From positions 1,823 through 65,822 of the forward strand of contig CACWXP010000027.1 of NCBI GenBank assembly GCA_902764875.1: DNA of 64,000 nucleotides. The letters are read 5' to 3'. Both the position numbers and the translations under genes were made by a program. This document shows positions 1 to 64,000 of this stretch, piece by piece. Each line of letters opens with the position of its first letter. The first letter of the stretch is position 1. Source of the DNA: an uncultured Eubacteriales bacterium. GTDB taxonomy: Bacteria > Bacillota > Clostridia > Christensenellales > Aristaeellaceae. Under the pieces are notes generated by a model that saw only the letters and a program-made list of their open reading frames with translations, was not told the DNA's origin and did not search any database.

Positions 1-1
1 G

Positions 2-133
2 AAGGTTACGTGGCCCAGCAAGCATAAGCTGATCACGTATTCCATCCTGGTTCTGTCGTTCATGCTGTTCATGGGCGTTGTCATCGGTCTGCTGGATATG
101 GGCGCGAGCGCATTGATCAAACTGCTCATGTAA
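2..133 (+). CDS. secE: Preprotein translocase subunit SecE, C-terminal part (5' end outside window)
   Basis: Frame 2 reads KVTWPSKHKLITYSILVLSFMLFMGVVIGLLDMGASALIKLLM*, with the KVTWPS motif and a TM tail. It lies directly upstream of nusG in the conserved secE-nusG-rplK-rplA order. It is missing from the ORF track because it is open at the window edge. Confidence 0.7.
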   Translation, partial: KVTWPSKHKLITYSILVLSFMLFMGVVIGLLDMGASALIKLLM

Positions 134-149
134 TCCAAGGAGAAAAAAC

Positions 150-686
150 ATGGCTGAAAACAAGAAAGAGGCCTGCTGGTATGTGATTCATACCTACTCG
201 GGCTACGAGAACAAGGTGAAGGACACGCTGGAAAAGTCCGTCGAAAACAACGGCATGCAGGATCTGATCCTTGAGGTTCGGGTTCCCATGGAAGAGGTTG
301 TCGAGATCCGGAACGGAAAGCGCGTCAAGAGCACCCGGAAAGTCTACCCCGGCTATGTGCTGGTTCACATGATTGAAACCAGCGAGAGCTGGTACGTCGT
401 GCGGAATACCCGCGGCGTGACGGGCTTTGTGGGCCCCGACTCCAAGCCGGTTCCGCTGACGCAGGAAGAAGTCGACATGATGCTGAACACAGAACAGAGC
501 AGCGTGGACTTCGGATTCGCCATCGGCGAAAACGTCCGGATTCTGTCCGGCCCTCTGGAAAATTTCAGCGGTGTAGTCGAAGACGTCGACACAGTACGCG
601 GCAAACTCACGGTCAAGGTTCAGATGTTCCTTGGCCGGGAGATGCCCGTCGAAGTCGACCTCGACCAGGTCGAAAAAGAGAAGTAA
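150..686 (+). CDS. nusG: Transcription termination/antitermination factor NusG
   Basis: 178 aa. NGN-type N-terminus (WYVIHTYSGYENKV) and KOW-type C-terminus (GENVRILSGPLENFSGVVEDV). Conserved position between secE and rplK. Confidence 0.95.
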   Translation: MAENKKEACWYVIHTYSGYENKVKDTLEKSVENNGMQDLILEVRVPMEEVVEIRNGKRVKSTRKVYPGYVLVHMIETSESWYVVRNTRGVTGFVGPDSKPVPLTQEEVDMMLNTEQSSVDFGFAIGENVRILSGPLENFSGVVEDVDTVRGKLTVKVQMFLGREMPVEVDLDQVEKEK

Positions 687-704
687 CGTGGAGGTGCCAC
701 TCAA

Positions 705-1088
705 ATGGCAAAGAAAGTATCGGCTTACATCAAGCTGCAGGTTCCTGCCGGCAAGGCAACACCCGCTCCGCCTATCGGTCCCGCTCTCAATGACCGGACG
801 GCCAAGGAAGCCGGCATGATCATCCCTGTGGTGATTACCGTTTACACTGACCGTACCTTCACCTTCATCACCAAGACGCCTCCGGCGCCCGTGCTGATCA
901 AGAAGGCACTGAACCTGCAGAAGGCCAGCGGCCGCCCCAACAAGGAAAAGGTTGGCAAGCTGACAAAAGAACAGGTCCGCAAGATCGCTGAAACCAAGAT
1001 GCCCGACCTGAACGCCGGAAGCATCGAAGCCGCCATGAGCATGGTGGCCGGAACCGCCCGCAGCATGGGCGTGACCGTCGAAGAATAA
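705..1088 (+). CDS. rplK: 50S ribosomal protein L11, unusually short (127 aa)
   Basis: Canonical L11 ends: [28 protein letters not shown]... and ...[29 protein letters not shown]. The conserved block after PAL (GQxGVNIMxFCKxF in other L11s) is absent; see finding. Confidence 0.9.
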
Positions 1089-1175
1089 CAACGATCGCAG
1101 CAACTGTGGGGCATAGCCCCCTTATCATGTGGGAGGACATAGAGCCGCTAATACCACACGAGAGGAAGTATTACG

Positions 1176-1865
1176 ATGAAACACGGAAAAAAATATTCCG
1201 ACAGCTTAAAGCTGATCGACCACCTGAAGCAGTATGACCCCGAAGAGGCCGTTGATCTGGTTGTGAAGACCGGCAAGGCCAAGTTTGACGAGACCGTCGA
1301 GATCTCCGTCCGCCTGGGCGTTGATCCCCGGCACGCTGACCAGCAGGTCCGCGGCGCCGTGGTTCTGCCCCACGGAACAGGCCGGACCATCCGCGTTCTG
1401 GTTATCGCAAAGGGCGACAAGGCCAAGGAAGCGGAAGAGGCCGGTGCCGATTACGTCGGTGCTGAGGAAATGATCCAGAAGATCCAGCAGGAGAACTGGT
1501 TCGAATTCGACGTCTGCGTTGCCACCCCCGATATGATGGGTATGGTCGGCCGCATCGGTCGTGTGCTGGGCCCGAAGGGCCTCATGCCCAACCCGAAGAG
1601 CGGTACCGTAACGATGGATATCGCCAAGGCTGTCAAAGACATCAAAGCCGGTAAAGTGGAATACCGTCTGGACAAGACCGCTATCATCCACTGCCCGATC
1701 GGCAAGGTTTCCTTCGGCAAGGAAAAACTGCAGGAGAACCTGAGCGTTCTGATGGAAGCCATCAACAAGGCGAAGCCCGCCGCAGCCAAGGGCACCTACA
1801 TGAAGAGTGTTTATCTCTCCAGCACAATGGGTCCCTCCGTGCGTGTGAATCCGCTGAAGTTCTGA
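1176..1865 (+). CDS. rplA: 50S ribosomal protein L1
   Basis: 229 aa with canonical L1 strings ([31 protein letters not shown]). Follows rplK. Confidence 0.95.
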
Positions 1866-1878
1866 TTGGTTTTGACAA

Positions 1879-1911
1879 AGAGCCGGATCTGAAAGGATCC
1901 GGCTCTTTTTT
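1879..1911 (+). terminator. Rho-independent terminator after rplA
   Basis: Hairpin AGAGCCGGATC-tgaaa-GGATCCGGCTCT followed by a T-run, about 14 nt after the rplA stop. Confidence 0.75.
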
Positions 1912-2100
1912 GCAGATAGCTGAATGGGAGTGGAATAAAGGATACAGGGTGTAGGGGACGTGGAGACTGAACTGTGGACTGTGGTTCATGTTTCGGGGTG
2001 GTGGCGGAAAAGTTTGCTCCCGGCAAAGGAAAAAAGAAGGAAAAAAGAGAATAAATAAAAGTTAACGTTTTTTTGTTTGCGCAGAAACGGGGAGAAAAGC

Positions 2101-5100
2101 ATGAAACTGAATCCTTTGCGGATGGAACAGGCAGCCGGGGCGGAAGAATACGCGGCAGGCCGCGAGCTTGAAGAAGCGGGCCGGGTCAAGGTGGCGGAAC
2201 AGGACGGAACACGGGTGAAATACACCGTGGCAGGCCAGCCGCCTCAGACTGTAACCATTGACCGGGATCTGACGGTACGGTGTGACTGCATTCTGTTTGT
2301 CCGAAAAGGATGCTGCCGGCACGCGGTGGCAGCCTGGCTGGGAGCGGAACGCGCAAAGATTCCGGAAAGCATGCTGCAAAAATCCGCGCCGAAGCGGGCA
2401 GAGGAACTGACTACCCTGATTCTTCGGGAAATGCCGGCAGAAGCAAACGTCCGGATGGAAGTGACGCTGGCGCTGCCGAAACAGTCCGGTAACGGAAGAC
2501 AGAATCATGTCGGTTTCCGGGTCGGTACGGAAAAGCTGTATGTTATGCGGGACCCGGCGGCGTTCCTTTTCGCCATGGACAACGGGCAGCCCCTGCAGTT
2601 CGGGAAAGACTTTATCTATGAGCCGTCCTGGATGCATTTTTCAGAGGACGACGAACGGGTGCTTGAACTGATCCGAAAGCTGCTTTCCGTTCGGGGACAG
2701 GAAGCGATAACGCCCGGCGGACGCATGATCGCCATCCCGGATCCCTTTGTGAAGGAACTGCTGGAGGGGATCGGGGAGACGCCTTTGCGGATCATGGACG
2801 ACGAAGGGAAAATCATCCGATGCAGACAGATTCGGAAAACGCGGCTTCCGCTACAGTTCGGGCTGAATCTCGGTCCCCGGGGACTGGATGCATCGGCCCG
2901 GATGCCGGCGGATTTTACACCGCTGACGGAAGACTGTTCCTGGATTATGACCGGAGGACACCTGATTGAGACAGAGAATTCCCAGCGGGAACTGATCCGG
3001 ATGCTCTGGAAAAACCAATATGAAGGCCGCTGCCTTTTCCATTATCCGCTGGAGGAGACGGGAAGAGTGATCGGCGAAGTGCTGCCGTATCTGAAGATCC
3101 GCGGTGCGGTTGAGATCGGAACGGATCTGCGGAACCGCCTGGTCCGGCTGCCGCTGCAGGCGCAGGTTTATCTGGACCGGGAGGGGAAGAGCGTCATCGC
3201 TTCTGTCGTTTTCCGGTACGGAGAGATAGAACTGAATCCTTTTGCGCCGGAAGAAAAGAAAATTGCACTGGGAAAAGATGAAAAACTGCTGCTTCGGGAC
3301 GCGGAAGCAGAACATAACGTGCTGGATATTCTGGCCAACTCAGGCTTCAGGGTTCGAAAGGAAAACATTCGCCTGAGCGGAAGCGACGCGGTGTTTGACT
3401 TTGTCAGCGACGGTGTGAAGAAACTGCAGGAGGTCTGCGAAGTTTTCCTGAGCCGTGAATTCAAAAGGATTCTGCCCCGCCGATCCACACTCAGCGGCAG
3501 CATGCGCATGAACGGCGACAAACTGGAGCTGATGCTGGAGAAGGACGGAGAGCCTCTGGATGAAATTCTGGAGCTGATGGAGGCGCTGAGCCGCAGACGG
3601 CGCTATTTCAGGCTGAAAAACGGCGATTTCCTTGATCTGAGCGCACTGGCGGAATGGCAGGAACTGGCAGCCGGAATTTATGAGGCGGCGCAGCGGGACG
3701 GCAGCGAGACCGGCCGGGATGTGCTGGAACTGCGGGCATATCGGGCGTGGTATCTGAACAGTATGCTGGAAAACAGCGGGATTCCGATCACGGTGGACGA
3801 AAACGTAAAGAAAATGGCCGAAAGCGTTACGGAGGGCAGCAAGGACGTTATCGTTCCGCCGCTGGCGCCCGGCCTGAGCCTGCGCGGATACCAGAGGCGC
3901 GGGTATGAATGGATGTACGCACTGGACAGGATGAGAATGGGCGGGGTTCTGGCGGACGATATGGGCCTTGGCAAAACCGTACAGGTGATTGCACTGATGC
4001 AGACCGCACGGGAAGCCGGAAGGACGAGCCTGGTGGTTGCACCGACATCTCTGACCTATAACTGGCTGAGTGAGCTCCGGCGTTTTGCGCCGGATCTGAG
4101 CGCGGTGATCCTGAACGGAACGGCAGCACAGCGGGCAATGATGATCCGGCACATTGCGGAACACGGAGACGTTGACGTGGCGATCACCAGCTATCCGTTA
4201 ATCCGGCGCGACGTGGAACTGCTGAAGGAAATACAGTTCCGCTTCCTGATTCTTGACGAGGCTCAGAATATCAAAAACGCGGGCAGCGTTGCAGCGCAGG
4301 CGGCAAAACAGCTGAAAGGGGATACACGGTTTGCGCTGACGGGCACCCCGATGGAGAACGGCGTCGGCGAGCTGTGGAGCATCTTCGATTTTGTTCTTCC
4401 GGGTTATCTGCCGGGATACAACAGTTTTTTGAGAAAATATCAGGACGGGGAAAACGCGGCGGATCTGCTGCGCAGGATCCGGCCGTTCCTGATCCGGCGG
4501 CTGAAGCAGGAAGTGCTTGAAGAACTGCCGGATAAGATGGAAATTACCATGAAGGCTCAGATGACACCGGAACAACAGCAGATCTATCGGGCAGCGCTGG
4601 AGAGGCTGCGGCCGAGGATCAATGAACTGCTGGAAGAGCAGGGTGTGGACCGGAGCCGCCTTGAAGTGCTGAGTGCCATTACGGAACTTCGGGAAATCTG
4701 CTGTCATCCGTCGCTGGTGATGAACGAATACCGGGGCGGAAGCGGGAAGGAAGACCTGCTTCTGGAAATCCTGCCGGAAATGATTGCCGGCGGACGGCGA
4801 ATCCTGCTGTTCAGCCAGTTTACACGCATGCTGAAGCTGCTACGGACACGGCTGGAAGAAAGCGGCTTTTCCACCATGTATCTTGACGGCGACACGCCGG
4901 CAAACGAACGGCTGGAATTGGCGGACCGTTTTAACGAAGGCGAGGCGCAGGTGTTCCTGATCAGCCTGCGTGCCGGCGGATACGGACTGAACCTGACCGG
5001 CGCGGATCTGGTGATCCACTATGATCCGTGGTGGAATCCGGCTACGGAGGATCAGGCGACCGACCGGGCACACCGGATCGGTCAACAGAAAAAGGTGCAG

Positions 5101-5250
5101 GTGATCCGCATGGTAACGGGTGAAAGTATTGAAGAACAAGTGGTTGAGCTTGGCGGGCGGAAGAAAGCACTGTTTGAACGCCTGATTACTCCGGGAGAAT
5201 CCGCCATTACCGCACTGAGCGAACAGGACATCCGGGCACTTTTCAACTGA
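2101..5250 (+). CDS. SNF2-family helicase with N-terminal SWIM zinc finger
   Basis: SWIM motif CDCILFVRKGCCRH. SNF2 motifs DDMGLGKT and ILDEAQNIKN. Helicase-C motifs LLFSQFTRML and DPWWNPATEDQATDRAHRIGQ. ATG 2101 (GGGGAG 6 nt upstream) is preferred over the track start at 2077. Confidence 0.9.
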   Translation: MKLNPLRMEQAAGAEEYAAGRELEEAGRVKVAEQDGTRVKYTVAGQPPQTVTIDRDLTVRCDCILFVRKGCCRHAVAAWLGAERAKIPESMLQKSAPKRAEELTTLILREMPAEANVRMEVTLALPKQSGNGRQNHVGFRVGTEKLYVMRDPAAFLFAMDNGQPLQFGKDFIYEPSWMHFSEDDERVLELIRKLLSVRGQEAITPGGRMIAIPDPFVKELLEGIGETPLRIMDDEGKIIRCRQIRKTRLPLQFGLNLGPRGLDASARMPADFTPLTEDCSWIMTGGHLIETENSQRELIRMLWKNQYEGRCLFHYPLEETGRVIGEVLPYLKIRGAVEIGTDLRNRLVRLPLQAQVYLDREGKSVIASVVFRYGEIELNPFAPEEKKIALGKDEKLLLRDAEAEHNVLDILANSGFRVRKENIRLSGSDAVFDFVSDGVKKLQEVCEVFLSREFKRILPRRSTLSGSMRMNGDKLELMLEKDGEPLDEILELMEALSRRRRYFRLKNGDFLDLSALAEWQELAAGIYEAAQRDGSETGRDVLELRAYRAWYLNSMLENSGIPITVDENVKKMAESVTEGSKDVIVPPLAPGLSLRGYQRRGYEWMYALDRMRMGGVLADDMGLGKTVQVIALMQTAREAGRTSLVVAPTSLTYNWLSELRRFAPDLSAVILNGTAAQRAMMIRHIAEHGDVDVAITSYPLIRRDVELLKEIQFRFLILDEAQNIKNAGSVAAQAAKQLKGDTRFALTGTPMENGVGELWSIFDFVLPGYLPGYNSFLRKYQDGENAADLLRRIRPFLIRRLKQEVLEELPDKMEITMKAQMTPEQQQIYRAALERLRPRINELLEEQGVDRSRLEVLSAITELREICCHPSLVMNEYRGGSGKEDLLLEILPEMIAGGRRILLFSQFTRMLKLLRTRLEESGFSTMYLDGDTPANERLELADRFNEGEAQVFLISLRAGGYGLNLTGADLVIHYDPWWNPATEDQATDRAHRIGQQKKVQVIRMVTGESIEEQVVELGGRKKALFERLITPGESAITALSEQDIRALFN

Positions 5251-5272
5251 ACAGCTTCATGGTAAAAAGAAA

Positions 5273-5304
5273 CCCTGTGAGCGGAAACTCACAGGGCAGT
5301 TTTA
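5273..5304. terminator. Hairpin between convergent helicase gene and tRNA genes (possible bidirectional terminator)
   Basis: CCCTGTGAG-cggaaa-CTCACAGGG (9 bp stem). An A-run lies upstream and a weak T-run (cagtttta) lies downstream. Confidence 0.5.
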
Positions 5305-5306
5305 TC

Positions 5307-5397
5307 TGGCGGAGAAGCCGGGATTTGAACCCGGGCTGCCATCACTGACACTACTCCCTTAGCAGGGGAGCCCCTTCGGCCACTTGGGTACTTCTCC
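5307..5397 (-). tRNA. tRNA-Ser (anticodon GCU), class II with long variable arm, CCA encoded
   Basis: Reverse complement folds as GGAGAAG-TA-CCC..GGG-G-CTCCC-CTGCTAA-GGGAG-(19 nt variable arm)-CCGGG-TTCAAAT-CCCGG-CTTCTCC-G-CCA. Confidence 0.9.
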
Positions 5398-5404
5398 ATG
5401 TCAA

Positions 5405-5478
5405 GATTCGAACCCCCGGTACCTTTCGGTATCACTGGTTTTCAAGACCAGCGCCTTCAACCGCTCGGCCATCGCTCC
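5405..5478 (-). pseudogene. tRNA-Ser (anticodon UGA) lacking the 3' T-stem strand and 3' acceptor strand
   Basis: Reverse complement reads GGAGCGA-TG-GCC..GGC-G-CTGGT-CTTGAAA-ACCAG-(variable arm TGATACCGAAAGGTAC)-CGGGGG-TTCGAAT-C. It then runs into TTGACAT and the next tRNA. The expected CCCCC and TCGCTCC strands are missing. Confidence 0.6.
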
Positions 5479-5497
5479 AGACTCAACCAGCTCGATT

Positions 5498-5526
5498 AGT
5501 TTATCATGTCTTTGCGAAAGCGTCAA
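5498..5526 (-). promoter_or_regulatory. Sigma-70-type promoter for the tRNA-Ser pair
   Basis: On the minus strand: TTGACG, 17 nt, TAAACT. It ends about 20 nt upstream of the tRNA-Ser(UGA) 5' end. Confidence 0.5.
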
Positions 5527-5642
5527 GAGAATCTTTCAGAACATCTCCCAAAAACAGAATAAGCTCGCATTTTCAATCCGTTCGTGCTATGATTTGATGC
5601 GGCGTATTTCGAGGAATATCAAGCGACGAGGAGAGCGATTCC

Positions 5643-6536
5643 GTGAACAGGACACCGGGCACAAAGACGAACAATCCGAAATCGCTGATGATGTTTATCT
5701 CTTCCATGCTGATCTTCGGAACGATCGGGGTTTTCCGGAAAAATCTGCTGCTGCCCTCTGCGTTTATTGCCTGTGTTCGCGGAATTTTCGGAGGACTGTT
5801 TATTCTCGCATACTCCATTGTCAGGCGGAGAACCGCAGCGAAAAAACTGCCGGGGCGCATTCTCCTGCAGCTGATCTTTTCGGGGGCTGTGATGGGGATC
5901 AACTGGATTTTGCTGTTTGAAGCATACAATTATACGACCGTGGCCGTAGCAACACTGTGCTATTACATGCAGCCAACCATTGTCATGCTGGTATCACCGA
6001 TGATCTTTGGGGAGAAACTGACGGGAAGGAAAGCCGTTTGCGCGCTCATCGCTATTGCGGGAATGGTCCTGATCTCCGGCGTGGCGGACGGCGGCAATGC
6101 GCAAACCGGCGATCCGAAGGGCATTTTTCTCGGCCTTGGGGCTGCTGTCTGCTATTCCGTCGTTGTGATTATGAACAAAAGGATCGAGGGGATCGACGCC
6201 TATCAGAAAACAATTATTCAGCTGCTGTCGGCAGAGATAGCGATGATCCCTTACCTGCTGGCGACCGGAGGCTTTGACGGCATCCGTCTCGACGCCGTCA
6301 GCATCGGCTTTCTGGCTGTGATCGGCCTGGTTCACACGGGAATTGCCTATGTGCTCTATTTCGGAAGCATTGACGGGATGAGAGCACAATCCATTGCCAT
6401 CTTCAGCTATATTGATCCGGTTTCTGCGCTGTTGTTTTCCGCGCTGCTGCTAAGGGAACCGCTGAGTGTATCCGGAGTGATCGGGGCGGTGATGATTATC
6501 GGTTCTGCCATTGCGAGCGAGGTGAAAGCTGCCTGA
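5643..6536 (+). CDS. EamA/DMT-superfamily transporter
   Basis: 297 aa, highly hydrophobic, about 10 TM segments in two EamA-like halves. GTG start with GAGGAG upstream. Sits next to pseudouridine catabolic genes. Confidence 0.8.
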   Translation: MNRTPGTKTNNPKSLMMFISSMLIFGTIGVFRKNLLLPSAFIACVRGIFGGLFILAYSIVRRRTAAKKLPGRILLQLIFSGAVMGINWILLFEAYNYTTVAVATLCYYMQPTIVMLVSPMIFGEKLTGRKAVCALIAIAGMVLISGVADGGNAQTGDPKGIFLGLGAAVCYSVVVIMNKRIEGIDAYQKTIIQLLSAEIAMIPYLLATGGFDGIRLDAVSIGFLAVIGLVHTGIAYVLYFGSIDGMRAQSIAIFSYIDPVSALLFSALLLREPLSVSGVIGAVMIIGSAIASEVKAA

Positions 6537-6740
6537 AGAAAGTTGCTGCGGGATAATACTTGATGACAGAAGCGGAAAGTGATATTGTTATTCCTGGATA
6601 TGGAAGAGAGAATAACCGACAGAGGGACGGCCGGGCACCCGAAAAAGGGGCGCTCAAACAGGGATGCAGCGGGGACTGTCGGCGAAGAACCGGCTGCGGA
6701 CTCCGGAGAGGAGACACACGTGAGCCTTGACCATATTGTG

Positions 6741-7712
6741 ATGCCATCCATGAGGATGAATCAGGCGCCGGTTTTCCGGACAGAGCTTGCCACCGGCGCG
6801 CCGGTCTACGTGATCGGCGGCGTGAACATGGATATCGCAGGTACGCCGGCGGCGGAACTGCGGTGCGGAGATTCCAACCCCGGCCGGGTTACGCTGTCAC
6901 CGGGCGGCGTCGGCCGGAATATCGCGGAAAACCTGAGCCGTCTCGGCAGACGGGTTTCCCTGATCACCGTGCTGGGCGACGATGCTTATGCCGGAGCGAT
7001 CCGGGAACACTGCAGGAACGTTGGGATCGACCTGTCCATGGCTATTACCGATCCGCTGGGGCGCACCTCCACTTATCTGTGCCTGAACGAGCAGAACGGG
7101 GATCTGCACGCAGCCGTTTCCGACATGGCCATCTGCGAACAGCTGACGCCGGACAGACTGGAACCGATCCTGGCGAAACTGAACAGGGGAAGCTTCCTGA
7201 TTGCTGACGCCAACCTGCCGGAGGAAACGCTGGCGTGGATTGCCGCGAACATCACCATTCCCATTGCGGCTGATCCCGTTTCCGCGGCGAAAGCCTCCAG
7301 GCTGAAGCCGCTTCTGCGCCGGCTGACATTTCTGAAACCCAATCTTCAGGAAGCGGAGATTCTGACCGGGCTGTCAGGCGGAGGCGCAGGCTCGCTGACC
7401 ATGCTGGCAGATGCGCTTCGCGCTTTGGGCGTTTCAAAGGTTTTCCTGTCTCTCGGAGGCAAGGGCGTATGGGCGGACGACGGGAAGGAGGGCGCACTGC
7501 TTCCCTGTGTCCCCGGATCTATTATCAATACCTCCGGCTGCGGGGACGCTTTTGTGGCTGCTGCCGCGGATGCATGTCTGCGGGGGCTGGGAACGATGGA
7601 CTGCGCAAGGCGGGGACTTGCCGCCGCGGCGATCTGCGCGGAGGATCCGGCGCCCGTGAGTCCGAAAATGACGGCGGAAGCGATTGAGATGAAACTGAAT
7701 ATGGCACAATGA
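6741..7712 (+). CDS. psuK: PfkB-family kinase, probable pseudouridine kinase
   Basis: VYVIGGVNMDIAGTP, GGVGRNIAENL and C-terminal NTSGCGDAFVAA (PfkB signatures). Directly upstream of psuG. The start is uncertain: the track ORF starts at 6579, but the first 54 codons look non-coding, so Met 6741/6750/6756 is preferred. Confidence 0.75.
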   Translation: MPSMRMNQAPVFRTELATGAPVYVIGGVNMDIAGTPAAELRCGDSNPGRVTLSPGGVGRNIAENLSRLGRRVSLITVLGDDAYAGAIREHCRNVGIDLSMAITDPLGRTSTYLCLNEQNGDLHAAVSDMAICEQLTPDRLEPILAKLNRGSFLIADANLPEETLAWIAANITIPIAADPVSAAKASRLKPLLRRLTFLKPNLQEAEILTGLSGGGAGSLTMLADALRALGVSKVFLSLGGKGVWADDGKEGALLPCVPGSIINTSGCGDAFVAAAADACLRGLGTMDCARRGLAAAAICAEDPAPVSPKMTAEAIEMKLNMAQ

Positions 7713-7728
7713 GAAGAATCTTCGCTTT

Positions 7729-7794
7729 GCTCAGAATGACATGATGGTACAGGCAGAATGACACGACGGTGCAAGCTGAATAACATGGACAGAG
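7729..7794. repeat. Three tandem 22-bp direct repeats in the psuK-psuG spacer
   Basis: gctCAGAATGACAtGAtGGTac / aggCAGAATGACAcGAcGGTgc / aagCTGAATAACATGGACagag. Copies 1 and 2 share 16/22 positions; copy 3 is degenerate. Confidence 0.6.
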
Positions 7795-7831
7795 CGTATA
7801 GATCAGAAAACACAAAAGGAGGAAAACAACG

Positions 7832-8746
7832 ATGCATTCCCTGAAAAAGTACCTTTCCGTAAACCCAGAGGTGAAGGAGGCGCTGATCAACCGGCAGCCG
7901 GTGGTGGCCCTGGAATCCACGATTATTTCCCACGGGATGCCGTATCCGCAGAACGTGGAGACCGCGCTGAACGTTGAGAAAATCATTCGGGAGAACGGCG
8001 CGATTCCGGCGACGATCGCCATTCTGCAGGGGAAACTGACGGTCGGCTGTACGTCGGCGCAGATTGAATACCTGGGGAAAAAAGGCCTCGCTGTGACCAA
8101 AGCCAGCCGTCGGGACCTGCCGGTACTGCTCTCGAGAGGCGAAGACGGCGCAACGACCGTGACAACAACCATGATCGGCGGCGCCATGGCGGGAATCAAG
8201 GTGTTTGCCACCGGCGGCATCGGCGGCGTTCACCGGGGTGCGGAAACCACGATGGATATTTCCGCGGATCTGGAGGAACTGGCGGAGACACCGGTGCTGG
8301 TGGTATGCGCCGGCGCGAAGAGCATCCTGGATCTCGGACTGACGCTGGAATACCTGGAGACCCGCGGCGTTCCCGTGATCGGATACGGCACAGAGGAACT
8401 GCCTGCCTTCTACACACGGAGTTCCGGGTTCAAGGTGGATTACCGCATGGACACCCCGAAGGAAATCGCAGACGCTTTCCGCGTGAAACTGCATTGCGGT
8501 CTGCGCGGCGGCATGCTGGTGACCAATCCCATTCCGGAGGAGTATTCCATGGATCCGGAATACATCAACCGGAACATCAACGAGGCCATCGAGGAATGCA
8601 ACCGCCTTGGCATTCACGGCAAACAAACCACGCCCTACCTGCTGGACAAGATTCAGAAACTGACCGGCGGAGACTCCCTCAAGGCTAACATTCAGCTTGT
8701 TTACAACAACGCGAGACTTGGTGCGAAGATCGCCGCGGAGCTGTAA
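7832..8746 (+). CDS. psuG: Pseudouridine-5'-phosphate glycosidase
   Basis: 304 aa with PVVALESTIISHGMPYPQN and the GGIGGVHRGAE motif typical of PsuG/YeiN. AAAGGAGG RBS. Confidence 0.95.
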   Translation: MHSLKKYLSVNPEVKEALINRQPVVALESTIISHGMPYPQNVETALNVEKIIRENGAIPATIAILQGKLTVGCTSAQIEYLGKKGLAVTKASRRDLPVLLSRGEDGATTVTTTMIGGAMAGIKVFATGGIGGVHRGAETTMDISADLEELAETPVLVVCAGAKSILDLGLTLEYLETRGVPVIGYGTEELPAFYTRSSGFKVDYRMDTPKEIADAFRVKLHCGLRGGMLVTNPIPEEYSMDPEYINRNINEAIEECNRLGIHGKQTTPYLLDKIQKLTGGDSLKANIQLVYNNARLGAKIAAEL

Positions 8747-8826
8747 AAAAGAACGGCATGGAACACGCCGCAATTACGCGAGCTGGCGTGAAGATTGCCG
8801 AGGTGCCGAATATAAAGGAAAGCAGC

Positions 8827-9723
8827 ATGGAATATACCGTGAAGGCGGAGGAGACCGGCCGGCGGGTGCGGGACATTCTGCGGCGCAGCATGGGCGTCAG
8901 CTATACCGCCATGAAGAGCGCCAAGTGGAACGGCCGCCTGTGGCTGAACGGGGAGAACGTGTTTACGGACGCGAAGGTACAGGCGGGGGACAGGGTATGT
9001 ATCGAATGGGCGAGTGATACGCCGGCGTACCGTCCCCGCCGGTTTGACCTGCCCCTGGAGATTCCCTGGGAGGACGAACACCTGATGGCGGTTGTGAAGC
9101 CGGCACCGCTGGCCAGCCAGAGCAGCCGGAACCATCCGGACGACAGCCTTGAAAACGCGGTTTATACCTATTTCGGGTGTCCGGAGGATTTTGTTTACCG
9201 CCCGGTGAACCGGCTTGATAAGGGTACCAGCGGGCTGATGATGATCGCAAAGGCACCGTACGCCCAGCACCTGATGCAGCGGCAGCTTCACACGCCCGGA
9301 TTTCGAAGACGTTATCTTGCCCTGACGGACGGAATCCCCGAAAAACGGCTGGGAATGATCGATCTGCCGATCGCAAAGGCTCCGGGGGCTACCGTGAAAC
9401 GGGAGATCCATCCGGAAGGGAAGCCATCCCGGACCCGATACCGGGTACTGGGGGAAAAAGACGGGAAGGCAGTGATCCTGCTGGAACTGGAGACGGGGCG
9501 AACCCATCAGATCCGGGTGCATCTGAGCGCCATCGGCTGCCCGGTTCGGGGAGACTTCCTTTACGGCACGGAGCAGCCGGAGGAATTGCCGGGACGGTTC
9601 GCACTGCACAGCGCTGTGCTGGCGTTTCAACACCCCGTGACGGGGGAAAAGATCTTACTGATTTCCCGGCCTGCATGGGCGAACGGTATCCAGGATCCTG
9701 TTCTTTTGATGGACTTTGATTGA
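8827..9723 (+). CDS. RluA-family pseudouridine synthase (S4-like N-terminus)
   Basis: Catalytic motif NRLDKGTSGLMMIAK and the HQIRVH motif. Met at 8827 (MEYTVKAEETGRRVRDIL) fits the family N-terminus better than the track start at 8758. Confidence 0.88.
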   Translation: MEYTVKAEETGRRVRDILRRSMGVSYTAMKSAKWNGRLWLNGENVFTDAKVQAGDRVCIEWASDTPAYRPRRFDLPLEIPWEDEHLMAVVKPAPLASQSSRNHPDDSLENAVYTYFGCPEDFVYRPVNRLDKGTSGLMMIAKAPYAQHLMQRQLHTPGFRRRYLALTDGIPEKRLGMIDLPIAKAPGATVKREIHPEGKPSRTRYRVLGEKDGKAVILLELETGRTHQIRVHLSAIGCPVRGDFLYGTEQPEELPGRFALHSAVLAFQHPVTGEKILLISRPAWANGIQDPVLLMDFD

Positions 9724-9827
9724 CTTTGCAGCCCATTCTCTGTATAGTTTATAAAGATCAGCCCGGACGGAAACCCTTTGCTTCCGCCGGGGACGACATT
9801 GTTCCCTGAAAGGAAAGAAAAAAGCGA

Positions 9828-11462
9828 ATGACGATTATCGAACTGCTGGAAAGAAACGCCCGCGAATGGCCGAACGATACGGCCCTGGTGGAAATCAATC
9901 CCGATCAGCCGGAAACCCGCAGGGTGACCTGGCACGACTTTGAACTGGTGGAACCGAGTACGAAGAAAAAGCACTACCGCCGGGAAATCACCTGGGCGGT
10001 TTTTGACGAGAAAGCCAACCGTGTGGCCAACATGCTGAAAAGCTATAATATCGGCAAGGGCAAGAAGGTTGCCATCCTGCTGATGAACTGCATCGACTGG
10101 CTTCCGATCTATTTCGGTATCCTCAAGACCGGCGCGCTGGCGGTTCCCATGAACTTCCGCTACTCCGCCAGTGAGATTGAATACTGCCTGAAACTTTCGG
10201 AAAGCAATATGCTGATCTTCGGGCCTGAGTTCATCGGGCGTGTTGAGGAAATCGTCGATCGGATTCCGCAGGTGGATCTGGTGTTTGAAGGAGCCGGATG
10301 CCCGGGATTTGCGGACGATCTTACGGAACTGATCAACGAATGCTCCAGCACCTTCCCGCTTTGCACGCTGACCGAGGACGACGACGCGGCGATCTACTTC
10401 TCTTCCGGTACGACGGGGTTCCCGAAGGCGATCCTGCACAAGCACAGGAGCCTGATCCATTCCGCCCGGGTGGAACAGGAACACCACGGACAGAAAAAGG
10501 ACGACTGCTTCCTGCTGATTCCGCCGCTGTATCACACCGGCGCGAAGATGCACTGGTTCGGCAGCCTGATCTCCGGCAGCAAAGCGGTGATCCTGAAGGG
10601 TACGAAACCCAGGACCATCCTTGAAGCCGCAAGCCGGGAACACTGCACGATCGTCTGGCTGCTGGTGCCGTGGGCTCAGGATATTCTGACCGCGCTGGAC
10701 AGCGGCGAACTGAAACTGTCGGACTATCAGCTGGATCAGTGGCGGCTGATGCACATCGGTGCGCAGCCGGTTCCCCAGAGCCTGATTCACCGCTGGCTGG
10801 AATACTTCCCGAACCACGCGTACGACACCAATTACGGTCTGAGCGAATCCATCGGCCCGGGCGCGGTCCACCTTGGGATTGAGAACGTCCGGAAGGTCGG
10901 CGCGATCGGGATTCCAGGATACGGATGGCAGACGAAGATTATCCGGCCGGACGGCACGGAGGTTGCTCAGGGCGAGGTCGGCGAACTCTGTCTCAAGGGG
11001 CCGGGCGTTATGGTCTGCTACTACAATAACCCGGAAGCAACGGCGGAGACGCTGAAGGACGGGTGGCTGCTGACCGGCGACATGGCACGGCAGGATGAAG
11101 AAGGATTCATCTATCTGGTGGACCGGAAAAAAGACGTCGTTATCACCGGCGGCGAAAACCTGTATCCCGTCGAAATCGAGAACTTTATGGCGGCCTATCC
11201 GCCGATCAAGGACGTGGCCGTGATCGGACTTCCGGACGCCCGGCTGGGCGAAATCGCGGCTGCGATCGTGGAGCTGGTTCCCGGGGCAACCGCCACAGAA
11301 GAAGATATTATGGAATTCTGCCAGGGCATGCCGCGGTACAAACGGCCCCGGAAGATCATTCTGGCGCCGGTGCCGAGGAACGCCACCGGAAAGATCGAGA
11401 AGCCGAAACTGCGGAGGATGTACGGCGGCGAAGGGCTGGTGGATTCGCAGAACAGGAGCTGA
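9828..11462 (+). CDS. AMP-forming acyl-CoA synthetase/ligase (class I adenylate-forming enzyme)
   Basis: AMP-binding signature SSGTTGFPKAILHKH. Core motifs GELCLKGPGVMVCYYNNPEAT, LLTGDMARQDEEGFIYLVDRKKD and the terminal GKIEKPKLR. Confidence 0.9.
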   Translation: MTIIELLERNAREWPNDTALVEINPDQPETRRVTWHDFELVEPSTKKKHYRREITWAVFDEKANRVANMLKSYNIGKGKKVAILLMNCIDWLPIYFGILKTGALAVPMNFRYSASEIEYCLKLSESNMLIFGPEFIGRVEEIVDRIPQVDLVFEGAGCPGFADDLTELINECSSTFPLCTLTEDDDAAIYFSSGTTGFPKAILHKHRSLIHSARVEQEHHGQKKDDCFLLIPPLYHTGAKMHWFGSLISGSKAVILKGTKPRTILEAASREHCTIVWLLVPWAQDILTALDSGELKLSDYQLDQWRLMHIGAQPVPQSLIHRWLEYFPNHAYDTNYGLSESIGPGAVHLGIENVRKVGAIGIPGYGWQTKIIRPDGTEVAQGEVGELCLKGPGVMVCYYNNPEATAETLKDGWLLTGDMARQDEEGFIYLVDRKKDVVITGGENLYPVEIENFMAAYPPIKDVAVIGLPDARLGEIAAAIVELVPGATATEEDIMEFCQGMPRYKRPRKIILAPVPRNATGKIEKPKLRRMYGGEGLVDSQNRS

Positions 11463-11484
11463 TGGTTCCAGTCTGCGAATTGCG

Positions 11485-11519
11485 AGGATTTAGGATATAG
11501 GATTCAGGATTCAGGGTTT
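11485..11519. repeat. Five tandem heptamers AGGRTTY just upstream of iorA
   Basis: AGGATTT AGGATAT AGGATTC AGGATTC AGGGTTT, ending 18 nt before the iorA ATG. Near-identical arrays occur at 60752-60792 and 61619-61669. Confidence 0.8.
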
Positions 11520-11537
11520 TAAGTTGGGAGAATTTTT

Positions 11538-13295
11538 ATGAAAAAACTTGTAATCGGCAATGAGGCCGTGGCATGGGGACTTTACAACGGCGGAATCGGG
11601 CTGGTATCCAGCTATCCCGGGACACCCTCCACGGAAATAACGGAATTCCTTGCAAAACACGACGACATCCATTCGGAGTGGGCACCGAACGAAAAGGTGG
11701 CCATGGAAACAGCCTTCGGCGCCAGCCTGGCGGGCATGCGCAGCGCCTGCGCCATGAAGCATGTGGGACTGAACGTGGCGGCAGACCCGCTGTTCACGAT
11801 GAGCTATACCGGGATCACCGGAGGCATGGTGATCTGCGTGGCGGACGATCCGGCCATGCATTCCAGCCAGAATGAACAGGATTCCCGGCACTACGCGATT
11901 GCGTCCAAGGTGCCGATGCTGGAGCCTTCGGACTCGGCGGAAGCCTATGCTTTCGCAAAGAGCGCTTTCGCCCTGAGCGAGCAATACGACACGCCGGTGA
12001 TTCTGCGGATGTGTACACGGATTGCGCACAGCCAGTGTGTTGTGGACATCGGGGAACGGGAAGAGGTTCCCATGAAGGACTATGTCAAGCAGCCCTCCAA
12101 GTACATCATGATGCCCGGATACGCGAAACTCCGCCACCCCGTCGTCGAGGAGCGGACGGAGAAGCTGCGGGAACTGGCGGAAGACTGCATGTATAACCGC
12201 ACGGAGATGGCGGAGAACCGGGAAATCGGTATCATTACCTCCGGCTGCAGCTATTTGTATGTGAAGGAAATCTTCGGGGACAGCGTGAGCGTGCTGAAAA
12301 TCGGCATGCCGAATCCGCTGCCGGAGAAGATGATCCGCGACTTCGCCGCAAAGGTCAAAAAACTGTATGTGATCGAAGAACTGGATCCGGTGATCGAAAA
12401 CCATGTGAAAGCACTGGGTATCGAAGTGACCGGGAAGCAGCTTTTCAGCGCCATCGGCGAGTTCAGCCAGAAGACGATCCGGGACGCTTTCCTGAAGGAA
12501 GGCGTGCAGATCACGGATGTTCCCGAAGCTCAGGGAGAGGCACCCCAGGTACCCGGACGGCCGCCCATGATGTGCTCCGGGTGTCCTCACCGCGGCATGT
12601 ACTATACGCTGGTGAAGAACAAAATTACCGTCATCGGGGATATCGGATGCTACACACTGGGCGCCGTGGCGCCGCTGAACGCGCTGGACTCCACGCTGTG
12701 CATGGGCGCGAGCGTCAGCGGCATTCACGGATTCAACGCGGCCCGGGGCAGCGAAACGGAGAAGAAGACGGTGGCAGTGATCGGCGACAGTACGTTCATG
12801 CACAGCGGCATGACCGGACTGGTGAATGTTGCCTATAATGCCACGAACTCCACGGTGATCATCCTGGATAACTCCATTACCGGCATGACCGGACATCAGC
12901 AGAACCCCACCACCGGATACAACATCAAGGGAGATCCGGCGGCGAAGGTGGACCTGGAAGCCCTTTGCAAGGCGCTGGGGATCAACCGGGTGCGCGTGGT
13001 GGATCCCTACGACCTGAAAGCCTGCGAAGAGGCTGTGCTGGAGGAACTGGCGGCTGAGGAACCGTCGGTGATCATTTCCCGCCGCCCCTGCGTGCTGCTG
13101 AAATACGTGAAGCCGAAGACGCCGCTGCAGGTTGATGCGGATAAATGCCGCGGATGCCGGATGTGCATGAAGATGGGCTGTCCGTCCATCAGCTTCAAGG
13201 ACGGAAAGGCCCGCATCGACAAAACGCTTTGCATCGGCTGCGGCGTTTGTGAGCAGCTTTGCAAGTTCGGCGCGATCGGAGGGAAGACGGAATGA
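11538..13295 (+). CDS. iorA: Indolepyruvate:ferredoxin oxidoreductase subunit alpha
   Basis: 585 aa. N-terminus GNEAVAWGLYNGGIGLVSSYPGTPSTEI. TPP-binding GDSTFMHSGMTGL. C-terminal 2x[4Fe-4S] CRGCRMCMKMGCP / CIGCGVCEQLC. Confidence 0.93.
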   Translation: MKKLVIGNEAVAWGLYNGGIGLVSSYPGTPSTEITEFLAKHDDIHSEWAPNEKVAMETAFGASLAGMRSACAMKHVGLNVAADPLFTMSYTGITGGMVICVADDPAMHSSQNEQDSRHYAIASKVPMLEPSDSAEAYAFAKSAFALSEQYDTPVILRMCTRIAHSQCVVDIGEREEVPMKDYVKQPSKYIMMPGYAKLRHPVVEERTEKLRELAEDCMYNRTEMAENREIGIITSGCSYLYVKEIFGDSVSVLKIGMPNPLPEKMIRDFAAKVKKLYVIEELDPVIENHVKALGIEVTGKQLFSAIGEFSQKTIRDAFLKEGVQITDVPEAQGEAPQVPGRPPMMCSGCPHRGMYYTLVKNKITVIGDIGCYTLGAVAPLNALDSTLCMGASVSGIHGFNAARGSETEKKTVAVIGDSTFMHSGMTGLVNVAYNATNSTVIILDNSITGMTGHQQNPTTGYNIKGDPAAKVDLEALCKALGINRVRVVDPYDLKACEEAVLEELAAEEPSVIISRRPCVLLKYVKPKTPLQVDADKCRGCRMCMKMGCPSISFKDGKARIDKTLCIGCGVCEQLCKFGAIGGKTE

Positions 13296-13864
13296 AAACC
13301 ACAAGTGTCATGATTGTCGGCGTCGGCGGACAGGGAAGTCTGCTGGCCTCCAGACTGCTGGGAACCCTGCTGACGGACGAAGGATACGACGTGAAGGTGA
13401 GCGAGGTTCACGGCATGAGCCAGCGGGGCGGCAGCGTGGTAACTTATGTCCGCTTCGGAGAAAAGGTTTATTCTCCCATCGTGACGGAGGGTGAATGCGA
13501 CTACATCATCAGCTTTGAAAAGCTGGAAGCAGCCCGATATGCTGGATACCTGCGCAAGGGCGGCAAGATCATCGTGAATACCCAGGAGATCGATCCCATG
13601 CCGGTGATTACCGGCGCAGCGGAATATCCGGGAGACGTGCTGGAAACCCTGAAGACACAGGGGTTTGATATTGACGATTTCGATGCGCTTTCTCCGGCCG
13701 TGGAAGCCGGCAGCGCCAAGGCCGTGAATATCGTGCTGATGGGCCACTTCGCAAAATGTACGAGCATTCCGAAAGACAGATGGATTCAGGCGCTGAACAA
13801 GGTGATTGCGCCGAAGTTCCTGGAGATGAACCTGAAGGCCTTTGACCTTGGATACGGCGCATAA
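13292..13864 (+). CDS. iorB: Indolepyruvate:ferredoxin oxidoreductase subunit beta
   Basis: MKTTSVMIVGVGGQGSLLASRLLG... ATGA start/stop overlap with iorA at 13292-13295 (the track starts earlier, at 13259). Confidence 0.9.
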   Translation: MKTTSVMIVGVGGQGSLLASRLLGTLLTDEGYDVKVSEVHGMSQRGGSVVTYVRFGEKVYSPIVTEGECDYIISFEKLEAARYAGYLRKGGKIIVNTQEIDPMPVITGAAEYPGDVLETLKTQGFDIDDFDALSPAVEAGSAKAVNIVLMGHFAKCTSIPKDRWIQALNKVIAPKFLEMNLKAFDLGYGA

Positions 13865-13881
13865 TCCAAAAAGCTTTCTTT

Positions 13882-13912
13882 CAGCCTGCAAGTAGTTTTG
13901 CAGGCTGTTTCT
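13882..13912 (+). terminator. Probable terminator after iorB
   Basis: CAGCCTGCAA-gtagtt-TTGCAGGCTG (10 bp stem) followed by TTTCT. Confidence 0.55.
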
Positions 13913-13931
13913 GAATCAACGGGGAGACAGT

Positions 13932-15746
13932 ATGTTTACAGCTTTTTTGCGGGAACACCCGATGAAAGAGATGATCCTGAAACAGGATCTGAGACTGTAT
14001 CCGACGGCGGAAGACCGGAAGGCCTGGGAAGACATTCCGGCCGCATACCGGGAAGAGATCCGAAGACTGGCCGCGGAATACGGAAGGATTCCTTATCCTG
14101 CGCGGACGGCTTCCGGCTTTCTTGCCTTTGTGCGCAACGGTGACCGGCAGGCGGATGAGCAGCCCTATTTTACCCGGCGCAGAAAGCTGTGCGCCGCGGC
14201 GCTTGATGCCTGTGCTTTCCCGGATAACGCAAACATGGATGAGATTGTCGACGGAATCTGGCTTGTATGCGAAGAAACCAGCTGGGTGATCAGCGCTCAT
14301 AACGTGAACCCGATTCCCGGTGCGCCTCCGGCGGCAGAATACCCGCTGCCGGACCTGCGGAAACCGTATATTGACCTGTTCAGCGCCCAGACGGGGATGA
14401 TTCTTTCATTGACTGCCGCGCTGCTGGGGAAACGGCTGGATGCCGTCTCGCCGATGATCCGGGAACGGATCCGGGAAGAAATCCGCAGACGGATCCTCCG
14501 GCCTTTCATGGCAACGGACGACTTCTGGTGGATGGGGTTCCGGCGAAAGGACCTGAACAACTGGACGCCCTGGATTCTGTCAAATATTCTTATTTGCGCT
14601 GTTACGGATCCGACGGGCAGCGGGGAACCGGCTTCTCTGCTGATACGGGCCTGCGAAATGCTGGATCGGTGGCTGGAGACGGTACCGGAGGACGGCGGAT
14701 GCGACGAGGGCGCCGGATACTGGAACATGGCCGGCGGCGCACTGCTGGACTGCCTGGAGATTCTCGAAAAGGCGACAGACGGGCGAATGCAGTTTTGGGA
14801 AAATGAAAAAATCCGGAATATCCTTGCGTATCCGGCAAAGGTTGAGATGGGGAACGGATGGTTCGCCAACTTCGCGGACTGTGACGCCCGGTCTTTTATC
14901 AGCGGGGAACGAATGGAAACCGCAGGGGAAATGATCGGGGATCCGGCGCTGACGGCGCTCGGAACGCGGATGCGGGGTACGATTGCGGATCAGCTGAACG
15001 ATGTGCCGCATCTGACCCGGGCACTGGACCTGATCTTCCATCCGGCGGCGGAAAAGAAGGAACGGCCGGAAATCCGGCAGAGGGACGAATGGCTTCCGGA
15101 ATTACAGGTGCGGCTGATTGAAAAGGGCAAATGGATGCTGGCCTGCAAAGGCGGACATAACGGGGAAAATCACAATCACAACGACGTGGGTTCTTTCATT
15201 CTGATGAAGGACGGAGAGCCGGTGATTGTCGATGCGGGAAACATGACCTATACCGCGAAGACTTTCTCCGGGGAACGGTATACGCTGTGGAACGTCCGGG
15301 CGGGATTCCATAACCTGCCGATGATCGGCAGCTGCGAACAGCGGGAAGGGGCGGAACACGCCGCAAGGGATGTGCATTGGGAACCGGACGGACTGAAACT
15401 GGAACTGTCGGGAACCTATGACGAAGCGGCCGGCGTGCGGCAGCTGAAACGCTGCTTTGCACTGAGCGAAGAGGGCCTAAGGCTGACAGACGAGATTGCA
15501 CTGGAAACCGCACAGCCGGTGAACTGGGTCTTTATGCTGCGGAACCGGCCGGTATGGAAAGACGGAGAGATTATGACGGGAGAGATTGCAATCCAGTGTC
15601 CGGAAGGCCTGACCTTCACAGCAGAAGAGATTCCGATCACAGATGCCCGGATGAAACGCAGCTGGCCGGGAAGCCTCTGGCGGGTGATGCTGCGCAGCGA
15701 ACCGCGGAAGACCTTTCAGGCAGAATTCATTTTAGCCGGAAGCTGA
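13932..15746 (+). CDS. Heparinase II/III-family protein (polysaccharide lyase-like)
   Basis: 604 aa. C-terminal half carries the family signature GGHNGENHNHNDVGSFILMKDGEPVIVDAGNMTY. GGGGAG RBS 5 nt upstream of the ATG. Sits in a uronate-polysaccharide locus. Confidence 0.8.
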   Translation: MFTAFLREHPMKEMILKQDLRLYPTAEDRKAWEDIPAAYREEIRRLAAEYGRIPYPARTASGFLAFVRNGDRQADEQPYFTRRRKLCAAALDACAFPDNANMDEIVDGIWLVCEETSWVISAHNVNPIPGAPPAAEYPLPDLRKPYIDLFSAQTGMILSLTAALLGKRLDAVSPMIRERIREEIRRRILRPFMATDDFWWMGFRRKDLNNWTPWILSNILICAVTDPTGSGEPASLLIRACEMLDRWLETVPEDGGCDEGAGYWNMAGGALLDCLEILEKATDGRMQFWENEKIRNILAYPAKVEMGNGWFANFADCDARSFISGERMETAGEMIGDPALTALGTRMRGTIADQLNDVPHLTRALDLIFHPAAEKKERPEIRQRDEWLPELQVRLIEKGKWMLACKGGHNGENHNHNDVGSFILMKDGEPVIVDAGNMTYTAKTFSGERYTLWNVRAGFHNLPMIGSCEQREGAEHAARDVHWEPDGLKLELSGTYDEAAGVRQLKRCFALSEEGLRLTDEIALETAQPVNWVFMLRNRPVWKDGEIMTGEIAIQCPEGLTFTAEEIPITDARMKRSWPGSLWRVMLRSEPRKTFQAEFILAGS

Positions 15747-15788
15747 TGCATTTGAAAATGGTATAGTGTTTCGTTCATATGTATAACA

Positions 15789-16568
15789 TCAGCCAAGATC
15801 CCGGCCGAAGACTTCCCACTGGGTCAGTGCCGGGAAGGCGGAGGGATCGTCACTCTTGATCAGCCGCTCCAGACGGAGCCAGCTGATTTTTCTGCCGCCG
15901 AGATCCAGCCACTGCCGGTCACCGGTTTTTTGCAGCTCAAAGGAAAGATCGGTTCCATCTGACAAAACAACATGCCCTGAAGTCCAGTAAGCATCATGCG
16001 GGAAATCTGCGCGGAGGGTCAGCGCCATTTTTTGGGCGACGACGGTTCTTCCCAGATTCAGAAGACACCAGGCATCCTCCCGGGCTCCGATTCCCCAGCT
16101 CTGGAACGGCCATTCTCCGTGAAAGGTGTTCAGGCGAATTCCGTCGATGACGTTCCGGGCACAGAAGCAGGCTTCATTCCGGGTTTCCACATTCGCGGTG
16201 CAATGGGGAAAGAAATCCGTTTCGCCGCGCAGATCCGCAGGGTTGCAGGAAAGATTCCGGAGGACAGAGAGCTCTTTCTCCGGAATGGCCTGCACTGAGA
16301 TGATATGGCGGGACGACTCGAAAAGCCCCGGCGCGTAAGCCAGGCGGTGTTCTCCAACGGGGACCGGCCAGGTCATCTTCTCCTCCGGGAGAAAGACTTC
16401 TCCGAAGGGAAGCGCCTGGTCCATCTGCACCTGCAGATGCTTTGCACCTGAAATCAAAATACGGTCGCCGGGCTCATATACCCGATCCACGGAAAGCAGC
16501 ACTTCCTCAGGATGAGAAGCGGAGGCAAGCACAGCGCCGCCGGCTGCCTCGACTGTTACACGGATCAT
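15789..16568 (-). CDS. Hypothetical protein of the polysaccharide locus (possible carbohydrate-binding/jelly-roll C-terminus)
   Basis: Co-oriented immediately downstream of the LacI gene. ATG 16568 has GAAGGAG upstream. The C-terminal ...ISWLRLERLIKSDDPSAFPALTQWEVFG resembles discoidin/CBM-type ends. No family recognised with confidence. Confidence 0.5.
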   Translation of the reverse strand: MIRVTVEAAGGAVLASASHPEEVLLSVDRVYEPGDRILISGAKHLQVQMDQALPFGEVFLPEEKMTWPVPVGEHRLAYAPGLFESSRHIISVQAIPEKELSVLRNLSCNPADLRGETDFFPHCTANVETRNEACFCARNVIDGIRLNTFHGEWPFQSWGIGAREDAWCLLNLGRTVVAQKMALTLRADFPHDAYWTSGHVVLSDGTDLSFELQKTGDRQWLDLGGRKISWLRLERLIKSDDPSAFPALTQWEVFGRDLG

Positions 16569-16591
16569 ACAGAGATCATCTCCTTCCATCA

Positions 16592-17641
16592 CTATAACCT
16601 GCGATAACCGAGATGCGCGCCGCAGCTTTCCCGGATGACGAGCGTTGCGTCGCGGACCATGGCAAAGGAACGGGAAGAGGACTCCCGGGCAAGCAACAGT
16701 TCCCGGATGGCGCTCTGGGCCATTTCTTCCGGATGCAAATCCACGGAGGTCAGGGACGGGTCTGTGTAGGAACAGAAAAACTGATTGTCACAACCGATGA
16801 TGGCCATATCCTGCGGGAGGGAGAGCCCCATTTTTTTCAGCTGTTTCATGACGCCGAGCGCCACCAGATCATTGAAGGTTACGATGGCACTGGGCCAGCG
16901 GGAGGAATCCAGACCGGAGAGCATCCGGAGCACCGCGCGCTCGCCGCTTTCCATATTGTATCCGGCATCCACATGATACGCCGGATCATCCGGCAGATCC
17001 ATCAGGCGGAGCTGTTCCAGAAAGCCGACGCCGCGGCGGGATGTGTCCTTGCTGTGCATGGAGCCGCCGAGAAAGGCGATCCGCCGGTGGCCCAGCGTGT
17101 GCAGATGACGGACGGGGAGACGGGAACAGCTGACCAGATCACTTTGAATACAGATACATTCCAGTGAAACATCCGGGGGACAGATAGTCGCGACCGGCAT
17201 ATATTTTCCCAGTTTCTTTAATGCGGCATTCAGGTCATCCCGGTCGGCGGACCAGATGCTGCCGGCAAAAAGAACACCATCCATGCGGCAGCGGATCAGT
17301 TCATTTACAATCCCGGGGGAGATCGCCTGATTCTCCATGGTCTGGAACAGCCGGATACTGCAGCCGCTTTTTTCCGCCTCCCAGTAGGCGGCATCAAAAA
17401 TCCGGTTGAAATACAGATTGGAGACGACGGGAAGAACCACGGCCAGCGTGCTGCTGCGGCCGCCTTCCAGATTCTGGGCGGAAGCGCTGGGCGTATAGCC
17501 GTGGGCGTCGATCACCTGCTGTACCTTCAGACGGGTAGCTTCCTTTACATGCGGATCTTTGCGGACCACCCGTGTCACTGTCGCGGTGGAAACGCCGGCT
17601 TCCCGGGCGATGTCATAAATTGTCGGCTTACCGGGCATCAT
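16592..17641 (-). CDS. LacI-family transcriptional regulator
   Basis: HTH PTIYDIAREAGVSTATVTRVVRKDPHVKEATRLKVQQVIDAHGYTPSASAQNL followed by a periplasmic-binding-like sugar domain. Start ATG 17641 has AAGGGGGA upstream (track start 17734 rejected). Confidence 0.9.
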   Translation of the reverse strand: MMPGKPTIYDIAREAGVSTATVTRVVRKDPHVKEATRLKVQQVIDAHGYTPSASAQNLEGGRSSTLAVVLPVVSNLYFNRIFDAAYWEAEKSGCSIRLFQTMENQAISPGIVNELIRCRMDGVLFAGSIWSADRDDLNAALKKLGKYMPVATICPPDVSLECICIQSDLVSCSRLPVRHLHTLGHRRIAFLGGSMHSKDTSRRGVGFLEQLRLMDLPDDPAYHVDAGYNMESGERAVLRMLSGLDSSRWPSAIVTFNDLVALGVMKQLKKMGLSLPQDMAIIGCDNQFFCSYTDPSLTSVDLHPEEMAQSAIRELLLARESSSRSFAMVRDATLVIRESCGAHLGYRRL

Positions 17642-17764
17642 CTTTCCCCCTTCAACGGATTCCTTTCGAATCAATATATCATGAAGAGAATGAAAAAGCA
17701 AGAAAAATGTTACCGATAACATATGGTTACACATGAAAATCCGCTGACAAATTCAAAAAAATGC

Positions 17765-17793
17765 TTGACAAAAAGGGAAGAAAGCAATAAGAT
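17765..17793 (+). promoter_or_regulatory. Promoter of the ABC sugar importer operon
   Basis: TTGACA, 17 nt, TAAGAT, about 100 nt upstream of the binding-protein gene. Confidence 0.55.
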
Positions 17794-17848
17794 TTAGACA
17801 AATACAGGGAAAGAGAAGGCGGAACGGCAAGAAACGAGATTGAAACCG

Positions 17849-17862
17849 TGAAACCGATAACA
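17849..17862 (+). promoter_or_regulatory. cre/LacI-type operator
   Basis: TGAAACCGATAACA matches TGWAANCGNTNWCA at every constrained position. It lies between the promoter and the SBP start. An overlapping half-copy TGAAACCGTGAAAC sits 8 nt upstream. Confidence 0.6.
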
Positions 17863-17893
17863 TTTCCCAAAGAAGATGAAGGAGGAACTGTTT

Positions 17894-19138
17894 ATGAAGA
17901 AGATGCTGTCTGTGCTGCTGGCTGCGATCATGATGATCTCACTGCTGGCCGTGCCGGCCCTGGCGGAAGACGCCAAGGTGCTGACCGTGGTGACATGGGA
18001 TGCCACCACCACCCCTTACCTGGTTGCCCAGAAGGAAGCTTTTGAAGCCTCCCACCCCGGCGTGACCATTGAGTATGTGGACGTTGCTTCGCAGGATTAT
18101 GCGGTGAAGACGACGACCATGCTCGAAGGCGGAGATACCAGCGACGTTTTCATGGTCAAGGAAATCGACAATCTGATCAACTGGCAGGCCCAGGGCTTCG
18201 CCGCTCCGCTGAAGGATTTTGACAAGGACTATGATTACTCCGGCTTCAAGGGCACCGAAGTGAACTACGCGGTGGACGGCGTACAGTACGCGATCCCGTT
18301 CCGCAGCGACTTCTGGGTGCTGTTCTACAACAAGGATCTGTTTGACGCGGCCGGAGTTGAGTATCCGACCAACGACATGACCTGGGATGCGTATGCTGAA
18401 CTGGCCAAGAAACTGACCGACAAGGAAAAGGGCGTCTACGGAACCCACTACCACACCTGGCTGAGCGCCGTTGTGAACTGGGCGGTCTGCGACGGCGTGA
18501 ACACGCTGGCCGACAAGAACTATGACGATCTGCTTTACTTCTACAAGCTGTATCAGGATCTGGAAGACGCCGGCGCCTGCATGAGCTATGCGGACCTGAA
18601 GGCCTCCGGACTCCACTATTCCGCGGCGTTTGCCAACGGCAACATTGCCATGCTGCCCATGGGCTACTGGTACGTTTCCACGCTGATCGGATACAACAAG
18701 GACGGCACCTGCAACTTCAACTGGGGTATCGTTGCTGTTCCGCATGCGGACGGCGTTGCTGCCGGATCTTCCTTCGGCAACCTGACCGGCGCGATGATTA
18801 ACGAGAAGTCCGAACAGAAGGAACTGGCCTGGGAATACATCTCCTGGCTGGGCGGTGAAGAAGGCGCTGCCGCGACGGCTTCCGTCGGCGCGCGTCCCGC
18901 ATGGGTTTCCGAGAATGTTGCCACTGTGATGTCTTCCGTGGAAGGATTCCCGGCAGACGAAAACAGCAAGGCCGCGCTGCTGCCTTCCGCTGTTGCGATG
19001 GAGTGGCCGGTGGCCGAGAAGGTTTCCGACATCAAGACGATCGTAAACGAAGAGCACAGCCTGATCATGGCCCGCGAAGTGACGCCCGAAGAAGGCATCG
19101 AAGAGATGAACGAGCGCGTGGCTGAACTGTTTGAATAA
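17894..19138 (+). CDS. ABC sugar transporter substrate-binding protein
   Basis: Signal peptide MKKMLSVLLAAIMMISLLAVPALA and an extracellular solute-binding family-1 look. GGAGG RBS. Followed by two permease genes. Confidence 0.9.
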   Translation: MKKMLSVLLAAIMMISLLAVPALAEDAKVLTVVTWDATTTPYLVAQKEAFEASHPGVTIEYVDVASQDYAVKTTTMLEGGDTSDVFMVKEIDNLINWQAQGFAAPLKDFDKDYDYSGFKGTEVNYAVDGVQYAIPFRSDFWVLFYNKDLFDAAGVEYPTNDMTWDAYAELAKKLTDKEKGVYGTHYHTWLSAVVNWAVCDGVNTLADKNYDDLLYFYKLYQDLEDAGACMSYADLKASGLHYSAAFANGNIAMLPMGYWYVSTLIGYNKDGTCNFNWGIVAVPHADGVAAGSSFGNLTGAMINEKSEQKELAWEYISWLGGEEGAAATASVGARPAWVSENVATVMSSVEGFPADENSKAALLPSAVAMEWPVAEKVSDIKTIVNEEHSLIMAREVTPEEGIEEMNERVAELFE

Positions 19139-19225
19139 TCCACTGCGTTTGATCCGGTAACCCCCGGCAGGGAAGGCGCTTGCCTTCCCTGCCATTTTCA
19201 AAAGAGGGAAAGGAAGAAACCATCT

Positions 19226-20182
19226 ATGAGTCAGGCGGAAGCAAGAAAAGTCCGATACAAAATGGGGAAACTGGAAAGAAAGAATACGCTGATCGCCTAT
19301 TCTTTCCTGGCGCCGAACTTTATCGGCTTTGCCGTCTTCACACTGGTTCCCGTGATCTGCGCGATCGCGCTGTCGCTGTTTGAGTGGAACGGCGGTGACA
19401 TCTCCAAACTGAAGTTTGTCGGGCTGGACAACTATGCGACGATCTTTGCCACCAAGAAGGTGGCTGAGAAAGGCCTTGGTTATTTCTTCGACCGGGCGGA
19501 CCTGGGTATCGCACTGAAAAACACCGTATTCTATACGATTGTGACGGTGCCGCTGACCATTGCGTGCGCACTGATTCTGGCCCTGCTGCTGAATAAGATC
19601 CGGGGCGCCGTGTTCTTCCGGACGGTTTTCTTCTTCCCCTATGTATCCTCCATGGTGGCAATCTGCGTGTGCTGGTCCTTTATGCTGATGAAGGACGGCC
19701 CGGTGAACCAGATGATCATGGCGCTGGGCATCAATTTCAACAGAGGATGGACCGCGGACAGCACGATGGCGATCTGGTCCATTATCCTGGTGAGCGTCTG
19801 GCGGAATATGGGATATTACATGGTGCTTTACCTGGCCGCACTGCAGGGCATTCCCCGGGAACTGACAGAGGCGGCTACCGTGGACGGCGCCAACAAATGG
19901 CAGCAGTTCCTGCATGTGACACTGCCGCAGCTGAAACCGACAACCTTCTTTGTTTCCGTGATGATGGTGATCTCCTGCTTCAAGATTTACGACGTGGTCG
20001 CAATCATGACCGACGGCGGGCCGGGACGATCCACCAAGATGCTTGTCACCTATATCTACGACGAAGCTTTCGTCAAGGTACGGTACGGACAGGCGAGCGC
20101 CATCTCCATGGTGCTGCTGGTGATCGTTCTGCTGGTGACCATTATTCAATTCGGCTCCGAGAAGAAATTCTCCAACGATTGA
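19226..20182 (+). CDS. ABC sugar transporter permease (MalF/UgpA-like)
   Basis: 6-TM permease with an EAA-type loop (LAALQGIPRELTEAATVDGA). Confidence 0.9.
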   Translation: MSQAEARKVRYKMGKLERKNTLIAYSFLAPNFIGFAVFTLVPVICAIALSLFEWNGGDISKLKFVGLDNYATIFATKKVAEKGLGYFFDRADLGIALKNTVFYTIVTVPLTIACALILALLLNKIRGAVFFRTVFFFPYVSSMVAICVCWSFMLMKDGPVNQMIMALGINFNRGWTADSTMAIWSIILVSVWRNMGYYMVLYLAALQGIPRELTEAATVDGANKWQQFLHVTLPQLKPTTFFVSVMMVISCFKIYDVVAIMTDGGPGRSTKMLVTYIYDEAFVKVRYGQASAISMVLLVIVLLVTIIQFGSEKKFSND

Positions 20183-20198
20183 GGAAGGAGGGACGCAT

Positions 20199-21065
20199 AT
20201 GGAAACGGCTTTGCACAGCAAAGAAATCCGGAAGGACAATCCTGTACTGCGCAAGATCCTGCGGGTGATCATCTGGATCCTGCTGATTGCGCTGGCGGCG
20301 TTTACCCTGATTCCGTTCGTATGGATGATTTCCTCTTCACTGAAACTGGACCGGGAAGTCTTTGCCTTCCCGATGCGCTGGATTCCGGAAACCTTCCATT
20401 GGGAAAACTACTCCCTGATCTGGCAGAGGGTTCCGCTGCTGACCTATTTCAAGAATACGGCGTTTATCGCGATCGTGGTGACGATCCTGCAGACGTTGAC
20501 TTCCTCCTTTGCGGCCTACGCGTTCGCAAAGCTTAACTTCCGCGGACGGGACGCGCTGTTCCTCTGCTATATCGGTACGATTGCCGTGCCGTGGCAGGCC
20601 TATATGCTGCCGCAGTTCATTATGATGCGCTCGATGGGACTGTACGACACGCTGTGGGCCATGGTGGTGCTGCAGGCGTTCTCCGCTTTTGGTGTTTTCC
20701 TGATGCGTCAGTTCTACCGGTCGATCCCTACGGAGCTGTGCGAAGCGGCCCGGCTGGACGGACTGAGCGAATATGGCATCTGGGCGCGGATTATGCTGCC
20801 GCTGTCCAAAGCGGCGATTGCGACGCTGGTGATTTTCACTTTCGTCAATACCTGGAACGACTACATGGGCCCCATGATCTACCTCACCCGGGACGTCAAC
20901 AAGACGGTGCAGGTTGGTCTGCGGCGCTTTATTCAGGAGAACTCCAGCGATTATCACCTGATTATGGCGGCGTCCCTGTGTTCCCTGGTGCCGGTTTCCA
21001 TCGTATTCCTTTGCCTGCAGCGGTACTTTATTGAAGGGATCGCGACCTCGGGGCTGAAAGGCTGA
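20199..21065 (+). CDS. ABC sugar transporter permease (MalG/UgpE-like)
   Basis: 6-TM permease with an EAA loop (SIPTELCEAARLDGLSEYG). AGGAGGG RBS. Confidence 0.9.
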   Translation: METALHSKEIRKDNPVLRKILRVIIWILLIALAAFTLIPFVWMISSSLKLDREVFAFPMRWIPETFHWENYSLIWQRVPLLTYFKNTAFIAIVVTILQTLTSSFAAYAFAKLNFRGRDALFLCYIGTIAVPWQAYMLPQFIMMRSMGLYDTLWAMVVLQAFSAFGVFLMRQFYRSIPTELCEAARLDGLSEYGIWARIMLPLSKAAIATLVIFTFVNTWNDYMGPMIYLTRDVNKTVQVGLRRFIQENSSDYHLIMAASLCSLVPVSIVFLCLQRYFIEGIATSGLKG

Positions 21066-21087
21066 ACCGGAGAAGAAGGTGTATCGG

Positions 21088-22890
21088 ATGAAGATTGAAC
21101 AGAATCCCCTGCGTACGCGGGAAGACCTCCGGCGGGCGGCCGCCGAACTGCTGCAGCCGCTGACAGAATGCATGACGCCGGGAAAAGCCCGGATCTATGT
21201 CGGACAGGGTTCTGCTCATTATTCGGAAGACGTGGCCGGTATGGAATGCTGGTCAAGGGCGCTGTGGGCGCAGGTGCCGATGCTGGCCGGAAAATGTCCG
21301 GAAGCGGAGGAACTTTGGCCGCTGTGGCTGGAAGGCATGATCCACGGGACGGATCCCAAGCACGACGAGTACTGGGGAAGCATAACCAACAGCGACCAGC
21401 GGATGGTTGAGATGGCAGTCATGGGCTGCGGACTGTGCTTTGCCCCGAAGGCTTTTTTCGAACCCCTTACAGAAATGCAGCGGCAGAACCTTTACCTGTG
21501 GCTGAACCAGATCAACGAATACGACATGCCGAAGAACAACTGGCGCTTCTTCCGCATCCTGGTCAACATCGGCTTTCTGGAGAACGGTTTACCGGTGGAT
21601 GAAAAACGGATGCAGGAAGATATGGATCTGATCGAAAGCCATTACACCGCAGACGGATGGTATTTTGATTATCCGACGAAACGGGATTACTATACGCTGT
21701 GGGGCTTCCATTTTTACAGTCTGCTGTACGCGGCGGTGATGGCGCAGCGGGATCCGGAACGGTGCGCACGAATCCGGCAGCGGGCAGCGCTGATCGCGCC
21801 GCGCTTCGCCTGCTGGTTTGACCGGGAGGGCAGGGGACTGCCGTACGGGCGCAGTCTGACCTATCGCTTCTGTCAGAGTTCCTTCTGGGCAGCGATGATT
21901 TTCGCCGGGGTCCGGTGTGACACGATGACGACCGGACAAATGAAGCATATTCTGCTGAACAATCTGCGCTTCTGGCTGAAGATGCCGATTTTTGACCGGG
22001 GCGGGGCGCTGACGGTGGGATACGGATATCCCAACCTCTGCACGGCGGAGGGATACAATGCCCAGGGATCTCCCTACTGGGCGATGAAGACATTCTGGAT
22101 TCTGGCATTACCGGAAGAACATCCGTTCTGGCAGACAGAAGAAGAGGAGTACATGCCTCCGGAACGGTTCCTGGATTCACAGGTTCGGCTGCTGCTGACC
22201 CGGGATCCGGCAAACCGGCAGGTCGTTGCCTATACCGCGGGAAATCATGCATGGGAGCACATGCATGAGGACGAAAAATACGAGAAATTCGCCTATTCGA
22301 CACAGTTCGCTTTTTCGGTGGCCAAGGAGGATAACGCGTTGAATCGCGGAGCCTACGATTCCATGCTGGCCCTGAAAGCCGAAGGAAAGGATCTGTGGCA
22401 TGTACGCAGCGGATGCGACCGCTTTGAGCTGCAGGAAGACCGGATATTGTTTACCTGGTCCCCGATGAACGGAGTCGTGATTGACACGGTGATCGCTCCC
22501 TGCGGGATGTGGCATGTGCGGAAGCATGTGATCCGGACAGAGTTTCCGGTCGAAGCGGCCGAAGGCGCTTTTTCCATACCGAAGGATTGGGCAGGAGACA
22601 GACCCTGCGACCGGATTCGTTCGGAAACAAAGGCGGACGATGTGTCTGCTTCGGCACACGGCGATCGCGGGAGCAGCGCGATCTATGCACTGCAGGGCTA
22701 TACAAAGGGCGAAGTGATCCACACCGAACCCAACACAAACCTGATGGCGCCGCGCTGCGTGCTGCCCATGTTGCACAGCCGGATTGAACCGGGCACACGC
22801 GTATTGATGTGCGCGGTGTTCACAGACACGGGGGACTTTTTACCGGAACAGATTCCGAAGGAGGTGCTTGATCTTGCCGGATCGCTATGA
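21088..22890 (+). CDS. DUF2264-family protein (uncharacterised, CAZyme-associated)
   Basis: The N-terminus NPLRTREDLRRAAAELLQPL...GKARIYVGQGSAHYSEDVAGMECWSRALWA matches my recollection of DUF2264. Sits between the ABC permeases and GH88. Confidence 0.75.
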   Translation: MKIEQNPLRTREDLRRAAAELLQPLTECMTPGKARIYVGQGSAHYSEDVAGMECWSRALWAQVPMLAGKCPEAEELWPLWLEGMIHGTDPKHDEYWGSITNSDQRMVEMAVMGCGLCFAPKAFFEPLTEMQRQNLYLWLNQINEYDMPKNNWRFFRILVNIGFLENGLPVDEKRMQEDMDLIESHYTADGWYFDYPTKRDYYTLWGFHFYSLLYAAVMAQRDPERCARIRQRAALIAPRFACWFDREGRGLPYGRSLTYRFCQSSFWAAMIFAGVRCDTMTTGQMKHILLNNLRFWLKMPIFDRGGALTVGYGYPNLCTAEGYNAQGSPYWAMKTFWILALPEEHPFWQTEEEEYMPPERFLDSQVRLLLTRDPANRQVVAYTAGNHAWEHMHEDEKYEKFAYSTQFAFSVAKEDNALNRGAYDSMLALKAEGKDLWHVRSGCDRFELQEDRILFTWSPMNGVVIDTVIAPCGMWHVRKHVIRTEFPVEAAEGAFSIPKDWAGDRPCDRIRSETKADDVSASAHGDRGSSAIYALQGYTKGEVIHTEPNTNLMAPRCVLPMLHSRIEPGTRVLMCAVFTDTGDFLPEQIPKEVLDLAGSL

Positions 22891-23983
22891 GGAAGCGTTG
22901 GGACGGATTGCCCAAAAAATCAGGAAAAAAGCGGAAATGGCTGCAAGGGACGCAATGATCCCTTACCGGAGCGCGGAAGGAAAATGGATCGGCAATCCAT
23001 ACGACGGGAACAGCTGGTGGACCGGCGGTTTCTGGCCGGGACTGATGTGGCAATTGTGGCATCTGACCGGGGACGCGTTCTTCCTGGAAGAAGCGCGGCG
23101 GGTCGGGGAACTCCTGACGGATGAATTCCGGACATTCCGCCGGCTGAATCACGACGTGGGTTTTATGTATCTGCTTTCTGTCGGGGCAGAGGCGAAACTG
23201 ACCGGGGACGAACAGGCGGAAACGGATTTGCTGCACGCAGCATCGCTGCTGATGGGCCGGTTTAATCCGGCAGGATTCATCCGGGCATGGAACGAACCGG
23301 AACGGGTTGGGTTTGCGATTATTGACTGTATGATGAACCTGACGCTGCTGTACCGGGCCAGCCGGGATACCGGGGATCCGCGGTTCCGGCAGGTTGCGAA
23401 GATCCATGCGGATACCACGATGCGGGAATTCCTTCGGGAAGACGGCTCAGTGAGCCATATCATTGAGTTTGATCCGGAAACGGGAAAACGGGTGCGGGAA
23501 CATCCGGGCCAGGGATATGCCCTCGGAACGCAGTGGAGCCGGGGACAGGCCTGGGGCCTGTACGGATTTGCGCTGGCATACCGCCATCTGAAGGATCCGA
23601 AATATCTGGAGACGGCGAAAAAAATCGCCGGAAACTTTATTACCCATATTCGACCCGACGGCTTGACGGACTGCGATTTCATGCAGCCGGAAGGCGAGGA
23701 GAGAATCGACAATATTGCCGGCGCGATTGCGGCCTGCGGGCTGCAGGAACTGGCAAACCTGACGGGAGACGAAACGTGGAAGCAGGCCGCGGAACGGCTG
23801 ACGGACGGACTGCTGGATCACTGCGCAGACTGGGGTGAAAGCCGGTGCGGGATTCTGACGCACTGCACCGCGAGCTATCACGACGACGGCGCAGGGCGGC
23901 ATACGAACATTCTTTACGGGGACTATTTCCTGACAGAGGCACTGATGCGGCTTTGCGGAAAGGATCCGGAGCTGTGGAGCTGA
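22868..23983 (+). CDS. GH88-type unsaturated glucuronyl hydrolase
   Basis: NSWWTGGFWPGLMWQLW, HDVGFMY and WSRGQAWGLYGF are typical GH88 motifs. TTG start (22868 or 22874) after GAAGGAGG. Overlaps the DUF2264 gene end. Confidence 0.85.
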   Translation: MILPDRYEEALGRIAQKIRKKAEMAARDAMIPYRSAEGKWIGNPYDGNSWWTGGFWPGLMWQLWHLTGDAFFLEEARRVGELLTDEFRTFRRLNHDVGFMYLLSVGAEAKLTGDEQAETDLLHAASLLMGRFNPAGFIRAWNEPERVGFAIIDCMMNLTLLYRASRDTGDPRFRQVAKIHADTTMREFLREDGSVSHIIEFDPETGKRVREHPGQGYALGTQWSRGQAWGLYGFALAYRHLKDPKYLETAKKIAGNFITHIRPDGLTDCDFMQPEGEERIDNIAGAIAACGLQELANLTGDETWKQAAERLTDGLLDHCADWGESRCGILTHCTASYHDDGAGRHTNILYGDYFLTEALMRLCGKDPELWS

Positions 23984-24008
23984 AAAACAAAGTCTGGAGG
24001 ATTGAAAG

Positions 24009-25751
24009 ATGAGCACACTGTATCCGCAAAACAACGCAGCAAGGACGATACTTGATCTGGGCGGTATCTGGGATTTCCGCTTTCAGGGAGATGAGAACTG
24101 GCAGACGATTGCGGTTCCGGCTTCCTACAATGATCAGGATCCGGATCCCCGGTTCCGCAACTTTGCGGGCATCGTGGAATACCGGAGAAAGATCACGATT
24201 CCGCGGGCATGGAAAGATCTGCGGGTCTGTCTGCGCTTTGACGCGGTGACACATAATGCCCGGGTTCTCCTGAACGGGAAGGAAATTGCGAAACACCGGG
24301 GCGGTTTTCTGCCTTTTGAGGTGGAACTTGAGGGACTGCTCGGACCGGGAGAAACCGCGGAGCTGACCGTCGAAGCGGATAACCGGATCAATCACTCCAC
24401 ACTGCCCATCGGGACGGAAGGGGAAACAGCGTTCTTCGGATCCGACAATCCGGGCATTCCATCGGTAGAAGCGGGCAAGAAGTTTCAGGAGGAACGGGGA
24501 ATCAACCGGCCTGCGTTCGATTTCTTTAATTATGCGGGTATTCAGCGGGCGGTGCGTCTGGTTGCCACACCGAAGCAATATATCCGGGATATCACCCTTG
24601 TGCCTTCGATGAACGGGGAAGTCCGCTATACCGTTGAAATCGAAGGGGACAGCGGAACGGTTCAGATCGAAGTGCTGGATGCGGAAGGCAATACGGTTGC
24701 CCATGGCGAGGGATTGGAAGGAACCCTGACCATCGAGCAGCCGAAGCTGTGGGAACCGTGGCCGGGGACACCGTATCTTTACACCGCGCGAATCCGGTTT
24801 GGGGAGGACCTGTATGAACAGACCTTCGGAATCCGCGAAATCCGGGTGGATGGAACCCGGTTCCTGATTAACGGGAAACCTTTCCGGTTCCACGGCCCGT
24901 GCAAACATGAGGACAGTCCTTTCCGCGGACGGGGAAGCGATCCCTGCGTGAATGTGACGGATCTTCACCTGTATCACTGGCTGAACGCGAACTGCTTCCG
25001 GACCAGCCATTATCCCTATGCGGAGGAAATGTATCAGCTTTGCGACCGGGAGGGAATCGTCATCGTGGACGAAACCCCGGCGGTCGGCATGTGGTCCAGC
25101 GAAAACTATGGCTGGGGTCTTGGAGAATATCACCGGCAGATCCTGCTGGATATGATTGCGCGGGACAAGAACCATCCGTGCGTCGTCATGTGGAGCCTCG
25201 GCAATGAACCGGATACGGATTCATTGCCGGACAAGGCATACGACTACTGGCGTCCGCTGTATGATGCTGCCCATCAGGCGGATCCGCAGAACCGCCCGGT
25301 GACCGTGGTCGGATGCCAGAACCGGTATGAACGGGACCGGGTGATCTGTTCCATGGATGTGGTGCTGATTAACCGGTATTACGGATGGTATAATCTGAGC
25401 GGCGATCTGGAAGCAGCGAAGTATGCATTCCGGACGGAACTGGACTGGTGGGCGAAACAGGGGAAACCGATCATCCTGTCCGAATACGGTGCGGATACAA
25501 TTGCGGGTTTCCACGGGGCGACGCCGGAAATGTTCACGGAAGAATATCAGGTCGCTTTCTATGAAGCGATCAGCGAATGTCTGGATGAACGGGACTTCGT
25601 GATCGGGGAGATGCCCTGGAACTTTGCAGACTTTGCCACCTGCCAGGGACCGATGCGCGTCGGCGGAAACAAGAAGGGCCTGTTTACGCGCGACCGGAAA
25701 CCGAAAATGGCAGCACATTACTTTAAAAAGAGATGGGCGGAGGCTTTTTAA
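24009..25751 (+). CDS. uidA: GH2 beta-glucuronidase
   Basis: Collinear with E. coli UidA from memory: LRFDAVTHNARV, FDFFNYAGIQR, RTSHYPYAEEM, ARDKNHPCVVMWSLGNEPD, INRYYGWY, WNFADFATCQGPMRVGGNKKGLFTRDRKPK. Confidence 0.93.
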   Translation: MSTLYPQNNAARTILDLGGIWDFRFQGDENWQTIAVPASYNDQDPDPRFRNFAGIVEYRRKITIPRAWKDLRVCLRFDAVTHNARVLLNGKEIAKHRGGFLPFEVELEGLLGPGETAELTVEADNRINHSTLPIGTEGETAFFGSDNPGIPSVEAGKKFQEERGINRPAFDFFNYAGIQRAVRLVATPKQYIRDITLVPSMNGEVRYTVEIEGDSGTVQIEVLDAEGNTVAHGEGLEGTLTIEQPKLWEPWPGTPYLYTARIRFGEDLYEQTFGIREIRVDGTRFLINGKPFRFHGPCKHEDSPFRGRGSDPCVNVTDLHLYHWLNANCFRTSHYPYAEEMYQLCDREGIVIVDETPAVGMWSSENYGWGLGEYHRQILLDMIARDKNHPCVVMWSLGNEPDTDSLPDKAYDYWRPLYDAAHQADPQNRPVTVVGCQNRYERDRVICSMDVVLINRYYGWYNLSGDLEAAKYAFRTELDWWAKQGKPIILSEYGADTIAGFHGATPEMFTEEYQVAFYEAISECLDERDFVIGEMPWNFADFATCQGPMRVGGNKKGLFTRDRKPKMAAHYFKKRWAEAF

Positions 25752-25829
25752 AGTGAAAAGGAAACGGAGTAAGCGAAAAATGGGTGGAATTGATCCGTTG
25801 CAGCAATTTTCCGTGAAACAACCGCAGAC

Positions 25830-25858
25830 TTGCCAATTCCTTCCAACTCTGATATAAT
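25830..25858 (+). promoter_or_regulatory. Promoter upstream of the GGDEF gene
   Basis: TTGCCA, 17 nt, TATAAT. Leaves a 5' leader of about 105 nt. Confidence 0.6.
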
Positions 25859-25968
25859 CTATTATTCAGGTTGCAATTGTTTGAGTAAACGGCACTTTTT
25901 TCCAGACCCGGGAAAGGTGCAGGACGATCAAAGACCGGTATCAGGAACCGGACTGGAGGCATAAGGCG

Positions 25969-27327
25969 ATGCATGGGCTGAAGGAAAAGGAGGAAAAGGG
26001 AATCTCCCTGAAGACCACGTCCATACTGATGGTGATCATTTCTGTGATTATCGCCGCGGCGCTTCTGGTTACGGGGGTTCGCGCGTTCCGGAGCTTTAAG
26101 GCGATGGAAAAGACGACGGACAATTATATCGCACTGACGGAAGCGGCTTCCGAGCTGATGAACGCATCGGACTATCTGACAGAAGAGGTCCAGTGCTTTA
26201 CGGTTATGGGTGACCGGAAGCACATGGAGAATTACTTCACGGAAGCGAACACGTTACGCCGCCGGGACAATGCCCTTGCCGTGCTGGAAAAGGAAATGCC
26301 GGGCAGCCAGGCGCTGCAGGAGCTGGGAGAGAGCATGGCCGAATCCGTCGCACTGATGGACCGGGAATTCTATGCCATGCGGCTGATGCTGGCAGCGCAG
26401 GGATCTTACGACATGCCGGAAGAAGTGAAGAACGTAACGCTCAGCGATGCCGACAGCGCGCTTGGCCCGGATGAAAAAATCAGGCTGGCACAGCAGATGG
26501 TTCATGATGAAACCTATTATTCTCAGAAAAACCGGATTCGCGCGAACATGGCGGAATGCCTGACCGCACTGAAAAACGGTACCCACGGAAATCAGCAGGC
26601 GATGGAGGACCGCGCCTTTCACGATCTGGTGTGGATGCTGGCGCTGGTTGTGATTCAGACGCTGGGCATTCTTGTGATGATGTGGATCACGACGCACCTG
26701 GGGGTGAACCCGGTTGTGCAGGCTGTGGATCACATCAAAAAGGACCAGAAACTCCCGATCATCGGCGCGGCCGAGTTCCGGTATCTGGCGGGTACGTATA
26801 ACACGATGTACAACGCCTACAAGAAAAGCATCGAGAGCCTGAACTACAAGGCATCCCACGACGAGCTGACAGGAACCTATAACCGCGCGGGATATGATCT
26901 GATCCGGGACAGCCTGGATATGAAAACTACGGCGATGCTTCTGCTGGACGCGGATGTTTTCAAGAGCGTAAACGATCAGTACGGCCACGAAACAGGGGAC
27001 CGGGTGCTGCAGAGAATCGCGACTGTGCTGAAAAGCAATTTCCGTTCGGATGACTATATCTGCCGCATCGGCGGGGATGAGTTCGTGGTGTTCATGGTGC
27101 ATCTGAATATGGAACCGAAACAGCTGATAGAACATAAAGTGGCCCAGATCAACGCGGATCTGAGCAGCGAAGCAGACGGAGTGCCGCCGATTTCCCTCAG
27201 CGTAGGCGTTTCCTATGAGCCGGAAGGAATCGATCCGGACGAAATGTTCCGGCAGGCGGATATTGCCCTGTACAACGTCAAAGAAAACGGAAGGAACGGA
27301 TGCTGCTTCTATACTGATGCGGCATAA
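25969..27327 (+). CDS. Membrane-anchored diguanylate cyclase (GGDEF)
   Basis: Two TM segments flank a sensor region of about 190 aa. C-terminal GGDEF domain with RIGGDEFVVF and DELTGTYNRAG. Confidence 0.9.
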   Translation: MHGLKEKEEKGISLKTTSILMVIISVIIAAALLVTGVRAFRSFKAMEKTTDNYIALTEAASELMNASDYLTEEVQCFTVMGDRKHMENYFTEANTLRRRDNALAVLEKEMPGSQALQELGESMAESVALMDREFYAMRLMLAAQGSYDMPEEVKNVTLSDADSALGPDEKIRLAQQMVHDETYYSQKNRIRANMAECLTALKNGTHGNQQAMEDRAFHDLVWMLALVVIQTLGILVMMWITTHLGVNPVVQAVDHIKKDQKLPIIGAAEFRYLAGTYNTMYNAYKKSIESLNYKASHDELTGTYNRAGYDLIRDSLDMKTTAMLLLDADVFKSVNDQYGHETGDRVLQRIATVLKSNFRSDDYICRIGGDEFVVFMVHLNMEPKQLIEHKVAQINADLSSEADGVPPISLSVGVSYEPEGIDPDEMFRQADIALYNVKENGRNGCCFYTDAA

Positions 27328-27493
27328 TAAAGTGACCCGGCAGCAGAATCATTACCCGTAATTATGATAATTCCCGCTGCAATCGTAATAACTGATGATC
27401 ACATTGTCGCATGCATCGCTTAACCAGCAGGAAGTATCTTCAAAATCGTTTTTACATTTATTTACTACCATATCAATGGAGACGACTTCTTTG

Positions 27494-27726
27494 ATGAAAT
27501 GATCTGACAAACGGAGAAGGCTCAACATTGACATTGGCTGTTGATTGTGATAATTCTGGACTTTGCCGAGTGCGACTACGTCTCCTCCGCGGGCCTGCGC
27601 GTCCTGCTGGCCACCTTCAAGCAGATGACCGCGGGCAATGGCAGCATGAAGCTGACCAACGTGGGCGAGAATATCAGGGACGTGCTGGAAAACACGGGCC
27701 TGGACGCTGTGTTTGGCCTGGCCTGA
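27494..27726 (+). pseudogene. Degraded STAS-domain anti-sigma-factor antagonist
   Basis: ATG AAA, then (frame 0) NDLTNGEGSTLTLAVD, then (frame 1) IVIILDFAECDYVSSAGLRVLLATFKQMTAGNGSMKLTNVGENIRDVLENTGLDAVFGLA*. Three frames are used, and about 25-30 residues (the GRLDT...linker) are missing between the two parts. Confidence 0.6.
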
Positions 27727-27742
27727 TCGCTGGCTGAACCCC

Positions 27743-27771
27743 TTGAAAAACAAGAAACCGGATGCTATAAT
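27743..27771 (+). promoter_or_regulatory. Promoter of the amino-acid ABC importer operon
   Basis: TTGAAA, 17 nt, TATAAT, 55 nt upstream of the SBP start codon. Confidence 0.6.
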
Positions 27772-27826
27772 TCCCTCTGAAATACCCATATCTCCATATT
27801 ACTTTTCTGTGTGAGGAGGAATTCAA

Positions 27827-28921
27827 ATGAAGAAAATGGTTTCCCTGCTGCTGGCGCTGGTTCTGGGTCTCAGCCTGGGCTGCGCATCCGTTTCCGCCGC
27901 TGAAAACGCGGTTCCGCCGGCCGGCGTGCTCTCCTTCCTGAACTATTCCGAAGAGGAGTTTGCCCAGGCCTCCGTGATCTGGAACTATCTCGGAATCACC
28001 CTGTTCAACAACGGCTATGTCGCCTCCGAGGTCATGACGCCCATGGATCCGGAATACGCCCTTTCCGCCACCGCGGCGGACTATCCGGTCAAGTTCTATG
28101 ATTCCCTGGACGCGATGATCATGGGACTGCAGTCCGGAGAGATCATCTCCTTCGACATCTATTCCACGGTGGCGAAATACATCTGCGCCCAGAATGATCA
28201 GCTGGTGAACTATGTCACCTACGACACGGAAAGCGACCGCTCCGGATTTATCGCGGAAGTGCTGGATCGCTTCTCCAACGGCTTCTCCTTCATGATGCTG
28301 GAAAACAACACCGCCCTGCGGGACGAGTTCGACCAGGCGATTGCCGCCATGAAGGCGGACGGAACCCTGGATAACCTGGTGGAGGAGCATATCAACAAGG
28401 TCATCGCGGGCGGGGAACCCCAGGCGATCGTGCCCGATCAGATCGAAGGAGCGGAGACCATCACCGTAGCGGTGACCGGATGCCTGCCGCCCATGGATTA
28501 CGTGGCGCCCGACGGCACAGTGGCCGGCTTCAATACGGCGATTCTGGCGGAGATCGGCCGCCGGATCGGAAAGAATATCCAGTTCACCCAGGTGGACAGC
28601 GCCGGACGCGCACTGGCGCTTTCCACGGGCAACGTGGACGTGGTGTTCTGGGTCCGCGGCGTATCCACCGGTTCCAAAACCATCCACATGACGGATGAGG
28701 AATTCGCCGCCTACAAGGCGGAGATGGAAAAGGATTTCACACCGGAGGAGAAGGAAGCCATTGCCAAACTGGATGAGATCCTTCCCCGCGTGCGGGAATA
28801 CACCCGGGATATGCCGGAAGGCACGATTATTACCGAGCCGTATTTCACGGATATCCCCGTGGGCGTAATGACCAGGGAACTTTATGATGCGTATGTCGCG
28901 ATGATCAAGGGCGCGCAATAA
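27827..28921 (+). CDS. Amino-acid ABC transporter substrate-binding lipoprotein (family-3 SBP, extended)
   Basis: Lipobox LSLGC. Contains TVAVTGCLPPMDYVAPDGTVAGFNTAILAEIGRRIG (SBP_bac_3-like) preceded by an extra region of about 190 aa. GGAGGA RBS. Confidence 0.8.
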   Translation: MKKMVSLLLALVLGLSLGCASVSAAENAVPPAGVLSFLNYSEEEFAQASVIWNYLGITLFNNGYVASEVMTPMDPEYALSATAADYPVKFYDSLDAMIMGLQSGEIISFDIYSTVAKYICAQNDQLVNYVTYDTESDRSGFIAEVLDRFSNGFSFMMLENNTALRDEFDQAIAAMKADGTLDNLVEEHINKVIAGGEPQAIVPDQIEGAETITVAVTGCLPPMDYVAPDGTVAGFNTAILAEIGRRIGKNIQFTQVDSAGRALALSTGNVDVVFWVRGVSTGSKTIHMTDEEFAAYKAEMEKDFTPEEKEAIAKLDEILPRVREYTRDMPEGTIITEPYFTDIPVGVMTRELYDAYVAMIKGAQ

Positions 28922-29070
28922 CGCCCCCCCCAGGGAAACGCTGATGAAAGCGCTCCCGCGAAGCGGAAGAGTGTGAAAACCGCTGTAAATGAACGATGCT
29001 GGCAGCATGCTTTCAAGCTGGTCTGAAAAAATCAGCGTTTCCCGAAAAAGAAGAACGGAAGGGGTTTGTT

Positions 29071-29751
29071 ATGTCGTTTTCTGATAAACTGTACAAAATA
29101 CTGATCCAGGGCGGTTCCTGGAAAACCATCCTGGGCGGTCTCTGGGTGACGATACAGATCTCCGCCCTGGCCCTGCTGATCGGCACGGTGCTGGGCGCGC
29201 TCATCTGCCTTCTGCGCACCCGGAAAAACCCTGTCGCCCGGGGGATCGCGTCGGTTTACATCGCGATCCTCCGGGGGACGCCCGTTCTGATGCTGCTGCT
29301 CCTGCTTTATTACGGGGTTTTCGCCCGGGCGGGGCTTGCCCCGGTGCTGGTGGCTACGATTACCTTCGCGCTGAACGTATCCGCGCATGTGGCGGAGCTG
29401 CTGCGTTCCGCCCTGGCCGCCACGGACCACGGACAGGTGGAAGCAGCCCGCACCTTGGGCTTCTCCGCCTGGAGCACCTTCCGGCTGGTGACGCTGCCGC
29501 AGATGCTGCGGATCGCCCGGCCCGTATATCAGTCCACCATCGTGAATCTGATTCAGTGGACCAGCGTGGTGGGCTATGTGACGATCACGGATTTGACGCG
29601 GGTAATCAATAACACCGCTTCCCGGACCATGCAGCCGCTGCTGACCATCATCATCGGCATGCTGATCTATCTTGGCCTGTCCTATCTCGTTTTTGGGATC
29701 TTTGCCCTGACGGACAGGATCAAAGCGAAGAGAAGGGGGGCGGCAGCATGA
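29071..29751 (+). CDS. Amino-acid ABC transporter permease (His/Glu/Gln/Arg/opine family)
   Basis: MSFSDKLYKILIQGGSWKTILGGLWVTIQIS... and the EAA loop LRSALAATDHGQVEAARTLGFS. Start 29071 has GGAAGGGG upstream (track start 28996 rejected). Confidence 0.9.
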   Translation: MSFSDKLYKILIQGGSWKTILGGLWVTIQISALALLIGTVLGALICLLRTRKNPVARGIASVYIAILRGTPVLMLLLLLYYGVFARAGLAPVLVATITFALNVSAHVAELLRSALAATDHGQVEAARTLGFSAWSTFRLVTLPQMLRIARPVYQSTIVNLIQWTSVVGYVTITDLTRVINNTASRTMQPLLTIIIGMLIYLGLSYLVFGIFALTDRIKAKRRGAAA

Positions 29752-30842
29752 GCCTGATCGAAGTAAAAGGCCTGACCAAGTCCTTTGGATCCCTGCAGGT
29801 GCTGAAAGGCCTGGATCTGACCGTGGAGCAGGGGGAACGTATTGCCATTATCGGCGGATCCGGATGCGGAAAGAGCGTGTTCCTGCGCTCCCTGTGCCTG
29901 CTGGAAAAGCCGGACGCGGGCAGCGTGGTGATCGACGGCCGGGAGATCACGGCCAAGGGCGCCCCGGTGAATGAAATTCGCCGCAGCATGGGCATGGTTT
30001 TTCAGAAATTCCATCTCTTCTCGGAGATGGACGTGATGGACAACCTGTGCCTGGCGCCGGTGAAGCTGAAGGGGATGGACCGGCAGGAGGCGGAAAAGAA
30101 GGCCATGGGGCTGCTGGAGCAGGTCGGTCTGGCCTCCCGGGCCCATGCCTGGCCCACGGTGCTTTCCGGCGGGCAGCAGCAGCGGATCGCCATTTGCCGC
30201 TGCCTGATGATGGAGCCCCGAGTGCTGCTGTTCGACGAGCCCACCAGCGCACTGGATCCCACCATGGTGGGGGAAGTGCTGGCCGTGATCCGCATGCTGG
30301 CGAAGCGGGATATGAGCATGCTGATCGTGACCCATGAGATGAACTTTGCCCGAGAGGTGGCCAGCCGGGTGCTTTTCTTTGCGGAGGGTGGAATCTATGA
30401 GCAGGGGACGCCTGCGGAGATCTTTGACAGCCCGAAGCGGGAAAAAACGGTGGATTTTATCCAGAAGATCAAGTATTTCAGCTTCGAGATTGACAGTAAG
30501 CAATTCGACCTGATGCGGCTGCATGGCGACATCCAGACCTTTGGAGAAAAGTACGGGATCGACAGTAAGCGAACCTACCGGCTGAGGATTTGCTGCGAGG
30601 AACTGATTTACGAGATGCTGGAGCACGGGGTTCCCGAGGGCGGCCCGGTGAATATGAAACTGAACATCTCCTACGCGGAGGCGGATCGGGCCTCGAAAAT
30701 TGATCTTTTCTGGGCCGGAAAAGCCTATAACCCCTTTGAACAGTCGGATGACGGCCTGGGGGTTACCATTCTGAAAGCCATGGCCCGACAGATCCGCTTC
30801 CAGCCGGGGGATGACCTCCATCGGATTTCCATCGTACTGTAA
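29748..30842 (+). CDS. Amino-acid ABC transporter ATP-binding protein with C-terminal extension of about 115 aa
   Basis: Walker A GGSGCGKS, signature LSGGQQQR, Walker B LLLFDEPTSALD. It then has an extra domain (residues about 250-364) that normal GlnQ-type ATPases lack. ATGA overlap with the permease gene. Confidence 0.9.
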   Translation: MSLIEVKGLTKSFGSLQVLKGLDLTVEQGERIAIIGGSGCGKSVFLRSLCLLEKPDAGSVVIDGREITAKGAPVNEIRRSMGMVFQKFHLFSEMDVMDNLCLAPVKLKGMDRQEAEKKAMGLLEQVGLASRAHAWPTVLSGGQQQRIAICRCLMMEPRVLLFDEPTSALDPTMVGEVLAVIRMLAKRDMSMLIVTHEMNFAREVASRVLFFAEGGIYEQGTPAEIFDSPKREKTVDFIQKIKYFSFEIDSKQFDLMRLHGDIQTFGEKYGIDSKRTYRLRICCEELIYEMLEHGVPEGGPVNMKLNISYAEADRASKIDLFWAGKAYNPFEQSDDGLGVTILKAMARQIRFQPGDDLHRISIVL

Positions 30843-30934
30843 ATTTGCTATGCCCCCCGATCCCCATCCCACCAGCGAGGTGGCGATGCGGAGGGCATTT
30901 TCATTGAATTTGCTATTGTTTGGAGGGGCATACG

Positions 30935-32353
30935 ATGGAAATTGATGGTACTCGCATGCTGATTGGCTTAGTGATCGGCATAACTCTGCTGATTATGCTT
31001 ATACTGAAAACAAAGGTACAGACTTTCCTTGCCCTGATTATCAGCACGATTATGATTGGCATCATCGGAGGTATGCCGCTGACGCCAACAGACGTTGTGG
31101 ATGCCGCAGGTGATGCCAGGGCAGGCGTCAGTATCATCAATTCCATCACAAGTGGTTTTGGCGGAACGTTGGGAAGCATCGGAATCATCATCGGATTCGG
31201 CGTTATGATGGGCCAGATTTTCGATCTTTCCGGCGCTGCAAAACGTATGGCATATACATTCCTCAAACTCTTCGGGAAAGGCAGAGAAGAAGAGGCTTTG
31301 GCTCTAACCGGTTTTCTGGTATCTATTCCGATCTTTTGCGATTCCGGGTTTATCGTTCTTTCACCGATTGCAAAGGCGCTTTCGAACATAACAAAAAAAT
31401 CTGTTATTGGACTGGGAGTGTCGCTGGCTGCCGGTCTGGTGATTACTCACTCTCTGGTTCCTCCGACTCCCGGTCCGCTTGGCGTGTGCGGTATCTTCAA
31501 TATTGATGTGGGAAACTTCATCCTGCTTACAATTGCACTTGCACTCCCGATGATAATCGCCTGTATTATTTACGCAAAGAAGTACTTGTCCAGGAAGTTC
31601 TGCTGGACCTCGGATGCGGAAGGCGGTATCGTTGAACAGTCTGGCCAGACACCTGACTACAAGTCTTCTTTCCTGGTGGAAATGAAAGATCTTCCCAGCA
31701 CCTTTACTTCTTTTTTGCCTCTGGTGCTGCCGATTATACTGATTCTGATTAACACCATAGCCTCTGCGTTGAAATTAACCGGATTGTTTTGGAAAATCAT
31801 GATTTTCCTCGGCCAGCCGATCGTGGCTGTGGGAATCAGCTTACTGGTGGCTGTTTTCACGCTGGGTCATCCTTTTAGCCGAGATACCATCCTGCATGAG
31901 ATGGAAAAGGGCATGGCTTCTGCCGGCGTGATTATCCTGGTGACAGGTGGCGGGGGTGCACTTGGCCGCATCATCACTGATTCGGGTCTGGGCGGATACA
32001 TTGCCAATAGGCTGGCTGGAAGCAATATACCGCTCATTTTGCTGCCTCTTGCAATTTCCACGCTGATGCGTTTTATTCAGGGATCTGGTACGGTTGCTAT
32101 GACCACGGCGGCAAGTATCACAGCTCCGATACTGATTGCTTCCGGCACGGTCAGTCCTGTACTCGGAGCAATTGCCTGCTGTGTGGGATCCCTGTTCTTC
32201 GGATACTTCAATGACAGCTACTTCTGGGTTGTGAATCGGACATTGGGCGTCTCTGATGGCGGGGATCAGTTGAGAGTGTGGTCTGCTACTTCGACCATCG
32301 CATGGGCAGTTGGCGTCGTGGAGGTTCTGATTCTGAGCATTTTTATGCATTGA
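30935..32353 (+). CDS. GntP-family (gluconate:H+ symporter-type) permease
   Basis: About 470 aa, polytopic, GntP-like N-terminus (LLIGLVIGITLLIMLILKTKV) and C-terminal half. GGAGGGG RBS before ATG 30935. First gene of the AT-richer segment. Confidence 0.8.
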   Translation: MEIDGTRMLIGLVIGITLLIMLILKTKVQTFLALIISTIMIGIIGGMPLTPTDVVDAAGDARAGVSIINSITSGFGGTLGSIGIIIGFGVMMGQIFDLSGAAKRMAYTFLKLFGKGREEEALALTGFLVSIPIFCDSGFIVLSPIAKALSNITKKSVIGLGVSLAAGLVITHSLVPPTPGPLGVCGIFNIDVGNFILLTIALALPMIIACIIYAKKYLSRKFCWTSDAEGGIVEQSGQTPDYKSSFLVEMKDLPSTFTSFLPLVLPIILILINTIASALKLTGLFWKIMIFLGQPIVAVGISLLVAVFTLGHPFSRDTILHEMEKGMASAGVIILVTGGGGALGRIITDSGLGGYIANRLAGSNIPLILLPLAISTLMRFIQGSGTVAMTTAASITAPILIASGTVSPVLGAIACCVGSLFFGYFNDSYFWVVNRTLGVSDGGDQLRVWSATSTIAWAVGVVEVLILSIFMH

Positions 32354-32386
32354 CAGCATCAACTAAAGTATGATGAGCTGATTCTC

Positions 32387-32668
32387 TTGCTTGATTATGT
32401 CTTTCAGCAGAAGTACGCGATTATTCTGGGCGGGGATGTTCTGGACGCAAATGATCGACATACACACCTGAACTGGTATTATCAGCCCCAGGAATCCATC
32501 ACCCGGGTTGAAAACATCACACAAAGCTGTCAGGCAGCAAAGAGATATATCCAAGAGATGGCGGAAGCCAGATCCGGTCATTATGTGGTTGTTCCTGATG
32601 ATGCACTTGACCCCGGCATGGCTGTGGTGGGTGTGGCAAGAGAAATGACAGCTAAACAGACAATATGA
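32387..32668 (+). CDS. Hypothetical protein (93 aa)
   Basis: ORF only, with no recognisable motif. TTG start. Followed by a perfect hairpin. Confidence 0.3.
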   Translation: MLDYVFQQKYAIILGGDVLDANDRHTHLNWYYQPQESITRVENITQSCQAAKRYIQEMAEARSGHYVVVPDDALDPGMAVVGVAREMTAKQTI

Positions 32669-32673
32669 ATCGT

Positions 32674-32718
32674 GGCTATTCCCCAATTTCAAAGATTTCT
32701 TGATTTTGGGGAATAGCC
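32674..32718. repeat. Perfect 13-bp inverted repeat (hairpin)
   Basis: GGCTATTCCCCAA-19 nt-TTGGGGAATAGCC, followed by gtTGTATAATg (extended -10-like) upstream of the DUF4143 ATPase gene. Confidence 0.7.
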
Positions 32719-32756
32719 GTTGTATAATGAGGCCATCCGGAGAGGAGGGCTGCGCC

Positions 32757-33974
32757 TTGAAACTGATCGTTCGCTCTGCGTATCTCGAGGAAATGGCTTC
32801 GCTGGCGCTGGCGCCGGACATCAAGGTCATCACCGGTGTCAGGCGGTCAGGCAAATCAAAACTGATGGAAGCGTTTTCGGAGCGGCTGAAACAGGCGGAT
32901 GCCGGCGCAAACATCATCCATATCAACTTCAACCTGACGGAGTTTGAGGGCCTGCTGGAGTACCACGCGCTGGAGCAGTATATCGAAGCGCGGTATCAGC
33001 CGGGGAAGAACAATTATGTGCTGATCGATGAGGTACAGATGTGTCCTTCCTTCGAAAAGGCCATCAACAGCCTGCACGCGAAGGAGAAATATGACATCTG
33101 GGTGACCGGATCAAACGCCTTCCTGCAAAGCAGCGACCTGGCCACGCTCTTTGTGGGAAGGACCTATGAGGTGCATGTCTTCCCCTTCTCCTTCAGCGAA
33201 TACCTCGCCTATTATCCGGCCGAAAACCTGTACGGAAGCCTGGGCAGCTACATCCGCGAAGGCGGCATGGCCGGGTCCTATCTGTACAGGAACGAGGCGC
33301 AGAAATACCGCTACATCAACACGGAAGTCCTGAACGCGCTGATCGTCCGGGACATCATGACCAAGTATCATCTCCGGAACGAGCCGCTGCTCCATGAACT
33401 GATCGACTTCCTGATGGACAACATCGGCAATGTGACGTCCGTCCGCACCATCGCCGACACACTGGCCTCCGGAAAAAAGAAGGCCGATCACAAAACCATC
33501 GGAAAGTACATCGACGCGCTGTGCAAGGCCTTTGCGTTCTACCGCATTCGCCGTTATGACATCCGGGGAAAGCGATACCTCCGGTCAGAGGACAAGTACT
33601 ATCTGACGGATCACAGTTTTCGCTTCGCCCGGCTCGGCACAAAGAACATGGACTACGGCCGGGTGCTGGAGAACATCGTCGCCATGGAACTGCTTCGGCG
33701 AGGTTATGAGGTGTATGTGGGTGTCCTGTATCAGAAGGAAATCGACTTCGTGGCCATTCGCCAGGGAGAAAGGCTGTATATCCAGGTGGCTAACGACATT
33801 TCATCCCCTGACACCTTCCGGCGGGAGATTGACCCGCTGCTGAGGATCCGCGATGCTTATCCCAAACTGCTGATCGCCCGAATCTACCAGCCTGCCTGGC
33901 AGCACGAGGGCATCCGGATCATCGATGCCGCCGACTGGCTGGCGGACGCTGTTCCCCAAAGGGAAGAATCGTGA
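32757..33974 (+). CDS. AAA-type ATPase with DUF4143-like C-terminus
   Basis: Walker A GVRRSGKS and Walker B YVLIDEVQ. Overall architecture of the 'ATP-binding protein, DUF4143' family. TTG 32757 lies 8 nt after AGGAGGG. Confidence 0.8.
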   Translation: MKLIVRSAYLEEMASLALAPDIKVITGVRRSGKSKLMEAFSERLKQADAGANIIHINFNLTEFEGLLEYHALEQYIEARYQPGKNNYVLIDEVQMCPSFEKAINSLHAKEKYDIWVTGSNAFLQSSDLATLFVGRTYEVHVFPFSFSEYLAYYPAENLYGSLGSYIREGGMAGSYLYRNEAQKYRYINTEVLNALIVRDIMTKYHLRNEPLLHELIDFLMDNIGNVTSVRTIADTLASGKKKADHKTIGKYIDALCKAFAFYRIRRYDIRGKRYLRSEDKYYLTDHSFRFARLGTKNMDYGRVLENIVAMELLRRGYEVYVGVLYQKEIDFVAIRQGERLYIQVANDISSPDTFRREIDPLLRIRDAYPKLLIARIYQPAWQHEGIRIIDAADWLADAVPQREES

Positions 33975-34036
33975 GGTTTTGGGGAACTGAGGGCGGATGA
34001 GATCGGGCCCAACAGATCACTAAGGGGGCATGCCGG

Positions 34037-34246
34037 TTGACGAAGGTTGAAACTTATTCGCTTGACGGCAACAATGCATCAAGCATCCTAATTGAGAAAC
34101 CCGAACTCCGGAGACGGTACGTTGAAGGTGTGTTAGCTGAAGAACTATATGATGTTGTAGGTGATGTAAATCAGACTTTCCGCGAGTTTTCGGAAGGATA
34201 CATCGTCATAATGGACGCTGAGCCATCACAAGGAAGCCGTGAGTAA
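34037..34246 (+). CDS. Hypothetical small protein (69 aa)
   Basis: TTG start 9 nt after AAGGGGG. No recognisable motif. Confidence 0.25.
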   Translation: MTKVETYSLDGNNASSILIEKPELRRRYVEGVLAEELYDVVGDVNQTFREFSEGYIVIMDAEPSQGSRE

Positions 34247-34378
34247 TTGTTAATTAGAGATACTGAAAGACTATAAAGTACTTCGGATTTTTAGTTTGCT
34301 AACGTGTGGCTATCAGTCTTTGTCAACCGTGTTAAACCAACAGTTATTTGATTTGGCCCTGATTTTTTGATGGCCGAA

Positions 34379-35335
34379 TCAGCATTCATGTCTGCGTTGA
34401 AGCCAGACTTGCCACGTTAGTGTGAACAGGAAGTATAATGCAGTTGCAATCACAAGGATAAAAAACAGTTCTCTTCCCATGAAGTAGCTTGTTGTTGCCG
34501 TTCCCTTTAGAAGAATGTGTGCGGCAATATACGCTATCGGGGCAAAAAAGACTTGCCGCATGATGATTCCGGCTTTCTTCCCGCGGAAAATAAACCATAG
34601 CAATACGGAAACGGCTGCCAGCGCAGCGGCAATCATCAAATAGTAAGCCAGGGCAAGGCGTGGCAACACTTCCGTTCCGCCGTTCAAGGGTTCCCCCCAC
34701 AGAAGTTCCTGTGAATTGCCACCGTCGTAAATCACCCGGCCAGGAACAGGATATAGAACAAGTTCACGTGCTGTGCCGCCCGTATTCATACTATAGGAAT
34801 CTCTTCCTATACCCTGAAGGACGACTGTTAATGTGTCGTCATCATCCCGGAACGATGTACACATGGTTCCGACAATGCTGCTGTCTGTATCAAAAACCAA
34901 CGCTTCTCCTGTGTATTTTTCAGGAACAATCTCTTCTGTATCGCGCTCATACAGGGTATGGTAGGTCCGTCCAAGCCGGTTCTCCGGTGAGACAATCTCT
35001 ACACCTTTGACCTTAATCAACCCTTCTTTCCATGGAAGCATATTCATTTTACTTGTATGATAAAAGCTAGTAAAAAGAATAATAAACACACAGAGAGCAG
35101 CAATGGCCACAGCTCTCCAGCGCCGCCGGCGGATCTGTTTCTTCAGATTCAAAAGGGGTTTCGCAGTTTCAATCGCCGGTTCTGCTTTTTCTTTCATAGC
35201 AGAGAGCTTTTCCCTGCAGTCAGAACAGTCTGCCAGATGTTCAGCCACCAGGTTTTCTGTTTCCGGCTCCACCATTTTTTCCGCATACAGCGGGAGCAAA
35301 TCCCTGATAACAGAGCATGGTATCTTCATGATCAT
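34379..35335 (-). CDS. Anti-sigma factor, zf-HC2 type, membrane-bound
   Basis: N-terminal CSVIRDLLPLYAEKMVEPETENLVAEHLADCSDCREKL (H-x3-C-x2-C) with TM segments. ATGA overlap with the upstream ECF sigma gene. Confidence 0.8.
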   Translation of the reverse strand: MIMKIPCSVIRDLLPLYAEKMVEPETENLVAEHLADCSDCREKLSAMKEKAEPAIETAKPLLNLKKQIRRRRWRAVAIAALCVFIILFTSFYHTSKMNMLPWKEGLIKVKGVEIVSPENRLGRTYHTLYERDTEEIVPEKYTGEALVFDTDSSIVGTMCTSFRDDDDTLTVVLQGIGRDSYSMNTGGTARELVLYPVPGRVIYDGGNSQELLWGEPLNGGTEVLPRLALAYYLMIAAALAAVSVLLWFIFRGKKAGIIMRQVFFAPIAYIAAHILLKGTATTSYFMGRELFFILVIATALYFLFTLTWQVWLQRRHEC

Positions 35336-35814
35336 CCCTCCATCTTTTCTTTGAGCTTTGCCCGGGCTCTGTGGTAAACAACACAGGCCCAGTTCTCTGA
35401 TTTGTCGAAGAGTTCGCCAATATCCCGGAAGCTGAGCTGGCCTAAAGTTCGTAAAGTGAATACTTCCCGATATGGTTCATCCAAGTGATGCAGGAGCCGA
35501 TGGATGCGCATGCTTTCATCCTGACGAATTATTCTTTCTTCCGGCCCCACAGAAGGATCGGCCAGAGAAGTTACTTCGTCAACTGGCTGAACATTTTTCT
35601 TCCTCTGCTCTAGTAGCCATTGATTTTTAGCTATGGCACAGAGCCAGCTCTTCAGATTGCTTTTACCCTGAAACCGATCCAGGGATTGCAGGGCTTTGAA
35701 AAATGTCTCCTGCGTGATCTCCTCAGCAACAACAGGGTTTTCAGAGAGTGAAAGCACATATCTGTATACCGGGTCAAAACAGTTTTGATAAATCTGATCA
35801 AAATCTTCCTGCAC
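35332..35814 (-). CDS. ECF-type sigma-70 family RNA polymerase sigma factor (pair 1)
   Basis: Region 2 (VYRYVLSLSENPVVAEEITQETFFKAL...LKSWLCAIAKNQ) and region 4 (REVFTLRTLGQLSFRDIGELFDKSENWACVVYHRARAKLKE). Confidence 0.9.
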   Translation of the reverse strand: MQEDFDQIYQNCFDPVYRYVLSLSENPVVAEEITQETFFKALQSLDRFQGKSNLKSWLCAIAKNQWLLEQRKKNVQPVDEVTSLADPSVGPEERIIRQDESMRIHRLLHHLDEPYREVFTLRTLGQLSFRDIGELFDKSENWACVVYHRARAKLKEKMEG

Positions 35815-35884
35815 CTGGCTCTCACCTCCTCATATATTAGATGCATAGATCGCAGAAATCTTACAAAGAATTTTGAAAAAGTTC

Positions 35885-35938
35885 GAAAAAATGTTTGGTT
35901 CCCCCAGGATAGCAGATGGTCCGCTCCTGTGGGGAACC
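35885..35938 (-). terminator. Probable terminator after the abiE operon
   Basis: Minus strand: GGTTCCCC-(25 nt)-GGGGGAACC, then AAACA and TTTTTT, 22 nt after the AbiEii stop. Confidence 0.5.
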
Positions 35939-35959
35939 ACAATCTTAATTTGCTGTGCT

Positions 35960-36928
35960 TTATGATTTGCATTTCCACAATGCCATCGGATGCTCGATAA
36001 TTCGCTCTATAATGGACGGATCATCGAATAACAGTTCTGGTCGGTACTCTTTCTGACTGAATCGATTCATATATTCGATCTCTTCTTCAGTAGGAATCAT
36101 GAGCTTATGTATAAATTCTTTTGCGGCTTCTTTTCTGCCCTCCAGATCAAAAGTTTGCCTGCGTTCCTCCTGTTTCAGAACAGGGAACAGATCGCGACGG
36201 ATCTTCTGAAATGTTAGGTTATCAATGGAATCCGTTCCAAAAGATGAACTTATGATCTCCTGAGAGATGGAAGCATAGAAAATGATACTTTTCCGGATTA
36301 AATCGGTTTGTTCTGCAAACATGTTCCTGTCAATCATCTGATTGAAATCATATAAATCCCTTGCTGCCGATCGAGATAGAAGCGCGTTTGCCTTTGCTGC
36401 GAAAATCTCCATTGGATGAACTGTTATGACCGTTGAACCAGTGCCAAAGGCATCTGTTGCAAACGTTCTTGTCATCGGTTCAAACAGATGTGCCCTGAGT
36501 GAATAGTTTAACTCGATTTTGATCATATCCTGATTTCCCGCAGCGTTTGTATATGTAAAGTGAAACGCGTCGAGACTGTGGTGAATGCGCGATGCAGGAG
36601 AAAAAGCATATCCTTCTGATTCCATGTATGCCTTTATAGTCCCAGAAATAGTTTCTCGGGCCTGAAGCATATCTTCTCTCGGCAAATTCGGAACAAAGTC
36701 CATATCGATATCCACCGAAAGCCTGGGCAGTTCGAAAATGGTCAGGTTGATTGCCGTTCCGCCTTTCAAAAGAAGATGTGCCCTCAGGAATTCGTGTGCG
36801 TTCATCCAGTCGAGAATTGCTTTCAGTCGTAACACTTTTTCAAACGTATCTCTTGTGAAATGCTGATTCCGTGCTGCAATTTCCAGATCATTCCGATTAT
36901 ACTGCGGCATTGATTGAGTCCTCCCCAT
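35960..36928 (-). CDS. AbiEii/AbiGii-family nucleotidyltransferase toxin (type IV TA / abortive infection)
   Basis: LLKGGTAINL and SVDIDMDF nucleotidyltransferase motifs with DUF1814-like architecture. Overlaps the upstream AbiEi gene. The true start may be Met 36910. Confidence 0.85.
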   Translation of the reverse strand: MGRTQSMPQYNRNDLEIAARNQHFTRDTFEKVLRLKAILDWMNAHEFLRAHLLLKGGTAINLTIFELPRLSVDIDMDFVPNLPREDMLQARETISGTIKAYMESEGYAFSPASRIHHSLDAFHFTYTNAAGNQDMIKIELNYSLRAHLFEPMTRTFATDAFGTGSTVITVHPMEIFAAKANALLSRSAARDLYDFNQMIDRNMFAEQTDLIRKSIIFYASISQEIISSSFGTDSIDNLTFQKIRRDLFPVLKQEERRQTFDLEGRKEAAKEFIHKLMIPTEEEIEYMNRFSQKEYRPELLFDDPSIIERIIEHPMALWKCKS

Positions 36929-37667
36929 TCTTCATATACAGCAAATCCGAAGGAACTACCAGATTCCATTCACCGATGTAAACACCTTTCGTCATATCTG
37001 CAGTCAGGTACCGCTTGCTTTTCCCAATGTGTTCCCGGCAGGCAGAGAAGAAATGATCTGTTAGTCCCAGCGTATTCCGACAGCGCCATAGGAGATAACC
37101 AGATTTCTGATATAGAAACTGGTTCTTATACAACGATAGGTAATGTAGTATCTTGTTTTCACTGACATTGCTCAAACTGTCAATGATGGCAACTGTTTCT
37201 TCAATACCGCCGATCCTATCCATGTCCTTTATACAATCGGTCAGAGTGCGTTCTCGATCCGTAATCCTGATTCCTCCACTGAAGGCTGGCGTTTCAACAC
37301 CTTCATCCAGATTTGGCTTTACATAATGGTATGTGTATCCATCAAATTCAAAGTTCCGGAATTTGGTTTTTGAGGAAACGTATACATCATAGAACACCTG
37401 ATCGGACACACCGTAGTACTCCATCGCTGTATGGTGAGATATATAAGAAGTATCGCTTATTGCGCTTGCGATCTGGAAACGATTTGCCACAGGTCCCCCG
37501 TTTTCAGCGCTGATACAGGTATACAGATTACTCCGAATTTTCAGAACCTTGGAAGTTGCTATCATTCTTTTTACGGCTGAACGGGCACTGTTCATGTTGT
37601 TGTAAAAGAGATTAACATCTTCGATGGTAAACACGGGATGCTTTGCCATCTCAAAATATATGTCCAT
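36897..37667 (-). CDS. AbiEi-family antitoxin/transcriptional regulator
   Basis: N-terminal winged-helix-like region (FTIEDVNLFYNNMNSARSAVKRMIATSKVLKIRSNLY) and a C-terminal AbiEi_4-like domain. Gene order AbiEi then AbiEii. Confidence 0.85.
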   Translation of the reverse strand: MDIYFEMAKHPVFTIEDVNLFYNNMNSARSAVKRMIATSKVLKIRSNLYTCISAENGGPVANRFQIASAISDTSYISHHTAMEYYGVSDQVFYDVYVSSKTKFRNFEFDGYTYHYVKPNLDEGVETPAFSGGIRITDRERTLTDCIKDMDRIGGIEETVAIIDSLSNVSENKILHYLSLYKNQFLYQKSGYLLWRCRNTLGLTDHFFSACREHIGKSKRYLTADMTKGVYIGEWNLVVPSDLLYMKNGEDSINAAV

Positions 37668-37740
37668 CTTCCAACACCTCCGAAGTTTAAATCATTCACA
37701 TAATAGCTTAAATACAAACCATACAGCATCTCGATTAAAC

Positions 37741-37769
37741 ATTCTAGGCATTTTTTCAGATTCTGTCAA
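37741..37769 (-). promoter_or_regulatory. Promoter of the abiE operon
   Basis: Minus strand: TTGACA, 17 nt, TAGAAT, about 70 nt upstream of the AbiEi ATG. Confidence 0.6.
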
Positions 37770-38092
37770 GTTTGAATTGTGAGCAATATGGTCACAAAAT
37801 AAACTAAATTGAATCAATAATAAACAGCGCGCCTTAATGCCGTCAATTTATAAAGATCAGAAACCTCATTTCCGATGGAGATGTAAAGCTCAGGATCCTT
37901 TAATTCTTTTCTTCACAGCTCCTTTTTACCAATTGTAACAATTCCCCTGTCTGATAGGAATTTCCAGGTTGATGAAAGAAATATCTACCCAGTATCGTTG
38001 ATTATTTTGTAGGCGATACTCTCAGAAGCATATAATGAGATGCGGCAGGATTATTCATATGGCTCAGAGTGATATGTTGGAGGAATGGAACT

Positions 38093-39118
38093 GTGAAAAA
38101 AGCCATGTTGATCACTATTTTCGTTTTATCAATCCTGATCGGTATGATATGTGTTACAAATGCAGAAAACAATCAGCCTGAATTCCTGCAGAATCTGTTT
38201 CATGAATATTTTCCTGATTATTCCTATGAGGATGGTTATCTTCAGTATGATGAAACGGTGATATTCATCGGCCGGAAACCAGACGGCACCCTGATTTTGC
38301 AATGCGGTGCGTATGAGGGAGAAGATGGCTGGGAATGGGTGGAAAGTACCCCACTGCCGGAAGGAACCCGAATCGGAGATGAGAATATCACCGACGCGGT
38401 GAACATGAACGCCTGGAGGGGCGGAGCGGCAGTTGGCGTCCGAAGGATGGAAAGAGGCCGGTGGGGAGTATACTATGTGAACAGTTATGATTTCTATGTC
38501 GGTCCTGACTGGGTCGGTATGTACGGTGCTGAGACAGACGCGCAGTTTTTCGGAACCCATGCATGGGGAGATATCACAACAATCGACTGGTCGACGCTTC
38601 CCCCGGAAGAGTATATTGACAGAGAAACAAAAGAAGAAAGAAACGCGCGGATCAGCGCATATGTAGACCGAACCAATTGGGCAACGCCCGCGCACAGCGA
38701 TCCTGAAACAACAACGGAACTACTGAGTGAAGCGGGAAACGAGGATACAGTTCTCGGAAGATTCTATGACGGAACGCCTCTGTTTATTCTCGAACAGGGA
38801 GAAGAATGGACAAAGGTAAAAATCGGTCATGGAGAAGATATCGGTGTGATGACCGGCTGGATGCGGACTCAGGATTTGATCTTCGGGGACGATACTCTGC
38901 ATGTGGAGCGGGAAGCAATTCGGATCAGAAGCGAGCAGGTACTGATTCCCGCGGCGGAGACATTTATCGGTTCCCGGGCCGGTCAGATAACGGATGAACA
39001 GTTCAACAGTTGCTTGGTTATCGGAGAAACAGATCAAGGGCTTGTAATTGCATATTATCTGCCAGATGGAGATGTCGGTATGATACCGATGTCAAGTCTT
39101 GGAAATGGGAATGGATAG
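38093..39118 (+). CDS. Secreted protein with SH3b-like domain, C-terminal ...LGNGNG
   Basis: GTG 38093 lies 7 nt after GGAGGAA. Signal peptide KKAMLITIFVLSILIGMICVTNA. SH3b-like stretch GRFYDGTPLFILEQGEEWTKVKIGHGEDIGVMTGWMRTQDL. Ends in GNG. Confidence 0.6.
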   Translation: MKKAMLITIFVLSILIGMICVTNAENNQPEFLQNLFHEYFPDYSYEDGYLQYDETVIFIGRKPDGTLILQCGAYEGEDGWEWVESTPLPEGTRIGDENITDAVNMNAWRGGAAVGVRRMERGRWGVYYVNSYDFYVGPDWVGMYGAETDAQFFGTHAWGDITTIDWSTLPPEEYIDRETKEERNARISAYVDRTNWATPAHSDPETTTELLSEAGNEDTVLGRFYDGTPLFILEQGEEWTKVKIGHGEDIGVMTGWMRTQDLIFGDDTLHVEREAIRIRSEQVLIPAAETFIGSRAGQITDEQFNSCLVIGETDQGLVIAYYLPDGDVGMIPMSSLGNGNG

Positions 39119-39183
39119 GCTGACTTATGGCTCTATGGAGTTTTGAACTCTGCAGAGCCTTTTTATTTTGCTTCAGAAAACAA

Positions 39184-39235
39184 TTGACAAAAAAAGTAGA
39201 CGTGCGTATACTAACCAATGTAGACGTACGTCAAC
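39184..39235 (+). promoter_or_regulatory. blaI/blaR1 promoter with two dyad operator-like repeats
   Basis: TTGACA (39184-39189), 17 nt, TATACT (39207-39212). GTAGACGTGCGTATAC (39196-39211, overlapping the -10) and GTAGACGTACGTCAAC (39220-39235) are both imperfect palindromes of form GTAnACGnnCGTnnAC. Confidence 0.6.
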
Positions 39236-39258
39236 TAATTTCGCTGGAGGGATGACTA

Positions 39259-39627
39259 ATGTCTGTACAAGTAACGGAAGCTGAATGGAAGATCATGGAA
39301 TGTCTGTGGGATCATGCTCCTCAGACCATGGGAGAGATCACGGCAACATTGGAACCGACAACTGGCTGGACTCGCCAGACAGTTATTACTTTGCTGAAGA
39401 GAATGACTGAAAAAGGCGCAGTCAGCATGGACGATTCCGGACGGGCCAAGAAGTACGTTCCCCTGATTACCAGAGAGGAAGCTTCCACCGTGGAAACCCA
39501 TAAATTCCTGGATCATGTCTTTAAAGGAAAGGCATCCCTGCTGGTTAACCATCTGGTGGATTCCGGCGATCTTTCTGCGAATGATCTTCAGCAAATCCTG
39601 GATATCATGCGCGGAGAGAAAAAGTAA
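39259..39627 (+). CDS. BlaI/MecI/CopY-family transcriptional repressor
   Basis: 122 aa. EAEWKIMECLWDHAPQTMGEITATL...WTRQTVITLLKRMTEKGAV is typical of the penicillinase-repressor winged helix. Confidence 0.9.
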   Translation: MSVQVTEAEWKIMECLWDHAPQTMGEITATLEPTTGWTRQTVITLLKRMTEKGAVSMDDSGRAKKYVPLITREEASTVETHKFLDHVFKGKASLLVNHLVDSGDLSANDLQQILDIMRGEKK

Positions 39628-39686
39628 TCCGAGACGTAAGAAAAACATCTCCTGAATCGTCTGTTTTATGGGAGGTTTGTTAAGCT

Positions 39687-41348
39687 ATGCGTTCAGCATT
39701 GATTTATAATTTTCTGATCGAAGCCAATATCATGGCTTCCATCGCGATTCTGCTGATGATTCCGCTCCGAAAATTATTTCGGAAACAACTAGGAAATAGT
39801 GCCATCTGCTTTGGATGGCTCCTTGTTGCGATCCGGCTGCTATGCCCGCTGTCTTTGCCGAATCCGTTTATCCGAGAGATCCGTCCAGCTTTTCTGAGTG
39901 ATGAAACGATCCGGCCGATCGCTGGGCAGATCAAGGTACGCCTCGTTGACGCGATAGGCGATGTGGGGAGGCTATTCTGGCAGGCAGGAAACAAAGAAGG
40001 ATACAGCCGGATGCAGGCGGCTGCAGACGGTGTGGACTATAACGGCTATCCGCAGACCATTGCCTGGATTATCCTGATTGGCGCTGCGTGCGTTCTGCTC
40101 TGGTTCGGCTTCAGTAACATCCGTTTCCGGAAAAAGCTTCGGGCAGGCAGAATTGAAGAAATATCAGGTGGACTGAAGGAAATGTATCTCAACATATGCA
40201 AGGAGCGGAAGGTCAGACCGGTTCCGGTTTACTTCACGGATCCTGTTCCCGGCGCCTGTCTGGTAGGCGTTTTCCGTCCGTTTATCGTCCTGCCAGTAAT
40301 TACAGCCCCGGAGGATGTCAAAAATGTGTTGACACATGAAATCTGCCATCTGAAAAACAGGGATCATATCTGGAACATTCTGCGGATGCTTTGCTGCGCA
40401 ATTCACTGGTTTAATCCGCTTGTCTGGCTGGCAGCATCTATGAGCAGGACAGACAGCGAACTGCGTTGCGATGACCGTGTGACAGAGGCAATGGACGAAC
40501 AGGAACGAAAAGACTATGCCAATGTACTTGTGTATGCAGCGGCACGAAAAAGCATGCCCGGTATCGGTGTGATGGCGACCGGGATGACGATGACCGGGAA
40601 ACGACTGAAAAACCGGGTGTTGGGAGTTATACAGAACAGGAAACCTATCCGTGCCTTTGCCTTTGTGTTCATGGCTGTTGCCTTTACATGCCTTGTAGGC
40701 GCTTTCGCAACTTCCGAAACCGGACTGACCTGGCTGACCAGTTTTCCGAATAACTACGAAGCCAACGACTGGACGCTTGATCAGGAAATGCTGCAATATT
40801 ACGCGGAAGACCGAGAAGCGCTGGATTCTTTCGGGGTCGGTGTATGGGAAAGCGCAAGCCTGAAAGAAAACAGTTCTCATACCCCATTTTCATTGAAAAG
40901 CAATGACGAAGGCACTGAATGGATCATGACAGACAGCGGTGGAGAACTGATTCTGGTATATGATGGCCAGGGAACGCTGATCAGCCTGCTGAACAATAAA
41001 AGCGGTGTGGACGACAGTACCATCATACCGCTGACGGCTCTGGACACACCAATGGAAAAAATGACTGAATTGTATCCGGACCAGATCGATGAGATCGTCG
41101 GAGAATATGTATCCCATTTTCTCTACAGTTTCCGACCGGACCTGATTTCTGGGAGTAATTATGTGCAGCTGCTCGAACAGTGGAAACACGGAAGTAATTG
41201 GTTTGCTGTATTTGCGCTTCGCCGGACGGTTATGGATGTGCATGAGGACCAGTATCTGGCTATGATTGAGCTGCAGATGTATCCGGAAATCAGGGTCGTG
41301 AGAATGACTACTGTGCAGGATCAGATGAAGAATCCAGGCAATGGATAA
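39687..41348 (+). CDS. BlaR1/MecR1-like M56 metalloprotease signal transducer with non-PBP sensor domain
   Basis: N-terminal TM bundle with HEICHLKNRDH (HEXXH). The C-terminal 220 aa lack any SxxK penicillin-binding motif and end ...QMKNPGNG. Confidence 0.85.
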   Translation: MRSALIYNFLIEANIMASIAILLMIPLRKLFRKQLGNSAICFGWLLVAIRLLCPLSLPNPFIREIRPAFLSDETIRPIAGQIKVRLVDAIGDVGRLFWQAGNKEGYSRMQAAADGVDYNGYPQTIAWIILIGAACVLLWFGFSNIRFRKKLRAGRIEEISGGLKEMYLNICKERKVRPVPVYFTDPVPGACLVGVFRPFIVLPVITAPEDVKNVLTHEICHLKNRDHIWNILRMLCCAIHWFNPLVWLAASMSRTDSELRCDDRVTEAMDEQERKDYANVLVYAAARKSMPGIGVMATGMTMTGKRLKNRVLGVIQNRKPIRAFAFVFMAVAFTCLVGAFATSETGLTWLTSFPNNYEANDWTLDQEMLQYYAEDREALDSFGVGVWESASLKENSSHTPFSLKSNDEGTEWIMTDSGGELILVYDGQGTLISLLNNKSGVDDSTIIPLTALDTPMEKMTELYPDQIDEIVGEYVSHFLYSFRPDLISGSNYVQLLEQWKHGSNWFAVFALRRTVMDVHEDQYLAMIELQMYPEIRVVRMTTVQDQMKNPGNG

Positions 41349-41507
41349 ATATGAGGAGGATTACTCATGAATCGCGGCCCTTGTCGGCTGATTGACATAT
41401 TCGGAGATTTCGGCGAAGCATCCCAGGAGGATTTCACATGAAGCTATGATGCCCTTCTGCCAGGGGCTGGATGATCCGGCTTATACAATAACAATCGGAG
41501 ATGAGCA

Positions 41508-42110
41508 TTGAAAATGAAAAAACAGTATTTGATGATCCTTATTGTGCTTCTGGCTATTCTGTTAAGCTCAGTGGCTGCAGCAGACAATTTCTTTACAATG
41601 CACTGGGAACCAGGAGAATACAAAGTAACATTTTCGCCAGAAGAAGACAAACTGGTCGATGGAATTCTGGAGGAAGCTCGAAAAAAATCTGAGGGTACAA
41701 TCCAGCGTAAAGCTATAGATGGCTCCGAAAGCGTGGAAAATCAATATCAACGTTTCCTTGAAATGAGTCCGGACGGAGAACCAATGGAGAGTGTGACCCA
41801 CGACGATATCGGCACATATTATTATGCTGTTGGCTTGCCTGATAAACAATCCATTACAAAGGATGAAGCATGGAAAATTCTGGTGAAATTCCTCCTTGAT
41901 CAGGAGATTGCAAAGCCAGACATTCTCGCTCATTATTATCCGCAGGTTTCCTATGAAACAGGAAACGATCCGGAAAATCCTGTCTGGAGAATCCTGCTGA
42001 TCTGTTATGACTATCAGGAATCCGGACTACCCTTTACGAAATATGAAGTATTCGTATATGCGCATGACGGAAGCATCTGTGGGTATCGTGATATCGACCC
42101 GGTTGGCTAA
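41508..42110 (+). CDS. Secreted hypothetical protein, PepSY-like C-terminus (...YRDIDPVG)
   Basis: Signal peptide KKQYLMILIVLLAILLSSVAAA. C-terminal ITKDEAWKILVKFLL...YEVFVYAHDGSICGYRDIDPVG resembles PepSY-type folds. TTG 41508 or ATG 41514. Confidence 0.5.
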   Translation: MKMKKQYLMILIVLLAILLSSVAAADNFFTMHWEPGEYKVTFSPEEDKLVDGILEEARKKSEGTIQRKAIDGSESVENQYQRFLEMSPDGEPMESVTHDDIGTYYYAVGLPDKQSITKDEAWKILVKFLLDQEIAKPDILAHYYPQVSYETGNDPENPVWRILLICYDYQESGLPFTKYEVFVYAHDGSICGYRDIDPVG

Positions 42111-42130
42111 GAGAAACGGAGGGAATCAAC

Positions 42131-42976
42131 ATGAGAATAAAAACCTGCATCGTTGTTCTTTTGACAGCACTTCTTGTTATGTCTGCGTCCTCAGCAGAGG
42201 AATTAACCGTATCCGGCAGAGTGAATGCCGTTATGTACGCAGACAAGGCCCTGGAGGAGCATTTTGGTATTACTCTGCTTTTGCAGGACTACTTTCTCCG
42301 GACGGTGGAAGAGAAGGAGGATAACGTTTTTATTGTCAGATATGAAGGCATAGAAAACTATGCGTATGTATTGGGACGATATGAAGTCACTGTAGACAGA
42401 AATCATGTGACAGGTATTACATGGAGCCATGACGGTGAAGATACTTCCGGAGGCTTTGAAGCAGAAGCCTGGGGTGCGGAACAGATCATGGAAATGCTGC
42501 GCCTGAATCAGGAAGCAGGAACAACGGAACCATTCGATGCCAGAATTAACGAGATCGGCAGGAAGCACGGCTTTGTCTATGTACCGAATATCCTTAGTGA
42601 CGAAGAAAACGAAAGAAAAATGGCCCGAATTGAAAAAAACCGCGAAAAAGCACGAAACCTCTCATCCCTGTCTATTGAAGAAATGACGGAGATTGGCCGG
42701 CGTGCAGTCGCGTCACTTTACGGGTTATCACCGGAGAGAGAACGGGCTCTTGAATCTGTTGTTGATGAAGAGGAGTTGCCCCTTTGGTATACGATATTTG
42801 AAGGTGAACCTTGTTATCAGGTATGCCTCGGACTTGACGACAAGGAAGAAGATGATGTTCTTCCCAACGGATTAAGATATACAGAAAAAGAAGGAAACTA
42901 CTGGATTTATATCAACTCTCAGACTGGCGTAGTTGAGGATATACATTACAGCCCCGCTATCGGTGGGAACGGTTGA
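42131..42976 (+). CDS. Secreted hypothetical protein, PepSY-like C-terminus (...AIGGNG)
   Basis: Signal peptide MRIKTCIVVLLTALLVMSASSA. C-terminus YWIYINSQTGVVEDIHYSPAIGGNG. Confidence 0.5.
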   Translation: MRIKTCIVVLLTALLVMSASSAEELTVSGRVNAVMYADKALEEHFGITLLLQDYFLRTVEEKEDNVFIVRYEGIENYAYVLGRYEVTVDRNHVTGITWSHDGEDTSGGFEAEAWGAEQIMEMLRLNQEAGTTEPFDARINEIGRKHGFVYVPNILSDEENERKMARIEKNREKARNLSSLSIEEMTEIGRRAVASLYGLSPERERALESVVDEEELPLWYTIFEGEPCYQVCLGLDDKEEDDVLPNGLRYTEKEGNYWIYINSQTGVVEDIHYSPAIGGNG

Positions 42977-43019
42977 CAAACCGAAAGAAAATGAAAGGAG
43001 CCGGTTTTCCCGGAATAAC

Positions 43020-44465
43020 ATGAAAAAGATCATTGCTTCAATATTGTTGATTGTGATGGCTTTATGCCTGACTTTGACAGCCTTTGCAGACAGCTCGCTT
43101 CGTTTATTTTATGATTCGGCAATGGAACTGCTGTTTGAGACGCAAAACGTCACATTGACCGGACATGCTGAGTTTTCGCTTGATGGAGAACGTTTCAAAA
43201 CGGCTGATCTTAAATATATTCAGTGTTACAACAATTCCCTGCTTCAGTATCATCTGCTGACGCCGAGACGGGACGGCTCAGAAGGCCCAGACCGGGAATC
43301 AGGGTATACCATTATCGCCAATACTGAAAATGTCTATGTTATGGAAGTGATCCATCCCGGCATATACAAAACCGGGAGCACCTATGCCCAGAGTACGATT
43401 CTGAGAAAAACAGTACAGATGAATCTGATTACCGATATGATCAGGATTCTTATTGATCAGGCTGATACTCTTCTGGGGACAGATGCCATTACAATTCAAC
43501 CCTGCGAAACAGGTGGAAAAGAACTCCGGATTAAACTTGGTGAAAATGTCCCGGACATCGTAAATACAGCATTGAATCTGGTTTATCAGTTTGCTGCAAA
43601 AAGATACTTTGACACGGATTATGATCAGGTTTCAGAACGGATGATGGTTCCGATGGAAAACGCCATGACTGTTATGCAGGGGATTCTCGGAAATACAAAG
43701 TCCTTATCTCTGAAAGAAGCAAACGTTTCAGCAATAAGGAGTGATGCGGGAAACCTGGAGCAAATCAAAGGAACTGTCACTTTGAATCTGAATACCGGAA
43801 AGGATGGAACAAGGCAGTTGGATATAACATTCCAACTGGATGTATCCGATCTGGATGGAAGCCATGTGGGTTCATTTGATCCGGAAGCATATGCTGTCAA
43901 ACTGTCCGATGGCTATTCCCGACCAGAGACTGTTATAAGTACCATGGATCCGGATACGGAAAAGAGATTTCTGGAGATGGCAAAGACAAGATTCTGGCTT
44001 GCCGGTTATACGGTGGATGAAACGATGGTTGGATCCGCCAGAATTGAAAGTAATAATCCAAACTATGAAGGCGAACGAATCTATGTTGATTATATAAATG
44101 AGGATCATTCTGCACACTGGACATATTTTACTGATTCACTGGGAAGAATGCTTGGCCTGCAAAACTTGACCGGTGCATGGCAGGGTAACTATGATGACCG
44201 GCATAAAGGACAGTATCCGGATCAGAAACTGATAAAGGAGTCAGAAGAAAAGCTGCTCAGTTATCTGGCAGAAGAAAACCCGGAATTAAGCGCGGATGTT
44301 CTTTCACTGGAAACGGACTGGTGGTATCAGAATGGCGATGAGCTGTATCTCCATTTCTGGGAAGGCGAAGAACCTGTAGATCACGAATGGGATGAGGTGG
44401 ATTTCATCGTTCGTGTTGCTCCTGAATGGAGAATTGAATTCTTCAGTTGTATTGGAAATGGATAA
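43020..44465 (+). CDS. Secreted hypothetical protein (...FFSCIGNG)
   Basis: Signal peptide MKKIIASILLIVMALCLTLTAFA at ATG 43020 (the track start 42933 overlaps the previous gene). Ends in GNG. Confidence 0.5.
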   Translation: MKKIIASILLIVMALCLTLTAFADSSLRLFYDSAMELLFETQNVTLTGHAEFSLDGERFKTADLKYIQCYNNSLLQYHLLTPRRDGSEGPDRESGYTIIANTENVYVMEVIHPGIYKTGSTYAQSTILRKTVQMNLITDMIRILIDQADTLLGTDAITIQPCETGGKELRIKLGENVPDIVNTALNLVYQFAAKRYFDTDYDQVSERMMVPMENAMTVMQGILGNTKSLSLKEANVSAIRSDAGNLEQIKGTVTLNLNTGKDGTRQLDITFQLDVSDLDGSHVGSFDPEAYAVKLSDGYSRPETVISTMDPDTEKRFLEMAKTRFWLAGYTVDETMVGSARIESNNPNYEGERIYVDYINEDHSAHWTYFTDSLGRMLGLQNLTGAWQGNYDDRHKGQYPDQKLIKESEEKLLSYLAEENPELSADVLSLETDWWYQNGDELYLHFWEGEEPVDHEWDEVDFIVRVAPEWRIEFFSCIGNG

Positions 44466-44606
44466 TTGTTTCGGAGGACTTACCTCTCCTTTTCCGGCTG
44501 TGATAACCATGGCCGGAACGTTTTTATGGATCTGCAAAAAGATAGCTTTGAAATGAAATATTTCTTTCCGCTCGTCAGTCTGTATTAGCGAAGGGGGTGA
44601 GAACAC

Positions 44607-45125
44607 ATGAGCAATGTCAAGGGCCCTGACGAAGCTCAAAACCCAAATTTTGAAGATCTAGTAGCGCAGTATCAGGGATCTGTATTGCGGATGTGTTTCC
44701 TCTACCTGTGCGACAAGACACTGGCTGAGGACGCTGTGCAGGAAACGTTTGTGAAGGTATACAGGGGATTGAATGGTTTTCATGGTCAGAGCAGCATTAA
44801 GACCTGGATCATGAAAATTGCCATTCATACCTGCTACGATATGAATCATTCCGGATGGTTCCGGCATTTTGACCGCCGGATCACACCGGAGATGCTGCCT
44901 GAAGCGTCAGTTCCGTTTGAGGAAAAAGACGAAGAACTGATCACAGCCGTCATGCGGCTCCCGATCAAACTGCGCGAAGTGATTCTGCTGTTTTACTATC
45001 AGGGATTCAGCATACAGGAAATCATGGATTCGCTGGGCATGTCCCAGTCAACCGTCACGGGACGGTTGAAACGGGGAAGAGACAAACTTCGCGGACTACT
45101 GGAAAGGAGGGATTCCGATGCGTGA
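44607..45125 (+). CDS. ECF-type sigma-70 family sigma factor (pair 2)
   Basis: Region 2 (VLRMCFLYLCDKTLAEDAVQETFVKVY...IKTWIMKIAIHTCYD) and region 4 (REVILLFYYQGFSIQEIMDSLGMSQSTVTGRLKRGRDKL). Paralogous to the sigma at 49796-50299 (shared GWFRHxDRRITPExLPE). Confidence 0.9.
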   Translation: MSNVKGPDEAQNPNFEDLVAQYQGSVLRMCFLYLCDKTLAEDAVQETFVKVYRGLNGFHGQSSIKTWIMKIAIHTCYDMNHSGWFRHFDRRITPEMLPEASVPFEEKDEELITAVMRLPIKLREVILLFYYQGFSIQEIMDSLGMSQSTVTGRLKRGRDKLRGLLERRDSDA

Positions 45126-46368
45126 AGTTGAAGAAAGAGCGATCTTCCAGAACGCTGTGGATCGACGTCTTTCCGGTCTGCAGGAGAATCCTTTCCTGGC
45201 TCAGCGAATCATGAGCGCTGAAAAGGGAGAAATCAAAGTGAAAAAGAAACTGACGCTGAGCATGGCTTTGGTAATTGTGCTGTTGCTTATCGCGGTAACG
45301 GCGCTCGCCGTTGCGCTGCTGTCGCCCAAAGAGATTGTGGAACAGGTAGCCGTGCCGATTGCGCAGAGCAATGACCAGGAGAATTATACCTATGAAGAAC
45401 TGGCGGATTTGATCCGAACACTGAACGAAAACGGGATTACGCTGGACGAAGGTTCTAAGATTGTGCAGGCTTTTCAAGCAGGACACGGCTACTGGGAAGG
45501 AGATACCATAAAGGAAATTTGCCGTGCAGCATTTGGTGAGGATTCATGGACACCGGAACAGAGTTACTGGTATGGAGAAATGATGGTTGCTGTCGGTGCT
45601 TGGGAACATAATGCCTATATACTGCCGAAAGAAGATGAATTGCAGGAAGAACAGGCACGAATCCTTGCTGTGCAGATTCTGAATAATACTTATCATGTGA
45701 ACTTGCCATCAGAAAGTAACGAATCTTGGACAGTCACAGCTGCTCTTGGATTCCTTTGTGATGAGGATTCAGTAACAGGTATACCGTCGTGGTTTATTAA
45801 CTTCATTCCAAATTCCGATGATGATGAACTGCAAGGCTACACTGTAACCTTCGACTTGCATGGAGAGAACGCGCAACCGGATCATCTTGTAGTAATAAAC
45901 AAAAAACCGGATGAGACCACCGTAGAAAAGTATAATGAAATACAGGCTGATTTTGAAAAGGAAAAACAGGTAGTATCTGAATATGGTGAAGTAATGCACT
46001 TCTGGCCGGATGAAGTTAAAGTAGAAGTATATGGTGGACTATATGGCTTACCCTATGCAATACCGGAACCGGAAGAATATGCTGTTGCACTGGAAGATGC
46101 GAAAAGATTTATCGCCGAAAAATATGGGGCAGACGCATTGGAAAAATTGGGCGACTATAAGGTTGGATATCTCTTCCAGAAGTTGGATGATGAAGAAGAT
46201 ATTGAAACAAAAGCGACGCAGCTAATGTGGGATATTATGTTCACAACAGATCCGAAATTCCTGTCAGACGGCTACAGGGTACAATTCCAGAGAGTCATTG
46301 ACCATGAGACCGGCGAGGAGAACATTGTTGATGTGATTGTTGAACATGCTCATTTGGGAAGCGGGTAA
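45118..46368 (+). CDS. Single-pass membrane protein, probable cognate anti-sigma factor (...HAHLGSG)
   Basis: 8-nt overlap with the sigma gene. Cytoplasmic N-terminus, then TM LTLSMALVIVLLLIAVTALAVALL, then a large extracytoplasmic domain. Same architecture as 48799-49803. Confidence 0.6.
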   Translation: MREVEERAIFQNAVDRRLSGLQENPFLAQRIMSAEKGEIKVKKKLTLSMALVIVLLLIAVTALAVALLSPKEIVEQVAVPIAQSNDQENYTYEELADLIRTLNENGITLDEGSKIVQAFQAGHGYWEGDTIKEICRAAFGEDSWTPEQSYWYGEMMVAVGAWEHNAYILPKEDELQEEQARILAVQILNNTYHVNLPSESNESWTVTAALGFLCDEDSVTGIPSWFINFIPNSDDDELQGYTVTFDLHGENAQPDHLVVINKKPDETTVEKYNEIQADFEKEKQVVSEYGEVMHFWPDEVKVEVYGGLYGLPYAIPEPEEYAVALEDAKRFIAEKYGADALEKLGDYKVGYLFQKLDDEEDIETKATQLMWDIMFTTDPKFLSDGYRVQFQRVIDHETGEENIVDVIVEHAHLGSG

Positions 46369-46419
46369 GACAACAGGTATACATTGTGAAAGAAATATTC
46401 GTCTTGTATCGTCTATATT

Positions 46420-46878
46420 ATGGGAGGTGTGATTTTGAAAAGATTGTTGCTGCTTCTCACTACGCTCATTATGATCCTTTCTGCGTCAATTGTCTTTGCG
46501 GAGGAAGATTCGGATGCGGTAATCAATGAATGGGAAGAAAAATATGGCGATCAGCGGCTGTGGGATTACCAGGTAAATGCTGCATTTGCTGAGCAGGAAT
46601 CCTGGCGATATGCCTGGAACCCATCGATGCGTCCTATGCTGCCTGATCAGGATGCTATCTCTGCCGAAGAGGCAGAAAATCTGGCAATTCAGTTTATTCC
46701 GCAGTACGGTAGTGAGATTAATGCCGAAAGATTGGAATCCCTGACCTGCGTTGTTTCCAGCTATCGTAAGCCGGAAAATGACACCGGTTCCTATTGGTCG
46801 ACAAACGGAACCTGGGTAATTGACTTCTGGGAAGAATTCCCAGTGCTTTATTGCTTCCGTCTGGAGCACATTATGTAG
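46420..46878 (+). CDS. Secreted hypothetical protein (possibly frameshifted at 3' end)
   Basis: Signal peptide LKRLLLLLTTLIMILSASIVFA. PepSY-like DQDAISAEEAENLAIQFIPQYG. An alternative frame after about 46840 continues to 46922 (...GAHYVGAPDNAKVVTGTEG*). Confidence 0.4.
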   Translation: MGGVILKRLLLLLTTLIMILSASIVFAEEDSDAVINEWEEKYGDQRLWDYQVNAAFAEQESWRYAWNPSMRPMLPDQDAISAEEAENLAIQFIPQYGSEINAERLESLTCVVSSYRKPENDTGSYWSTNGTWVIDFWEEFPVLYCFRLEHIM

Positions 46879-46950
46879 GTGCCCCGGACAATGCGAAAGT
46901 GGTTACCGGTACAGAAGGTTAAGGAGCTTCTGGAATCGGTTGACCATCTG

Positions 46951-46985
46951 GCTCTGTAGAGATTATACTCGGCAGAGCTTTTTTC
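46951..46985 (+). terminator. Probable terminator
   Basis: GCTCTG-16 nt-CAGAGC followed by TTTTTTCC. Confidence 0.5.
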
Positions 46986-47046
46986 CTTTTTGTTGAGCTC
47001 TGTAACGTTTTTTGATCTATTGAAACTAACTGTATGGAAGGAGGTG

Positions 47047-47541
47047 ATGAAGGTGCTGGACCCTGAAGCTGTATATCAGCAATACAGAGATATGGTATAC
47101 GGATACCTTTTCAAGCTGTGCCAGAATCATGATCTTGCGGAAGAGCTCACGCAGGAGACATTCTTTCAGGCGCTGAAACGTTGGAACAAATTTCAGGGGA
47201 AAAGCGATATCGGAACCTGGCTATGTTCTATCGCCAGAAATCAGTATTATCTGCTTTTCAGGAAATCCAAGGAAGAGCCTGTTGCGATCATAGATCAGGA
47301 ACCGGAGCCGGATTTTTCAGAAACGATCATTCATCGCGGCTTAGAAATAGACGCATATAAGGCCCTTCATCATTTGCCAGAGCCATACAGGGAAGTCTTT
47401 ACACTTCGAATCTTCAGCGATCTGAATTACCGTGAGATTGCTGAAGTCTTCGGGAAATCAGAGAGCTGGGCACGGGTGACCTGTTACAGAGCAAAGCGCA
47501 TGCTTCAGGATGCATTGAAAGGAGCAAACAGCCATGAATAA
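47047..47541 (+). CDS. ECF-type sigma-70 family sigma factor (pair 3)
   Basis: Region 2 (VYGYLFKLCQNHDLAEELTQETFFQAL...IGTWLCSIARNQ) and region 4 (REVFTLRIFSDLNYREIAEVFGKSESWARVTCYRAKRML). Start is ATG 47047 or GTG 47053 after GGAGG. Confidence 0.9.
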   Translation: MKVLDPEAVYQQYRDMVYGYLFKLCQNHDLAEELTQETFFQALKRWNKFQGKSDIGTWLCSIARNQYYLLFRKSKEEPVAIIDQEPEPDFSETIIHRGLEIDAYKALHHLPEPYREVFTLRIFSDLNYREIAEVFGKSESWARVTCYRAKRMLQDALKGANSHE

Positions 47542-48472
47542 AGAATGTGGTATTGTCCGGGATCTTATGCCACTCGTCATTGATGATGTTGCCGGTATCG
47601 AGAGCAAGGAATATGTAGAAAACCACCTGACCGGATGTGAGGAATGCAAAAAGATATATCAGGAAATGAACGCAGAGATCCCTGGAAAGACGGAGAAAGA
47701 AAAAGGTAATGAACAAAAAGCATTCTCAGCTGCCGCAGGAAAGCTGAAAAAGAAACGCCGTTTTCGCACGTTGAAACATGTTCTTCTCGGGATCTTGATT
47801 GCCAGTATTGTCTTTGGAGCCGGTCTCTTTGGATACGGAAAACTGGCTCAGGTCAGGGAACACGTTTACTACGGCTTCTATAAAGTCTATCTGTCTGAAC
47901 TGGACAATAACAAAGTGGTTTTCACTATGGATTACAGGGGCAGCTATGACGATCTAAGTACAATGGTAAAGGAAGTCAGCGAAACTGATCCTAAGACAGG
48001 AGAAAAAAAGCTGATCATGTATGTTTATCTGGAAAAGTACAGGATTCCGAGGAAAATGCAGGAACCCAATCAGAATCAGTACTTCCAGGTTTTGACAGCT
48101 GAGAATATGGCAGAATACAGCGAAATACGTCTGGGTGTTCCTGAAGAGTATCAGACGATCTGGGTTCAGGGACAGCAGATTACAAAGGCGTCTGTACAAA
48201 TGAACGAGTATTTCTTCTGGTCTGATATTGAAGAAAAAATGTGGGATTTTACCCGCGAGAGTACAGATGGAAAGGTCGCTTTTACTGATTTCAGGATAAG
48301 TAGCATTGAATTGATTGTTCATAATCAGATGTACGCTATCGCCTGCACTGTTCCGGAATGGCAGCCTTGGGTATCAGGACGGCAGATTGAACTGGCCGAT
48401 CAGGAAACCATCCTCTGGGCGCTTTCAGGTCTGAGAGAAGCTGGGATTCAGATTGATAAACCGAATCCGTAA
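47534..48472 (+). CDS. Anti-sigma factor, zf-HC2 type, membrane-bound
   Basis: CGIVRDLMPLVIDDVAGIESKEYVENHLTGCEECKKIY (H-x3-C-x2-C) and TM LGILIASIVFGAGLFGY. 8-nt overlap with its sigma gene. Confidence 0.8.
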   Translation: MNKECGIVRDLMPLVIDDVAGIESKEYVENHLTGCEECKKIYQEMNAEIPGKTEKEKGNEQKAFSAAAGKLKKKRRFRTLKHVLLGILIASIVFGAGLFGYGKLAQVREHVYYGFYKVYLSELDNNKVVFTMDYRGSYDDLSTMVKEVSETDPKTGEKKLIMYVYLEKYRIPRKMQEPNQNQYFQVLTAENMAEYSEIRLGVPEEYQTIWVQGQQITKASVQMNEYFFWSDIEEKMWDFTRESTDGKVAFTDFRISSIELIVHNQMYAIACTVPEWQPWVSGRQIELADQETILWALSGLREAGIQIDKPNP

Positions 48473-48514
48473 TCACTGCCAAATGATGAATAATGATTTC
48501 AAAGTCCTTTCCTG

Positions 48515-48541
48515 TGCCCGGTTCGCAAGCCGGGCATTTTG
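48515..48541 (+). terminator. Terminator after anti-sigma gene 47534-48472
   Basis: TGCCCGG-ttcgcaag-CCGGGCA followed by TTTT. Confidence 0.6.
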
Positions 48542-48745
48542 TCTTTACAAGAGAGCTCATGACCGAAATATGAGTAATGCGTTCAAGCGTTTCTTCCAAA
48601 CTGTCAGGGCCCTTGACAGTTTCCATGGCGACCTCACCACCTTTCACTCATTAGACGATTTTTAATCTGAAAATGCAATATGCTGGGTTTTACAAAAAAA
48701 GAGTCGAAATCGATGCGGCTCGTATCATATCCAGCGGTAGGGATC

Positions 48746-48775
48746 AAAAAGGAGCGTTGTGAAGCACAGCGCTCC
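48746..48775 (-). terminator. Terminator after minus-strand gene 48799-49803
   Basis: Minus strand: an 11-bp stem (GGAGCGCTGTG/CACAACGCTCC, one G-U pair) with a 3-nt loop, followed by TTTTT. Confidence 0.65.
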
Positions 48776-48798
48776 GGGAAACTCTATCAGTGTTTACT

Positions 48799-49803
48799 TC
48801 AATCCGGGGTAAACATTTTCTGTAAAGTCTCAATGTCCAGACAAGGTGAGGAAACATCAATGTTCTCCCAGGTGGATACTGTAGGTTCAATTGATACGGG
48901 CAGGTCGGCATACATGGGGTCCATGATGCATTCAATGGGATGGCTCAGGCGTCTCCGCATGGCAAGACTGTTAATTGCCGGATCATTGGAATCAACAATT
49001 GCAAGTGCATCATCGATACCCGGGACAGTAATCACAGAGGCGCTCTGCCCATCAATCAAATCAAAAGTTCGTTCATCAGCTTCTGGATCATCGATCAGCA
49101 TTGAACTTACAAGAACATAATGCTTATTATCTCCGGATTCTTTGAAGCTGATGAAATACCATACAACCACAGAATCGGAATCGTCAATTTTATACCGTTT
49201 CAGTGTAATCGCGCCTTCCTGACGTTCTTCGACCAGCTTGTATTCCCCGTCTGCTTTGCAGGAAATCGATACCTTGGCCTCCTGAAACTCGTATCCATCC
49301 GGAATCCAGGTGGGCAGTGTCAGTTCGGACGAATGAACCATATACTCCCGGAATTCATCCCATGAGTTGAATGTTTTTTGTATTGGTCTGGCTCCGCCCA
49401 TTGTACCTCCAGCTGTTTCATAGGAAACCACCCCATATTCATCTTCAGCGACAGAATTTTGCAGAAGTTCATCTGCCATCCGGCTGAGGTCTTCATCGCT
49501 CAATATCTGTGCATCCAGTGGCGGCACTACTGTAGCTTCGGGCCCAATCGGCACTTCGGTTTCCTCAACCGTTTCGCCTTTCCAGTTAATGCTGATTCGA
49601 TGATATACTTCCGTTGCGGCATATGCGACTGCTGCAAGCACAAGCAGAAGCGCAATAACGCCTATAAAGCTAATTGACAGTTTCTTTTTCATAACGGTGC
49701 CTCCCTGATTCACCTGCTGTCGAACAGCTTTGCTGTTCCGGACAGACCAGGTAATATTTGAAAGTTCGGCATCCAATCGACTTTTCAGATCATTTTCATC
49801 CAT
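48799..49803 (-). CDS. Single-pass membrane protein, probable cognate anti-sigma factor
   Basis: Start ATG 49803 (MDENDLKSRLDAELS...) overlaps the sigma stop by 8 nt. TM ISFIGVIALLLVLAAVAYA, then an extracytoplasmic domain. Same architecture as 45118-46368. Confidence 0.6.
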   Translation of the reverse strand: MDENDLKSRLDAELSNITWSVRNSKAVRQQVNQGGTVMKKKLSISFIGVIALLLVLAAVAYAATEVYHRISINWKGETVEETEVPIGPEATVVPPLDAQILSDEDLSRMADELLQNSVAEDEYGVVSYETAGGTMGGARPIQKTFNSWDEFREYMVHSSELTLPTWIPDGYEFQEAKVSISCKADGEYKLVEERQEGAITLKRYKIDDSDSVVVWYFISFKESGDNKHYVLVSSMLIDDPEADERTFDLIDGQSASVITVPGIDDALAIVDSNDPAINSLAMRRRLSHPIECIMDPMYADLPVSIEPTVSTWENIDVSSPCLDIETLQKMFTPD

Positions 49804-50299
49804 CGTAATACCACCCTTCCAGTTTCTTTCGAAGAAGCTGGTTTGCCTTTCGAATCTGTCGTTTGGCGGTTGCAACAGAGACACCGGCTGTTTCTGCGGT
49901 TTCCTGAACGGTGAATCCTTCATAATATCGAAGAAGGATTACCATCCGCAGTTTGGCAGGCAGGGAGCTGATTGCTCCGGAGACTTCACCGTCCGGGAAG
50001 TGAACTTCCTGCGCTTTTTCCGGAAGGTTTTCAGGAGTAATTCGTCGGTCCATATGCCGAAACCATCCCGTACGCTGATAATCACGGCACGTATTTACGG
50101 CAATTCGTATCAGCCACGTTTTTTTACTGCTTTCATTTCTGAATGTATCCAGTGCTTTCCAGGCCTTGATAAAGGTGTCCTGTGCGGCATCTTCCGCCTG
50201 GAAAGGATCCTTAAGCTGCAGCGTACAAAAACGCATGATTTCATCGCCGTAGTGATTCATGAGGTACTCCAGTTCTTCCTGATGTTCGGTGTCCGTCAT
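49796..50299 (-). CDS. ECF-type sigma-70 family sigma factor (pair 4)
   Basis: Region 2 (IMRFCTLQLKDPFQAEDAAQDTFIKAW...KKTWLIRIAVNTCRD) and region 4 (RMVILLRYYEGFTVQETAETAGVSVATAKRQIRKANQLL). Confidence 0.9.
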   Translation of the reverse strand: MTDTEHQEELEYLMNHYGDEIMRFCTLQLKDPFQAEDAAQDTFIKAWKALDTFRNESSKKTWLIRIAVNTCRDYQRTGWFRHMDRRITPENLPEKAQEVHFPDGEVSGAISSLPAKLRMVILLRYYEGFTVQETAETAGVSVATAKRQIRKANQLLRKKLEGWYYDG

Positions 50300-50524
50300 G
50301 CAGCCTTGCCTCCTTTCACTTTAATAGACGGATATTCCGTATATAGTGGCTCATTATAATGTGGAAGCCTGAAAGATTATTGTTTCAACAATTTGAAAAC
50401 ACACCGGCGATTATGCCGGTGATACACAATTATCAGGAATGCCCTTTGAGGCAAGAAATTCTGGTGTCAAGTCATAGGAGGAGGTTATGTCATATATCTT
50501 GCCCTCAAAAGACCAACTGGATTT

Positions 50525-51247
50525 TCATTGCTTAAGATAATCTACCTGGAAACCATAAAACTCAAGCTTCTGGATTATTTCATCATACGATTTTCTGCCC
50601 ATGTTCTTGATTTTCATCAAACTGGCCTTGTCCGGTATTCTCAGCAGATCGCGAATCATGTGAATTCCGCTGTCCTTCAATACATTGTAAGCTCTGATTT
50701 GGAGATCCATCTCCTCAATAGGCGAATAACTAAAATCAAGTGGTCTTCCATCGTACCATTCATCCGAGTTGATATAGTCCTTGTCAATCCAGGCGACTAC
50801 ATTATCGACTCTTGGCGCACATCGCCTGTCGGATTTGTAGAATCCCCAGTCATCCTTATACCTTTCGCCGCCATCAAAGAAGGCAATTTCATGTGTGAAG
50901 CTCCCATCGCCCTGGGCAATCTTAACTCCATAGTAGCCATCACTTAATGGTTCCCAGGTCTTGATTGGCATCCACATAACAGCTCTGTCCTTGAAATAAT
51001 ATGGCGGTGCCGGACGGCTTTTTGCAGCAACTTCTTCGGCCTCCTCTGCAGTAAGAAAAACATCCTTTTCAAACTCTAAATCGCCGTATACGTTATCAAC
51101 CCGAACAAAAAGCTGATTATCCTTTGCAAGAATGACTTCTTTTACTCGAATTGCACGCACCACATGATCACAGTCACTGCAAATCTGATATACATAATCG
51201 CCTGGTAAAACAGGCAAGGTCCCTTTTTCGATATGATAGTTCAGCAT
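50525..51247 (-). CDS. Protein with C-terminal RNA polymerase alpha-subunit CTD-like (HhH) domain and unknown N-terminal domain
   Basis: The last 65 aa or so, SPIEEMDLQIRAYNVLKDSGIHMIRDLLRIPDKASLMKIKNMGRKSYDEIIQKLEFYGF, align by eye with E. coli alpha-CTD [56 protein letters not shown]. The N-terminal 170 aa or so are unrecognised. Confidence 0.7.
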   Translation of the reverse strand: MLNYHIEKGTLPVLPGDYVYQICSDCDHVVRAIRVKEVILAKDNQLFVRVDNVYGDLEFEKDVFLTAEEAEEVAAKSRPAPPYYFKDRAVMWMPIKTWEPLSDGYYGVKIAQGDGSFTHEIAFFDGGERYKDDWGFYKSDRRCAPRVDNVVAWIDKDYINSDEWYDGRPLDFSYSPIEEMDLQIRAYNVLKDSGIHMIRDLLRIPDKASLMKIKNMGRKSYDEIIQKLEFYGFQVDYLKQ

Positions 51248-51268
51248 AATCTCTCTTCTCCTCGTAAG

Positions 51269-52150
51269 TTATGTTGTAGCTCCTGTTTCCTTCATGCAAT
51301 GAATGTGAGCAGCTTCAAGCGCTTCATTTGCAGATGTTCGAAGAATGATCTTCTTAACCAGAGTATCCAATTCAGAACCTTCGGTATAGTCTGCCGGCGC
51401 ATAATACCTGATCCGCTGATCCCGGAACATCTTCTGAACCTTTTCTTTCCGCCCCGTTTCAGGGTTATACACGCCAATTGAATGTCCGCCATTTACATTG
51501 ACAAGCTTCATGCAAGGAATGTCAGTGTCGCTGTCCCCGATATAAACCATATTTCTGAATGGAACACGGATCTGATCCGGCGGGAAATAATCATTGACCC
51601 CAGGATCATTTACATCCAGCGTCCCTTTTTCAATTCGGAACAGGAACTGGGTTTTGTTCGTGTAGTTAACCACCTGCGCCGGCCATTTAACCAATCCGCG
51701 CTCATTAAAGTAGAAAGAGCTGGCGTAGATTCTGTCAAAAGCGCCACTCTTGGCCATTTCGGTGCCCTCGATCATCTCCTGCAGACCGGAGGAGATGATG
51801 TAATGCTCCACGATCACACCGTTTTCTTTGCCATATTCGCGGATGCGGTCAAACCACTGCTCTACACCAGGGAATACTTTTACCTTCGCGCCGTAATCCA
51901 TCAATGCTTTCCGGTTCAGAACCAGATTGCCTTCAGCCTCAACGACCATCTTATACATGTAGGCCAGGTTGCCGTCCATTCCGTTCTCGTGAGCCAGACT
52001 GTCGGTTTCTTTCCAAAACTGCTCGACATCATACCCAACGCTTTGGATATAGCCCTGCGCCTGCATGTTGTCCGGAGTCAGGGTCTTGTCAAAATCATAG
52101 CAAATCGCCAGTACAGGCAGCGCTTCTTTTGTCTTCCGCTCGTAATCCAT
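51269..52150 (-). CDS. HAD-superfamily hydrolase
   Basis: Motif I ICYDFDKTLT (DxDxT). Motif IV YIGDSDTDIPCM. 293 aa with a large cap region. Confidence 0.75.
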   Translation of the reverse strand: MDYERKTKEALPVLAICYDFDKTLTPDNMQAQGYIQSVGYDVEQFWKETDSLAHENGMDGNLAYMYKMVVEAEGNLVLNRKALMDYGAKVKVFPGVEQWFDRIREYGKENGVIVEHYIISSGLQEMIEGTEMAKSGAFDRIYASSFYFNERGLVKWPAQVVNYTNKTQFLFRIEKGTLDVNDPGVNDYFPPDQIRVPFRNMVYIGDSDTDIPCMKLVNVNGGHSIGVYNPETGRKEKVQKMFRDQRIRYYAPADYTEGSELDTLVKKIILRTSANEALEAAHIHCMKETGATT

Positions 52151-52168
52151 TTTGTTATTCCTCCTGGC

Positions 52169-52681
52169 TTAATCAGCCGCGCTGATGCTGCCAATCTCCG
52201 TATAGATCATTCCGTTCTTGCCGCGATCTGAGCGGAACAAGGAGATGCTGTCAACAACCATCGAAACATCCGGGACATGGGTTTCCGGAACACCTTTGCT
52301 GTCATCCACGTTCCGGAAAAGCGTGATGTGCGGCATAAAGGCTTTTCTGTCGAAGGGAATGTCGGCCTTAGCAAGCTCATACCGCAGATGTTTGACCAAC
52401 TGCTGCAGCGGTTCCGATTCATGAACTCCTGCCCATAGAACGTTATTGTTGAAAAGGCCTATGTCGTTCAGCGTGATCGGAAACGCTGAGAACTCAACAT
52501 TCTCCATCACTTCCAGCACTTGATCCGGATCGGGATGCTCTCCGATGAAGGTCAGCGTCATGTGAAGATTCTCCTGAGGGGTCAGTGAACCGCGAATCCC
52601 GTGACGAGACAGGTAATCCTGTGTCTTGATCAGCGTCTTTCGGATCTCGTCATTCAGGCTGATCGCAATAAACAACCTCAT
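52169..52681 (-). CDS. thpR: 2H phosphoesterase, RNA 2',3'-cyclic phosphodiesterase ThpR/LigT-like
   Basis: 170 aa. MRLFIAISL start and two HxTx motifs (HMTLTF, HITLFR) at the expected spacing. Confidence 0.85.
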   Translation of the reverse strand: MRLFIAISLNDEIRKTLIKTQDYLSRHGIRGSLTPQENLHMTLTFIGEHPDPDQVLEVMENVEFSAFPITLNDIGLFNNNVLWAGVHESEPLQQLVKHLRYELAKADIPFDRKAFMPHITLFRNVDDSKGVPETHVPDVSMVVDSISLFRSDRGKNGMIYTEIGSISAAD

Positions 52682-52687
52682 AGCCGA

Positions 52688-53551
52688 TCACTCCTTCACC
52701 GTCTCATACAGGCGGACATCCTCGTCGGTCGCAATGTCTTTCTGATCCACGACGCACAGTACGCGGCCGATCAGATAAACCTTGGTGTCATCATCAAAGG
52801 TCATGACTGGATATTTTGCATTCAGGGAATGAAGCCCATCCGCCTGGTACTCCTTGATGTACAGCTCGTTTCCAATGGCAAACGCGCCGATCTCGCCATG
52901 CTTCAGTTCCGGTGCGTCCGGAATCCGTTCGATCAGAACGAAATCTCCGTTGTGATACTCCGGTTCCATACTGTCACCGTTGACCTTGAACACGCAGTCA
53001 GCGCGGTCAAGCCACGGCACATCGTACAGATAGAAGGGGCTGGAGCTGCCCTCGTACTCTGTCGGATCACCGATGCCGGCAGCCAGGGTGCGATCAACCA
53101 GAGGCAGTTCGTATACCTTGCGGCGGCTCTTCTGCCGCTTGCGAGCCTGGTCAACGGTGACCATGGTCCTGACCATCGTGTCTACAGTGTACTGATCGCC
53201 TTTATTCAGCTGCCGGTATTGGGAGACCAGATTGGCTTCACGCTCAGAAAGCGCATCTCCGGGAGCGTCAAGGCCAAAGAGCTGCTGCAGCGTAATACCC
53301 AGCACATCGCAAATCACCGGAAGAAGGCTGACATCCGGACGGCTGCGGCCTTTTTCCCAGTTGTTGACGGTATTTGCCTGGGTGCCGATCTTTTCAGCAA
53401 AAGCCTTCTGCTCCATGCCTTGGTTCTTCCGGTAGAAGCGAATCCGGTCACAGATAATGGGAAGAGAGGGCTGCTCCACCCGCTCTCCGGTCTTCATATC
53501 AATGACGTTTCCTTTATTGCCGGTATCTCTTTCAATCTTTCTGCGGGACAT
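52688..53551 (-). CDS. CI/LexA-like repressor: XRE HTH plus S24 peptidase domain
   Basis: HTH EQKAFAEKIGTQANTVNNWEKGRSRPDVSLLPVICDVLGITLQQLFG. S24 FKVNGDSMEPEYHNGDFVLIE ... ELYIKEY (Ser/Lys dyad). Start ATG 53551 lies 6 nt after GGAAGGAGGG. Confidence 0.85.
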   Translation of the reverse strand: MSRRKIERDTGNKGNVIDMKTGERVEQPSLPIICDRIRFYRKNQGMEQKAFAEKIGTQANTVNNWEKGRSRPDVSLLPVICDVLGITLQQLFGLDAPGDALSEREANLVSQYRQLNKGDQYTVDTMVRTMVTVDQARKRQKSRRKVYELPLVDRTLAAGIGDPTEYEGSSSPFYLYDVPWLDRADCVFKVNGDSMEPEYHNGDFVLIERIPDAPELKHGEIGAFAIGNELYIKEYQADGLHSLNAKYPVMTFDDDTKVYLIGRVLCVVDQKDIATDEDVRLYETVKE

Positions 53552-53742
53552 GATCGTCCCTCCTTCCGTGGTAGGCGTATGTATGACAGAATCATGATAG
53601 TACATAATTTGTGAATTGTCAACAACATGTAGTACTTTACTTTACACGAATTATGTGTTATTATCCGTATTACCTCATCAGGGCCGCATTTCCCCCTTAG
53701 GGGAAAGTTGCCTCTTGATCATCCGCGGAAGGAGGAGCCGAA

Positions 53743-54495
53743 ATGTGCCAGGCCAACCTGGGAAAAGTGGACTACGTGAAGTACCGTTATTGGCTGCTTC
53801 ATGATCCGAACTGCACGAAGACAGCCATGCAGCACATAAACGAAAACGATCCTTTTGCTTCATTAGGCATCCACATTCATGTTCATGAAAGCCCCGTAGC
53901 AGTTGACTTCAGCGAACCTTTCGGCGCGATCCTCTGGCATCAGAGAGTCAACACAGGCTATCCGCTGTGTGTCGCTTCCGCCTTCATGGGCATGAGCGTT
54001 GAAGATCTGATCCGCCTCGAGATGGGCTGGGCGCTTCCGGACAAAGAAAAGCTGGATGGTATCCTGGCTGCCATGTCCTTCTTCTACGGGTTTGATCCGT
54101 TGCAGTTCTTCAGGCTGATCAAGCGCGGCGATGAATACCGTCAGGAAATGCCGGTGGATCTGAGCGAATATCTCGGTCTGGAACTCAATGAGAAAACGCT
54201 TCAGCTGATGCCACGGGCCATGTACGAGCAGCGGAAGCCTTCCTTCTTTGAGCGTTATCGGATCAATGTCATCGGTCAAAGCTTTGATTCCGGTATTGAG
54301 TTCCCGCAGTGCGTGATCTGGTCTGACGGCAGAGTATTTCAAATCGAAAAGATTGACAGCGCACAGGAACACGCCCATTTCGCAACAGGCGGTATCGGAA
54401 CACGCTTCTCCTGCTGGTTGAATGGCAGGCAGCGCTTCATCGGATACGAGGAACCGGGCGACTGGTTTGTGGAATCTCCTCAATATGCGTCCTGA
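53743..54495 (+). CDS. Hypothetical protein with central HTH-like segment, divergent from the repressor
   Basis: GGAAGGAGGAG RBS. Segment FGAILWHQRVNTGYPLCVASAFMGMSVEDLIRLEMGWALPDKEKLDGI looks XRE-like. The C-terminal domain is unknown. Confidence 0.5.
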   Translation: MCQANLGKVDYVKYRYWLLHDPNCTKTAMQHINENDPFASLGIHIHVHESPVAVDFSEPFGAILWHQRVNTGYPLCVASAFMGMSVEDLIRLEMGWALPDKEKLDGILAAMSFFYGFDPLQFFRLIKRGDEYRQEMPVDLSEYLGLELNEKTLQLMPRAMYEQRKPSFFERYRINVIGQSFDSGIEFPQCVIWSDGRVFQIEKIDSAQEHAHFATGGIGTRFSCWLNGRQRFIGYEEPGDWFVESPQYAS

Positions 54496-54498
54496 CGT

Positions 54499-54540
54499 AA
54501 AAACAGCAGGCTGGCTCATTGAACCACCTGCTTTTCTTTT
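54499..54540. terminator. Probable bidirectional terminator between convergent genes
   Basis: AAAAAC-AGCAGG-16 nt-CCTGCT-TTTCTTTT. Confidence 0.5.
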
Positions 54541-54552
54541 GTCTTAGGCTTG

Positions 54553-54840
54553 TCAGAACGGCAAGTCTTCCTTTATGCTGCTGGACGACGATTCGTTGCC
54601 GGCATCCCAAGCTTTCAGAAGCCCATCCACGAAAAATTGAGTCTTTTCCCCGCAAATCTCGCAGTATCGGGCATTGCCGGCATTTGCATGGCTATACATT
54701 TTTCCAATGCAGGAATTCATGCGTGAATGACCGCAGACAATGCACGCCGTTGACTTTTTTGAAAACTTCTTGTTTCCGCAATACGGGCAAACCTTCACCC
54801 GACGTTGATCATCCATCGGAAAACACTCTGCGTAAATCAT
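54553..54840 (-). CDS. Zinc-ribbon protein paralogous to the ImmA C-terminus
   Basis: CPYCGN...CIVCGH...CEICGEKTQFFVDGLLKAWD parallels CEICGSETVYQLRGLLQDWR at the end of the upstream gene. Confidence 0.6.
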   Translation of the reverse strand: MIYAECFPMDDQRRVKVCPYCGNKKFSKKSTACIVCGHSRMNSCIGKMYSHANAGNARYCEICGEKTQFFVDGLLKAWDAGNESSSSSIKEDLPF

Positions 54841-54852
54841 CGGCGCACCTCC

Positions 54853-55836
54853 TCAGGACTGCGTGACAGCGCGGATATAGTCTTCTTTTTCTTTTCTCCA
54901 ATCCTGGAGCAATCCGCGCAGCTGATAAACGGTCTCGCTGCCGCATATTTCACAGAAGCGCGCGTTCGGGGAATTGATGTGTTCGCAGGGCCAGAAGGTA
55001 TTGTTATTCCCGCAGAAGTTGTAAACTGGCATCCCGCAGATCTTGCAGTACTTGGCTTCATCCGCAAAATCCTCATTTCCGCAAACCGGGCAGAAGATAA
55101 CGCGGTTGTGCTGGTCTGCCATTGTCCTTGTATACTCGACGATCCGAACTCCTTTCTTTCCGCCTTCAGGGAGATACTCCCCGCAGATCTCGCAATAATC
55201 CGCCACAGGAGAAATCTGACTGTTTCCGCACTGCGGACAGGTCGCATGGGCAGGAATCCTGCACAGGTCGAGCCGTTTCAGATTGTTCAACCGCTTAAAG
55301 CAGGCCTGATCAGAAACCAGAAATTCTTTTGAGAGTTCTTCATAAGAAGAAAACTGGCTTTTCAGGATCAGGCGTTCTGGCATCAGGAGCCGTGCTGCAA
55401 ATTCATCCGCTTCCAGATCATCCATTTGGCGTTTTTCAGGCGACTTCATGTTTTTCGGGACATCCAGATGCCCGCAGAAAACATGCCCAAGCTCATGGGC
55501 CAGGGAGAAGTTGCAGCGCCGCCATGAAGAGCGCTTCTGCCAATCCTTAGGAACGGGCTTCATCACGATCTGAAAGCTATCGACTTCCGGAAGGTAGGTT
55601 GCAACAGCATTGAATGCCGCTGACATCCTTCCTTCTTCCAGTACTTCCAGATGGATCAGCTTCGCTTCTTGGATTTTCCTTACCAGCTTGAAGCAGTCTA
55701 TCGGATACTCTGTAACATCATAATCTTTCATAAACTGTTTCAGGCTAATACGGACATTGGACAGGCTTACTTCATTCAACCTGTCCAGCGTGTAATATCT
55801 TGGATCATACGATCCGGCTATGTTACTTTTTTTCAT
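54853..55836 (-). CDS. ImmA/IrrE-family metalloprotease fused to a multi-zinc-ribbon C-terminal domain
   Basis: HEXXH in LAHELGHVFCGH. The C-terminal third holds CPQCGN..CEICGE, CPVCGN..CKICGM and CEH..CEICGS. 14-nt overlap with the upstream XRE gene. Confidence 0.85.
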   Translation of the reverse strand: MKKSNIAGSYDPRYYTLDRLNEVSLSNVRISLKQFMKDYDVTEYPIDCFKLVRKIQEAKLIHLEVLEEGRMSAAFNAVATYLPEVDSFQIVMKPVPKDWQKRSSWRRCNFSLAHELGHVFCGHLDVPKNMKSPEKRQMDDLEADEFAARLLMPERLILKSQFSSYEELSKEFLVSDQACFKRLNNLKRLDLCRIPAHATCPQCGNSQISPVADYCEICGEYLPEGGKKGVRIVEYTRTMADQHNRVIFCPVCGNEDFADEAKYCKICGMPVYNFCGNNNTFWPCEHINSPNARFCEICGSETVYQLRGLLQDWRKEKEDYIRAVTQS

Positions 55837-56269
55837 TTTCAGCCTGGATTTCCTTCCGTCTCTTTTCCAGATAGGTCATAGCCAGACCAGTCAGGATTTC
55901 GCGATCGGAATCAGAGAGTTCACTGGAGACTCGATAAGCGACGTTTGCCCAGGTAGCGTCTTTCTGGAACATTTCCTTAACGCCGCGGACAACATCCACG
56001 ATTTCTCCATCCTGATTACGGAAGACCTGCTCAAAGGTCTTTTCCTCTTCGTGAACTTCTTCAATATAGCCAGCCAGGTGCATCAGCTGAGCATAGTCAA
56101 TGACCAATGCTTTGGCGATTGCCTTCAACATCTTGGGAGAGGGTGCGCGGCGTTTGCCAGATTCGACTCTGGAGATTTCAGCGCCGCTGACGTGACATTT
56201 TTCTCCCAGCTCAGTCTGAGTGAGGCCACGTTCCATCCGGGCATTCTGGATATACTCACCAACAGTCAT
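55823..56269 (-). CDS. XRE-family HTH repressor (ImmR-like)
   Basis: VGEYIQNARMERGLTQTELGEKCHVSGAEISRVESGKRRAPSPKMLKAIAKAL. Gene order repressor then ImmA protease, as in ICEBs1-type immunity modules. Confidence 0.88.
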   Translation of the reverse strand: MTVGEYIQNARMERGLTQTELGEKCHVSGAEISRVESGKRRAPSPKMLKAIAKALVIDYAQLMHLAGYIEEVHEEEKTFEQVFRNQDGEIVDVVRGVKEMFQKDATWANVAYRVSSELSDSDREILTGLAMTYLEKRRKEIQAENEKK

Positions 56270-56312
56270 GCATACACACCTCCAAAGCGTATCCTATACT
56301 TGATTTACCTTT

Positions 56313-56381
56313 TTGTCAAGTTTTTTTCCAAAAGTTTTTACGAATTTGGTATTGACAGCCTCAACTGATCGGGATTATAAT
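56313..56381. promoter_or_regulatory. Back-to-back divergent promoters of the ImmR switch
   Basis: Plus strand: TTGACA (56352-56357), 18 nt, TATAAT (56376-56381). Minus strand: TTGACA (56318-56313) with a downstream TATAGG-like -10. Confidence 0.6.
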
Positions 56382-56599
56382 TCAGACACTCCCCTCGACG
56401 AGATCGGGGGAAGGCCTTGAAATCACTAAGGTTTCGGGGCCAGCTGATTGCGCTTATTTTTTTGCCTTGTCGCTTACCTAAAAGGTAAACGAACTGGTAA
56501 ACCGGTATACGAAGCAAGCAAATCAGCACTCTCCGGCGGTGCTTAGGCCATGAAGTTATCCCGGAATATTACTAATGAATAGTGGGAGGACAAGATGGA

Positions 56600-57835
56600 A
56601 TGTCTCCGAATCATTACCGCCTGAAGAAAGGCGTTAAGGAGCAGCTGAACGAGCTGCTTAGCGGTTCCTTTGCTGTTTACAACAACGACTACGGAAACAG
56701 CTGGGAAACGGTCGCGTCCGTCATCTTTGACTGGGTAAAGGAAAAGAAAGCGGACGTGGTCATTATCGACAATCTGATGTCCCTGAACATCACCAGCAAC
56801 ATCCAGGACAAGTATGACGTTCAGGCTCAGATTGTGCAGGTTCTGTCCAAAGCGGCAAAGCAGCTGAATGTGCATATCCACTTCATCTGCCATCCCCGGA
56901 AGACGGAAACCTTCTTACGGAAGAACGATATCAGCGGAACCAGTGATCTGACCAATACCGCGGATAACGTCTTCATGGTTCATCGGATCAACAATGACTT
57001 CCTTCTCCGCGTGAAGGAAGTGTACCCCAATACCTATCTGCCGGTCAGGGTTTCCCTGATGAAGAAAAAGGAGCAGACCAAGATCAACAACCTGGAGAAC
57101 GGTATGGTTCATCAGGTGATCGAGGTTGTTGCCGGTGAAGGCTTTGTGTTCGGCCTGTACAACAGTTCCGTGATCACCTACGCCGACAATCAGAAACTGC
57201 CGGCAAACACGCTGGTGGCGACCGCCGTCACGGACAAGAACGGCAACCTGACGATTTCCGGCATGTATCCGCACGGCAATTACTACCTGAAGGAGCTTGC
57301 GGTTCCGGACGGATGGAAACTTAGCACGGAGAAGTTCCCCGTAACGCTGACTTCCGCGAATAAGGCTTCCAATGAGAACACGATTGTGGTGAAGCTTTCT
57401 GATCCGATTCTGAATGAGCTGATCTACATTCCCGTGACCATTACGAAGACCGATATCACCGGCGCTGAAAAACTGCCTGGTGCGCTGATCGAAGTGTATG
57501 ACGAGAACCGGAAGCTGATCTATCGGGAGTACACCAACAAGAACGGTGAGATCCCGGATATGTATATCCTGACGGCCACAGGCAATTCTATGATCGACGC
57601 TGGTATTCATGAGGGGGATATGATCCTTGTGCGCAGGCAGGAAACCGCAAATATAGGCGACATTGTGGTTGTGTGGGTTGAAAATGAAGGAAATACCCTG
57701 AAACGCTTTTATAGGAAAGGGAAGACGATCATCCTGAAGCCGGAGAATTCGGACATGGAGGACATCAGGGTGAAAGAAGAGGACTGCAGGATTCAGGGCG
57801 TGGCGATCTGGGTGCTCAAGAAAGTCGGAGACTAA
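56600..57835 (+). CDS. Mosaic ORF: RecA/DnaB-like helicase C-terminal fragment + Cna-B/SpaA-like repeats + LexA-type S24 domain
   Basis: aa about 1-150: VVIIDNLMSL...HIHFICHPRK...SDLTNTADNVFMVHR (no Walker A). Middle: AGEGFVFGLYN...GNYYLKELAVPDGWKL...TITKTDITGAEKLPGALIEVYDENRK. End: ILTATGNSMIDAGIHEGDMILVRRQETANIGDIVVV...LKRFY. ATG 56600 lies 8 nt after GGAGGA (the track uses GTG 56582). Confidence 0.5.
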   Translation: MSPNHYRLKKGVKEQLNELLSGSFAVYNNDYGNSWETVASVIFDWVKEKKADVVIIDNLMSLNITSNIQDKYDVQAQIVQVLSKAAKQLNVHIHFICHPRKTETFLRKNDISGTSDLTNTADNVFMVHRINNDFLLRVKEVYPNTYLPVRVSLMKKKEQTKINNLENGMVHQVIEVVAGEGFVFGLYNSSVITYADNQKLPANTLVATAVTDKNGNLTISGMYPHGNYYLKELAVPDGWKLSTEKFPVTLTSANKASNENTIVVKLSDPILNELIYIPVTITKTDITGAEKLPGALIEVYDENRKLIYREYTNKNGEIPDMYILTATGNSMIDAGIHEGDMILVRRQETANIGDIVVVWVENEGNTLKRFYRKGKTIILKPENSDMEDIRVKEEDCRIQGVAIWVLKKVGD

Positions 57836-57850
57836 AAAGAGGACAGAGGC

Positions 57851-58033
57851 ATGAATTATCCCAAGGAACAGGAGAAGAAACCATGCATTATGCGGGAAAG
57901 CAGCTTTCAGGAAGAAGCTATCAGGTTTTACCGGAAAGTGGACAAAGCGATCGAAAAAGGGAAAAAGGTTGAGATCGAAAAATCGAAAGATGGAAAGATG
58001 AAAGTACTTCAGGTTTCGAAGACACTCATCTGA
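57851..58033 (+). CDS. Hypothetical small protein (60 aa)
   Basis: ORF only, Lys/Glu-rich, weak RBS. Confidence 0.3.
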   Translation: MNYPKEQEKKPCIMRESSFQEEAIRFYRKVDKAIEKGKKVEIEKSKDGKMKVLQVSKTLI

Positions 58034-58369
58034 CGATTTGACGGAAAGAAGCAACAGAACAGAACGCGGATAACGTTCACCGTGCGGCGAGTGGGCCGTA
58101 CGAAGGGCTAAGTGGAGCCGATATATTGCCGAAGCGCAGAAACGCGGGACAGGTCTGTCCGGGCGGAGCGCGGAGGCGTATACCGGCTCCGTTTTTTATT
58201 CTTTGTAAGACGCCGGTTTTCGGGACCCCGCATGCCGGCAAAATGCGGGGACTTGTCTTCCTGAAACCGGCCGACATAACACGCACAGCCAGGGCAAGGG
58301 CTGCTGCAGACCACACGAATGGAGAATTCGCTATGGTTGGCAGCGTTGTTCAATGCACCCTTCTTTGGC

Positions 58370-58403
58370 CTGTTCCTCCATACAACGAACGGAGGAACAG
58401 GAA
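58370..58403 (+). promoter_or_regulatory. Hairpin sequestering the RBS of the sigma-like gene
   Basis: CTGTTCCTCC-atacaacgaac-GGAGGAACAG (perfect 10-bp stem). The 3' arm is the Shine-Dalgarno, 3 nt before ATG 58404. Confidence 0.65.
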
Positions 58404-58883
58404 ATGTATATCAAAGTCGGAAACCAGAAAGTTGAAGTCAGCGACGAGGTTATCAAATTCCAGGATCGAATGATTAATCGGACTTATCATGAAGCCAGGA
58501 AAATCCGGGCATGCAGCTGCCCTTCCTACAGACAGTGTCGGGGGGAATGCGCAGCATGTCGCTGGCAGACAGAAGGCGCGTTCATTTCCTATGACAATGA
58601 AAGCGTCGGCAGCTGCATCTCCAGCGCACGGGACGCGTATCTTCTCAACCCCGCCGGGAATCCGAGGGATCCTTTTGATATTGCGGCGGAACAGGAGCTG
58701 TTTGAAAACGCCTACAGGCGGGCCGGGAAGATCTGCGAGAAGGGGGATGTGATTTTGCGGATGAATTATGAGAAGTATTCCACCCATGAGATTGCTGATG
58801 CGATCGGGGTTCCGCAAAAGACCGTTTATCGGAGACTGCAGAGGATTCTTGCGGATTTAAGGGATAACCGGGAATGGCTGTGA
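58404..58883 (+). CDS. Sigma-70 region-4-like HTH protein (mobile-element regulator)
   Basis: The C-terminus ILRMNYEKYSTHEIADAIGVPQKTVYRRLQRILADLRDN is region-4-like. The N-terminus MYIKVGNQKVEVSDEV is typical of clostridial element-borne sigma-like proteins. Cys-rich middle (CSCPSYRQCRGECAACRW). Confidence 0.65.
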   Translation: MYIKVGNQKVEVSDEVIKFQDRMINRTYHEARKIRACSCPSYRQCRGECAACRWQTEGAFISYDNESVGSCISSARDAYLLNPAGNPRDPFDIAAEQELFENAYRRAGKICEKGDVILRMNYEKYSTHEIADAIGVPQKTVYRRLQRILADLRDNREWL

Positions 58884-60122
58884 TTACCATTCACGGACCA
58901 GATTTCTGAACATGATCCAGACTTCGCGGTTTGTGATCGCCAGCCGGTATACGGGCTCTTCCCAGTACGAAGGCTCTTTCATTGCCGGCGTCAGAATGAT
59001 TTTCAGATATCCGGAGGCCAGCAGCAGGCTCCAGATCGCGTTCCTTTTTCGATCCAGCTGATTGAAAACAATCTGTTCGTCAAGGGAAACCTCGATAAAA
59101 CCGCCGCGCAGCAGCGTTTCAAACTGCTTTTTGATTTCCGGGCTGCTTTTCCTCAGCAGCGACCCCACCAGTCCGTTTCCGCTGGTGTTTGCCCAGTATG
59201 TGTCCAGCTTTCTGTCATCCAGGAAGTTTGTGATCGACCACGGATTATACATATCCGTCACAGAACCGAAGGTAAACCCGTCATACCACTCCTTCACATC
59301 CTGCTTGTCTTTCTCCGCAAAACTGTATTCATCCAGCGCCTGAAACACTTCTTCCTCGGTAAAGCCGAAGCAGGTGGCGTATTTCCCGGAAGTTGTGGTT
59401 ACAACATCCAAATTATTCAGGTCGGAAAAGATCGATTCCTTGCTGACCCGGGTAATCCCGGTCATGATTCCCCGTTCCAGAGATGGGTTGGTCTTGAAGG
59501 TATTGTTGAACATGGTTCTTGTAAAGGCGACCAGATCCTCCCAGTATCCGTGGATATAGGCTTCCTGCAGCGGGGTATCATATTCATCCAGGAAGATCAG
59601 GACTCTTTTTCCGTGGATCTTTTGTAAAAGCCCTGACAGCAGATTCAAAGAAAGCGCCGCATGAACATCGGACATATCCTCTGTGATTCTCTCCAGAGCT
59701 CTGCGCTCATTCGGATCCAGCCCTTTATATTCCCGCAGTTCCGGAAATGCCGAGAACAGCTTTACCAGCATGTTTTTTATCTGGATTATTGTATCTTCAC
59801 AGGTTCTTCCCTTTATTCCCGCAAAGCTCAGGAAGATGACAGGCCACTTTCCCTGCTGCCCGCGCATATCTGCGTCTTCCCAGATTTTCAGGCCTTCAAA
59901 AAGGTCGCTCCGGTTTTCAAACTTATTGGAAAAGAAGCAGTTGAGCGTGGACATATTCAGGGTCTTGCCGAAACGGCGCGGACGGGTGATCAAAGTAGCA
60001 ACATCGCCGCCGTTCCACCATTTGCTGATGAAATCCGTTTTATCCACATAGAAACGCCGATTGACCCGTATGCTTTCAAAATCCTGAATCCCGGTCGCAA
60101 TTTCTCTCTTCATGCTTTTCAC
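58884..60122 (-). CDS. AAA-ATPase_like-domain protein, apparently lacking the usual C-terminal PD-(D/E)XK part
   Basis: N-terminus IATGIQDFESIRVNRRFYVDKTDFISKWW...TRPRRFGKTLNMSTL and LIFLDEYDTPL match the 'AAA-ATPase-like/PDDEXK_9' family. The ORF stops at ...NREVWIMFRNLVREW, abutting the convergent gene's stop. Confidence 0.75.
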   Translation of the reverse strand: MKSMKREIATGIQDFESIRVNRRFYVDKTDFISKWWNGGDVATLITRPRRFGKTLNMSTLNCFFSNKFENRSDLFEGLKIWEDADMRGQQGKWPVIFLSFAGIKGRTCEDTIIQIKNMLVKLFSAFPELREYKGLDPNERRALERITEDMSDVHAALSLNLLSGLLQKIHGKRVLIFLDEYDTPLQEAYIHGYWEDLVAFTRTMFNNTFKTNPSLERGIMTGITRVSKESIFSDLNNLDVVTTTSGKYATCFGFTEEEVFQALDEYSFAEKDKQDVKEWYDGFTFGSVTDMYNPWSITNFLDDRKLDTYWANTSGNGLVGSLLRKSSPEIKKQFETLLRGGFIEVSLDEQIVFNQLDRKRNAIWSLLLASGYLKIILTPAMKEPSYWEEPVYRLAITNREVWIMFRNLVREW

Positions 60123-60319
60123 GCCCCCCAGCCGATTCCTCTTTCATTATATCAGTTCCGGAATTGAAGCACAAGCCGGACCGGATCGGCGTACGGAACG
60201 GGGCAGCATGAAAACTTTTTTATAAAAAAACAAAAAAAGTGACTCAAAACCCCTCCAAATTTGCAGTGGTAAGTGAGGGGAAGATTTTCCTCCGGAAAAA
60301 CGCAAGGAGGAAACGGAAC

Positions 60320-60727
60320 ATGAAAAACGGGATCAGGGTGACTGCACGGCTGGTGAAGCAACTGGTGGAGGCGCTGGACGGCGTGAAGGATCTGGAACTG
60401 CTGAGCGATGAAGAGATCGCGAATCTGCTGGACCGGTCGGAGTTGCTTGTGAACTGGACGAAAGAGATGAAGGAAGCGGCGCTGGGGCTGATTCTTCAGG
60501 GACGGAAGATTCCCCGCTACAAGGCGGCGCCGTCGACCACGCAGCGGAAGTTCAGAAACGAGAAAACGGCGGCGAAACTGATTGAAGAGGCGGGATTCGA
60601 CCCCTGGGACCGGAAGATCAAGGGCATTCCGGCGCTGGAGACGCTCATGGGGAAAGAGAAGTTCGACGAAGTCTGCGGGCCGCTGGTGATCAAGCCGACG
60701 GGGAAGCCGAAGCTGACGCGGGGGTGA
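60320..60727 (+). pseudogene. C-terminal fragment of a DUF2800-type phage protein
   Basis: ...RKIPRYKAAPSTTQRKFRNEKTAAKLIEEAGFDPWDRKIKGIPALETLMGKEKFDEVCGPLVIKPTGKPKLTR matches the DUF2800 C-terminus as I recall it. The nuclease-like N-terminal 250 aa or so are absent. Has its own AAGGAGGA RBS and ATG. Confidence 0.55.
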
Positions 60728-60751
60728 CGAGCCGCGCTGCGGCGCGGCAAG

Positions 60752-60792
60752 GGATAGTGGATAGTGAATAGTGGATTTAGGGGTAAGGGTTT
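60752..60792. repeat. Tandem heptamer array abutting the start codon of the replisome-organizer gene
   Basis: GGATAGT GGATAGT GAATAGT GGATTTA GGGGTAA GGGTTTA, then TG (ATG at 60793). Preceded by the GC hairpin GCCGCGC-tgcg-GCGCGGC (60731-60748). Confidence 0.75.
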
Positions 60793-61629
60793 ATGAAAGA
60801 TTGGTTTAAGTTTCGGACTGCCTGGCTTCAGGCCATCGGTATGTTCGAACTCGAAGCAGCAGGCCGGCTCTTCCTGGCAGTTATCACTTATGCCGCAACA
60901 GGAGAGGAGCCGGCCCTCTCCGGGCCGGAAATGGCTGTCTTTACCGTGATTGCGCAGGTGCTTCGGGAGGATACGGAATTGTCCGCCATGAAGTCTGCAG
61001 CCGGGGCCCAAGGCGGACGGCCGAAGAAGAAAAGAAGCGAAAAAAAGCAGTGCTTTTCGGAAGAATACGACAGTGAAAAGCAGTGCTTTCTGAATGAAAA
61101 GCAGTGCTTTTCAGAAGAGAACGGCGGTGAAAAGCAGTGCTTTTTTACACCTCCCGAAGCCCCGGAAGGCCCGAGAATCAAGGCTTTGGACAGCATGCCG
61201 GCAGCGACGGAGGAAAAGGAGGATGCAGAAGCTCCTACAGATACCCATATAGATACCTCTATAGATACTAATAATACTAATAACTACAGAGAGAATAGAA
61301 ACGATAGTAAGAAGAGGTTTGCGGTGCCTACGGTGGAAGAGGTGGACGCCTACTGCCGGGAGCGGGGGAACAACGTCGACGCCCAGCGGTTTGTGGACTT
61401 CTATGCATCGAAAGGATGGCGGATCGGAAAGGAACCGATGAGGGACTGGCGGGCGTGTGTGCGAACCTGGGAACGGAACGGCAGGGACCGGGTTGATGTT
61501 TCAGGGTCTGGTCCTGTGCGACCGGCGAAGACGGTTGCTGCGCAGCAGTACAGCCAGCGGGATTACTCCGACGAAGACGAGGAGGCCCTTGCGCGGATGC
61601 TCGCAACCGCAAGGGAACAGGGATTTTAG
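60793..61629 (+). CDS. Phage replisome-organizer-like protein ('conserved phage C-terminus' type)
   Basis: The C-terminus VEEVDAYCRERGNNVDAQRFVDFYASKGWRIGKEPMRDWRACVRTWERN is the motif seen in phage replication organizers. The middle encodes repeated EKQCF units. Confidence 0.75.
   Translation: MKDWFKFRTAWLQAIGMFELEAAGRLFLAVITYAATGEEPALSGPEMAVFTVIAQVLREDTELSAMKSAAGAQGGRPKKKRSEKKQCFSEEYDSEKQCFLNEKQCFSEENGGEKQCFFTPPEAPEGPRIKALDSMPAATEEKEDAEAPTDTHIDTSIDTNNTNNYRENRNDSKKRFAVPTVEEVDAYCRERGNNVDAQRFVDFYASKGWRIGKEPMRDWRACVRTWERNGRDRVDVSGSGPVRPAKTVAAQQYSQRDYSDEDEEALARMLATAREQGF
61044..61143. repeat. Four copies of a 13-bp palindrome AAAGCAGTGCTTT inside the replisome-organizer gene (iteron-like)
   Basis: Copies at 61044-61056, 61077-61089, 61098-61110 and 61131-61143. 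Centre-to-centre spacing is 33, 21 and 33 bp. Confidence 0.85.
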
Positions 61630-61669
61630 GATATAAGATTTAGGATTTAGGGGTTAGGGTTTAGGAACG
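61619..61669. repeat. Tandem heptamer array AGGRTTY upstream of the second sigma-like gene
   Basis: AGGGATT tt AGGATAT AAGATTT AGGATTT AGGGGTT AGGGTTT AGGAACG. Starts at the stop codon of the preceding gene and ends 14 nt before ATG 61684. Confidence 0.8.
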
Positions 61670-61683
61670 GAGGAAATACAGAT

Positions 61684-62334
61684 ATGGATTTGGAACAGAT
61701 TGTTTCTTACGGGGAATTGCGGGACGCACTGCCGGGAACAGGGAAGGGGCGGGTTCCGCGGCTGAATCAGCTGAAGAAAATGGCCAGGGTGGTTCTTCAC
61801 CGGAAGACAGCCAGCGGTGTGATTGAGATCTACAGCAACGGGTTTTTCACCTTTGAGGAATGCGGGCGGGTGACGGTTTACGGCGTGGACCGGTGCGAAC
61901 GGCCGGAGACGTACACCTGCAACGGGAAAAAGGAAGCGGGGATGGAAAAGCTGGATCTTGGCGAATATCCCTGGGAAGTGATTCTGGAATCCGCCGGATC
62001 GGCGCGGCTGGAGCACAACGCGGACAGCCGGCGGATGTGTCGGGAAGTCATTTTATATGACAACTTCGAATTTGAGAACAATATTGATTACAGCCTGCCA
62101 CCGGAGCATGAAAGCCGGGAAGCGGAGGAAGAAATGGCGGCATGGAAGGCGGAACGGAACAGGAGGATGAGGGAAGTTTTATCGACCCTTACTGAAAAGC
62201 AATATCAGATTGTGATCATGCACAGGGTACAGAAAATGACACAGGAACAGATTGCGACGAAACTGGGGATTTCTCGGAGTACTTTAAGGAATCAATTGCG
62301 GACAATTGAAAAAAAGTTGAATAAATTTGCATAA
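61684..62334 (+). CDS. Sigma-70 region-4-like HTH protein (phage late-gene regulator candidate)
   Basis: C-terminus LTEKQYQIVIMHRVQKMTQEQIATKLGISRSTLRNQLRTIEKKL (region-4-type HTH). GGAGGAAA RBS. Confidence 0.65.
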   Translation: MDLEQIVSYGELRDALPGTGKGRVPRLNQLKKMARVVLHRKTASGVIEIYSNGFFTFEECGRVTVYGVDRCERPETYTCNGKKEAGMEKLDLGEYPWEVILESAGSARLEHNADSRRMCREVILYDNFEFENNIDYSLPPEHESREAEEEMAAWKAERNRRMREVLSTLTEKQYQIVIMHRVQKMTQEQIATKLGISRSTLRNQLRTIEKKLNKFA

Positions 62335-62509
62335 AACAGGCACCATTTTGGCCCCAAAAACATGTTATATATAGAGGGGTAAATAAACCTCTCCAAAGGG
62401 AGGAGGAAAACGGACAACTGAATCAGCGGACAGCAGTCCCGTCCTTTCCCGGCAGCCGAAAGGCATAAGACCGGATGTGGACGTTAAGCACAGGGACGGG
62501 AGAGGTATA

Positions 62510-62538
62510 CCTGTCGCGTAGCGGCGCGGCAGGTTTTT
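62510..62538 (+). terminator. Intrinsic terminator in the leader of the downstream (late/lysis) genes
   Basis: CCTGTCGCG-tagcgg-CGCGGCAGG (9-bp stem, one G-U pair) followed by TTTTT, 29 nt upstream of ATG 62567. Confidence 0.65.
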
Positions 62539-62566
62539 CATCGGAGAGCGAGCTGAAAGGAGCTAT

Positions 62567-62752
62567 ATGGGACGGACGAAGCAGCGGGAGAACAGACGGG
62601 CAAAAGCCATGGAGGAAGAGGAACTGGACCTTTGCAATTCTTTCGGCGTCGAGGATTCGACGCCTTATCTGGCGGTGAGAAACATTATCCGGCGATGGAA
62701 GATGGAGGAAACACGCGGTGATTTAATGATGATGTGGGGTGACGCGGGATGA
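62567..62752 (+). CDS. Hypothetical small phage protein (61 aa)
   Basis: AAAGGAG RBS 5 nt upstream. ATGA overlap with the next ORF. Confidence 0.45.
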   Translation: MGRTKQRENRRAKAMEEEELDLCNSFGVEDSTPYLAVRNIIRRWKMEETRGDLMMMWGDAG

Positions 62753-63036
62753 CGGTTTATCAATGGATTTGCGTGCTTGGGATTCCGGGGATGCTGGCAG
62801 GACTGGCGGCCTTTGTGCGGCTGCAGGTGCACCAGAACAGGGCGATGAAGGCGGCGGTGCAGGCGATTTTGCGGGACAAGCTGCTGCAGCGGTTTCAGCT
62901 GTGCCGGCTGCAGGGGTATGCTACGTCGGAGGAGCGGCAGAACTTTGAGAGCATGTATGTGCAGTATCACCTGTTAGGCGGGAACGGCGTGATGGACGAC
63001 GTTCGGCAGAAATTCTTTGATCTGCCGATGGAGTGA
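62749..63036 (+). CDS. Small single-TM phage membrane protein
   Basis: N-terminal TM WICVLGIPGMLAGLAAFV. Translationally coupled to the upstream ORF. Precedes a holin-like gene. Confidence 0.5.
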   Translation: MTVYQWICVLGIPGMLAGLAAFVRLQVHQNRAMKAAVQAILRDKLLQRFQLCRLQGYATSEERQNFESMYVQYHLLGGNGVMDDVRQKFFDLPME

Positions 63037-63063
63037 ATCTATTTTGAAGGGGGAGTTGGCTTT

Positions 63064-63270
63064 ATGAAAACGGTTGACTGGGTGACCTGGGGAAAGGCGG
63101 CCTTGATCCGCGGGGTTCGGACCTTTGCGGAGGCGATGCTGGCTTACATCGGTACCGGGGCTCTGGTGCTGGGGGACGTGAACTGGGTGGCAGCGCTTTC
63201 CGCCGGCGGGTTCGGGTTTATTTCGGCTTTGCTTCTGGCTTTGACGGGGCTGCCGGAAGCGGAAGGGTAA
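63064..63270 (+). CDS. Putative holin (68 aa, two TM segments)
   Basis: GGGGGAG RBS. TM1 FAEAMLAYIGTGALVL, TM2 AALSAGGFGFISALLLALTGL. Size and topology are holin-like. Confidence 0.45.
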   Translation: MKTVDWVTWGKAALIRGVRTFAEAMLAYIGTGALVLGDVNWVAALSAGGFGFISALLLALTGLPEAEG

Positions 63271-63351
63271 GGGTTTTTTGCGGGACCATGAAAAAGTGGT
63301 CCTAAAAGAACCGTCCCGATAGGCCCACAAGAAACGAAGGGAGCGTGGGGA

Positions 63352-64000
63352 ATGCAGTATTACGGGAACCGGATTTCGGAGAATATTTCGCGGCGGGAAC
63401 CGGAGGGGTATCTGCTTTGCCTGAACGTGCCGGTGGCGCGGACGGGGATGCAGGAGTACCTGCCGGAGGAACTGGGACTTGGGTCGGGGCCGGGTTTTAT
63501 TCAGGTTTACCGGCCGGAGGAGGAGGTTTTCGCTCCGGAGACGATGGCTTCTTTTGAGGCCGTTCCGGTGACGAACGATCACCCGAGGGACGGAGTGGAT
63601 CTGGACAACATCCGGCGGCTTCAGGCCGGGCACGCCCAGAACGTGCGCCGGGGCAGCGGGGAGGAAGCGGACCTGCTGCTGGCGGATCTGGTGATTACCG
63701 ACGAGCGGCTGATTGAAGCGATTTTGAATGGGAAGCGGGAGATCAGCTGCGGGTATACCTACGAGCTGGCCGAAGAAAACGGCCGGTACATTCAGCGGAA
63801 AATCCGCGGGAACCACATTGCGGTGGTTGACGCCGGGAGAGCGGGGGCGCGGGTTTCCATCAAAGATCATATGGGTTCCAAAGGGAAGGCGCCGGGGGCG
63901 CCTTTTCCCGTTCAGGACAATCAAACATTTGAAAGGAGAAAGGGTTTCATGAAGAAGGGACTGGGAAAGATTCTGGCGCGGATGGCGAAGGACGGCGACG
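63352..64000 (+). CDS. DUF2213-type phage protein (3' end outside window)
   Basis: Translated by hand: MQYYGNRISENISRREPEGYLLCLNVPVARTGMQEYLPEE...VPVTNDHP...LLADLVITDERLIEAILNGKREISCGYTYE...IRGNHIAVVDAGRAGARVSIKD. No stop before the window end, so it is absent from the ORF track. AAGGGAG RBS. Confidence 0.7.
   Translation, partial: MQYYGNRISENISRREPEGYLLCLNVPVARTGMQEYLPEELGLGSGPGFIQVYRPEEEVFAPETMASFEAVPVTNDHPRDGVDLDNIRRLQAGHAQNVRRGSGEEADLLLADLVITDERLIEAILNGKREISCGYTYELAEENGRYIQRKIRGNHIAVVDAGRAGARVSIKDHMGSKGKAPGAPFPVQDNQTFERRKGFMKKGLGKILARMAKDGD

Follow-up and report, generated by a model that had tools for sequence, protein, structure and literature searches.

Why do secreted proteins, a membrane metalloprotease and a membrane anti-sigma factor encoded in one gene cluster end in nearly the same glycine-rich tripeptide? 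The cluster lies in the 64-kb stretch of DNA analyzed here (the window), from an uncultured Clostridia bacterium; the closest genome to the locus is RUG13884. A preliminary description of the sequence listed six consecutive genes with this tail. All six C-termini are as described (g1, SSLGNGNG; BlaR1-like protein, KNPGNG; g4, DIDPVG; g5, AIGGNG; g6, SCIGNG; anti-sigma factor, AHLGSG), but the genes are not strictly consecutive because blaI and the ECF sigma factor gene lie between them (Table 1). In addition, g4 has only the terminal Gly in common with the other tails, so that g4 alone is no evidence. A seventh secreted-gene member of the set, g9, extends the list; its window copy carries a 55-bp deletion between positions 46832 and 46833, and the intact allele in two related loci (L001 and L017) encodes 180 aa ending in VVTGTEG.

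Table 1. Features of the cluster, with positions in the window
Feature	Position	Strand	Description
ECF-type promoter-like site, g1	37978..37999	+	GAAATATCTACCCAGTATCGTT; one mismatch, CGTT for CGTC
g1	38093..39118	+	Secreted, 341 aa, signal peptide; ends LGNGNG
Sigma-70-like promoter of blaI operon	39184..39212	+	TTGACA-17-TATACT
Two 16-bp imperfect dyads	39196..39235	+	Putative BlaI operators
Dyad 1	39196-39211		GTAGACGTGCGTATAC; putative BlaI operator; overlaps blaI-promoter -10
Dyad 2	39220-39235		GTAGACGTACGTCAAC; putative BlaI operator; just downstream of blaI-promoter -10
blaI-family (Penicillinase_R) winged-helix repressor	39259..39627	+	PF03965, 8.9e-31; cytoplasmic, no tail
ECF-type promoter-like site between blaI and blaR1	39640..39661	+	GAAAAACATCTCCTGAATCGTC; conserved in L013
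BlaR1-like M56 signal-transducing metalloprotease	39687..41348	+	Ends NPGNG
BlaR1 extracytoplasmic sensor	nt 40719-41348 (about aa 345-553)	+	
g4	41508..42110	+	Secreted, 200 aa, possibly one PepSY-like module; ends DPVG
g5	42131..42976	+	Secreted, 281 aa, two helix + 4-strand (PepSY-like) modules; ends AIGGNG
g6	43020..44465 (true start 43020)	+	Secreted, 481 aa; ends CIGNG
Intrinsic-terminator-like hairpin	44492..44518	+	3' of g6
ECF-type promoter-like site 5' of sigma gene	44555..44576	+	GAAATATTTCTTTCCGCTCGTC
ECF sigma factor	44607..45125	+	172 aa; cytoplasmic, no tail
Anti-sigma factor, single-pass	45118..46368	+	416 aa; ectodomain ends VEHAHLGSG
ECF-type promoter-like site 5' of g9	46392..46413	+	GAAATATTCGTCTTGTATCGTC; conserved in L017
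g9	46435..46922	+	Secreted; window copy disrupted

A survey of all ORFs of 40 aa or longer, taken from either strand of the window, found only five ending in G-[NS]-G, all of them within the cluster (g1, the BlaR1-like gene, g5, g6 and the anti-sigma gene). Amino acid composition predicts 0.035 such ends in 59 genes (Poisson probability of five or more, ~4e-10). Among the C-terminal tripeptides encoded by 557 genes in related loci, GNG is the most frequent. Proteins that begin with a hydrophobic segment end in G-x-G in 33 of 208 cases, compared to 3 of 349 for proteins lacking such a segment. The tail is restricted to extracytoplasmic proteins. It is not the invariant Gly-Asn-Gly first proposed, since the Asn varies. 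The actual motif is wider and looser, namely a hydrophobic residue (phi) followed by G-(G)-x-G-COOH, with x being N more often than Q, Q more often than E or S, and occasionally I, L or C. The hydrophobic residue precedes the glycines in most families, and tail-bearing proteins stop directly at G-x-G with no hydrophobic segment after the motif. The preliminary description knew of no family or sorting signal of this kind, and we likewise found none described in Pfam, NCBIfam or the literature.

The expectation that the tail would be conserved in orthologues was borne out in three families. GNG ends 103 of 120 database relatives of g5, down to 35% identity; among 28 species-level genomes, 27 have G as the final residue and 26 have G at residue -3, and the codons vary synonymously. 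In the g5 alignment (mean column identity 48%), every sequence has G279, and conservation reaches at least 90% at N280 and G281. All 14 metagenomic relatives of the anti-sigma factor that share its terminal module end in G-x-G (39-70% identity), and orthologues of the window protein end in AN-phi-GNG. Relatives of the BlaR1 sensor were drawn from 1.84 billion representatives; every one whose C-terminus is intact (21-87% identity) ends in G-[NQ]-G. A relative of g1 in L007 (587 aa, with a true SH3_3 match; that of g1 is weak, at aa 219-268 of a 349-aa ORF) ends in WEGNG. The tail is far better conserved than the remainder of the protein. Some PepSY-type anti-sigma relatives with another last module lack the tail, and it is therefore not obligatory for signaling in this superfamily. 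Downstream of a distant tailed BlaR1 (L045), the next gene encodes a secreted protein without the tail.

Is the tail simply the end of a single module, reused as free secreted protein, protease sensor and anti-sigma sensor, as was proposed? One such reuse is seen: the g5 module is both a secreted protein and an anti-sigma ectodomain, and g5 homologues are anti-sigma factors in most genomes. A single module, by contrast, does not account for the set. Homology beyond the last three residues, which the preliminary description had set as a test, is not detected for several pairs; the BlaR1-sensor and g5 families, for example, have no profile similarity. Profile comparisons with reversed-sequence controls indicate that the tail spans module lineages without detectable homology, and that the modules form at least two unrelated lineages, one comprising g5 and the anti-sigma C-termini and the other the BlaR1 sensor and the g6 C-terminus. 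Each lineage is found in a membrane sensor and a secreted protein. The last ~120 aa of g6 match the BlaR1 sensor weakly (117 columns, E 2e-3), the g5 C-module is connected with the anti-sigma C-modules at about P 1e-3, and g1, g4 and g9 can be assigned to neither lineage.

The proposed PepSY-like character of the secreted proteins is supported for g5. No window protein or terminal module has a Pfam PepSY (PF03413) match, even at E <= 10, but related anti-sigma factors pass the cut-off of 24 (L014, 34.2 bits; L011, 31 bits). When the Pfam-validated PepSY segments of these relatives were compared with the window modules by hhalign, the g5 C-module matched at P 4.9e-5 (probability 68%, 62 columns; reversed control, 0.45), g4 did not reach significance (P 0.025), and the BlaR1 sensor, g6 C-module and g1 C-module gave no signal. 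At the profile level, homology to PepSY is supported for the g5 C-module only. Structure prediction is consistent with this: the AF2 model of g5 (pLDDT 90.7) has two modules in which a helix packs on a 4-stranded antiparallel sheet, and its top Foldseek matches in the PDB are PepSY proteins (YpeB 5boi, E 8e-3; vibriolysin propeptide, 3nqz and 3nqy; FoxB; YpmB), although these are weak, with none at E <= 1e-3. The BlaR1 sensor model (pLDDT 73; predicted alpha+beta fold) retrieves PsbP, DcrB and NTF2-like folds, not PepSY. SEAL or RsgI structures are not among the top Foldseek hits for either model.

The tail occurs on the sensors of two signaling routes. The BlaR1-like protein matches PF05569 (6e-43, aa 9-311) with HEICH at aa 217-221 and resembles BlaR1/MecR1-BlaI/MecI systems in its M56 domain with HExxH, adjoining Penicillinase_R repressor and paired promoter dyads. 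As in BlaR1/MecR1, the C-terminal domain would lie outside the cell past the last transmembrane segment (by homology; PMC3356374). However, its sensor is not a penicillin-binding domain or class-D-like: past aa 311 there is no Pfam match, including to transpeptidase or beta-lactamase, and NCBIfam blaR1_generic reaches 95.6 bits where the cut-off is 400, covering only model positions 2-331 of 585. The systems also differ in that the downstream genes here encode secreted alpha+beta proteins rather than a beta-lactamase or PBP, and in an additional ECF-type promoter before blaR1. The second route is an ECF sigma/single-pass anti-sigma pair. The sigma factor (Sigma70_r2, 5e-13; r4_2, 2.2e-12; TIGR02937, 85.8 bits vs cut-off 42.9) has Sigma-70 regions 2 and 4 only and is co-transcribed with the membrane anti-sigma factor, the genes overlapping by 8 nt. 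A single hydrophobic segment (about aa 45-68) is present in the anti-sigma factor, whose N-terminus has no Pfam match; in L007, a paralogue matches DUF4179 below threshold (23 bits vs 30.1).

Promoter- and operator-like sites suggest shared regulation of the cluster. The pattern GAAAWAY-N10-TCGTC is exact before blaR1, the sigma gene and g9 and has one mismatch before g1, with only 1.3 matches expected in the window when one mismatch is allowed; because the pattern was derived from the same three sites that it matches exactly, independent support comes only from the g1 site and orthologous loci. Lying 94 nt 5' of the start of g1, the g1 site has flanking sequence similar to the g9 site (GAAAGAAATAT). 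The site 5' of the sigma gene is kept before orthologous sigma genes in L013 and L017. Dyads of the GTAGAC..GT..AC type also flank promoters in L013 and the distant L045 locus, and L007 has two dyads at the same positions. The cluster is covered by rumen and gut metatranscriptome contigs, one of which (4.7 kb) extends from blaR1 to g6, though these contigs possibly include contaminating DNA.

The reading that we tentatively prefer, at somewhat less than an even chance, is that phi-G-(G)-x-G at the free C-terminus serves for docking, both on the sensor ectodomains and on secreted paralogues of these that act as decoys. The locus would be a variable envelope-signaling cassette of an uncultured rumen Clostridia bacterium, in which an ECF sigma/anti-sigma pair is combined with a derepression switch of the BlaI/BlaR1 type. 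Both sensor ectodomains would be small alpha+beta modules. The anti-sigma module would be PepSY-like, as in g5, the BlaR1 sensor and g6 C-terminus would make up a second lineage of unassigned kind, and no module would be a penicillin-binding domain. The genes apparently controlled by both circuits would be mostly secreted paralogues of the sensor ectodomains (g1, g4, g5, g6 and g9). We infer that the tail is a selected, flexible docking element that needs a free carboxylate and fits a pocket, either in an extracellular partner common to all or in the ectodomains. As soluble competitors or co-receptors, the secreted paralogues may then exert feedback on both sensors. The search for genomic partners of the tail, suggested in the preliminary description together with a processing enzyme, returned the ECF sigma gene as the only conserved neighbor of g5-type genes, with no co-occurring protease or binding protein.

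One alternative, doubtful but serious, is that the tail is a structural end-cap, for example chain termination after the last strand. All modules would descend from one fast-evolving PepSY-like alpha+beta ancestor, phi plus G-x-G being the least changeable part, and no trans-acting reader would exist. The AF2 models of g5 and the BlaR1 sensor share a helix and 4-strand layout with the tail 3-12 residues past the last strand, and the internal module of g5 is followed by an invariant Gly-rich segment, SHDGEDTSGG, analogous to the tail; given this layout and segment, the tail could be an inherited feature of one very divergent domain. The weak relationship among the g5 N-module, g5 C-module and anti-sigma C-modules, the hydrophobic residue before the glycines in most families, and the failure to find a conserved partner gene also fit. 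On the other hand, a fold is usually least constrained at its extreme C-terminus, and here that end persists where no other similarity is detectable. Flexibility is predicted for the last residues (low AF2 confidence for the final 1-3 residues in both models, although low terminal pLDDT is common and this is weak evidence). Moreover, PepSY-type relatives with another terminal module manage without the tail, and the BlaR1 sensor model retrieves no PepSY folds.

By analogy with propeptides, the secreted proteins could instead inhibit an extracellular metalloprotease, the G-x-G carboxylate sitting in the active site like a product, with the sensors detecting the same protease. In this comparison a propeptide C-terminus would occupy the protease active site. 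PepSY domains act as inhibitors in the propeptides of thermolysin-like proteases, according to PMC3356374 and PMC10556640, and like PepSY domains of M4 (thermolysin-family) propeptides, the modules here are small, extracellular and alpha+beta, the g5 model weakly matching the vibriolysin propeptide. The free C-terminus that the model requires is observed. Unlike M4 propeptides, however, the window proteins lack a Pfam PepSY match and an attached or linked protease; no M4 or other secreted protease gene was found in the window island or conserved in related loci, and the BlaR1-sensor/g6 lineage is not detectably PepSY. We consider this explanation improbable.

Asn-Gly is the most succinimide-prone dipeptide, and the tail might be a site where a succinimide forms or Asn is deamidated, where an isopeptide bond arises, or where the chain is cleaved and transpeptidated after Asn in the manner of sortases or asparaginyl ligases. 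SEAL (SEA-like autoproteolytic) domains have a SEA-like fold with a conserved Asn-Pro scissile beta-hairpin. Asn-dependent autoproteolysis is described for SEAL domains of Firmicutes anti-sigma factors in PMC10556640, and the anti-sigma and BlaR1 families here show a strong preference for Asn. However, many g5-family orthologues have Q, E, S, I, L or C at position -2, and the window anti-sigma factor has S there. That Asn is not invariant speaks against Asn-specific processing chemistry, no transpeptidase or ligase gene is linked, and we give such processing very little credence. An origin by chance, from composition or through a constraint on the DNA (a regulatory element that the 3' ends of the genes have in common, for instance) has the shortness of the motif and nothing else in its favor and is effectively refuted, with next to no probability left, by the Poisson estimate, by Gly and Asn tail codons that differ synonymously between genes and between orthologues, and by retention of the tail beside unrelated downstream genes.

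Comparison with known systems places the cluster near, but not within, several of them. In PMC10556640, PepSY-type modules are the ectodomains of single-pass anti-sigma factors in Firmicutes, including SEAL-PepSY fusions, and also exist without an anti-sigma domain or a transmembrane segment. The above-cut-off PepSY matches in relatives of the window anti-sigma factor agree with this, but the searched text of Brogan et al. 2023 (PMC10556640) does not mention a conserved C-terminal G-x-G tail, and the sigma partner here is ECF rather than SigI of the RsgI-type systems. As in the SigI/RsgI arrays of cellulolytic clostridia, described in the same source, multiple neighboring sigma/anti-sigma pairs have diversified ectodomains and occur in plant-fiber habitats; the sigma factors here are ECF, and PepSY-like sensor modules replace carbohydrate-binding modules. 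LPXTG/sortase, PEP-CTERM and GlyGly-CTERM likewise combine a conserved C-terminal motif with otherwise unrelated secreted proteins of one lineage. Those sorting signals consist of a motif, a transmembrane helix and a basic cluster, whereas the motif here is the very end of a soluble domain, without such a helix; no NCBIfam sorting-domain model matched and no linked sortase-like gene was found. By analogy only, the tail recalls the OMP Y-x-F/DegS system and the substrates of PDZ-bearing tail-specific proteases (Prc/Ctp), in which a free extracytoplasmic C-terminus is read and anti-sigma proteolysis is started or tuned by the reader, but DegS/Prc tails are aromatic or hydrophobic, the tails here are glycine-rich, and no PDZ protease is linked.

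A more far-reaching reading, which we think unlikely as a whole, is that phi-G-(G)-x-G-COOH is a new extracytoplasmic C-terminal recognition tag in a lineage of rumen Clostridia. Because sensors (the anti-sigma factor and BlaR1) and sigma/BlaI-controlled secreted paralogues both carry it, the secreted proteins would compete for its reader and exert decoy feedback on both routes. The reader might be a site-1 or tail-specific protease, one of the SH3b-domain proteins found with these clusters, or the cell wall. The ligands and mechanisms of the ectodomains of ECF anti-sigma factors and non-beta-lactam BlaR1 proteins are mostly not known, and the short tail offers an experimental handle. Present on sensors and on the secreted proteins that they apparently control, it can be deleted, substituted or used as bait. 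Should the tail serve as a tag for docking or degradation, the few extracytoplasmic C-terminal signals known would gain a new class, and one cue would be read by two routes, regulated anti-sigma proteolysis and repressor cleavage of the BlaR1 type. Even if it is only a structural cap, it still defines an unannotated, rumen-restricted set of families and a compact sigma/BlaI regulon.

Six proteins encoded in the cluster, which occupies the + strand at 38.0-46.9 kb of the window, had been described as the products of consecutive genes with a common glycine-rich tail. The C-termini reported for all six are correct and were found in the ORFs of the window. The six genes do not form an unbroken run, since those for the BlaI repressor and the ECF sigma factor, both cytoplasmic regulators that lack the tail, lie between them. 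The g4 protein, which ends in PVG, shares the last glycine but nothing further of the tail.

Features of the tail-bearing cluster and its ECF-type promoter sites (window coordinates)
Feature	Position	Strand	Remarks
ECF-type site, one mismatch	37978	+	before g1
g1	38093-39118	+	signal peptide, weak SH3_3 match; C-terminus LGNGNG
blaI	39259-39627	+	Penicillinase_R repressor
ECF-type site, exact	39640	+	before blaR1
BlaR1-like M56 protein	39687-41348	+	HEICH at aa 217-221; C-terminus NPGNG
g4	41508-42110	+	signal peptide; C-terminus DPVG
g5	42131-42976	+	signal peptide; C-terminus GGNG
g6	43020-44465	+	signal peptide; C-terminus CIGNG
terminator-like hairpin	44492-44518	+	
ECF-type site, exact	44555	+	before sigma gene
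ECF sigma gene	44607-45125	+	
single-pass anti-sigma gene	45118-46368	+	overlaps sigma gene; C-terminus HLGSG
ECF-type site, exact	46392	+	before g9
g9	46435-46922	+	broken in window

A scan of every ORF of 40 aa or more in the 64-kb window found G-[NS]-G at the end of only five, all of them in the cluster, compared to 0.035 such tails expected from amino-acid composition in 59 genes (Poisson P(≥5) ~4e-10). The five genes encode the Gly and Asn of the tail with different codons, and a shared DNA element therefore does not account for the tails; given the codon variation in these genes and their orthologues, a DNA-level explanation was rejected. In the related loci that we compared with the window (557 genes), GNG is the commonest C-terminal tripeptide. 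A G-x-G C-terminus was found there on 33 of 208 proteins with an N-terminal hydrophobic segment, a count inflated by the collection of these loci via g5 homologues, and on 3 of 349 proteins without such a segment. BlaR1 proteins, SH3_3 proteins, and large anti-sigma factors also carry the tail in these loci. The motif, best written as a hydrophobic residue and then G-(G)-x-G-COOH, is always at the extreme C-terminus, is restricted to extracytoplasmic polypeptides, and is under selection at the protein level.

The tail is retained by orthologues in the g5, anti-sigma, and BlaR1 sensor families; its absence from orthologues was one of the outcomes that the preliminary description had named as counting against its proposal. 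The g5 family is small: in 5.8 billion proteins, no more than 146 relatives could be detected, and those that carry a label are Clostridia MAGs of rumen or ruminant gut. GNG is the C-terminus of 103 of the 120 relatives listed, at identities down to 35%, and the exceptions are mostly fragments. In a set of 28 species-level genomes (28-48% identity), Gly occupies the last position in 27 and position -3 in 26, position -2 varies (N 13, Q 8, E 3, I 2, L 1, C 1), and the tail codons are synonymous and varied. An alignment of 63 g5 sequences, with a mean column identity of 48%, has an invariant G279 and conserves N280 and G281 to at least 90%. Conservation in the family peaks not at the tail but at W-S-H-D-G-E-D-T-S-G-G, aa 98-108 (42422-42454), which directly follows the final strand of the N-terminal module and in which W98, D101, and G108 are invariant and G102, E103, T105, S106, and G107 are at least 90% conserved. 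This segment could be a metal- or ligand-binding loop.

In the anti-sigma family, the 14 metagenomic relatives with the same terminal module (39-70% identity) all have a G-x-G C-terminus, which in 13 of them is GNG within the pattern A-N-phi-G-N-G, and relatives whose last module differs have other C-termini. At 416 aa, the window anti-sigma factor falls about 155 aa short of its orthologues in two related loci (567-571 aa; L017 5969-7672 and L013 12822-14537); it lacks one internal ectodomain module and retains both ends, including the tail module. Both the 416-aa and the ~570-aa forms are present in metagenomes. The BlaR1 sensor, the extracytoplasmic part of the M56 protein, belongs to a tiny family: an exhaustive HMMER profile search of 1.84 billion representatives gave 7 matches, one of which is a spurious match to a repeat protein. 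All true relatives with an intact C-terminus end in G-[NQ]-G, with sensor identity as low as 21-34%. The same search found no anti-sigma form and no truly free secreted form of this sensor. Homologue searches with the sensor alone returned only 6 fragments, and those with full-length BlaR1 returned only near-identical proteins (at least 88% identity) that were unusable for alignment.

The tail-bearing regions themselves have little else in common. Pairwise BLASTP of all cluster proteins detected no similarity between the tail-bearing C-termini, HMMs of the two g5 modules matched only g5 homologues among all ORFs of the window and three loci, neither full proteins nor isolated terminal modules gave a Pfam or NCBIfam match for the modules even at E <= 10, and a profile search of PDB sequences found no match to the g5 family. 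Further evidence comes from an all-against-all hhalign comparison of nine module alignments, whose reversed-sequence controls (72 non-self comparisons) all stayed at P 0.014 or above. Five links emerged, weak but consistent: between the N- and C-modules of g5 (P 5e-4), between the g5 C-module and the C-modules of two anti-sigma families (P ~1e-3 each), between the g5 N-module and an anti-sigma C-module (P 2e-3), and between the BlaR1 sensor and the C-terminal ~120 aa of g6 (P 3e-3, 116-117 colinear columns, reproduced by a separate hhalign run). The modules of g1, g4, and g9 were not placed in any lineage by this comparison.

Relatives of the window anti-sigma factor contain true Pfam PepSY repeats (3.2e-8 in locus L014, 3.2e-7 in L011), and these segments match the g5 C-module at P 4.9e-5. 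The AF2 model of g5 (pLDDT 90.7) consists of two helix + 4-strand modules, and its best PDB matches, although weak, are PepSY proteins (YpeB, vibriolysin propeptide, FoxB, and YpmB). The BlaR1 sensor model (pLDDT 73) has helices packed on antiparallel strands; Foldseek found no significant match to it and no PepSY, returning weak matches to PsbP, DcrB, and NTF2-like folds. Thus, there are at least two module lineages, one PepSY-like and one unplaced, each occurring in a membrane sensor and a secreted protein. The earlier proposal that a single module is reused survives within each lineage, as weak profile links, but not between them, since hhalign found no relation between the BlaR1 sensor and g5 families and BLASTP no similarity between the tail-bearing C-termini. 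The sole feature common to all tail-bearing regions is the G-x-G tail.

The signaling hardware is of known kinds, namely an M56 BlaR1/BlaI pair and an ECF sigma/anti-sigma pair, and one module lineage is PepSY-like. In most related genomes, an ECF sigma gene is followed immediately by the gene for the g5 homologue, which there is an anti-sigma factor of 316-330 aa; in the window and in a few others, the homologue instead carries a signal peptide. PepSY modules with and without anti-sigma or transmembrane parts have already been noted in Firmicutes (PMC10556640), so module reuse is not new. Because the window BlaR1 protein lacks the penicillin-binding sensor domain that defines beta-lactam receptors, it does not classify among them; judging from its sequence, it operates like BlaR1 yet is no beta-lactam sensor. 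The tail fits no known sorting signal, since it has neither a transmembrane helix nor a basic tail, and it differs from the aromatic C-termini read by DegS-type PDZ proteases. In line with the preliminary description, which knew of none, no family or sorting signal of this kind was found: no curated Pfam or NCBIfam model describes the motif, nor does the literature searched on PepSY with BlaR1, anti-sigma, or ECF factors, on C-terminal tripeptides, or on the C-terminus of PepSY propeptides. The ECF classification paper does not mention PepSY or BlaR.

The promoter regions suggest that the tail-bearing genes are coregulated. A sigma-70-like promoter at 39184-39212 is overlapped, then trailed, by two 16-bp dyads, GTAGACGTGCGTATAC and GTAGACGTACGTCAAC. 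Dyads of the same type flank the promoters of blaI/blaR1 pairs in the RUG13884 contig (L013) and the distant locus L045, and locus L007 has two, positioned as in the window. This is the arrangement usual for BlaI-type autorepression. A 22-nt ECF-type motif, GAAAWAY-N10-TCGTC, has three exact matches, all intergenic and 25-30 nt upstream of a start codon. With one mismatch allowed, six matches were observed in the whole window compared to 1.3 expected, and no shuffle reached six; the pattern was built from the three exact sites, so only the g1 site and the orthologous loci support it independently. A repeat finder had already paired the blaR1 site with that of g9. In L013 and L017, the orthologues of the sigma gene, blaR1, and g9 retain the ECF-type sites in front of them, and paralogous sigma genes have their own CGTC elements. 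If the motifs are functional, the sigma factor would drive itself, its anti-sigma factor, blaR1 with g4-g6, g9, and g1, a putative regulon of essentially all tail-bearing genes. The cluster is covered by ruminant-gut metatranscriptome contigs, one of which (4.7 kb) spans blaR1 through g6, and these contigs may include contaminating DNA. Immediately 3' of the blaR1 stop, a 24-codon ORF, MNRGPCRLIDIFGDFGEASQEDFT, lies within 41367-41441 behind a strong AGGAGGA ribosome-binding site and could be a small peptide or leader element ahead of g4; the RBS-ATG block is duplicated at 41425-41442, where the second copy starts only a 3-codon ORF.

The cluster lies in a lower-GC island at about 34-52 kb (GC 0.41-0.48 compared to 0.53-0.59 in the upstream flank). 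At the island's left edge (35960-37667, - strand) is a gene for an AbiEii-type nucleotidyltransferase toxin (PF08843 in rumen scaffold L001), and the overlapping 256-aa gene upstream of it presumably encodes an AbiEi-like antitoxin. Three more ECF sigma/anti-sigma pairs flank the cluster (34379-35814, -; 46990-48472, +; 48799-50299, -), two of them with zf-HC2 anti-sigma factors. None of the three anti-sigma factors has the G-x-G tail, which ties it to certain ectodomain types rather than to anti-sigma factors generally. A BlaR1 protein ~100% identical to that of the window (P0128) was found on 127 contigs in NCBI, JGI, ENA, and Logan assemblies, and over 100 additional variants share 97% identity or more, so the organism or the island is very common in ruminant-gut metagenomes.

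The window is 99.9% identical to L001 and 98.8% identical to part of the MAG RUG13884 ("uncultured Clostridiales"). Relative to L001, 55 bp are absent at 46832/46833, a frameshift in g9 that gives a 152-aa ORF ending in RLEHIM compared to 180 aa ending in VVTGTEG; either a strain-level pseudogene or an assembly variant may explain this. Strains part from the window at cassette-like junctions at ~39114-39117, 44530-44550, and ~46408, as read from loose ends of RNA/DNA contigs and the RUG13884 contig. RUG13884 carries a 5.8-kb insert between g6 and the sigma gene (L013 6418-12251) with two extra sigma/anti-sigma pairs, one anti-sigma factor being 953 aa long and ending in ELSGNG. The locus behaves like a string of interchangeable cassettes whose junctions lie at gene ends or promoters. 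Just upstream of the blaI-region junction in RUG13884 (L013 ~700-1000) is a short ORF whose start resembles an ECF sigma N-terminus and which ends in SLDEGNG; it looks like a recombination remnant keeping the 3' end of another tail-bearing gene.

What the tail does is a matter for more cautious interpretation. Its last residues are predicted to be flexible, and it spans module lineages with no other detectable similarity left. We tentatively propose that the free C-terminal G-x-G could be a docking element that fits a pocket, either of the ectodomains themselves or of a partner they share, and that the secreted paralogues, produced under the same circuits, would compete with or assist the sensors. 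The main rival, which we regard as possible but rather doubtful, sees the tail as a structural cap, inherited as part of a single, very divergent alpha+beta domain. The hydrophobic residue ahead of the glycines would suit such a cap, as would the similar, nearly invariant Gly-rich segment after the internal g5 module. No conserved neighbor gene that might read the tail was found in the related loci, where only ECF sigma genes recur, and this lack of a partner gene alongside the tail-bearing genes also favors a cap. By analogy with PepSY domains in thermolysin propeptides (PMC3356374), the tail might possibly belong to a protease inhibitor, but no protease is linked to these genes. The variability of position -2 makes Asn-specific chemistry unlikely as a general role, and on that ground it was rejected as a general explanation.

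Secreted SH3_3 (SH3b) proteins recur in sigma/anti-sigma/BlaR1 clusters of related loci (L007 287-2050, 7640-9328, and 12211-13908; L012 12274-14565), and two of those in L007 have another fixed C-terminus in common (IPGLDWAE and IPGLNWAE). As binders of peptides or cell wall, SH3b domains make the SH3_3 proteins candidate readers of the glycine tail proposed here as a docking element. In g1, we suspect that the tail follows a second SH3b-like domain; if so, the tail would be portable between folds.

Follow-up and report, generated by a model that had tools for sequence, protein, structure and literature searches.

An S24 repressor-led operon with a probably exchangeable cargo in an uncultured Clostridia bacterium

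Described systems and their likeness to the locus

Lambda cI-rexAB is the textbook case of prophage moron or exclusion genes linked to a repressor, and in CapH/CapP, BrxR/WYL and DdrO/IrrE, which respond to DNA damage, an XRE-HTH repressor controls a defence-type operon. HAD-fold phosphatases are part of the anti-phage systems Chp (PMC12715507), PUA-Cal-HAD (PMC12871103) and DS-9 (PMC13092281), with ATP, dATP, IMP or dNTPs as their substrates; those of Chp and PUA-Cal-HAD are nucleotide-depleting defence HADs. In these three systems the HAD depends on a sensor (CARF, PUA-calcineurin, metallophosphatase), either within one fusion protein or as an obligate partner. Another HAD family, PDC-S34, is a single-gene 'phage defence candidate' of PADLOC (Payne et al., bioRxiv 10.1101/2024.01.29.577857). 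Furthermore, HAD 5'-nucleotidases are included in predicted ARG-centred anti-ADP-ribosylation systems (PMC9503650).

The locus lies in a 64,000-nt stretch of contig CACWXP010000027.1 from an uncultured Eubacteriales bacterium, which is referred to here as the window, and encodes an XRE-HTH/S24 repressor followed by a LigT-type 2H phosphoesterase, a HAD phosphatase and a protein that ends in an RNA polymerase (RNAP) alpha C-terminal-like domain (aCTD protein). As in lambda, accessory genes stand behind an immunity-type repressor at the apparent edge of a mobile element, and the corresponding slots of its relatives hold defence genes; unlike in lambda, a LexA-like repressor lies proximal to the promoter, the surroundings show no intact prophage, and the cargo is unrelated to RexAB. 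The locus shares an XRE-HTH repressor in control of a defence-type operon with CapH/CapP, BrxR/WYL and DdrO/IrrE, and like DdrO/IrrE it has an M78/IrrE-type protease pair beside a repressor with a DdrO-like N-terminal part, but here an S24 protease domain forms part of the repressor protein. The HAD lacks both a sensor domain and a constant partner gene, and its likeness to those of Chp, PUA-Cal-HAD and DS-9 is one of fold. The definition of PDC-S34 holds no S24 repressor, LigT or aCTD, whereas the HAD described here is wired among all three, and two of the three PDC-S34 HMMs are ~100 residues longer than this protein. The 2H enzyme adjoins the HAD, as in RNA-end healing and ADP-ribose modules (T4 Pnkp-type HAD phosphatase; PMC9503650); in contrast to these, kinase, ligase and Tpt1 are absent from the window, LigT is dispensable in near-identical copies, and the pairing occurs in one of 80 diverged loci. 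The last domain of the aCTD protein shares the fold of the RNAP alpha C-terminal domain (33-41% identity) and its 265-determinant residues, but it is joined to a novel domain of 170 aa, and of the two it is this novel domain that the family conserves better.

We favour, at a probability of about two in three, a reading in which an S24 repressor with a swappable cargo slot sits at the edge of a degraded element, and in which LigT, HAD and aCTD are independently acquired accessory genes, so that the trio forms no unit.

Operon anatomy and gene products

Table 1. Positions of the features discussed (window numbering).
Feature	Position	Strand	Remarks
Terminator-like GC-rich hairpin, then TGTTTTCAAA	50402-50421	-	~100 nt past the last stop codon
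Two recombination breakpoints	~50495 and 51143		otherwise near-identical contigs diverge there
aCTD protein gene	50525-51247	-	fourth gene
RNAP alpha-CTD-like helix-hairpin-helix domain	50561-50731	-	RNA_pol_A_CTD (PF03118), 4.2e-18, residues 173-229
aCTD protein, N-terminal domain, ~170 aa	50738-51247	-	beta-rich; rare, no known family
HAD phosphatase, PADLOC PDC-S34 family, 293 aa	51269-52150	-	DxDxT, S/T, K and GDxxxD intact
ThpR/LigT 2H RNA 2',3'-cyclic phosphodiesterase, 170 aa	52169-52681	-	both HxTx motifs (HMTLTF, HITLFR)
LigT segment absent in 8 of 10 near-identical contigs	52263-52628	-	369-nt in-frame deletion
XRE-HTH + S24 repressor, 287 aa	52688-53551	-	first gene; RBS GGAAGGAGGG, 53567-53558
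Sigma-70-like promoter, repressor operon	53594-53622	-	TTGACA-17 nt-TATCAT, 11/12 match
Divergent promoter-like site, 250-aa gene	53636-53664	+	9/12, with TG extension
Imperfect inverted repeat, 29 nt, over both promoters	arms 53594-53622 / 53636-53664		72% complementary
Divergent 250-aa protein gene	53743-54495	+	kept as the repressor's partner in related elements (246-249 aa)
Backbone regulator module	54553-56269	-	XRE-HTH 148 aa; M78/IrrE-type metalloprotease 327 aa; zinc-ribbon 95 aa

An earlier note on this DNA had described four packed minus-strand genes, and these open reading frames are present at the same coordinates with the same gaps of 6, 18 and 21 nt. Profile matches reproduced its domain calls for all four proteins, and each of the motifs it quoted (GDSM...K, HMTLTF, HITLFR, DFDKT, GDSDTD) is found in the translations. 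Its repressor start (ATG 53551) is backed by the ribosome-binding site just upstream, and an alternative start at 53605 is possible; the claim of one strong RBS for the operon had to be given up, since every gene has its own. The inverted repeat over the two promoters is a candidate operator, and the hairpin is the probable end of the operon. Taken overall, the scans found 10 promoters against 8.7 expected from shuffles and 10 terminators against 7.8, i.e., no enrichment in either case, so the individual sites are read from position and score. The four genes are probably one transcript, as the motifs suggest, and the genes behind the repressor do look like the accessory cargo of a single transcription unit that had been proposed.

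The first gene was claimed to encode a CI/LexA-type XRE-HTH/S24 repressor, and profile searches agree: HTH_3 matches residues 37-90 (6.9e-12) and Peptidase_S24 residues 150-264 (3.8e-16), the lexA model TIGR00498 aligns to residues 116-268, and phrog_4, 'transcriptional repressor', matches as well (7e-36). Inspection of the translation revealed a cleavage-type motif, PLVDRTLAAGIGDP, with a LexA-like PLVDRTLAAG carrying an Ala-Gly site, followed by GDSMEP (Ser) and a downstream LYIKEY (Lys). Compared with PLVGRVAAGEP of LexA, these are what we take to be the cleavage site and the Ser/Lys dyad. By domains and motifs, the protein is thus a LexA/CI-type S24 self-cleaving repressor. Its N-terminal part resembles DdrO (6jq1, 1.4e-5), a weak capH match appeared in the PADLOC search (1.7e-4), and its family comprises at least 1000 clusters of ~287 aa each. 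Since the repressor comes first in its own operon, negative autoregulation and induction upon its cleavage would follow, and since it is promoter-proximal and LexA-like, the cargo is predicted to be inducible at cleavage and not constitutive. The rexAB analogy of the earlier note therefore keeps its accessory cargo behind a repressor, but not this regulation. The repressor would sit at back-to-back promoters opposite the conserved 250-aa gene, heading an operon with a variable cargo slot; it would occupy the inverted repeat overlapping its own promoter and hold the operon at a low autoregulated level, until, upon DNA damage (RecA*), it cuts itself at Ala-Gly and cargo expression surges. We infer such SOS control from the motifs.

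LigT matches LigT_PEase (1.7e-21) and scores 130.3 bits against the RNA 2',3'-cyclic phosphodiesterase model TIGR02258 (cutoff 65.7), and its PDB matches include PH0099, E. coli ThpR and a Thermus 2'-5' ligase; by these family measures it is a cellular ThpR-type enzyme. The Acb1 model PF23474, which is part of the Pfam library searched, gave no match at E<=0.01, there are no Acb1 entries among the PDB sequence matches (E<=1), and no close homologue was found in 50,697 phage records. The Acb1-like activity once suggested for the 2H protein is not supported on these grounds, and the gene is deleted in most near-identical copies. Ten near-identical contigs come from different samples; where LigT is deleted, both HxT motifs are gone and a 47-aa open reading frame remains, the junction being a short overlap with GAT-type microhomology, and the HAD is intact. 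LigT may thus be an optional add-on of the cargo slot.

The HAD phosphatase matches PF12710 (9.5e-10) and, in the PADLOC run that the earlier note had proposed, all three PDC-S34 HMMs (5.3e-160, 3.2e-122 and 1.5e-87), which makes it a single-gene 'phage defence candidate'. An alignment of 21 sequences shows no variation at D19/D21/T23, S120/S121, K166 and G205-D210, and by these motifs (I-IV) it is a catalytically intact HAD-superfamily phosphatase; its AF2 model (pLDDT 68) resembles C1-cap HADs in a generic way, NT5C3 and phosphoserine phosphatase among them (TM only ~0.47). Homologues occur in at least 590 candidate stretches of the species-genome collection, 80 of which (70-82% identical) were kept. 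Among these 80 genomes, LigT is nearby in one and aCTD in none, and no conserved neighbour or synteny was found around the gene. Same-strand partners include HsdS/HsdR, SIR2, RNase H1 and PNP, the commonest being SIR2 (4 of 65). Homologues lie beside BREX (PglZ/BrxL upstream), McrBC and DISARM/Druantia genes (DrmA, DrmD downstream); the context by which PDC-S34 is defined, in or adjoining BREX, DISARM or type I RM, is thus found for them. They also stand often among ordinary chromosomal genes (ABC transporters, MATE pumps, two-component systems), so its role may be metabolic and unrelated to defence. The HAD gene behaves like a mobile gene that travels on its own. Its PDC-S34 label is that of a candidate proposed by guilt-by-embedding, for which no phenotype is recorded, and a literature search found no paper mentioning PDC-S34; it is the only defence-labelled gene of the cargo, and would be the cargo most likely to matter. 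Because of the characterised defence HADs and its neighbours elsewhere, its substrate is probably a nucleotide or a metabolite derived from NAD or ADP-ribose.

The element and the slot behind the repressor

The earlier note took the arrangement for the classic lysogeny switch of a temperate phage, but the product of the divergent gene, 250 aa long, is not Cro-like and matches nothing in Pfam, PHROG or PADLOC. This gene runs into a convergent operon. Beyond it, the XRE/M78 (ImmR/ImmA-like) pair at 54.8-56.4 kb has strong divergent promoters of its own, and its 327-aa metalloprotease carries zinc ribbons; with this separate pair present, the repressor layout does not serve as the main switch of the element. 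The module adjoins the repressor in L118-L121 as well. The 64,000-nt window contains no phage structural or lysis genes and matched no phage genomes or records, and a DUF2800 gene adjoining an opposite-strand gene is truncated. INPHARED holds no phage with a close LigT, HAD or full aCTD protein, and IMG/VR no aCTD relatives and the HAD in only seven loci, all near contig ends; none of the three is typical of sequenced phages, which weakens the lysogen frame further. The mobile element looks like a decayed integrative element of a gut or rumen Clostridia genome, with the operon at its regulatory edge; it may be a prophage or an ICE/plasmid-like element.

The backbone (XRE/M78 pair, divergent 250-aa gene and 287-aa repressor) recurs in diverged elements, and the genes downstream vary. 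With a repressor 95% identical, L095 carries LigT, an 85-aa protein, HAD, aCTD (70%) and DruA; L118-L120 (80%) carry one 118-aa open reading frame alone, and L121 (75%) an 84-aa protein, a PDC-S34 HAD, DrmD and a type IIG-like gene. In L123-L126 (52%), a DUF5131 gene matching PDC-M41B/M30B fills the slot, with AbiLi/AbiLii nearby. DruA, DrmA, DrmD and PDC-type genes thus occur in the slots of related elements, where the position following a repressor of this family is a hotspot for cargo and defence genes. Near-identical contigs also diverge within the operon, at 35 codons into the aCTD gene (51143) and at ~50495, 30 nt beyond its stop codon, and these breakpoints mark the edge of the shared module.

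The suggestion of defence cargo therefore survives in part: related slots hold defence genes and the HAD is a PDC-S34 candidate, but a coherent three-gene system is not borne out. The earlier note had named beforehand, as the outcome that would speak against such a system, a cargo that is not co-conserved across homologous elements, and across the homologous and diverged loci its components are indeed not co-conserved; the repressor adjoins the HAD in 0 of 80 species genomes. The aCTD gene occurs without the HAD in L091, L092 and L102, adjoining BREX or within a prophage. Against the mosaic slot stand the repeated HAD-aCTD adjacency (L093-L096, L103) and a LigT-HAD adjacency that arises once more independently (L035), because of which some functional coupling is possible.

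Interchangeable cargo genes can thus make up a mosaic within a tightly packed operon, and anatomy alone gives no ground for naming a system. The locus places a candidate, PDC-S34, under a probably DNA-damage-responsive repressor at a recombination hotspot of gut and rumen Clostridia, at which related elements have DISARM, Druantia, AbiL and other candidates, and the operon with or without LigT and aCTD is a concrete construct for asking whether this very widespread HAD defends.

Competing readings of the cargo and the aCTD protein

The cargo might instead be one pathway that repairs damage from ribonuclease toxins or phage ADP-ribosylation, in which the 2H enzyme would open a 2',3'-cyclic or ADP-ribose 1'',2''-cyclic phosphate, the HAD would remove the phosphate and the aCTD protein would target or sense. 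Both 2H and HAD enzymes have been proposed as RNA-end clean-up components (PMC9503650), L035 has HAD-NUDIX-LigT with gaps of 10 and 16 nt beside Macro, vWA and TIR-TPR genes, L104-L107 line the HAD up with Macro and ARG/SseB genes, SIR2 leads the HAD's same-strand partners, and the order LigT-HAD-aCTD is retained in L095 despite the diverged aCTD. We nevertheless consider such a pathway unlikely, as the HAD outlives LigT in 8 of 10 near-identical copies, lacks it in 79 of the 80 species loci and aCTD in all of them, follows the repressor in L121 with neither, and has no kinase, ligase, Tpt1 or RtcB partner in the window; contexts with an ADP-ribose theme amount to ~3 of ~90. Ordinary metabolic or housekeeping genes that came to lie beside a regulator by chance, with no role in conflict, would fit the abundance of HAD homologues, the ABC ATPases, MATE pumps, kinases, DegV and GNATs common near them, and the wide occurrence of ThpR in cells. 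This, too, is improbable for a HAD that shows no synteny at all, recurs in or adjoining type I RM, BREX, DISARM and Druantia genes and occupies a variable slot on the border of an element with recombination breakpoints, accompanied by an extremely rare and patchy aCTD family.

Mobile elements often put anti-defence genes near their own regulators. Counter-defence by a temperate phage, with the 2H enzyme degrading cyclic-oligonucleotide immune signals and the HAD completing the reaction, would also draw on the 2H phosphoesterase fold of Acb1 (PMC10419184), but its chances are extremely slim: LigT exceeds the ThpR equivalog cutoff, matches ThpR structures and misses PF23474, it is frequently deleted, INPHARED and IMG/VR are nearly devoid of the cargo genes, and what adjoins the cargo in related elements is defence systems and not anti-defence genes.

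The best lead is the rare aCTD protein, which is found heading defence islands. Its N-terminal domain has no Pfam, PHROG or NCBIfam match and no structural match, with only 27 representatives among 1.84 billion proteins. Its C-terminal domain superposes on 9dvt_A (TM 0.92, rmsd 0.9 A, 41% identity), and counterparts of R265, N268, G296, K298 and S299 were found in an alignment to an E. coli alpha-CTD sequence; in two family members the R265 counterpart is Pro or Ala, so the 265 determinant is not universal. By sequence and model the C-terminal part is an alpha-CTD helix-hairpin-helix fold, for which DNA binding is predicted. RpoA was rejected as an identity for the whole protein, as the N-terminal 170 aa are unrelated, an alpha N-terminal domain is absent, and rpoA models match only at ~170-236, far below their cutoffs.

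Arg265 of RNAP alpha is the residue that is ADP-ribosylated by T4 Alt and ModA. The aCTD protein could be an immune decoy or sensor for phage factors that modify or hijack RNAP alpha, its N-terminal domain signalling to adjacent defence genes or regulating them and the HAD, with or without the 2H enzyme, processing ADP-ribose or NAD nucleotides, which we regard as very unlikely; a weaker version of the idea has HAD and aCTD as an undescribed two-gene defence pair heading BREX, DISARM and Druantia islands. Under independent acquisition, the aCTD protein may be a separate DNA-binding accessory that rides at the heads of defence islands. The family, a novel domain joined to an alpha-CTD, is extremely rare and patchily distributed, and is flagged here as recurring at such heads; in L091, WYL regulators precede its homologues.

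The probable repressor-led operon and its transcription signals

The four minus-strand genes of the cassette encode a repressor followed by three cargo proteins, i.e., a ThpR-type 2H enzyme (LigT), a HAD hydrolase, and a 240-aa protein with a C-terminal RNAP alpha-CTD-like domain (aCTD protein). The ORF coordinates bear out the row reported in the earlier note, with intergenic gaps of 6, 18, and 21 nt, and domain searches agree with its calls for all four proteins. The sequence GGAAGGAGGG lies 6 nt ahead of the repressor ATG at 53551, and every cargo gene has a Shine-Dalgarno sequence of its own. The predicted promoter and terminator are compatible with a single operon; however, since the consensus scans overall gave no enrichment over shuffled sequence, co-transcription is reasonably inferred rather than a result.

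The repressor matches PHROG 4, "transcriptional repressor" (7e-36), carries LexA-like motifs (PLVDRTLAAG, GDSM, and K), and sits at a pair of back-to-back promoters with an inverted repeat in common. Judging from these elements, we propose that the repressor would limit its own operon and that its self-cleavage upon DNA damage would raise cargo expression, a form of control nearer to the DNA-damage-responsive regulation of defence operons than to lambda PRM-rexAB.

Features of the cassette and its surroundings, in window coordinates
Feature	Position	Strand	Remarks
XRE HTH + Peptidase_S24 repressor ORF	52688-53551	-	First gene; reading frame open to 53605
LigT 2H enzyme ORF	52169-52681	-	Second gene
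HAD hydrolase ORF	51269-52150	-	Third gene
240-aa aCTD protein ORF	50525-51247	-	Fourth gene
Sigma-70-like promoter, TTGACA-17-TATCAT, 11/12	53622-53594		Upstream of repressor gene; consensus scan
Imperfect inverted repeat, 29 nt			Spans operon promoter and divergent promoter at 53636-53664
GC-rich hairpin + T-tract	50421-50402		Past last gene, ahead of next gene's start; terminator scan
XRE/M78 pair	Right of cassette		Own divergent promoters, 12/12 and 10/12
417-aa protein	56582-57835	+	AAA_25 fragment, two SpaA prealbumin-like domains, C-terminal Peptidase_S24
Small HTH protein gene	Right of 417-aa gene		
AAA-ATPase_like (PF09820) gene + DUF2800 gene	58884-60727	Opposite strands	The two genes abut
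DUF6291 gene	Right of cassette		
Sigma-70 region 4/DUF1492-like regulator gene	Right of cassette		
BlaR-like M56 peptidase	39687-41348		In low-GC block
AbiEii nucleotidyltransferase toxin (PF08843, 3e-26) + overlapping upstream 256-aa ORF	35960-37667	-	

The HAD hydrolase and its genomic contexts

PADLOC assigned the HAD to the single-gene family PDC-S34 (E 5.3e-160), returned no match for LigT, a negligible PglW match for the aCTD protein, and generic HTH matches only for the repressor. PDCs are predicted phage defence candidates, proposed because family members were seen inside BREX, DISARM, or type I RM systems (bioRxiv 10.1101/2024.01.29.577857); a literature search found no mention of PDC-S34.

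The HAD is catalytically intact by its motifs. A PDB sequence search gave no real match, and a fold search returned generic HAD matches only (TM ~0.47), which precludes a substrate call. The weak structural neighbours include 5'-nucleotidase III, the partners of the HAD elsewhere include SIR2, Macro, ARG, NUDIX, and PNP, and those defence HADs that have been characterised act by depleting ATP, dATP, or dNTPs (PMC12715507, PMC12871103); by analogy, the enzyme would thus most plausibly act on a nucleotide or NAD/ADPr-derived phosphate ester.

A homologue scan with one genome per species revealed a HAD homologue in at least 590 genomes, and 80 loci at 70-82% identity were kept from Lachnospiraceae, Oscillospiraceae, Christensenellaceae, and other Clostridia. 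None of the 80 has an adjacent repressor or an aCTD protein, and a single one (L035) has a LigT nearby. The loci share no conserved neighbour family (the most frequent cluster of neighbours occurs in 13 of them), and about one third of the scorable loci have no same-strand neighbour within 200 nt. The leading Pfam families among 65 putative operon partners are SIR2 (4), HsdS and RNase H1 (3 each), and HsdR-type, PNP_UDP, and DUF1848 (2 each). One copy (86% identical) sits among GNAT and methyltransferase genes with McrBC near, and another (82%, L104) lies downstream of BREX PglZ/BrxL. IMG/VR holds only seven HAD loci, all close to contig ends, and cultured-phage records contain essentially no homologue. 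The neighbours are often, although not always, defence genes; in these scattered contexts without fixed neighbours, the HAD behaves as a lone gene that is highly conserved and moves horizontally.

The same-strand row of L104 (2850-11791) encodes, past PglZ/BrxL, proteins of 238 and 359 aa, an HD-like protein (faint match), proteins of 65 and 96 aa, the HAD, an alpha/beta hydrolase, Macro, ARG+SseB, and SIMPL, and is similar to the anti-ADP-ribosylation systems centred on ARG that PMC9503650 predicts. ORFs of 82-85 aa without a family match directly precede the HAD in three relatives (L095 2137-2394, L121 5874-6128, and L122 1224-1472); the window has none.

Variable cargo behind a conserved backbone

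The 287-aa repressor family comprises at least 1000 clusters. Its backbone, in the order XRE (148 aa), M78 protease (327 aa), a ~100-aa gene, a divergent ~250-aa gene, and the repressor, is retained at 75-80% repressor identity while the cargo varies: L118-120 carry a 118-aa ORF only; L121 carries an 84-aa ORF, a PDC-S34 HAD, DrmD, and a type IIG-like gene; and L095 carries LigT, an 85-aa ORF, HAD, aCTD, and DruA. At 52% repressor identity, the cargo is DUF5131 (matching PDC-M41B/M30B), with AbiLi/AbiLii and ParA/RepA_N near. Because the backbone is kept and the cargo differs between relatives, the slot behind the repressor is a cargo and defence hotspot, which supports the general idea of cargo behind a repressor and refutes that of a fixed trio. 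At the margin of a decayed mobile element, the locus forms a variable cargo slot led by a repressor, and the slot now holds a PDC-S34 candidate and two unrelated passengers.

LigT passes the NCBI equivalog model for RNA 2',3'-cyclic phosphodiesterase (130 bits vs a cutoff of 65.7), and it is catalytically intact by its motifs. Ten near-identical contigs from other samples all carry an identical HAD; in eight of them, a precise 369-nt in-frame internal deletion, matching window 52263-52628, reduces LigT to a 47-aa ORF that lacks both HxT motifs, and leaves the repressor and the HAD intact. LigT is therefore inferred to be optional. In five contigs, similarity ends at 51143, 35 codons into the aCTD gene, where a serine-recombinase fragment follows; another three lose similarity at ~50495, 30 nt beyond the aCTD stop codon. 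These breaks mark the left end of the cassette as a recombination edge, and its linkage to the ECF-sigma genes farther left is not constant.

The last ~60 residues of the aCTD protein form an RNAP alpha-CTD domain of the HhH type (4.2e-18), which a fold search of the model matched to a solved alpha-CTD at 41% identity (TM 0.92, rmsd 0.9 A). The protein is rare (12 clusters in 5.8 billion proteins), as is its 170-aa N-domain (27 representatives in 1.84 billion), which occurs mostly as stand-alone proteins of ~170-180 aa (about 15) and in one fusion behind Peptidase_S24 (P0142, 410 aa). Neither Pfam nor structure searches place the N-domain in a family: Tudor-like and serine integrase hits were rejected for low probability, the aCTD model matching in its CTD only; the two large proteins P0141 and P0150 were discarded as spurious matches, being SprB and Big_3 repeat proteins; and a DUF551-like motif seen by eye was dropped for want of Pfam support. 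Most invariant columns of the family fall in the N-domain. R265, N268, G296, K298, and S299 of E. coli alpha each have a counterpart in the window protein; the R265 position is Pro or Ala in two family members. Elsewhere, HAD-aCTD is followed by Druantia DruA (L093 and L095) or by a NERD/UvrD helicase and DISARM DrmA (L096), and a 37-codon HAD remnant precedes aCTD in L097. The gene also occurs between a WYL regulator and BrxP and BrxC/PglY without a HAD (L091), and in a prophage lysogeny module with no HAD within 406 nt (L092).

A new immune component formed by this rare protein, alone or with the HAD, and possibly acting as an RNAP-alpha decoy, is considered highly improbable. A literature search yielded nothing useful on RNA_pol_A_CTD in a defence context. 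A pathway processing RNA ends or ADPr, in which the 2H enzyme would act before the HAD, has real but thin support: it agrees with predictions in PMC9503650 and with the tight HAD-NUDIX-LigT operon of L035, beside TIR-TPR, Macro, and vWA genes, the one independent case of a linked HAD and LigT that the analysis found; however, the LigT deletions in near-identical contigs and 79 of the 80 diverged HAD loci conflict with it. Purely housekeeping cargo is unlikely given a HAD without synteny and its repeated adjacency to defence genes. The Acb1-type counter-defence suggested in the earlier note is the least probable of these readings, as the Acb1 family model and domain search, the PDB sequence search, and phage records all speak against it. 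The variable cargo slot is thus preferred.

The island of L035, a Lachnospiraceae MAG (4645-11791), is NAD/ADP-ribose-themed, with TIR-TPR (850 aa), Macro (435 aa), vWA, and AhpC, then the PDC-S34 HAD, NUDIX, and LigT with gaps of 10 and 16 nt. Small ORFs in other contigs (L092 2092-2304 and L097 14-226), near M78/HTH genes and near an aCTD gene, match the last ~65 residues of the divergent 250-aa protein (window 53743-54495) at 28-32% identity; this stretch may represent an unrecognised small domain of these regulatory modules.

The apparently decayed element and the low-GC block

L001, L002, and L006 each encode a conserved version of the 417-aa protein, with 411 aa. The DUF2800 gene keeps its C-terminal third only (profile positions 234-360 of 368), and its junction with the AAA-ATPase_like gene has the look of a scar left by an insertion or a deletion. 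The window contains no structural or lysis genes, and a megablast search with the 48-58 kb segment matched nothing in the phage and plasmid collections and, therefore, gave no annotated relative for comparison. From its gene content, the element right of the cassette is read as a degraded integrative element, which may be a prophage or ICE/plasmid-like. On these grounds, the reading as genes expressed in a lysogen is weak. The four-gene row described earlier is confirmed, and its interpretation is supported in part: it stands as regards a cargo and defence slot and falls as regards a fixed trio and Acb1.

GC content falls from ~0.55 to ~0.45 at ~34 kb, and it rises again near 60 kb. ECF sigma/zf-HC2 anti-sigma pairs lie in this block at 34379-35814, 44607-46368, 46990-48472, and 48799-50299. 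The 256-aa ORF beside AbiEii has no Pfam match and could be an AbiEi partner, giving a type IV TA/abortive-infection pair. The reading of 34-60 kb as one prophage was rejected since the stretch up to 50.5 kb, with its ECF sigma/anti-sigma arrays, BlaR-like M56, and AbiE, is not always linked to the cassette.

A borderline second tRNA (5404-5478, minus strand; Rfam 29.9 bits vs 29), absent from the ARAGORN output, lies beside tRNA-Ser(GCT). Within the mobile-element remnant, a gut-2 RNA (RF02990; 58078-58125, plus strand) scores 51.2 bits (gathering score 39.8) and is located between the 417-aa S24/SpaA gene and the small HTH gene.
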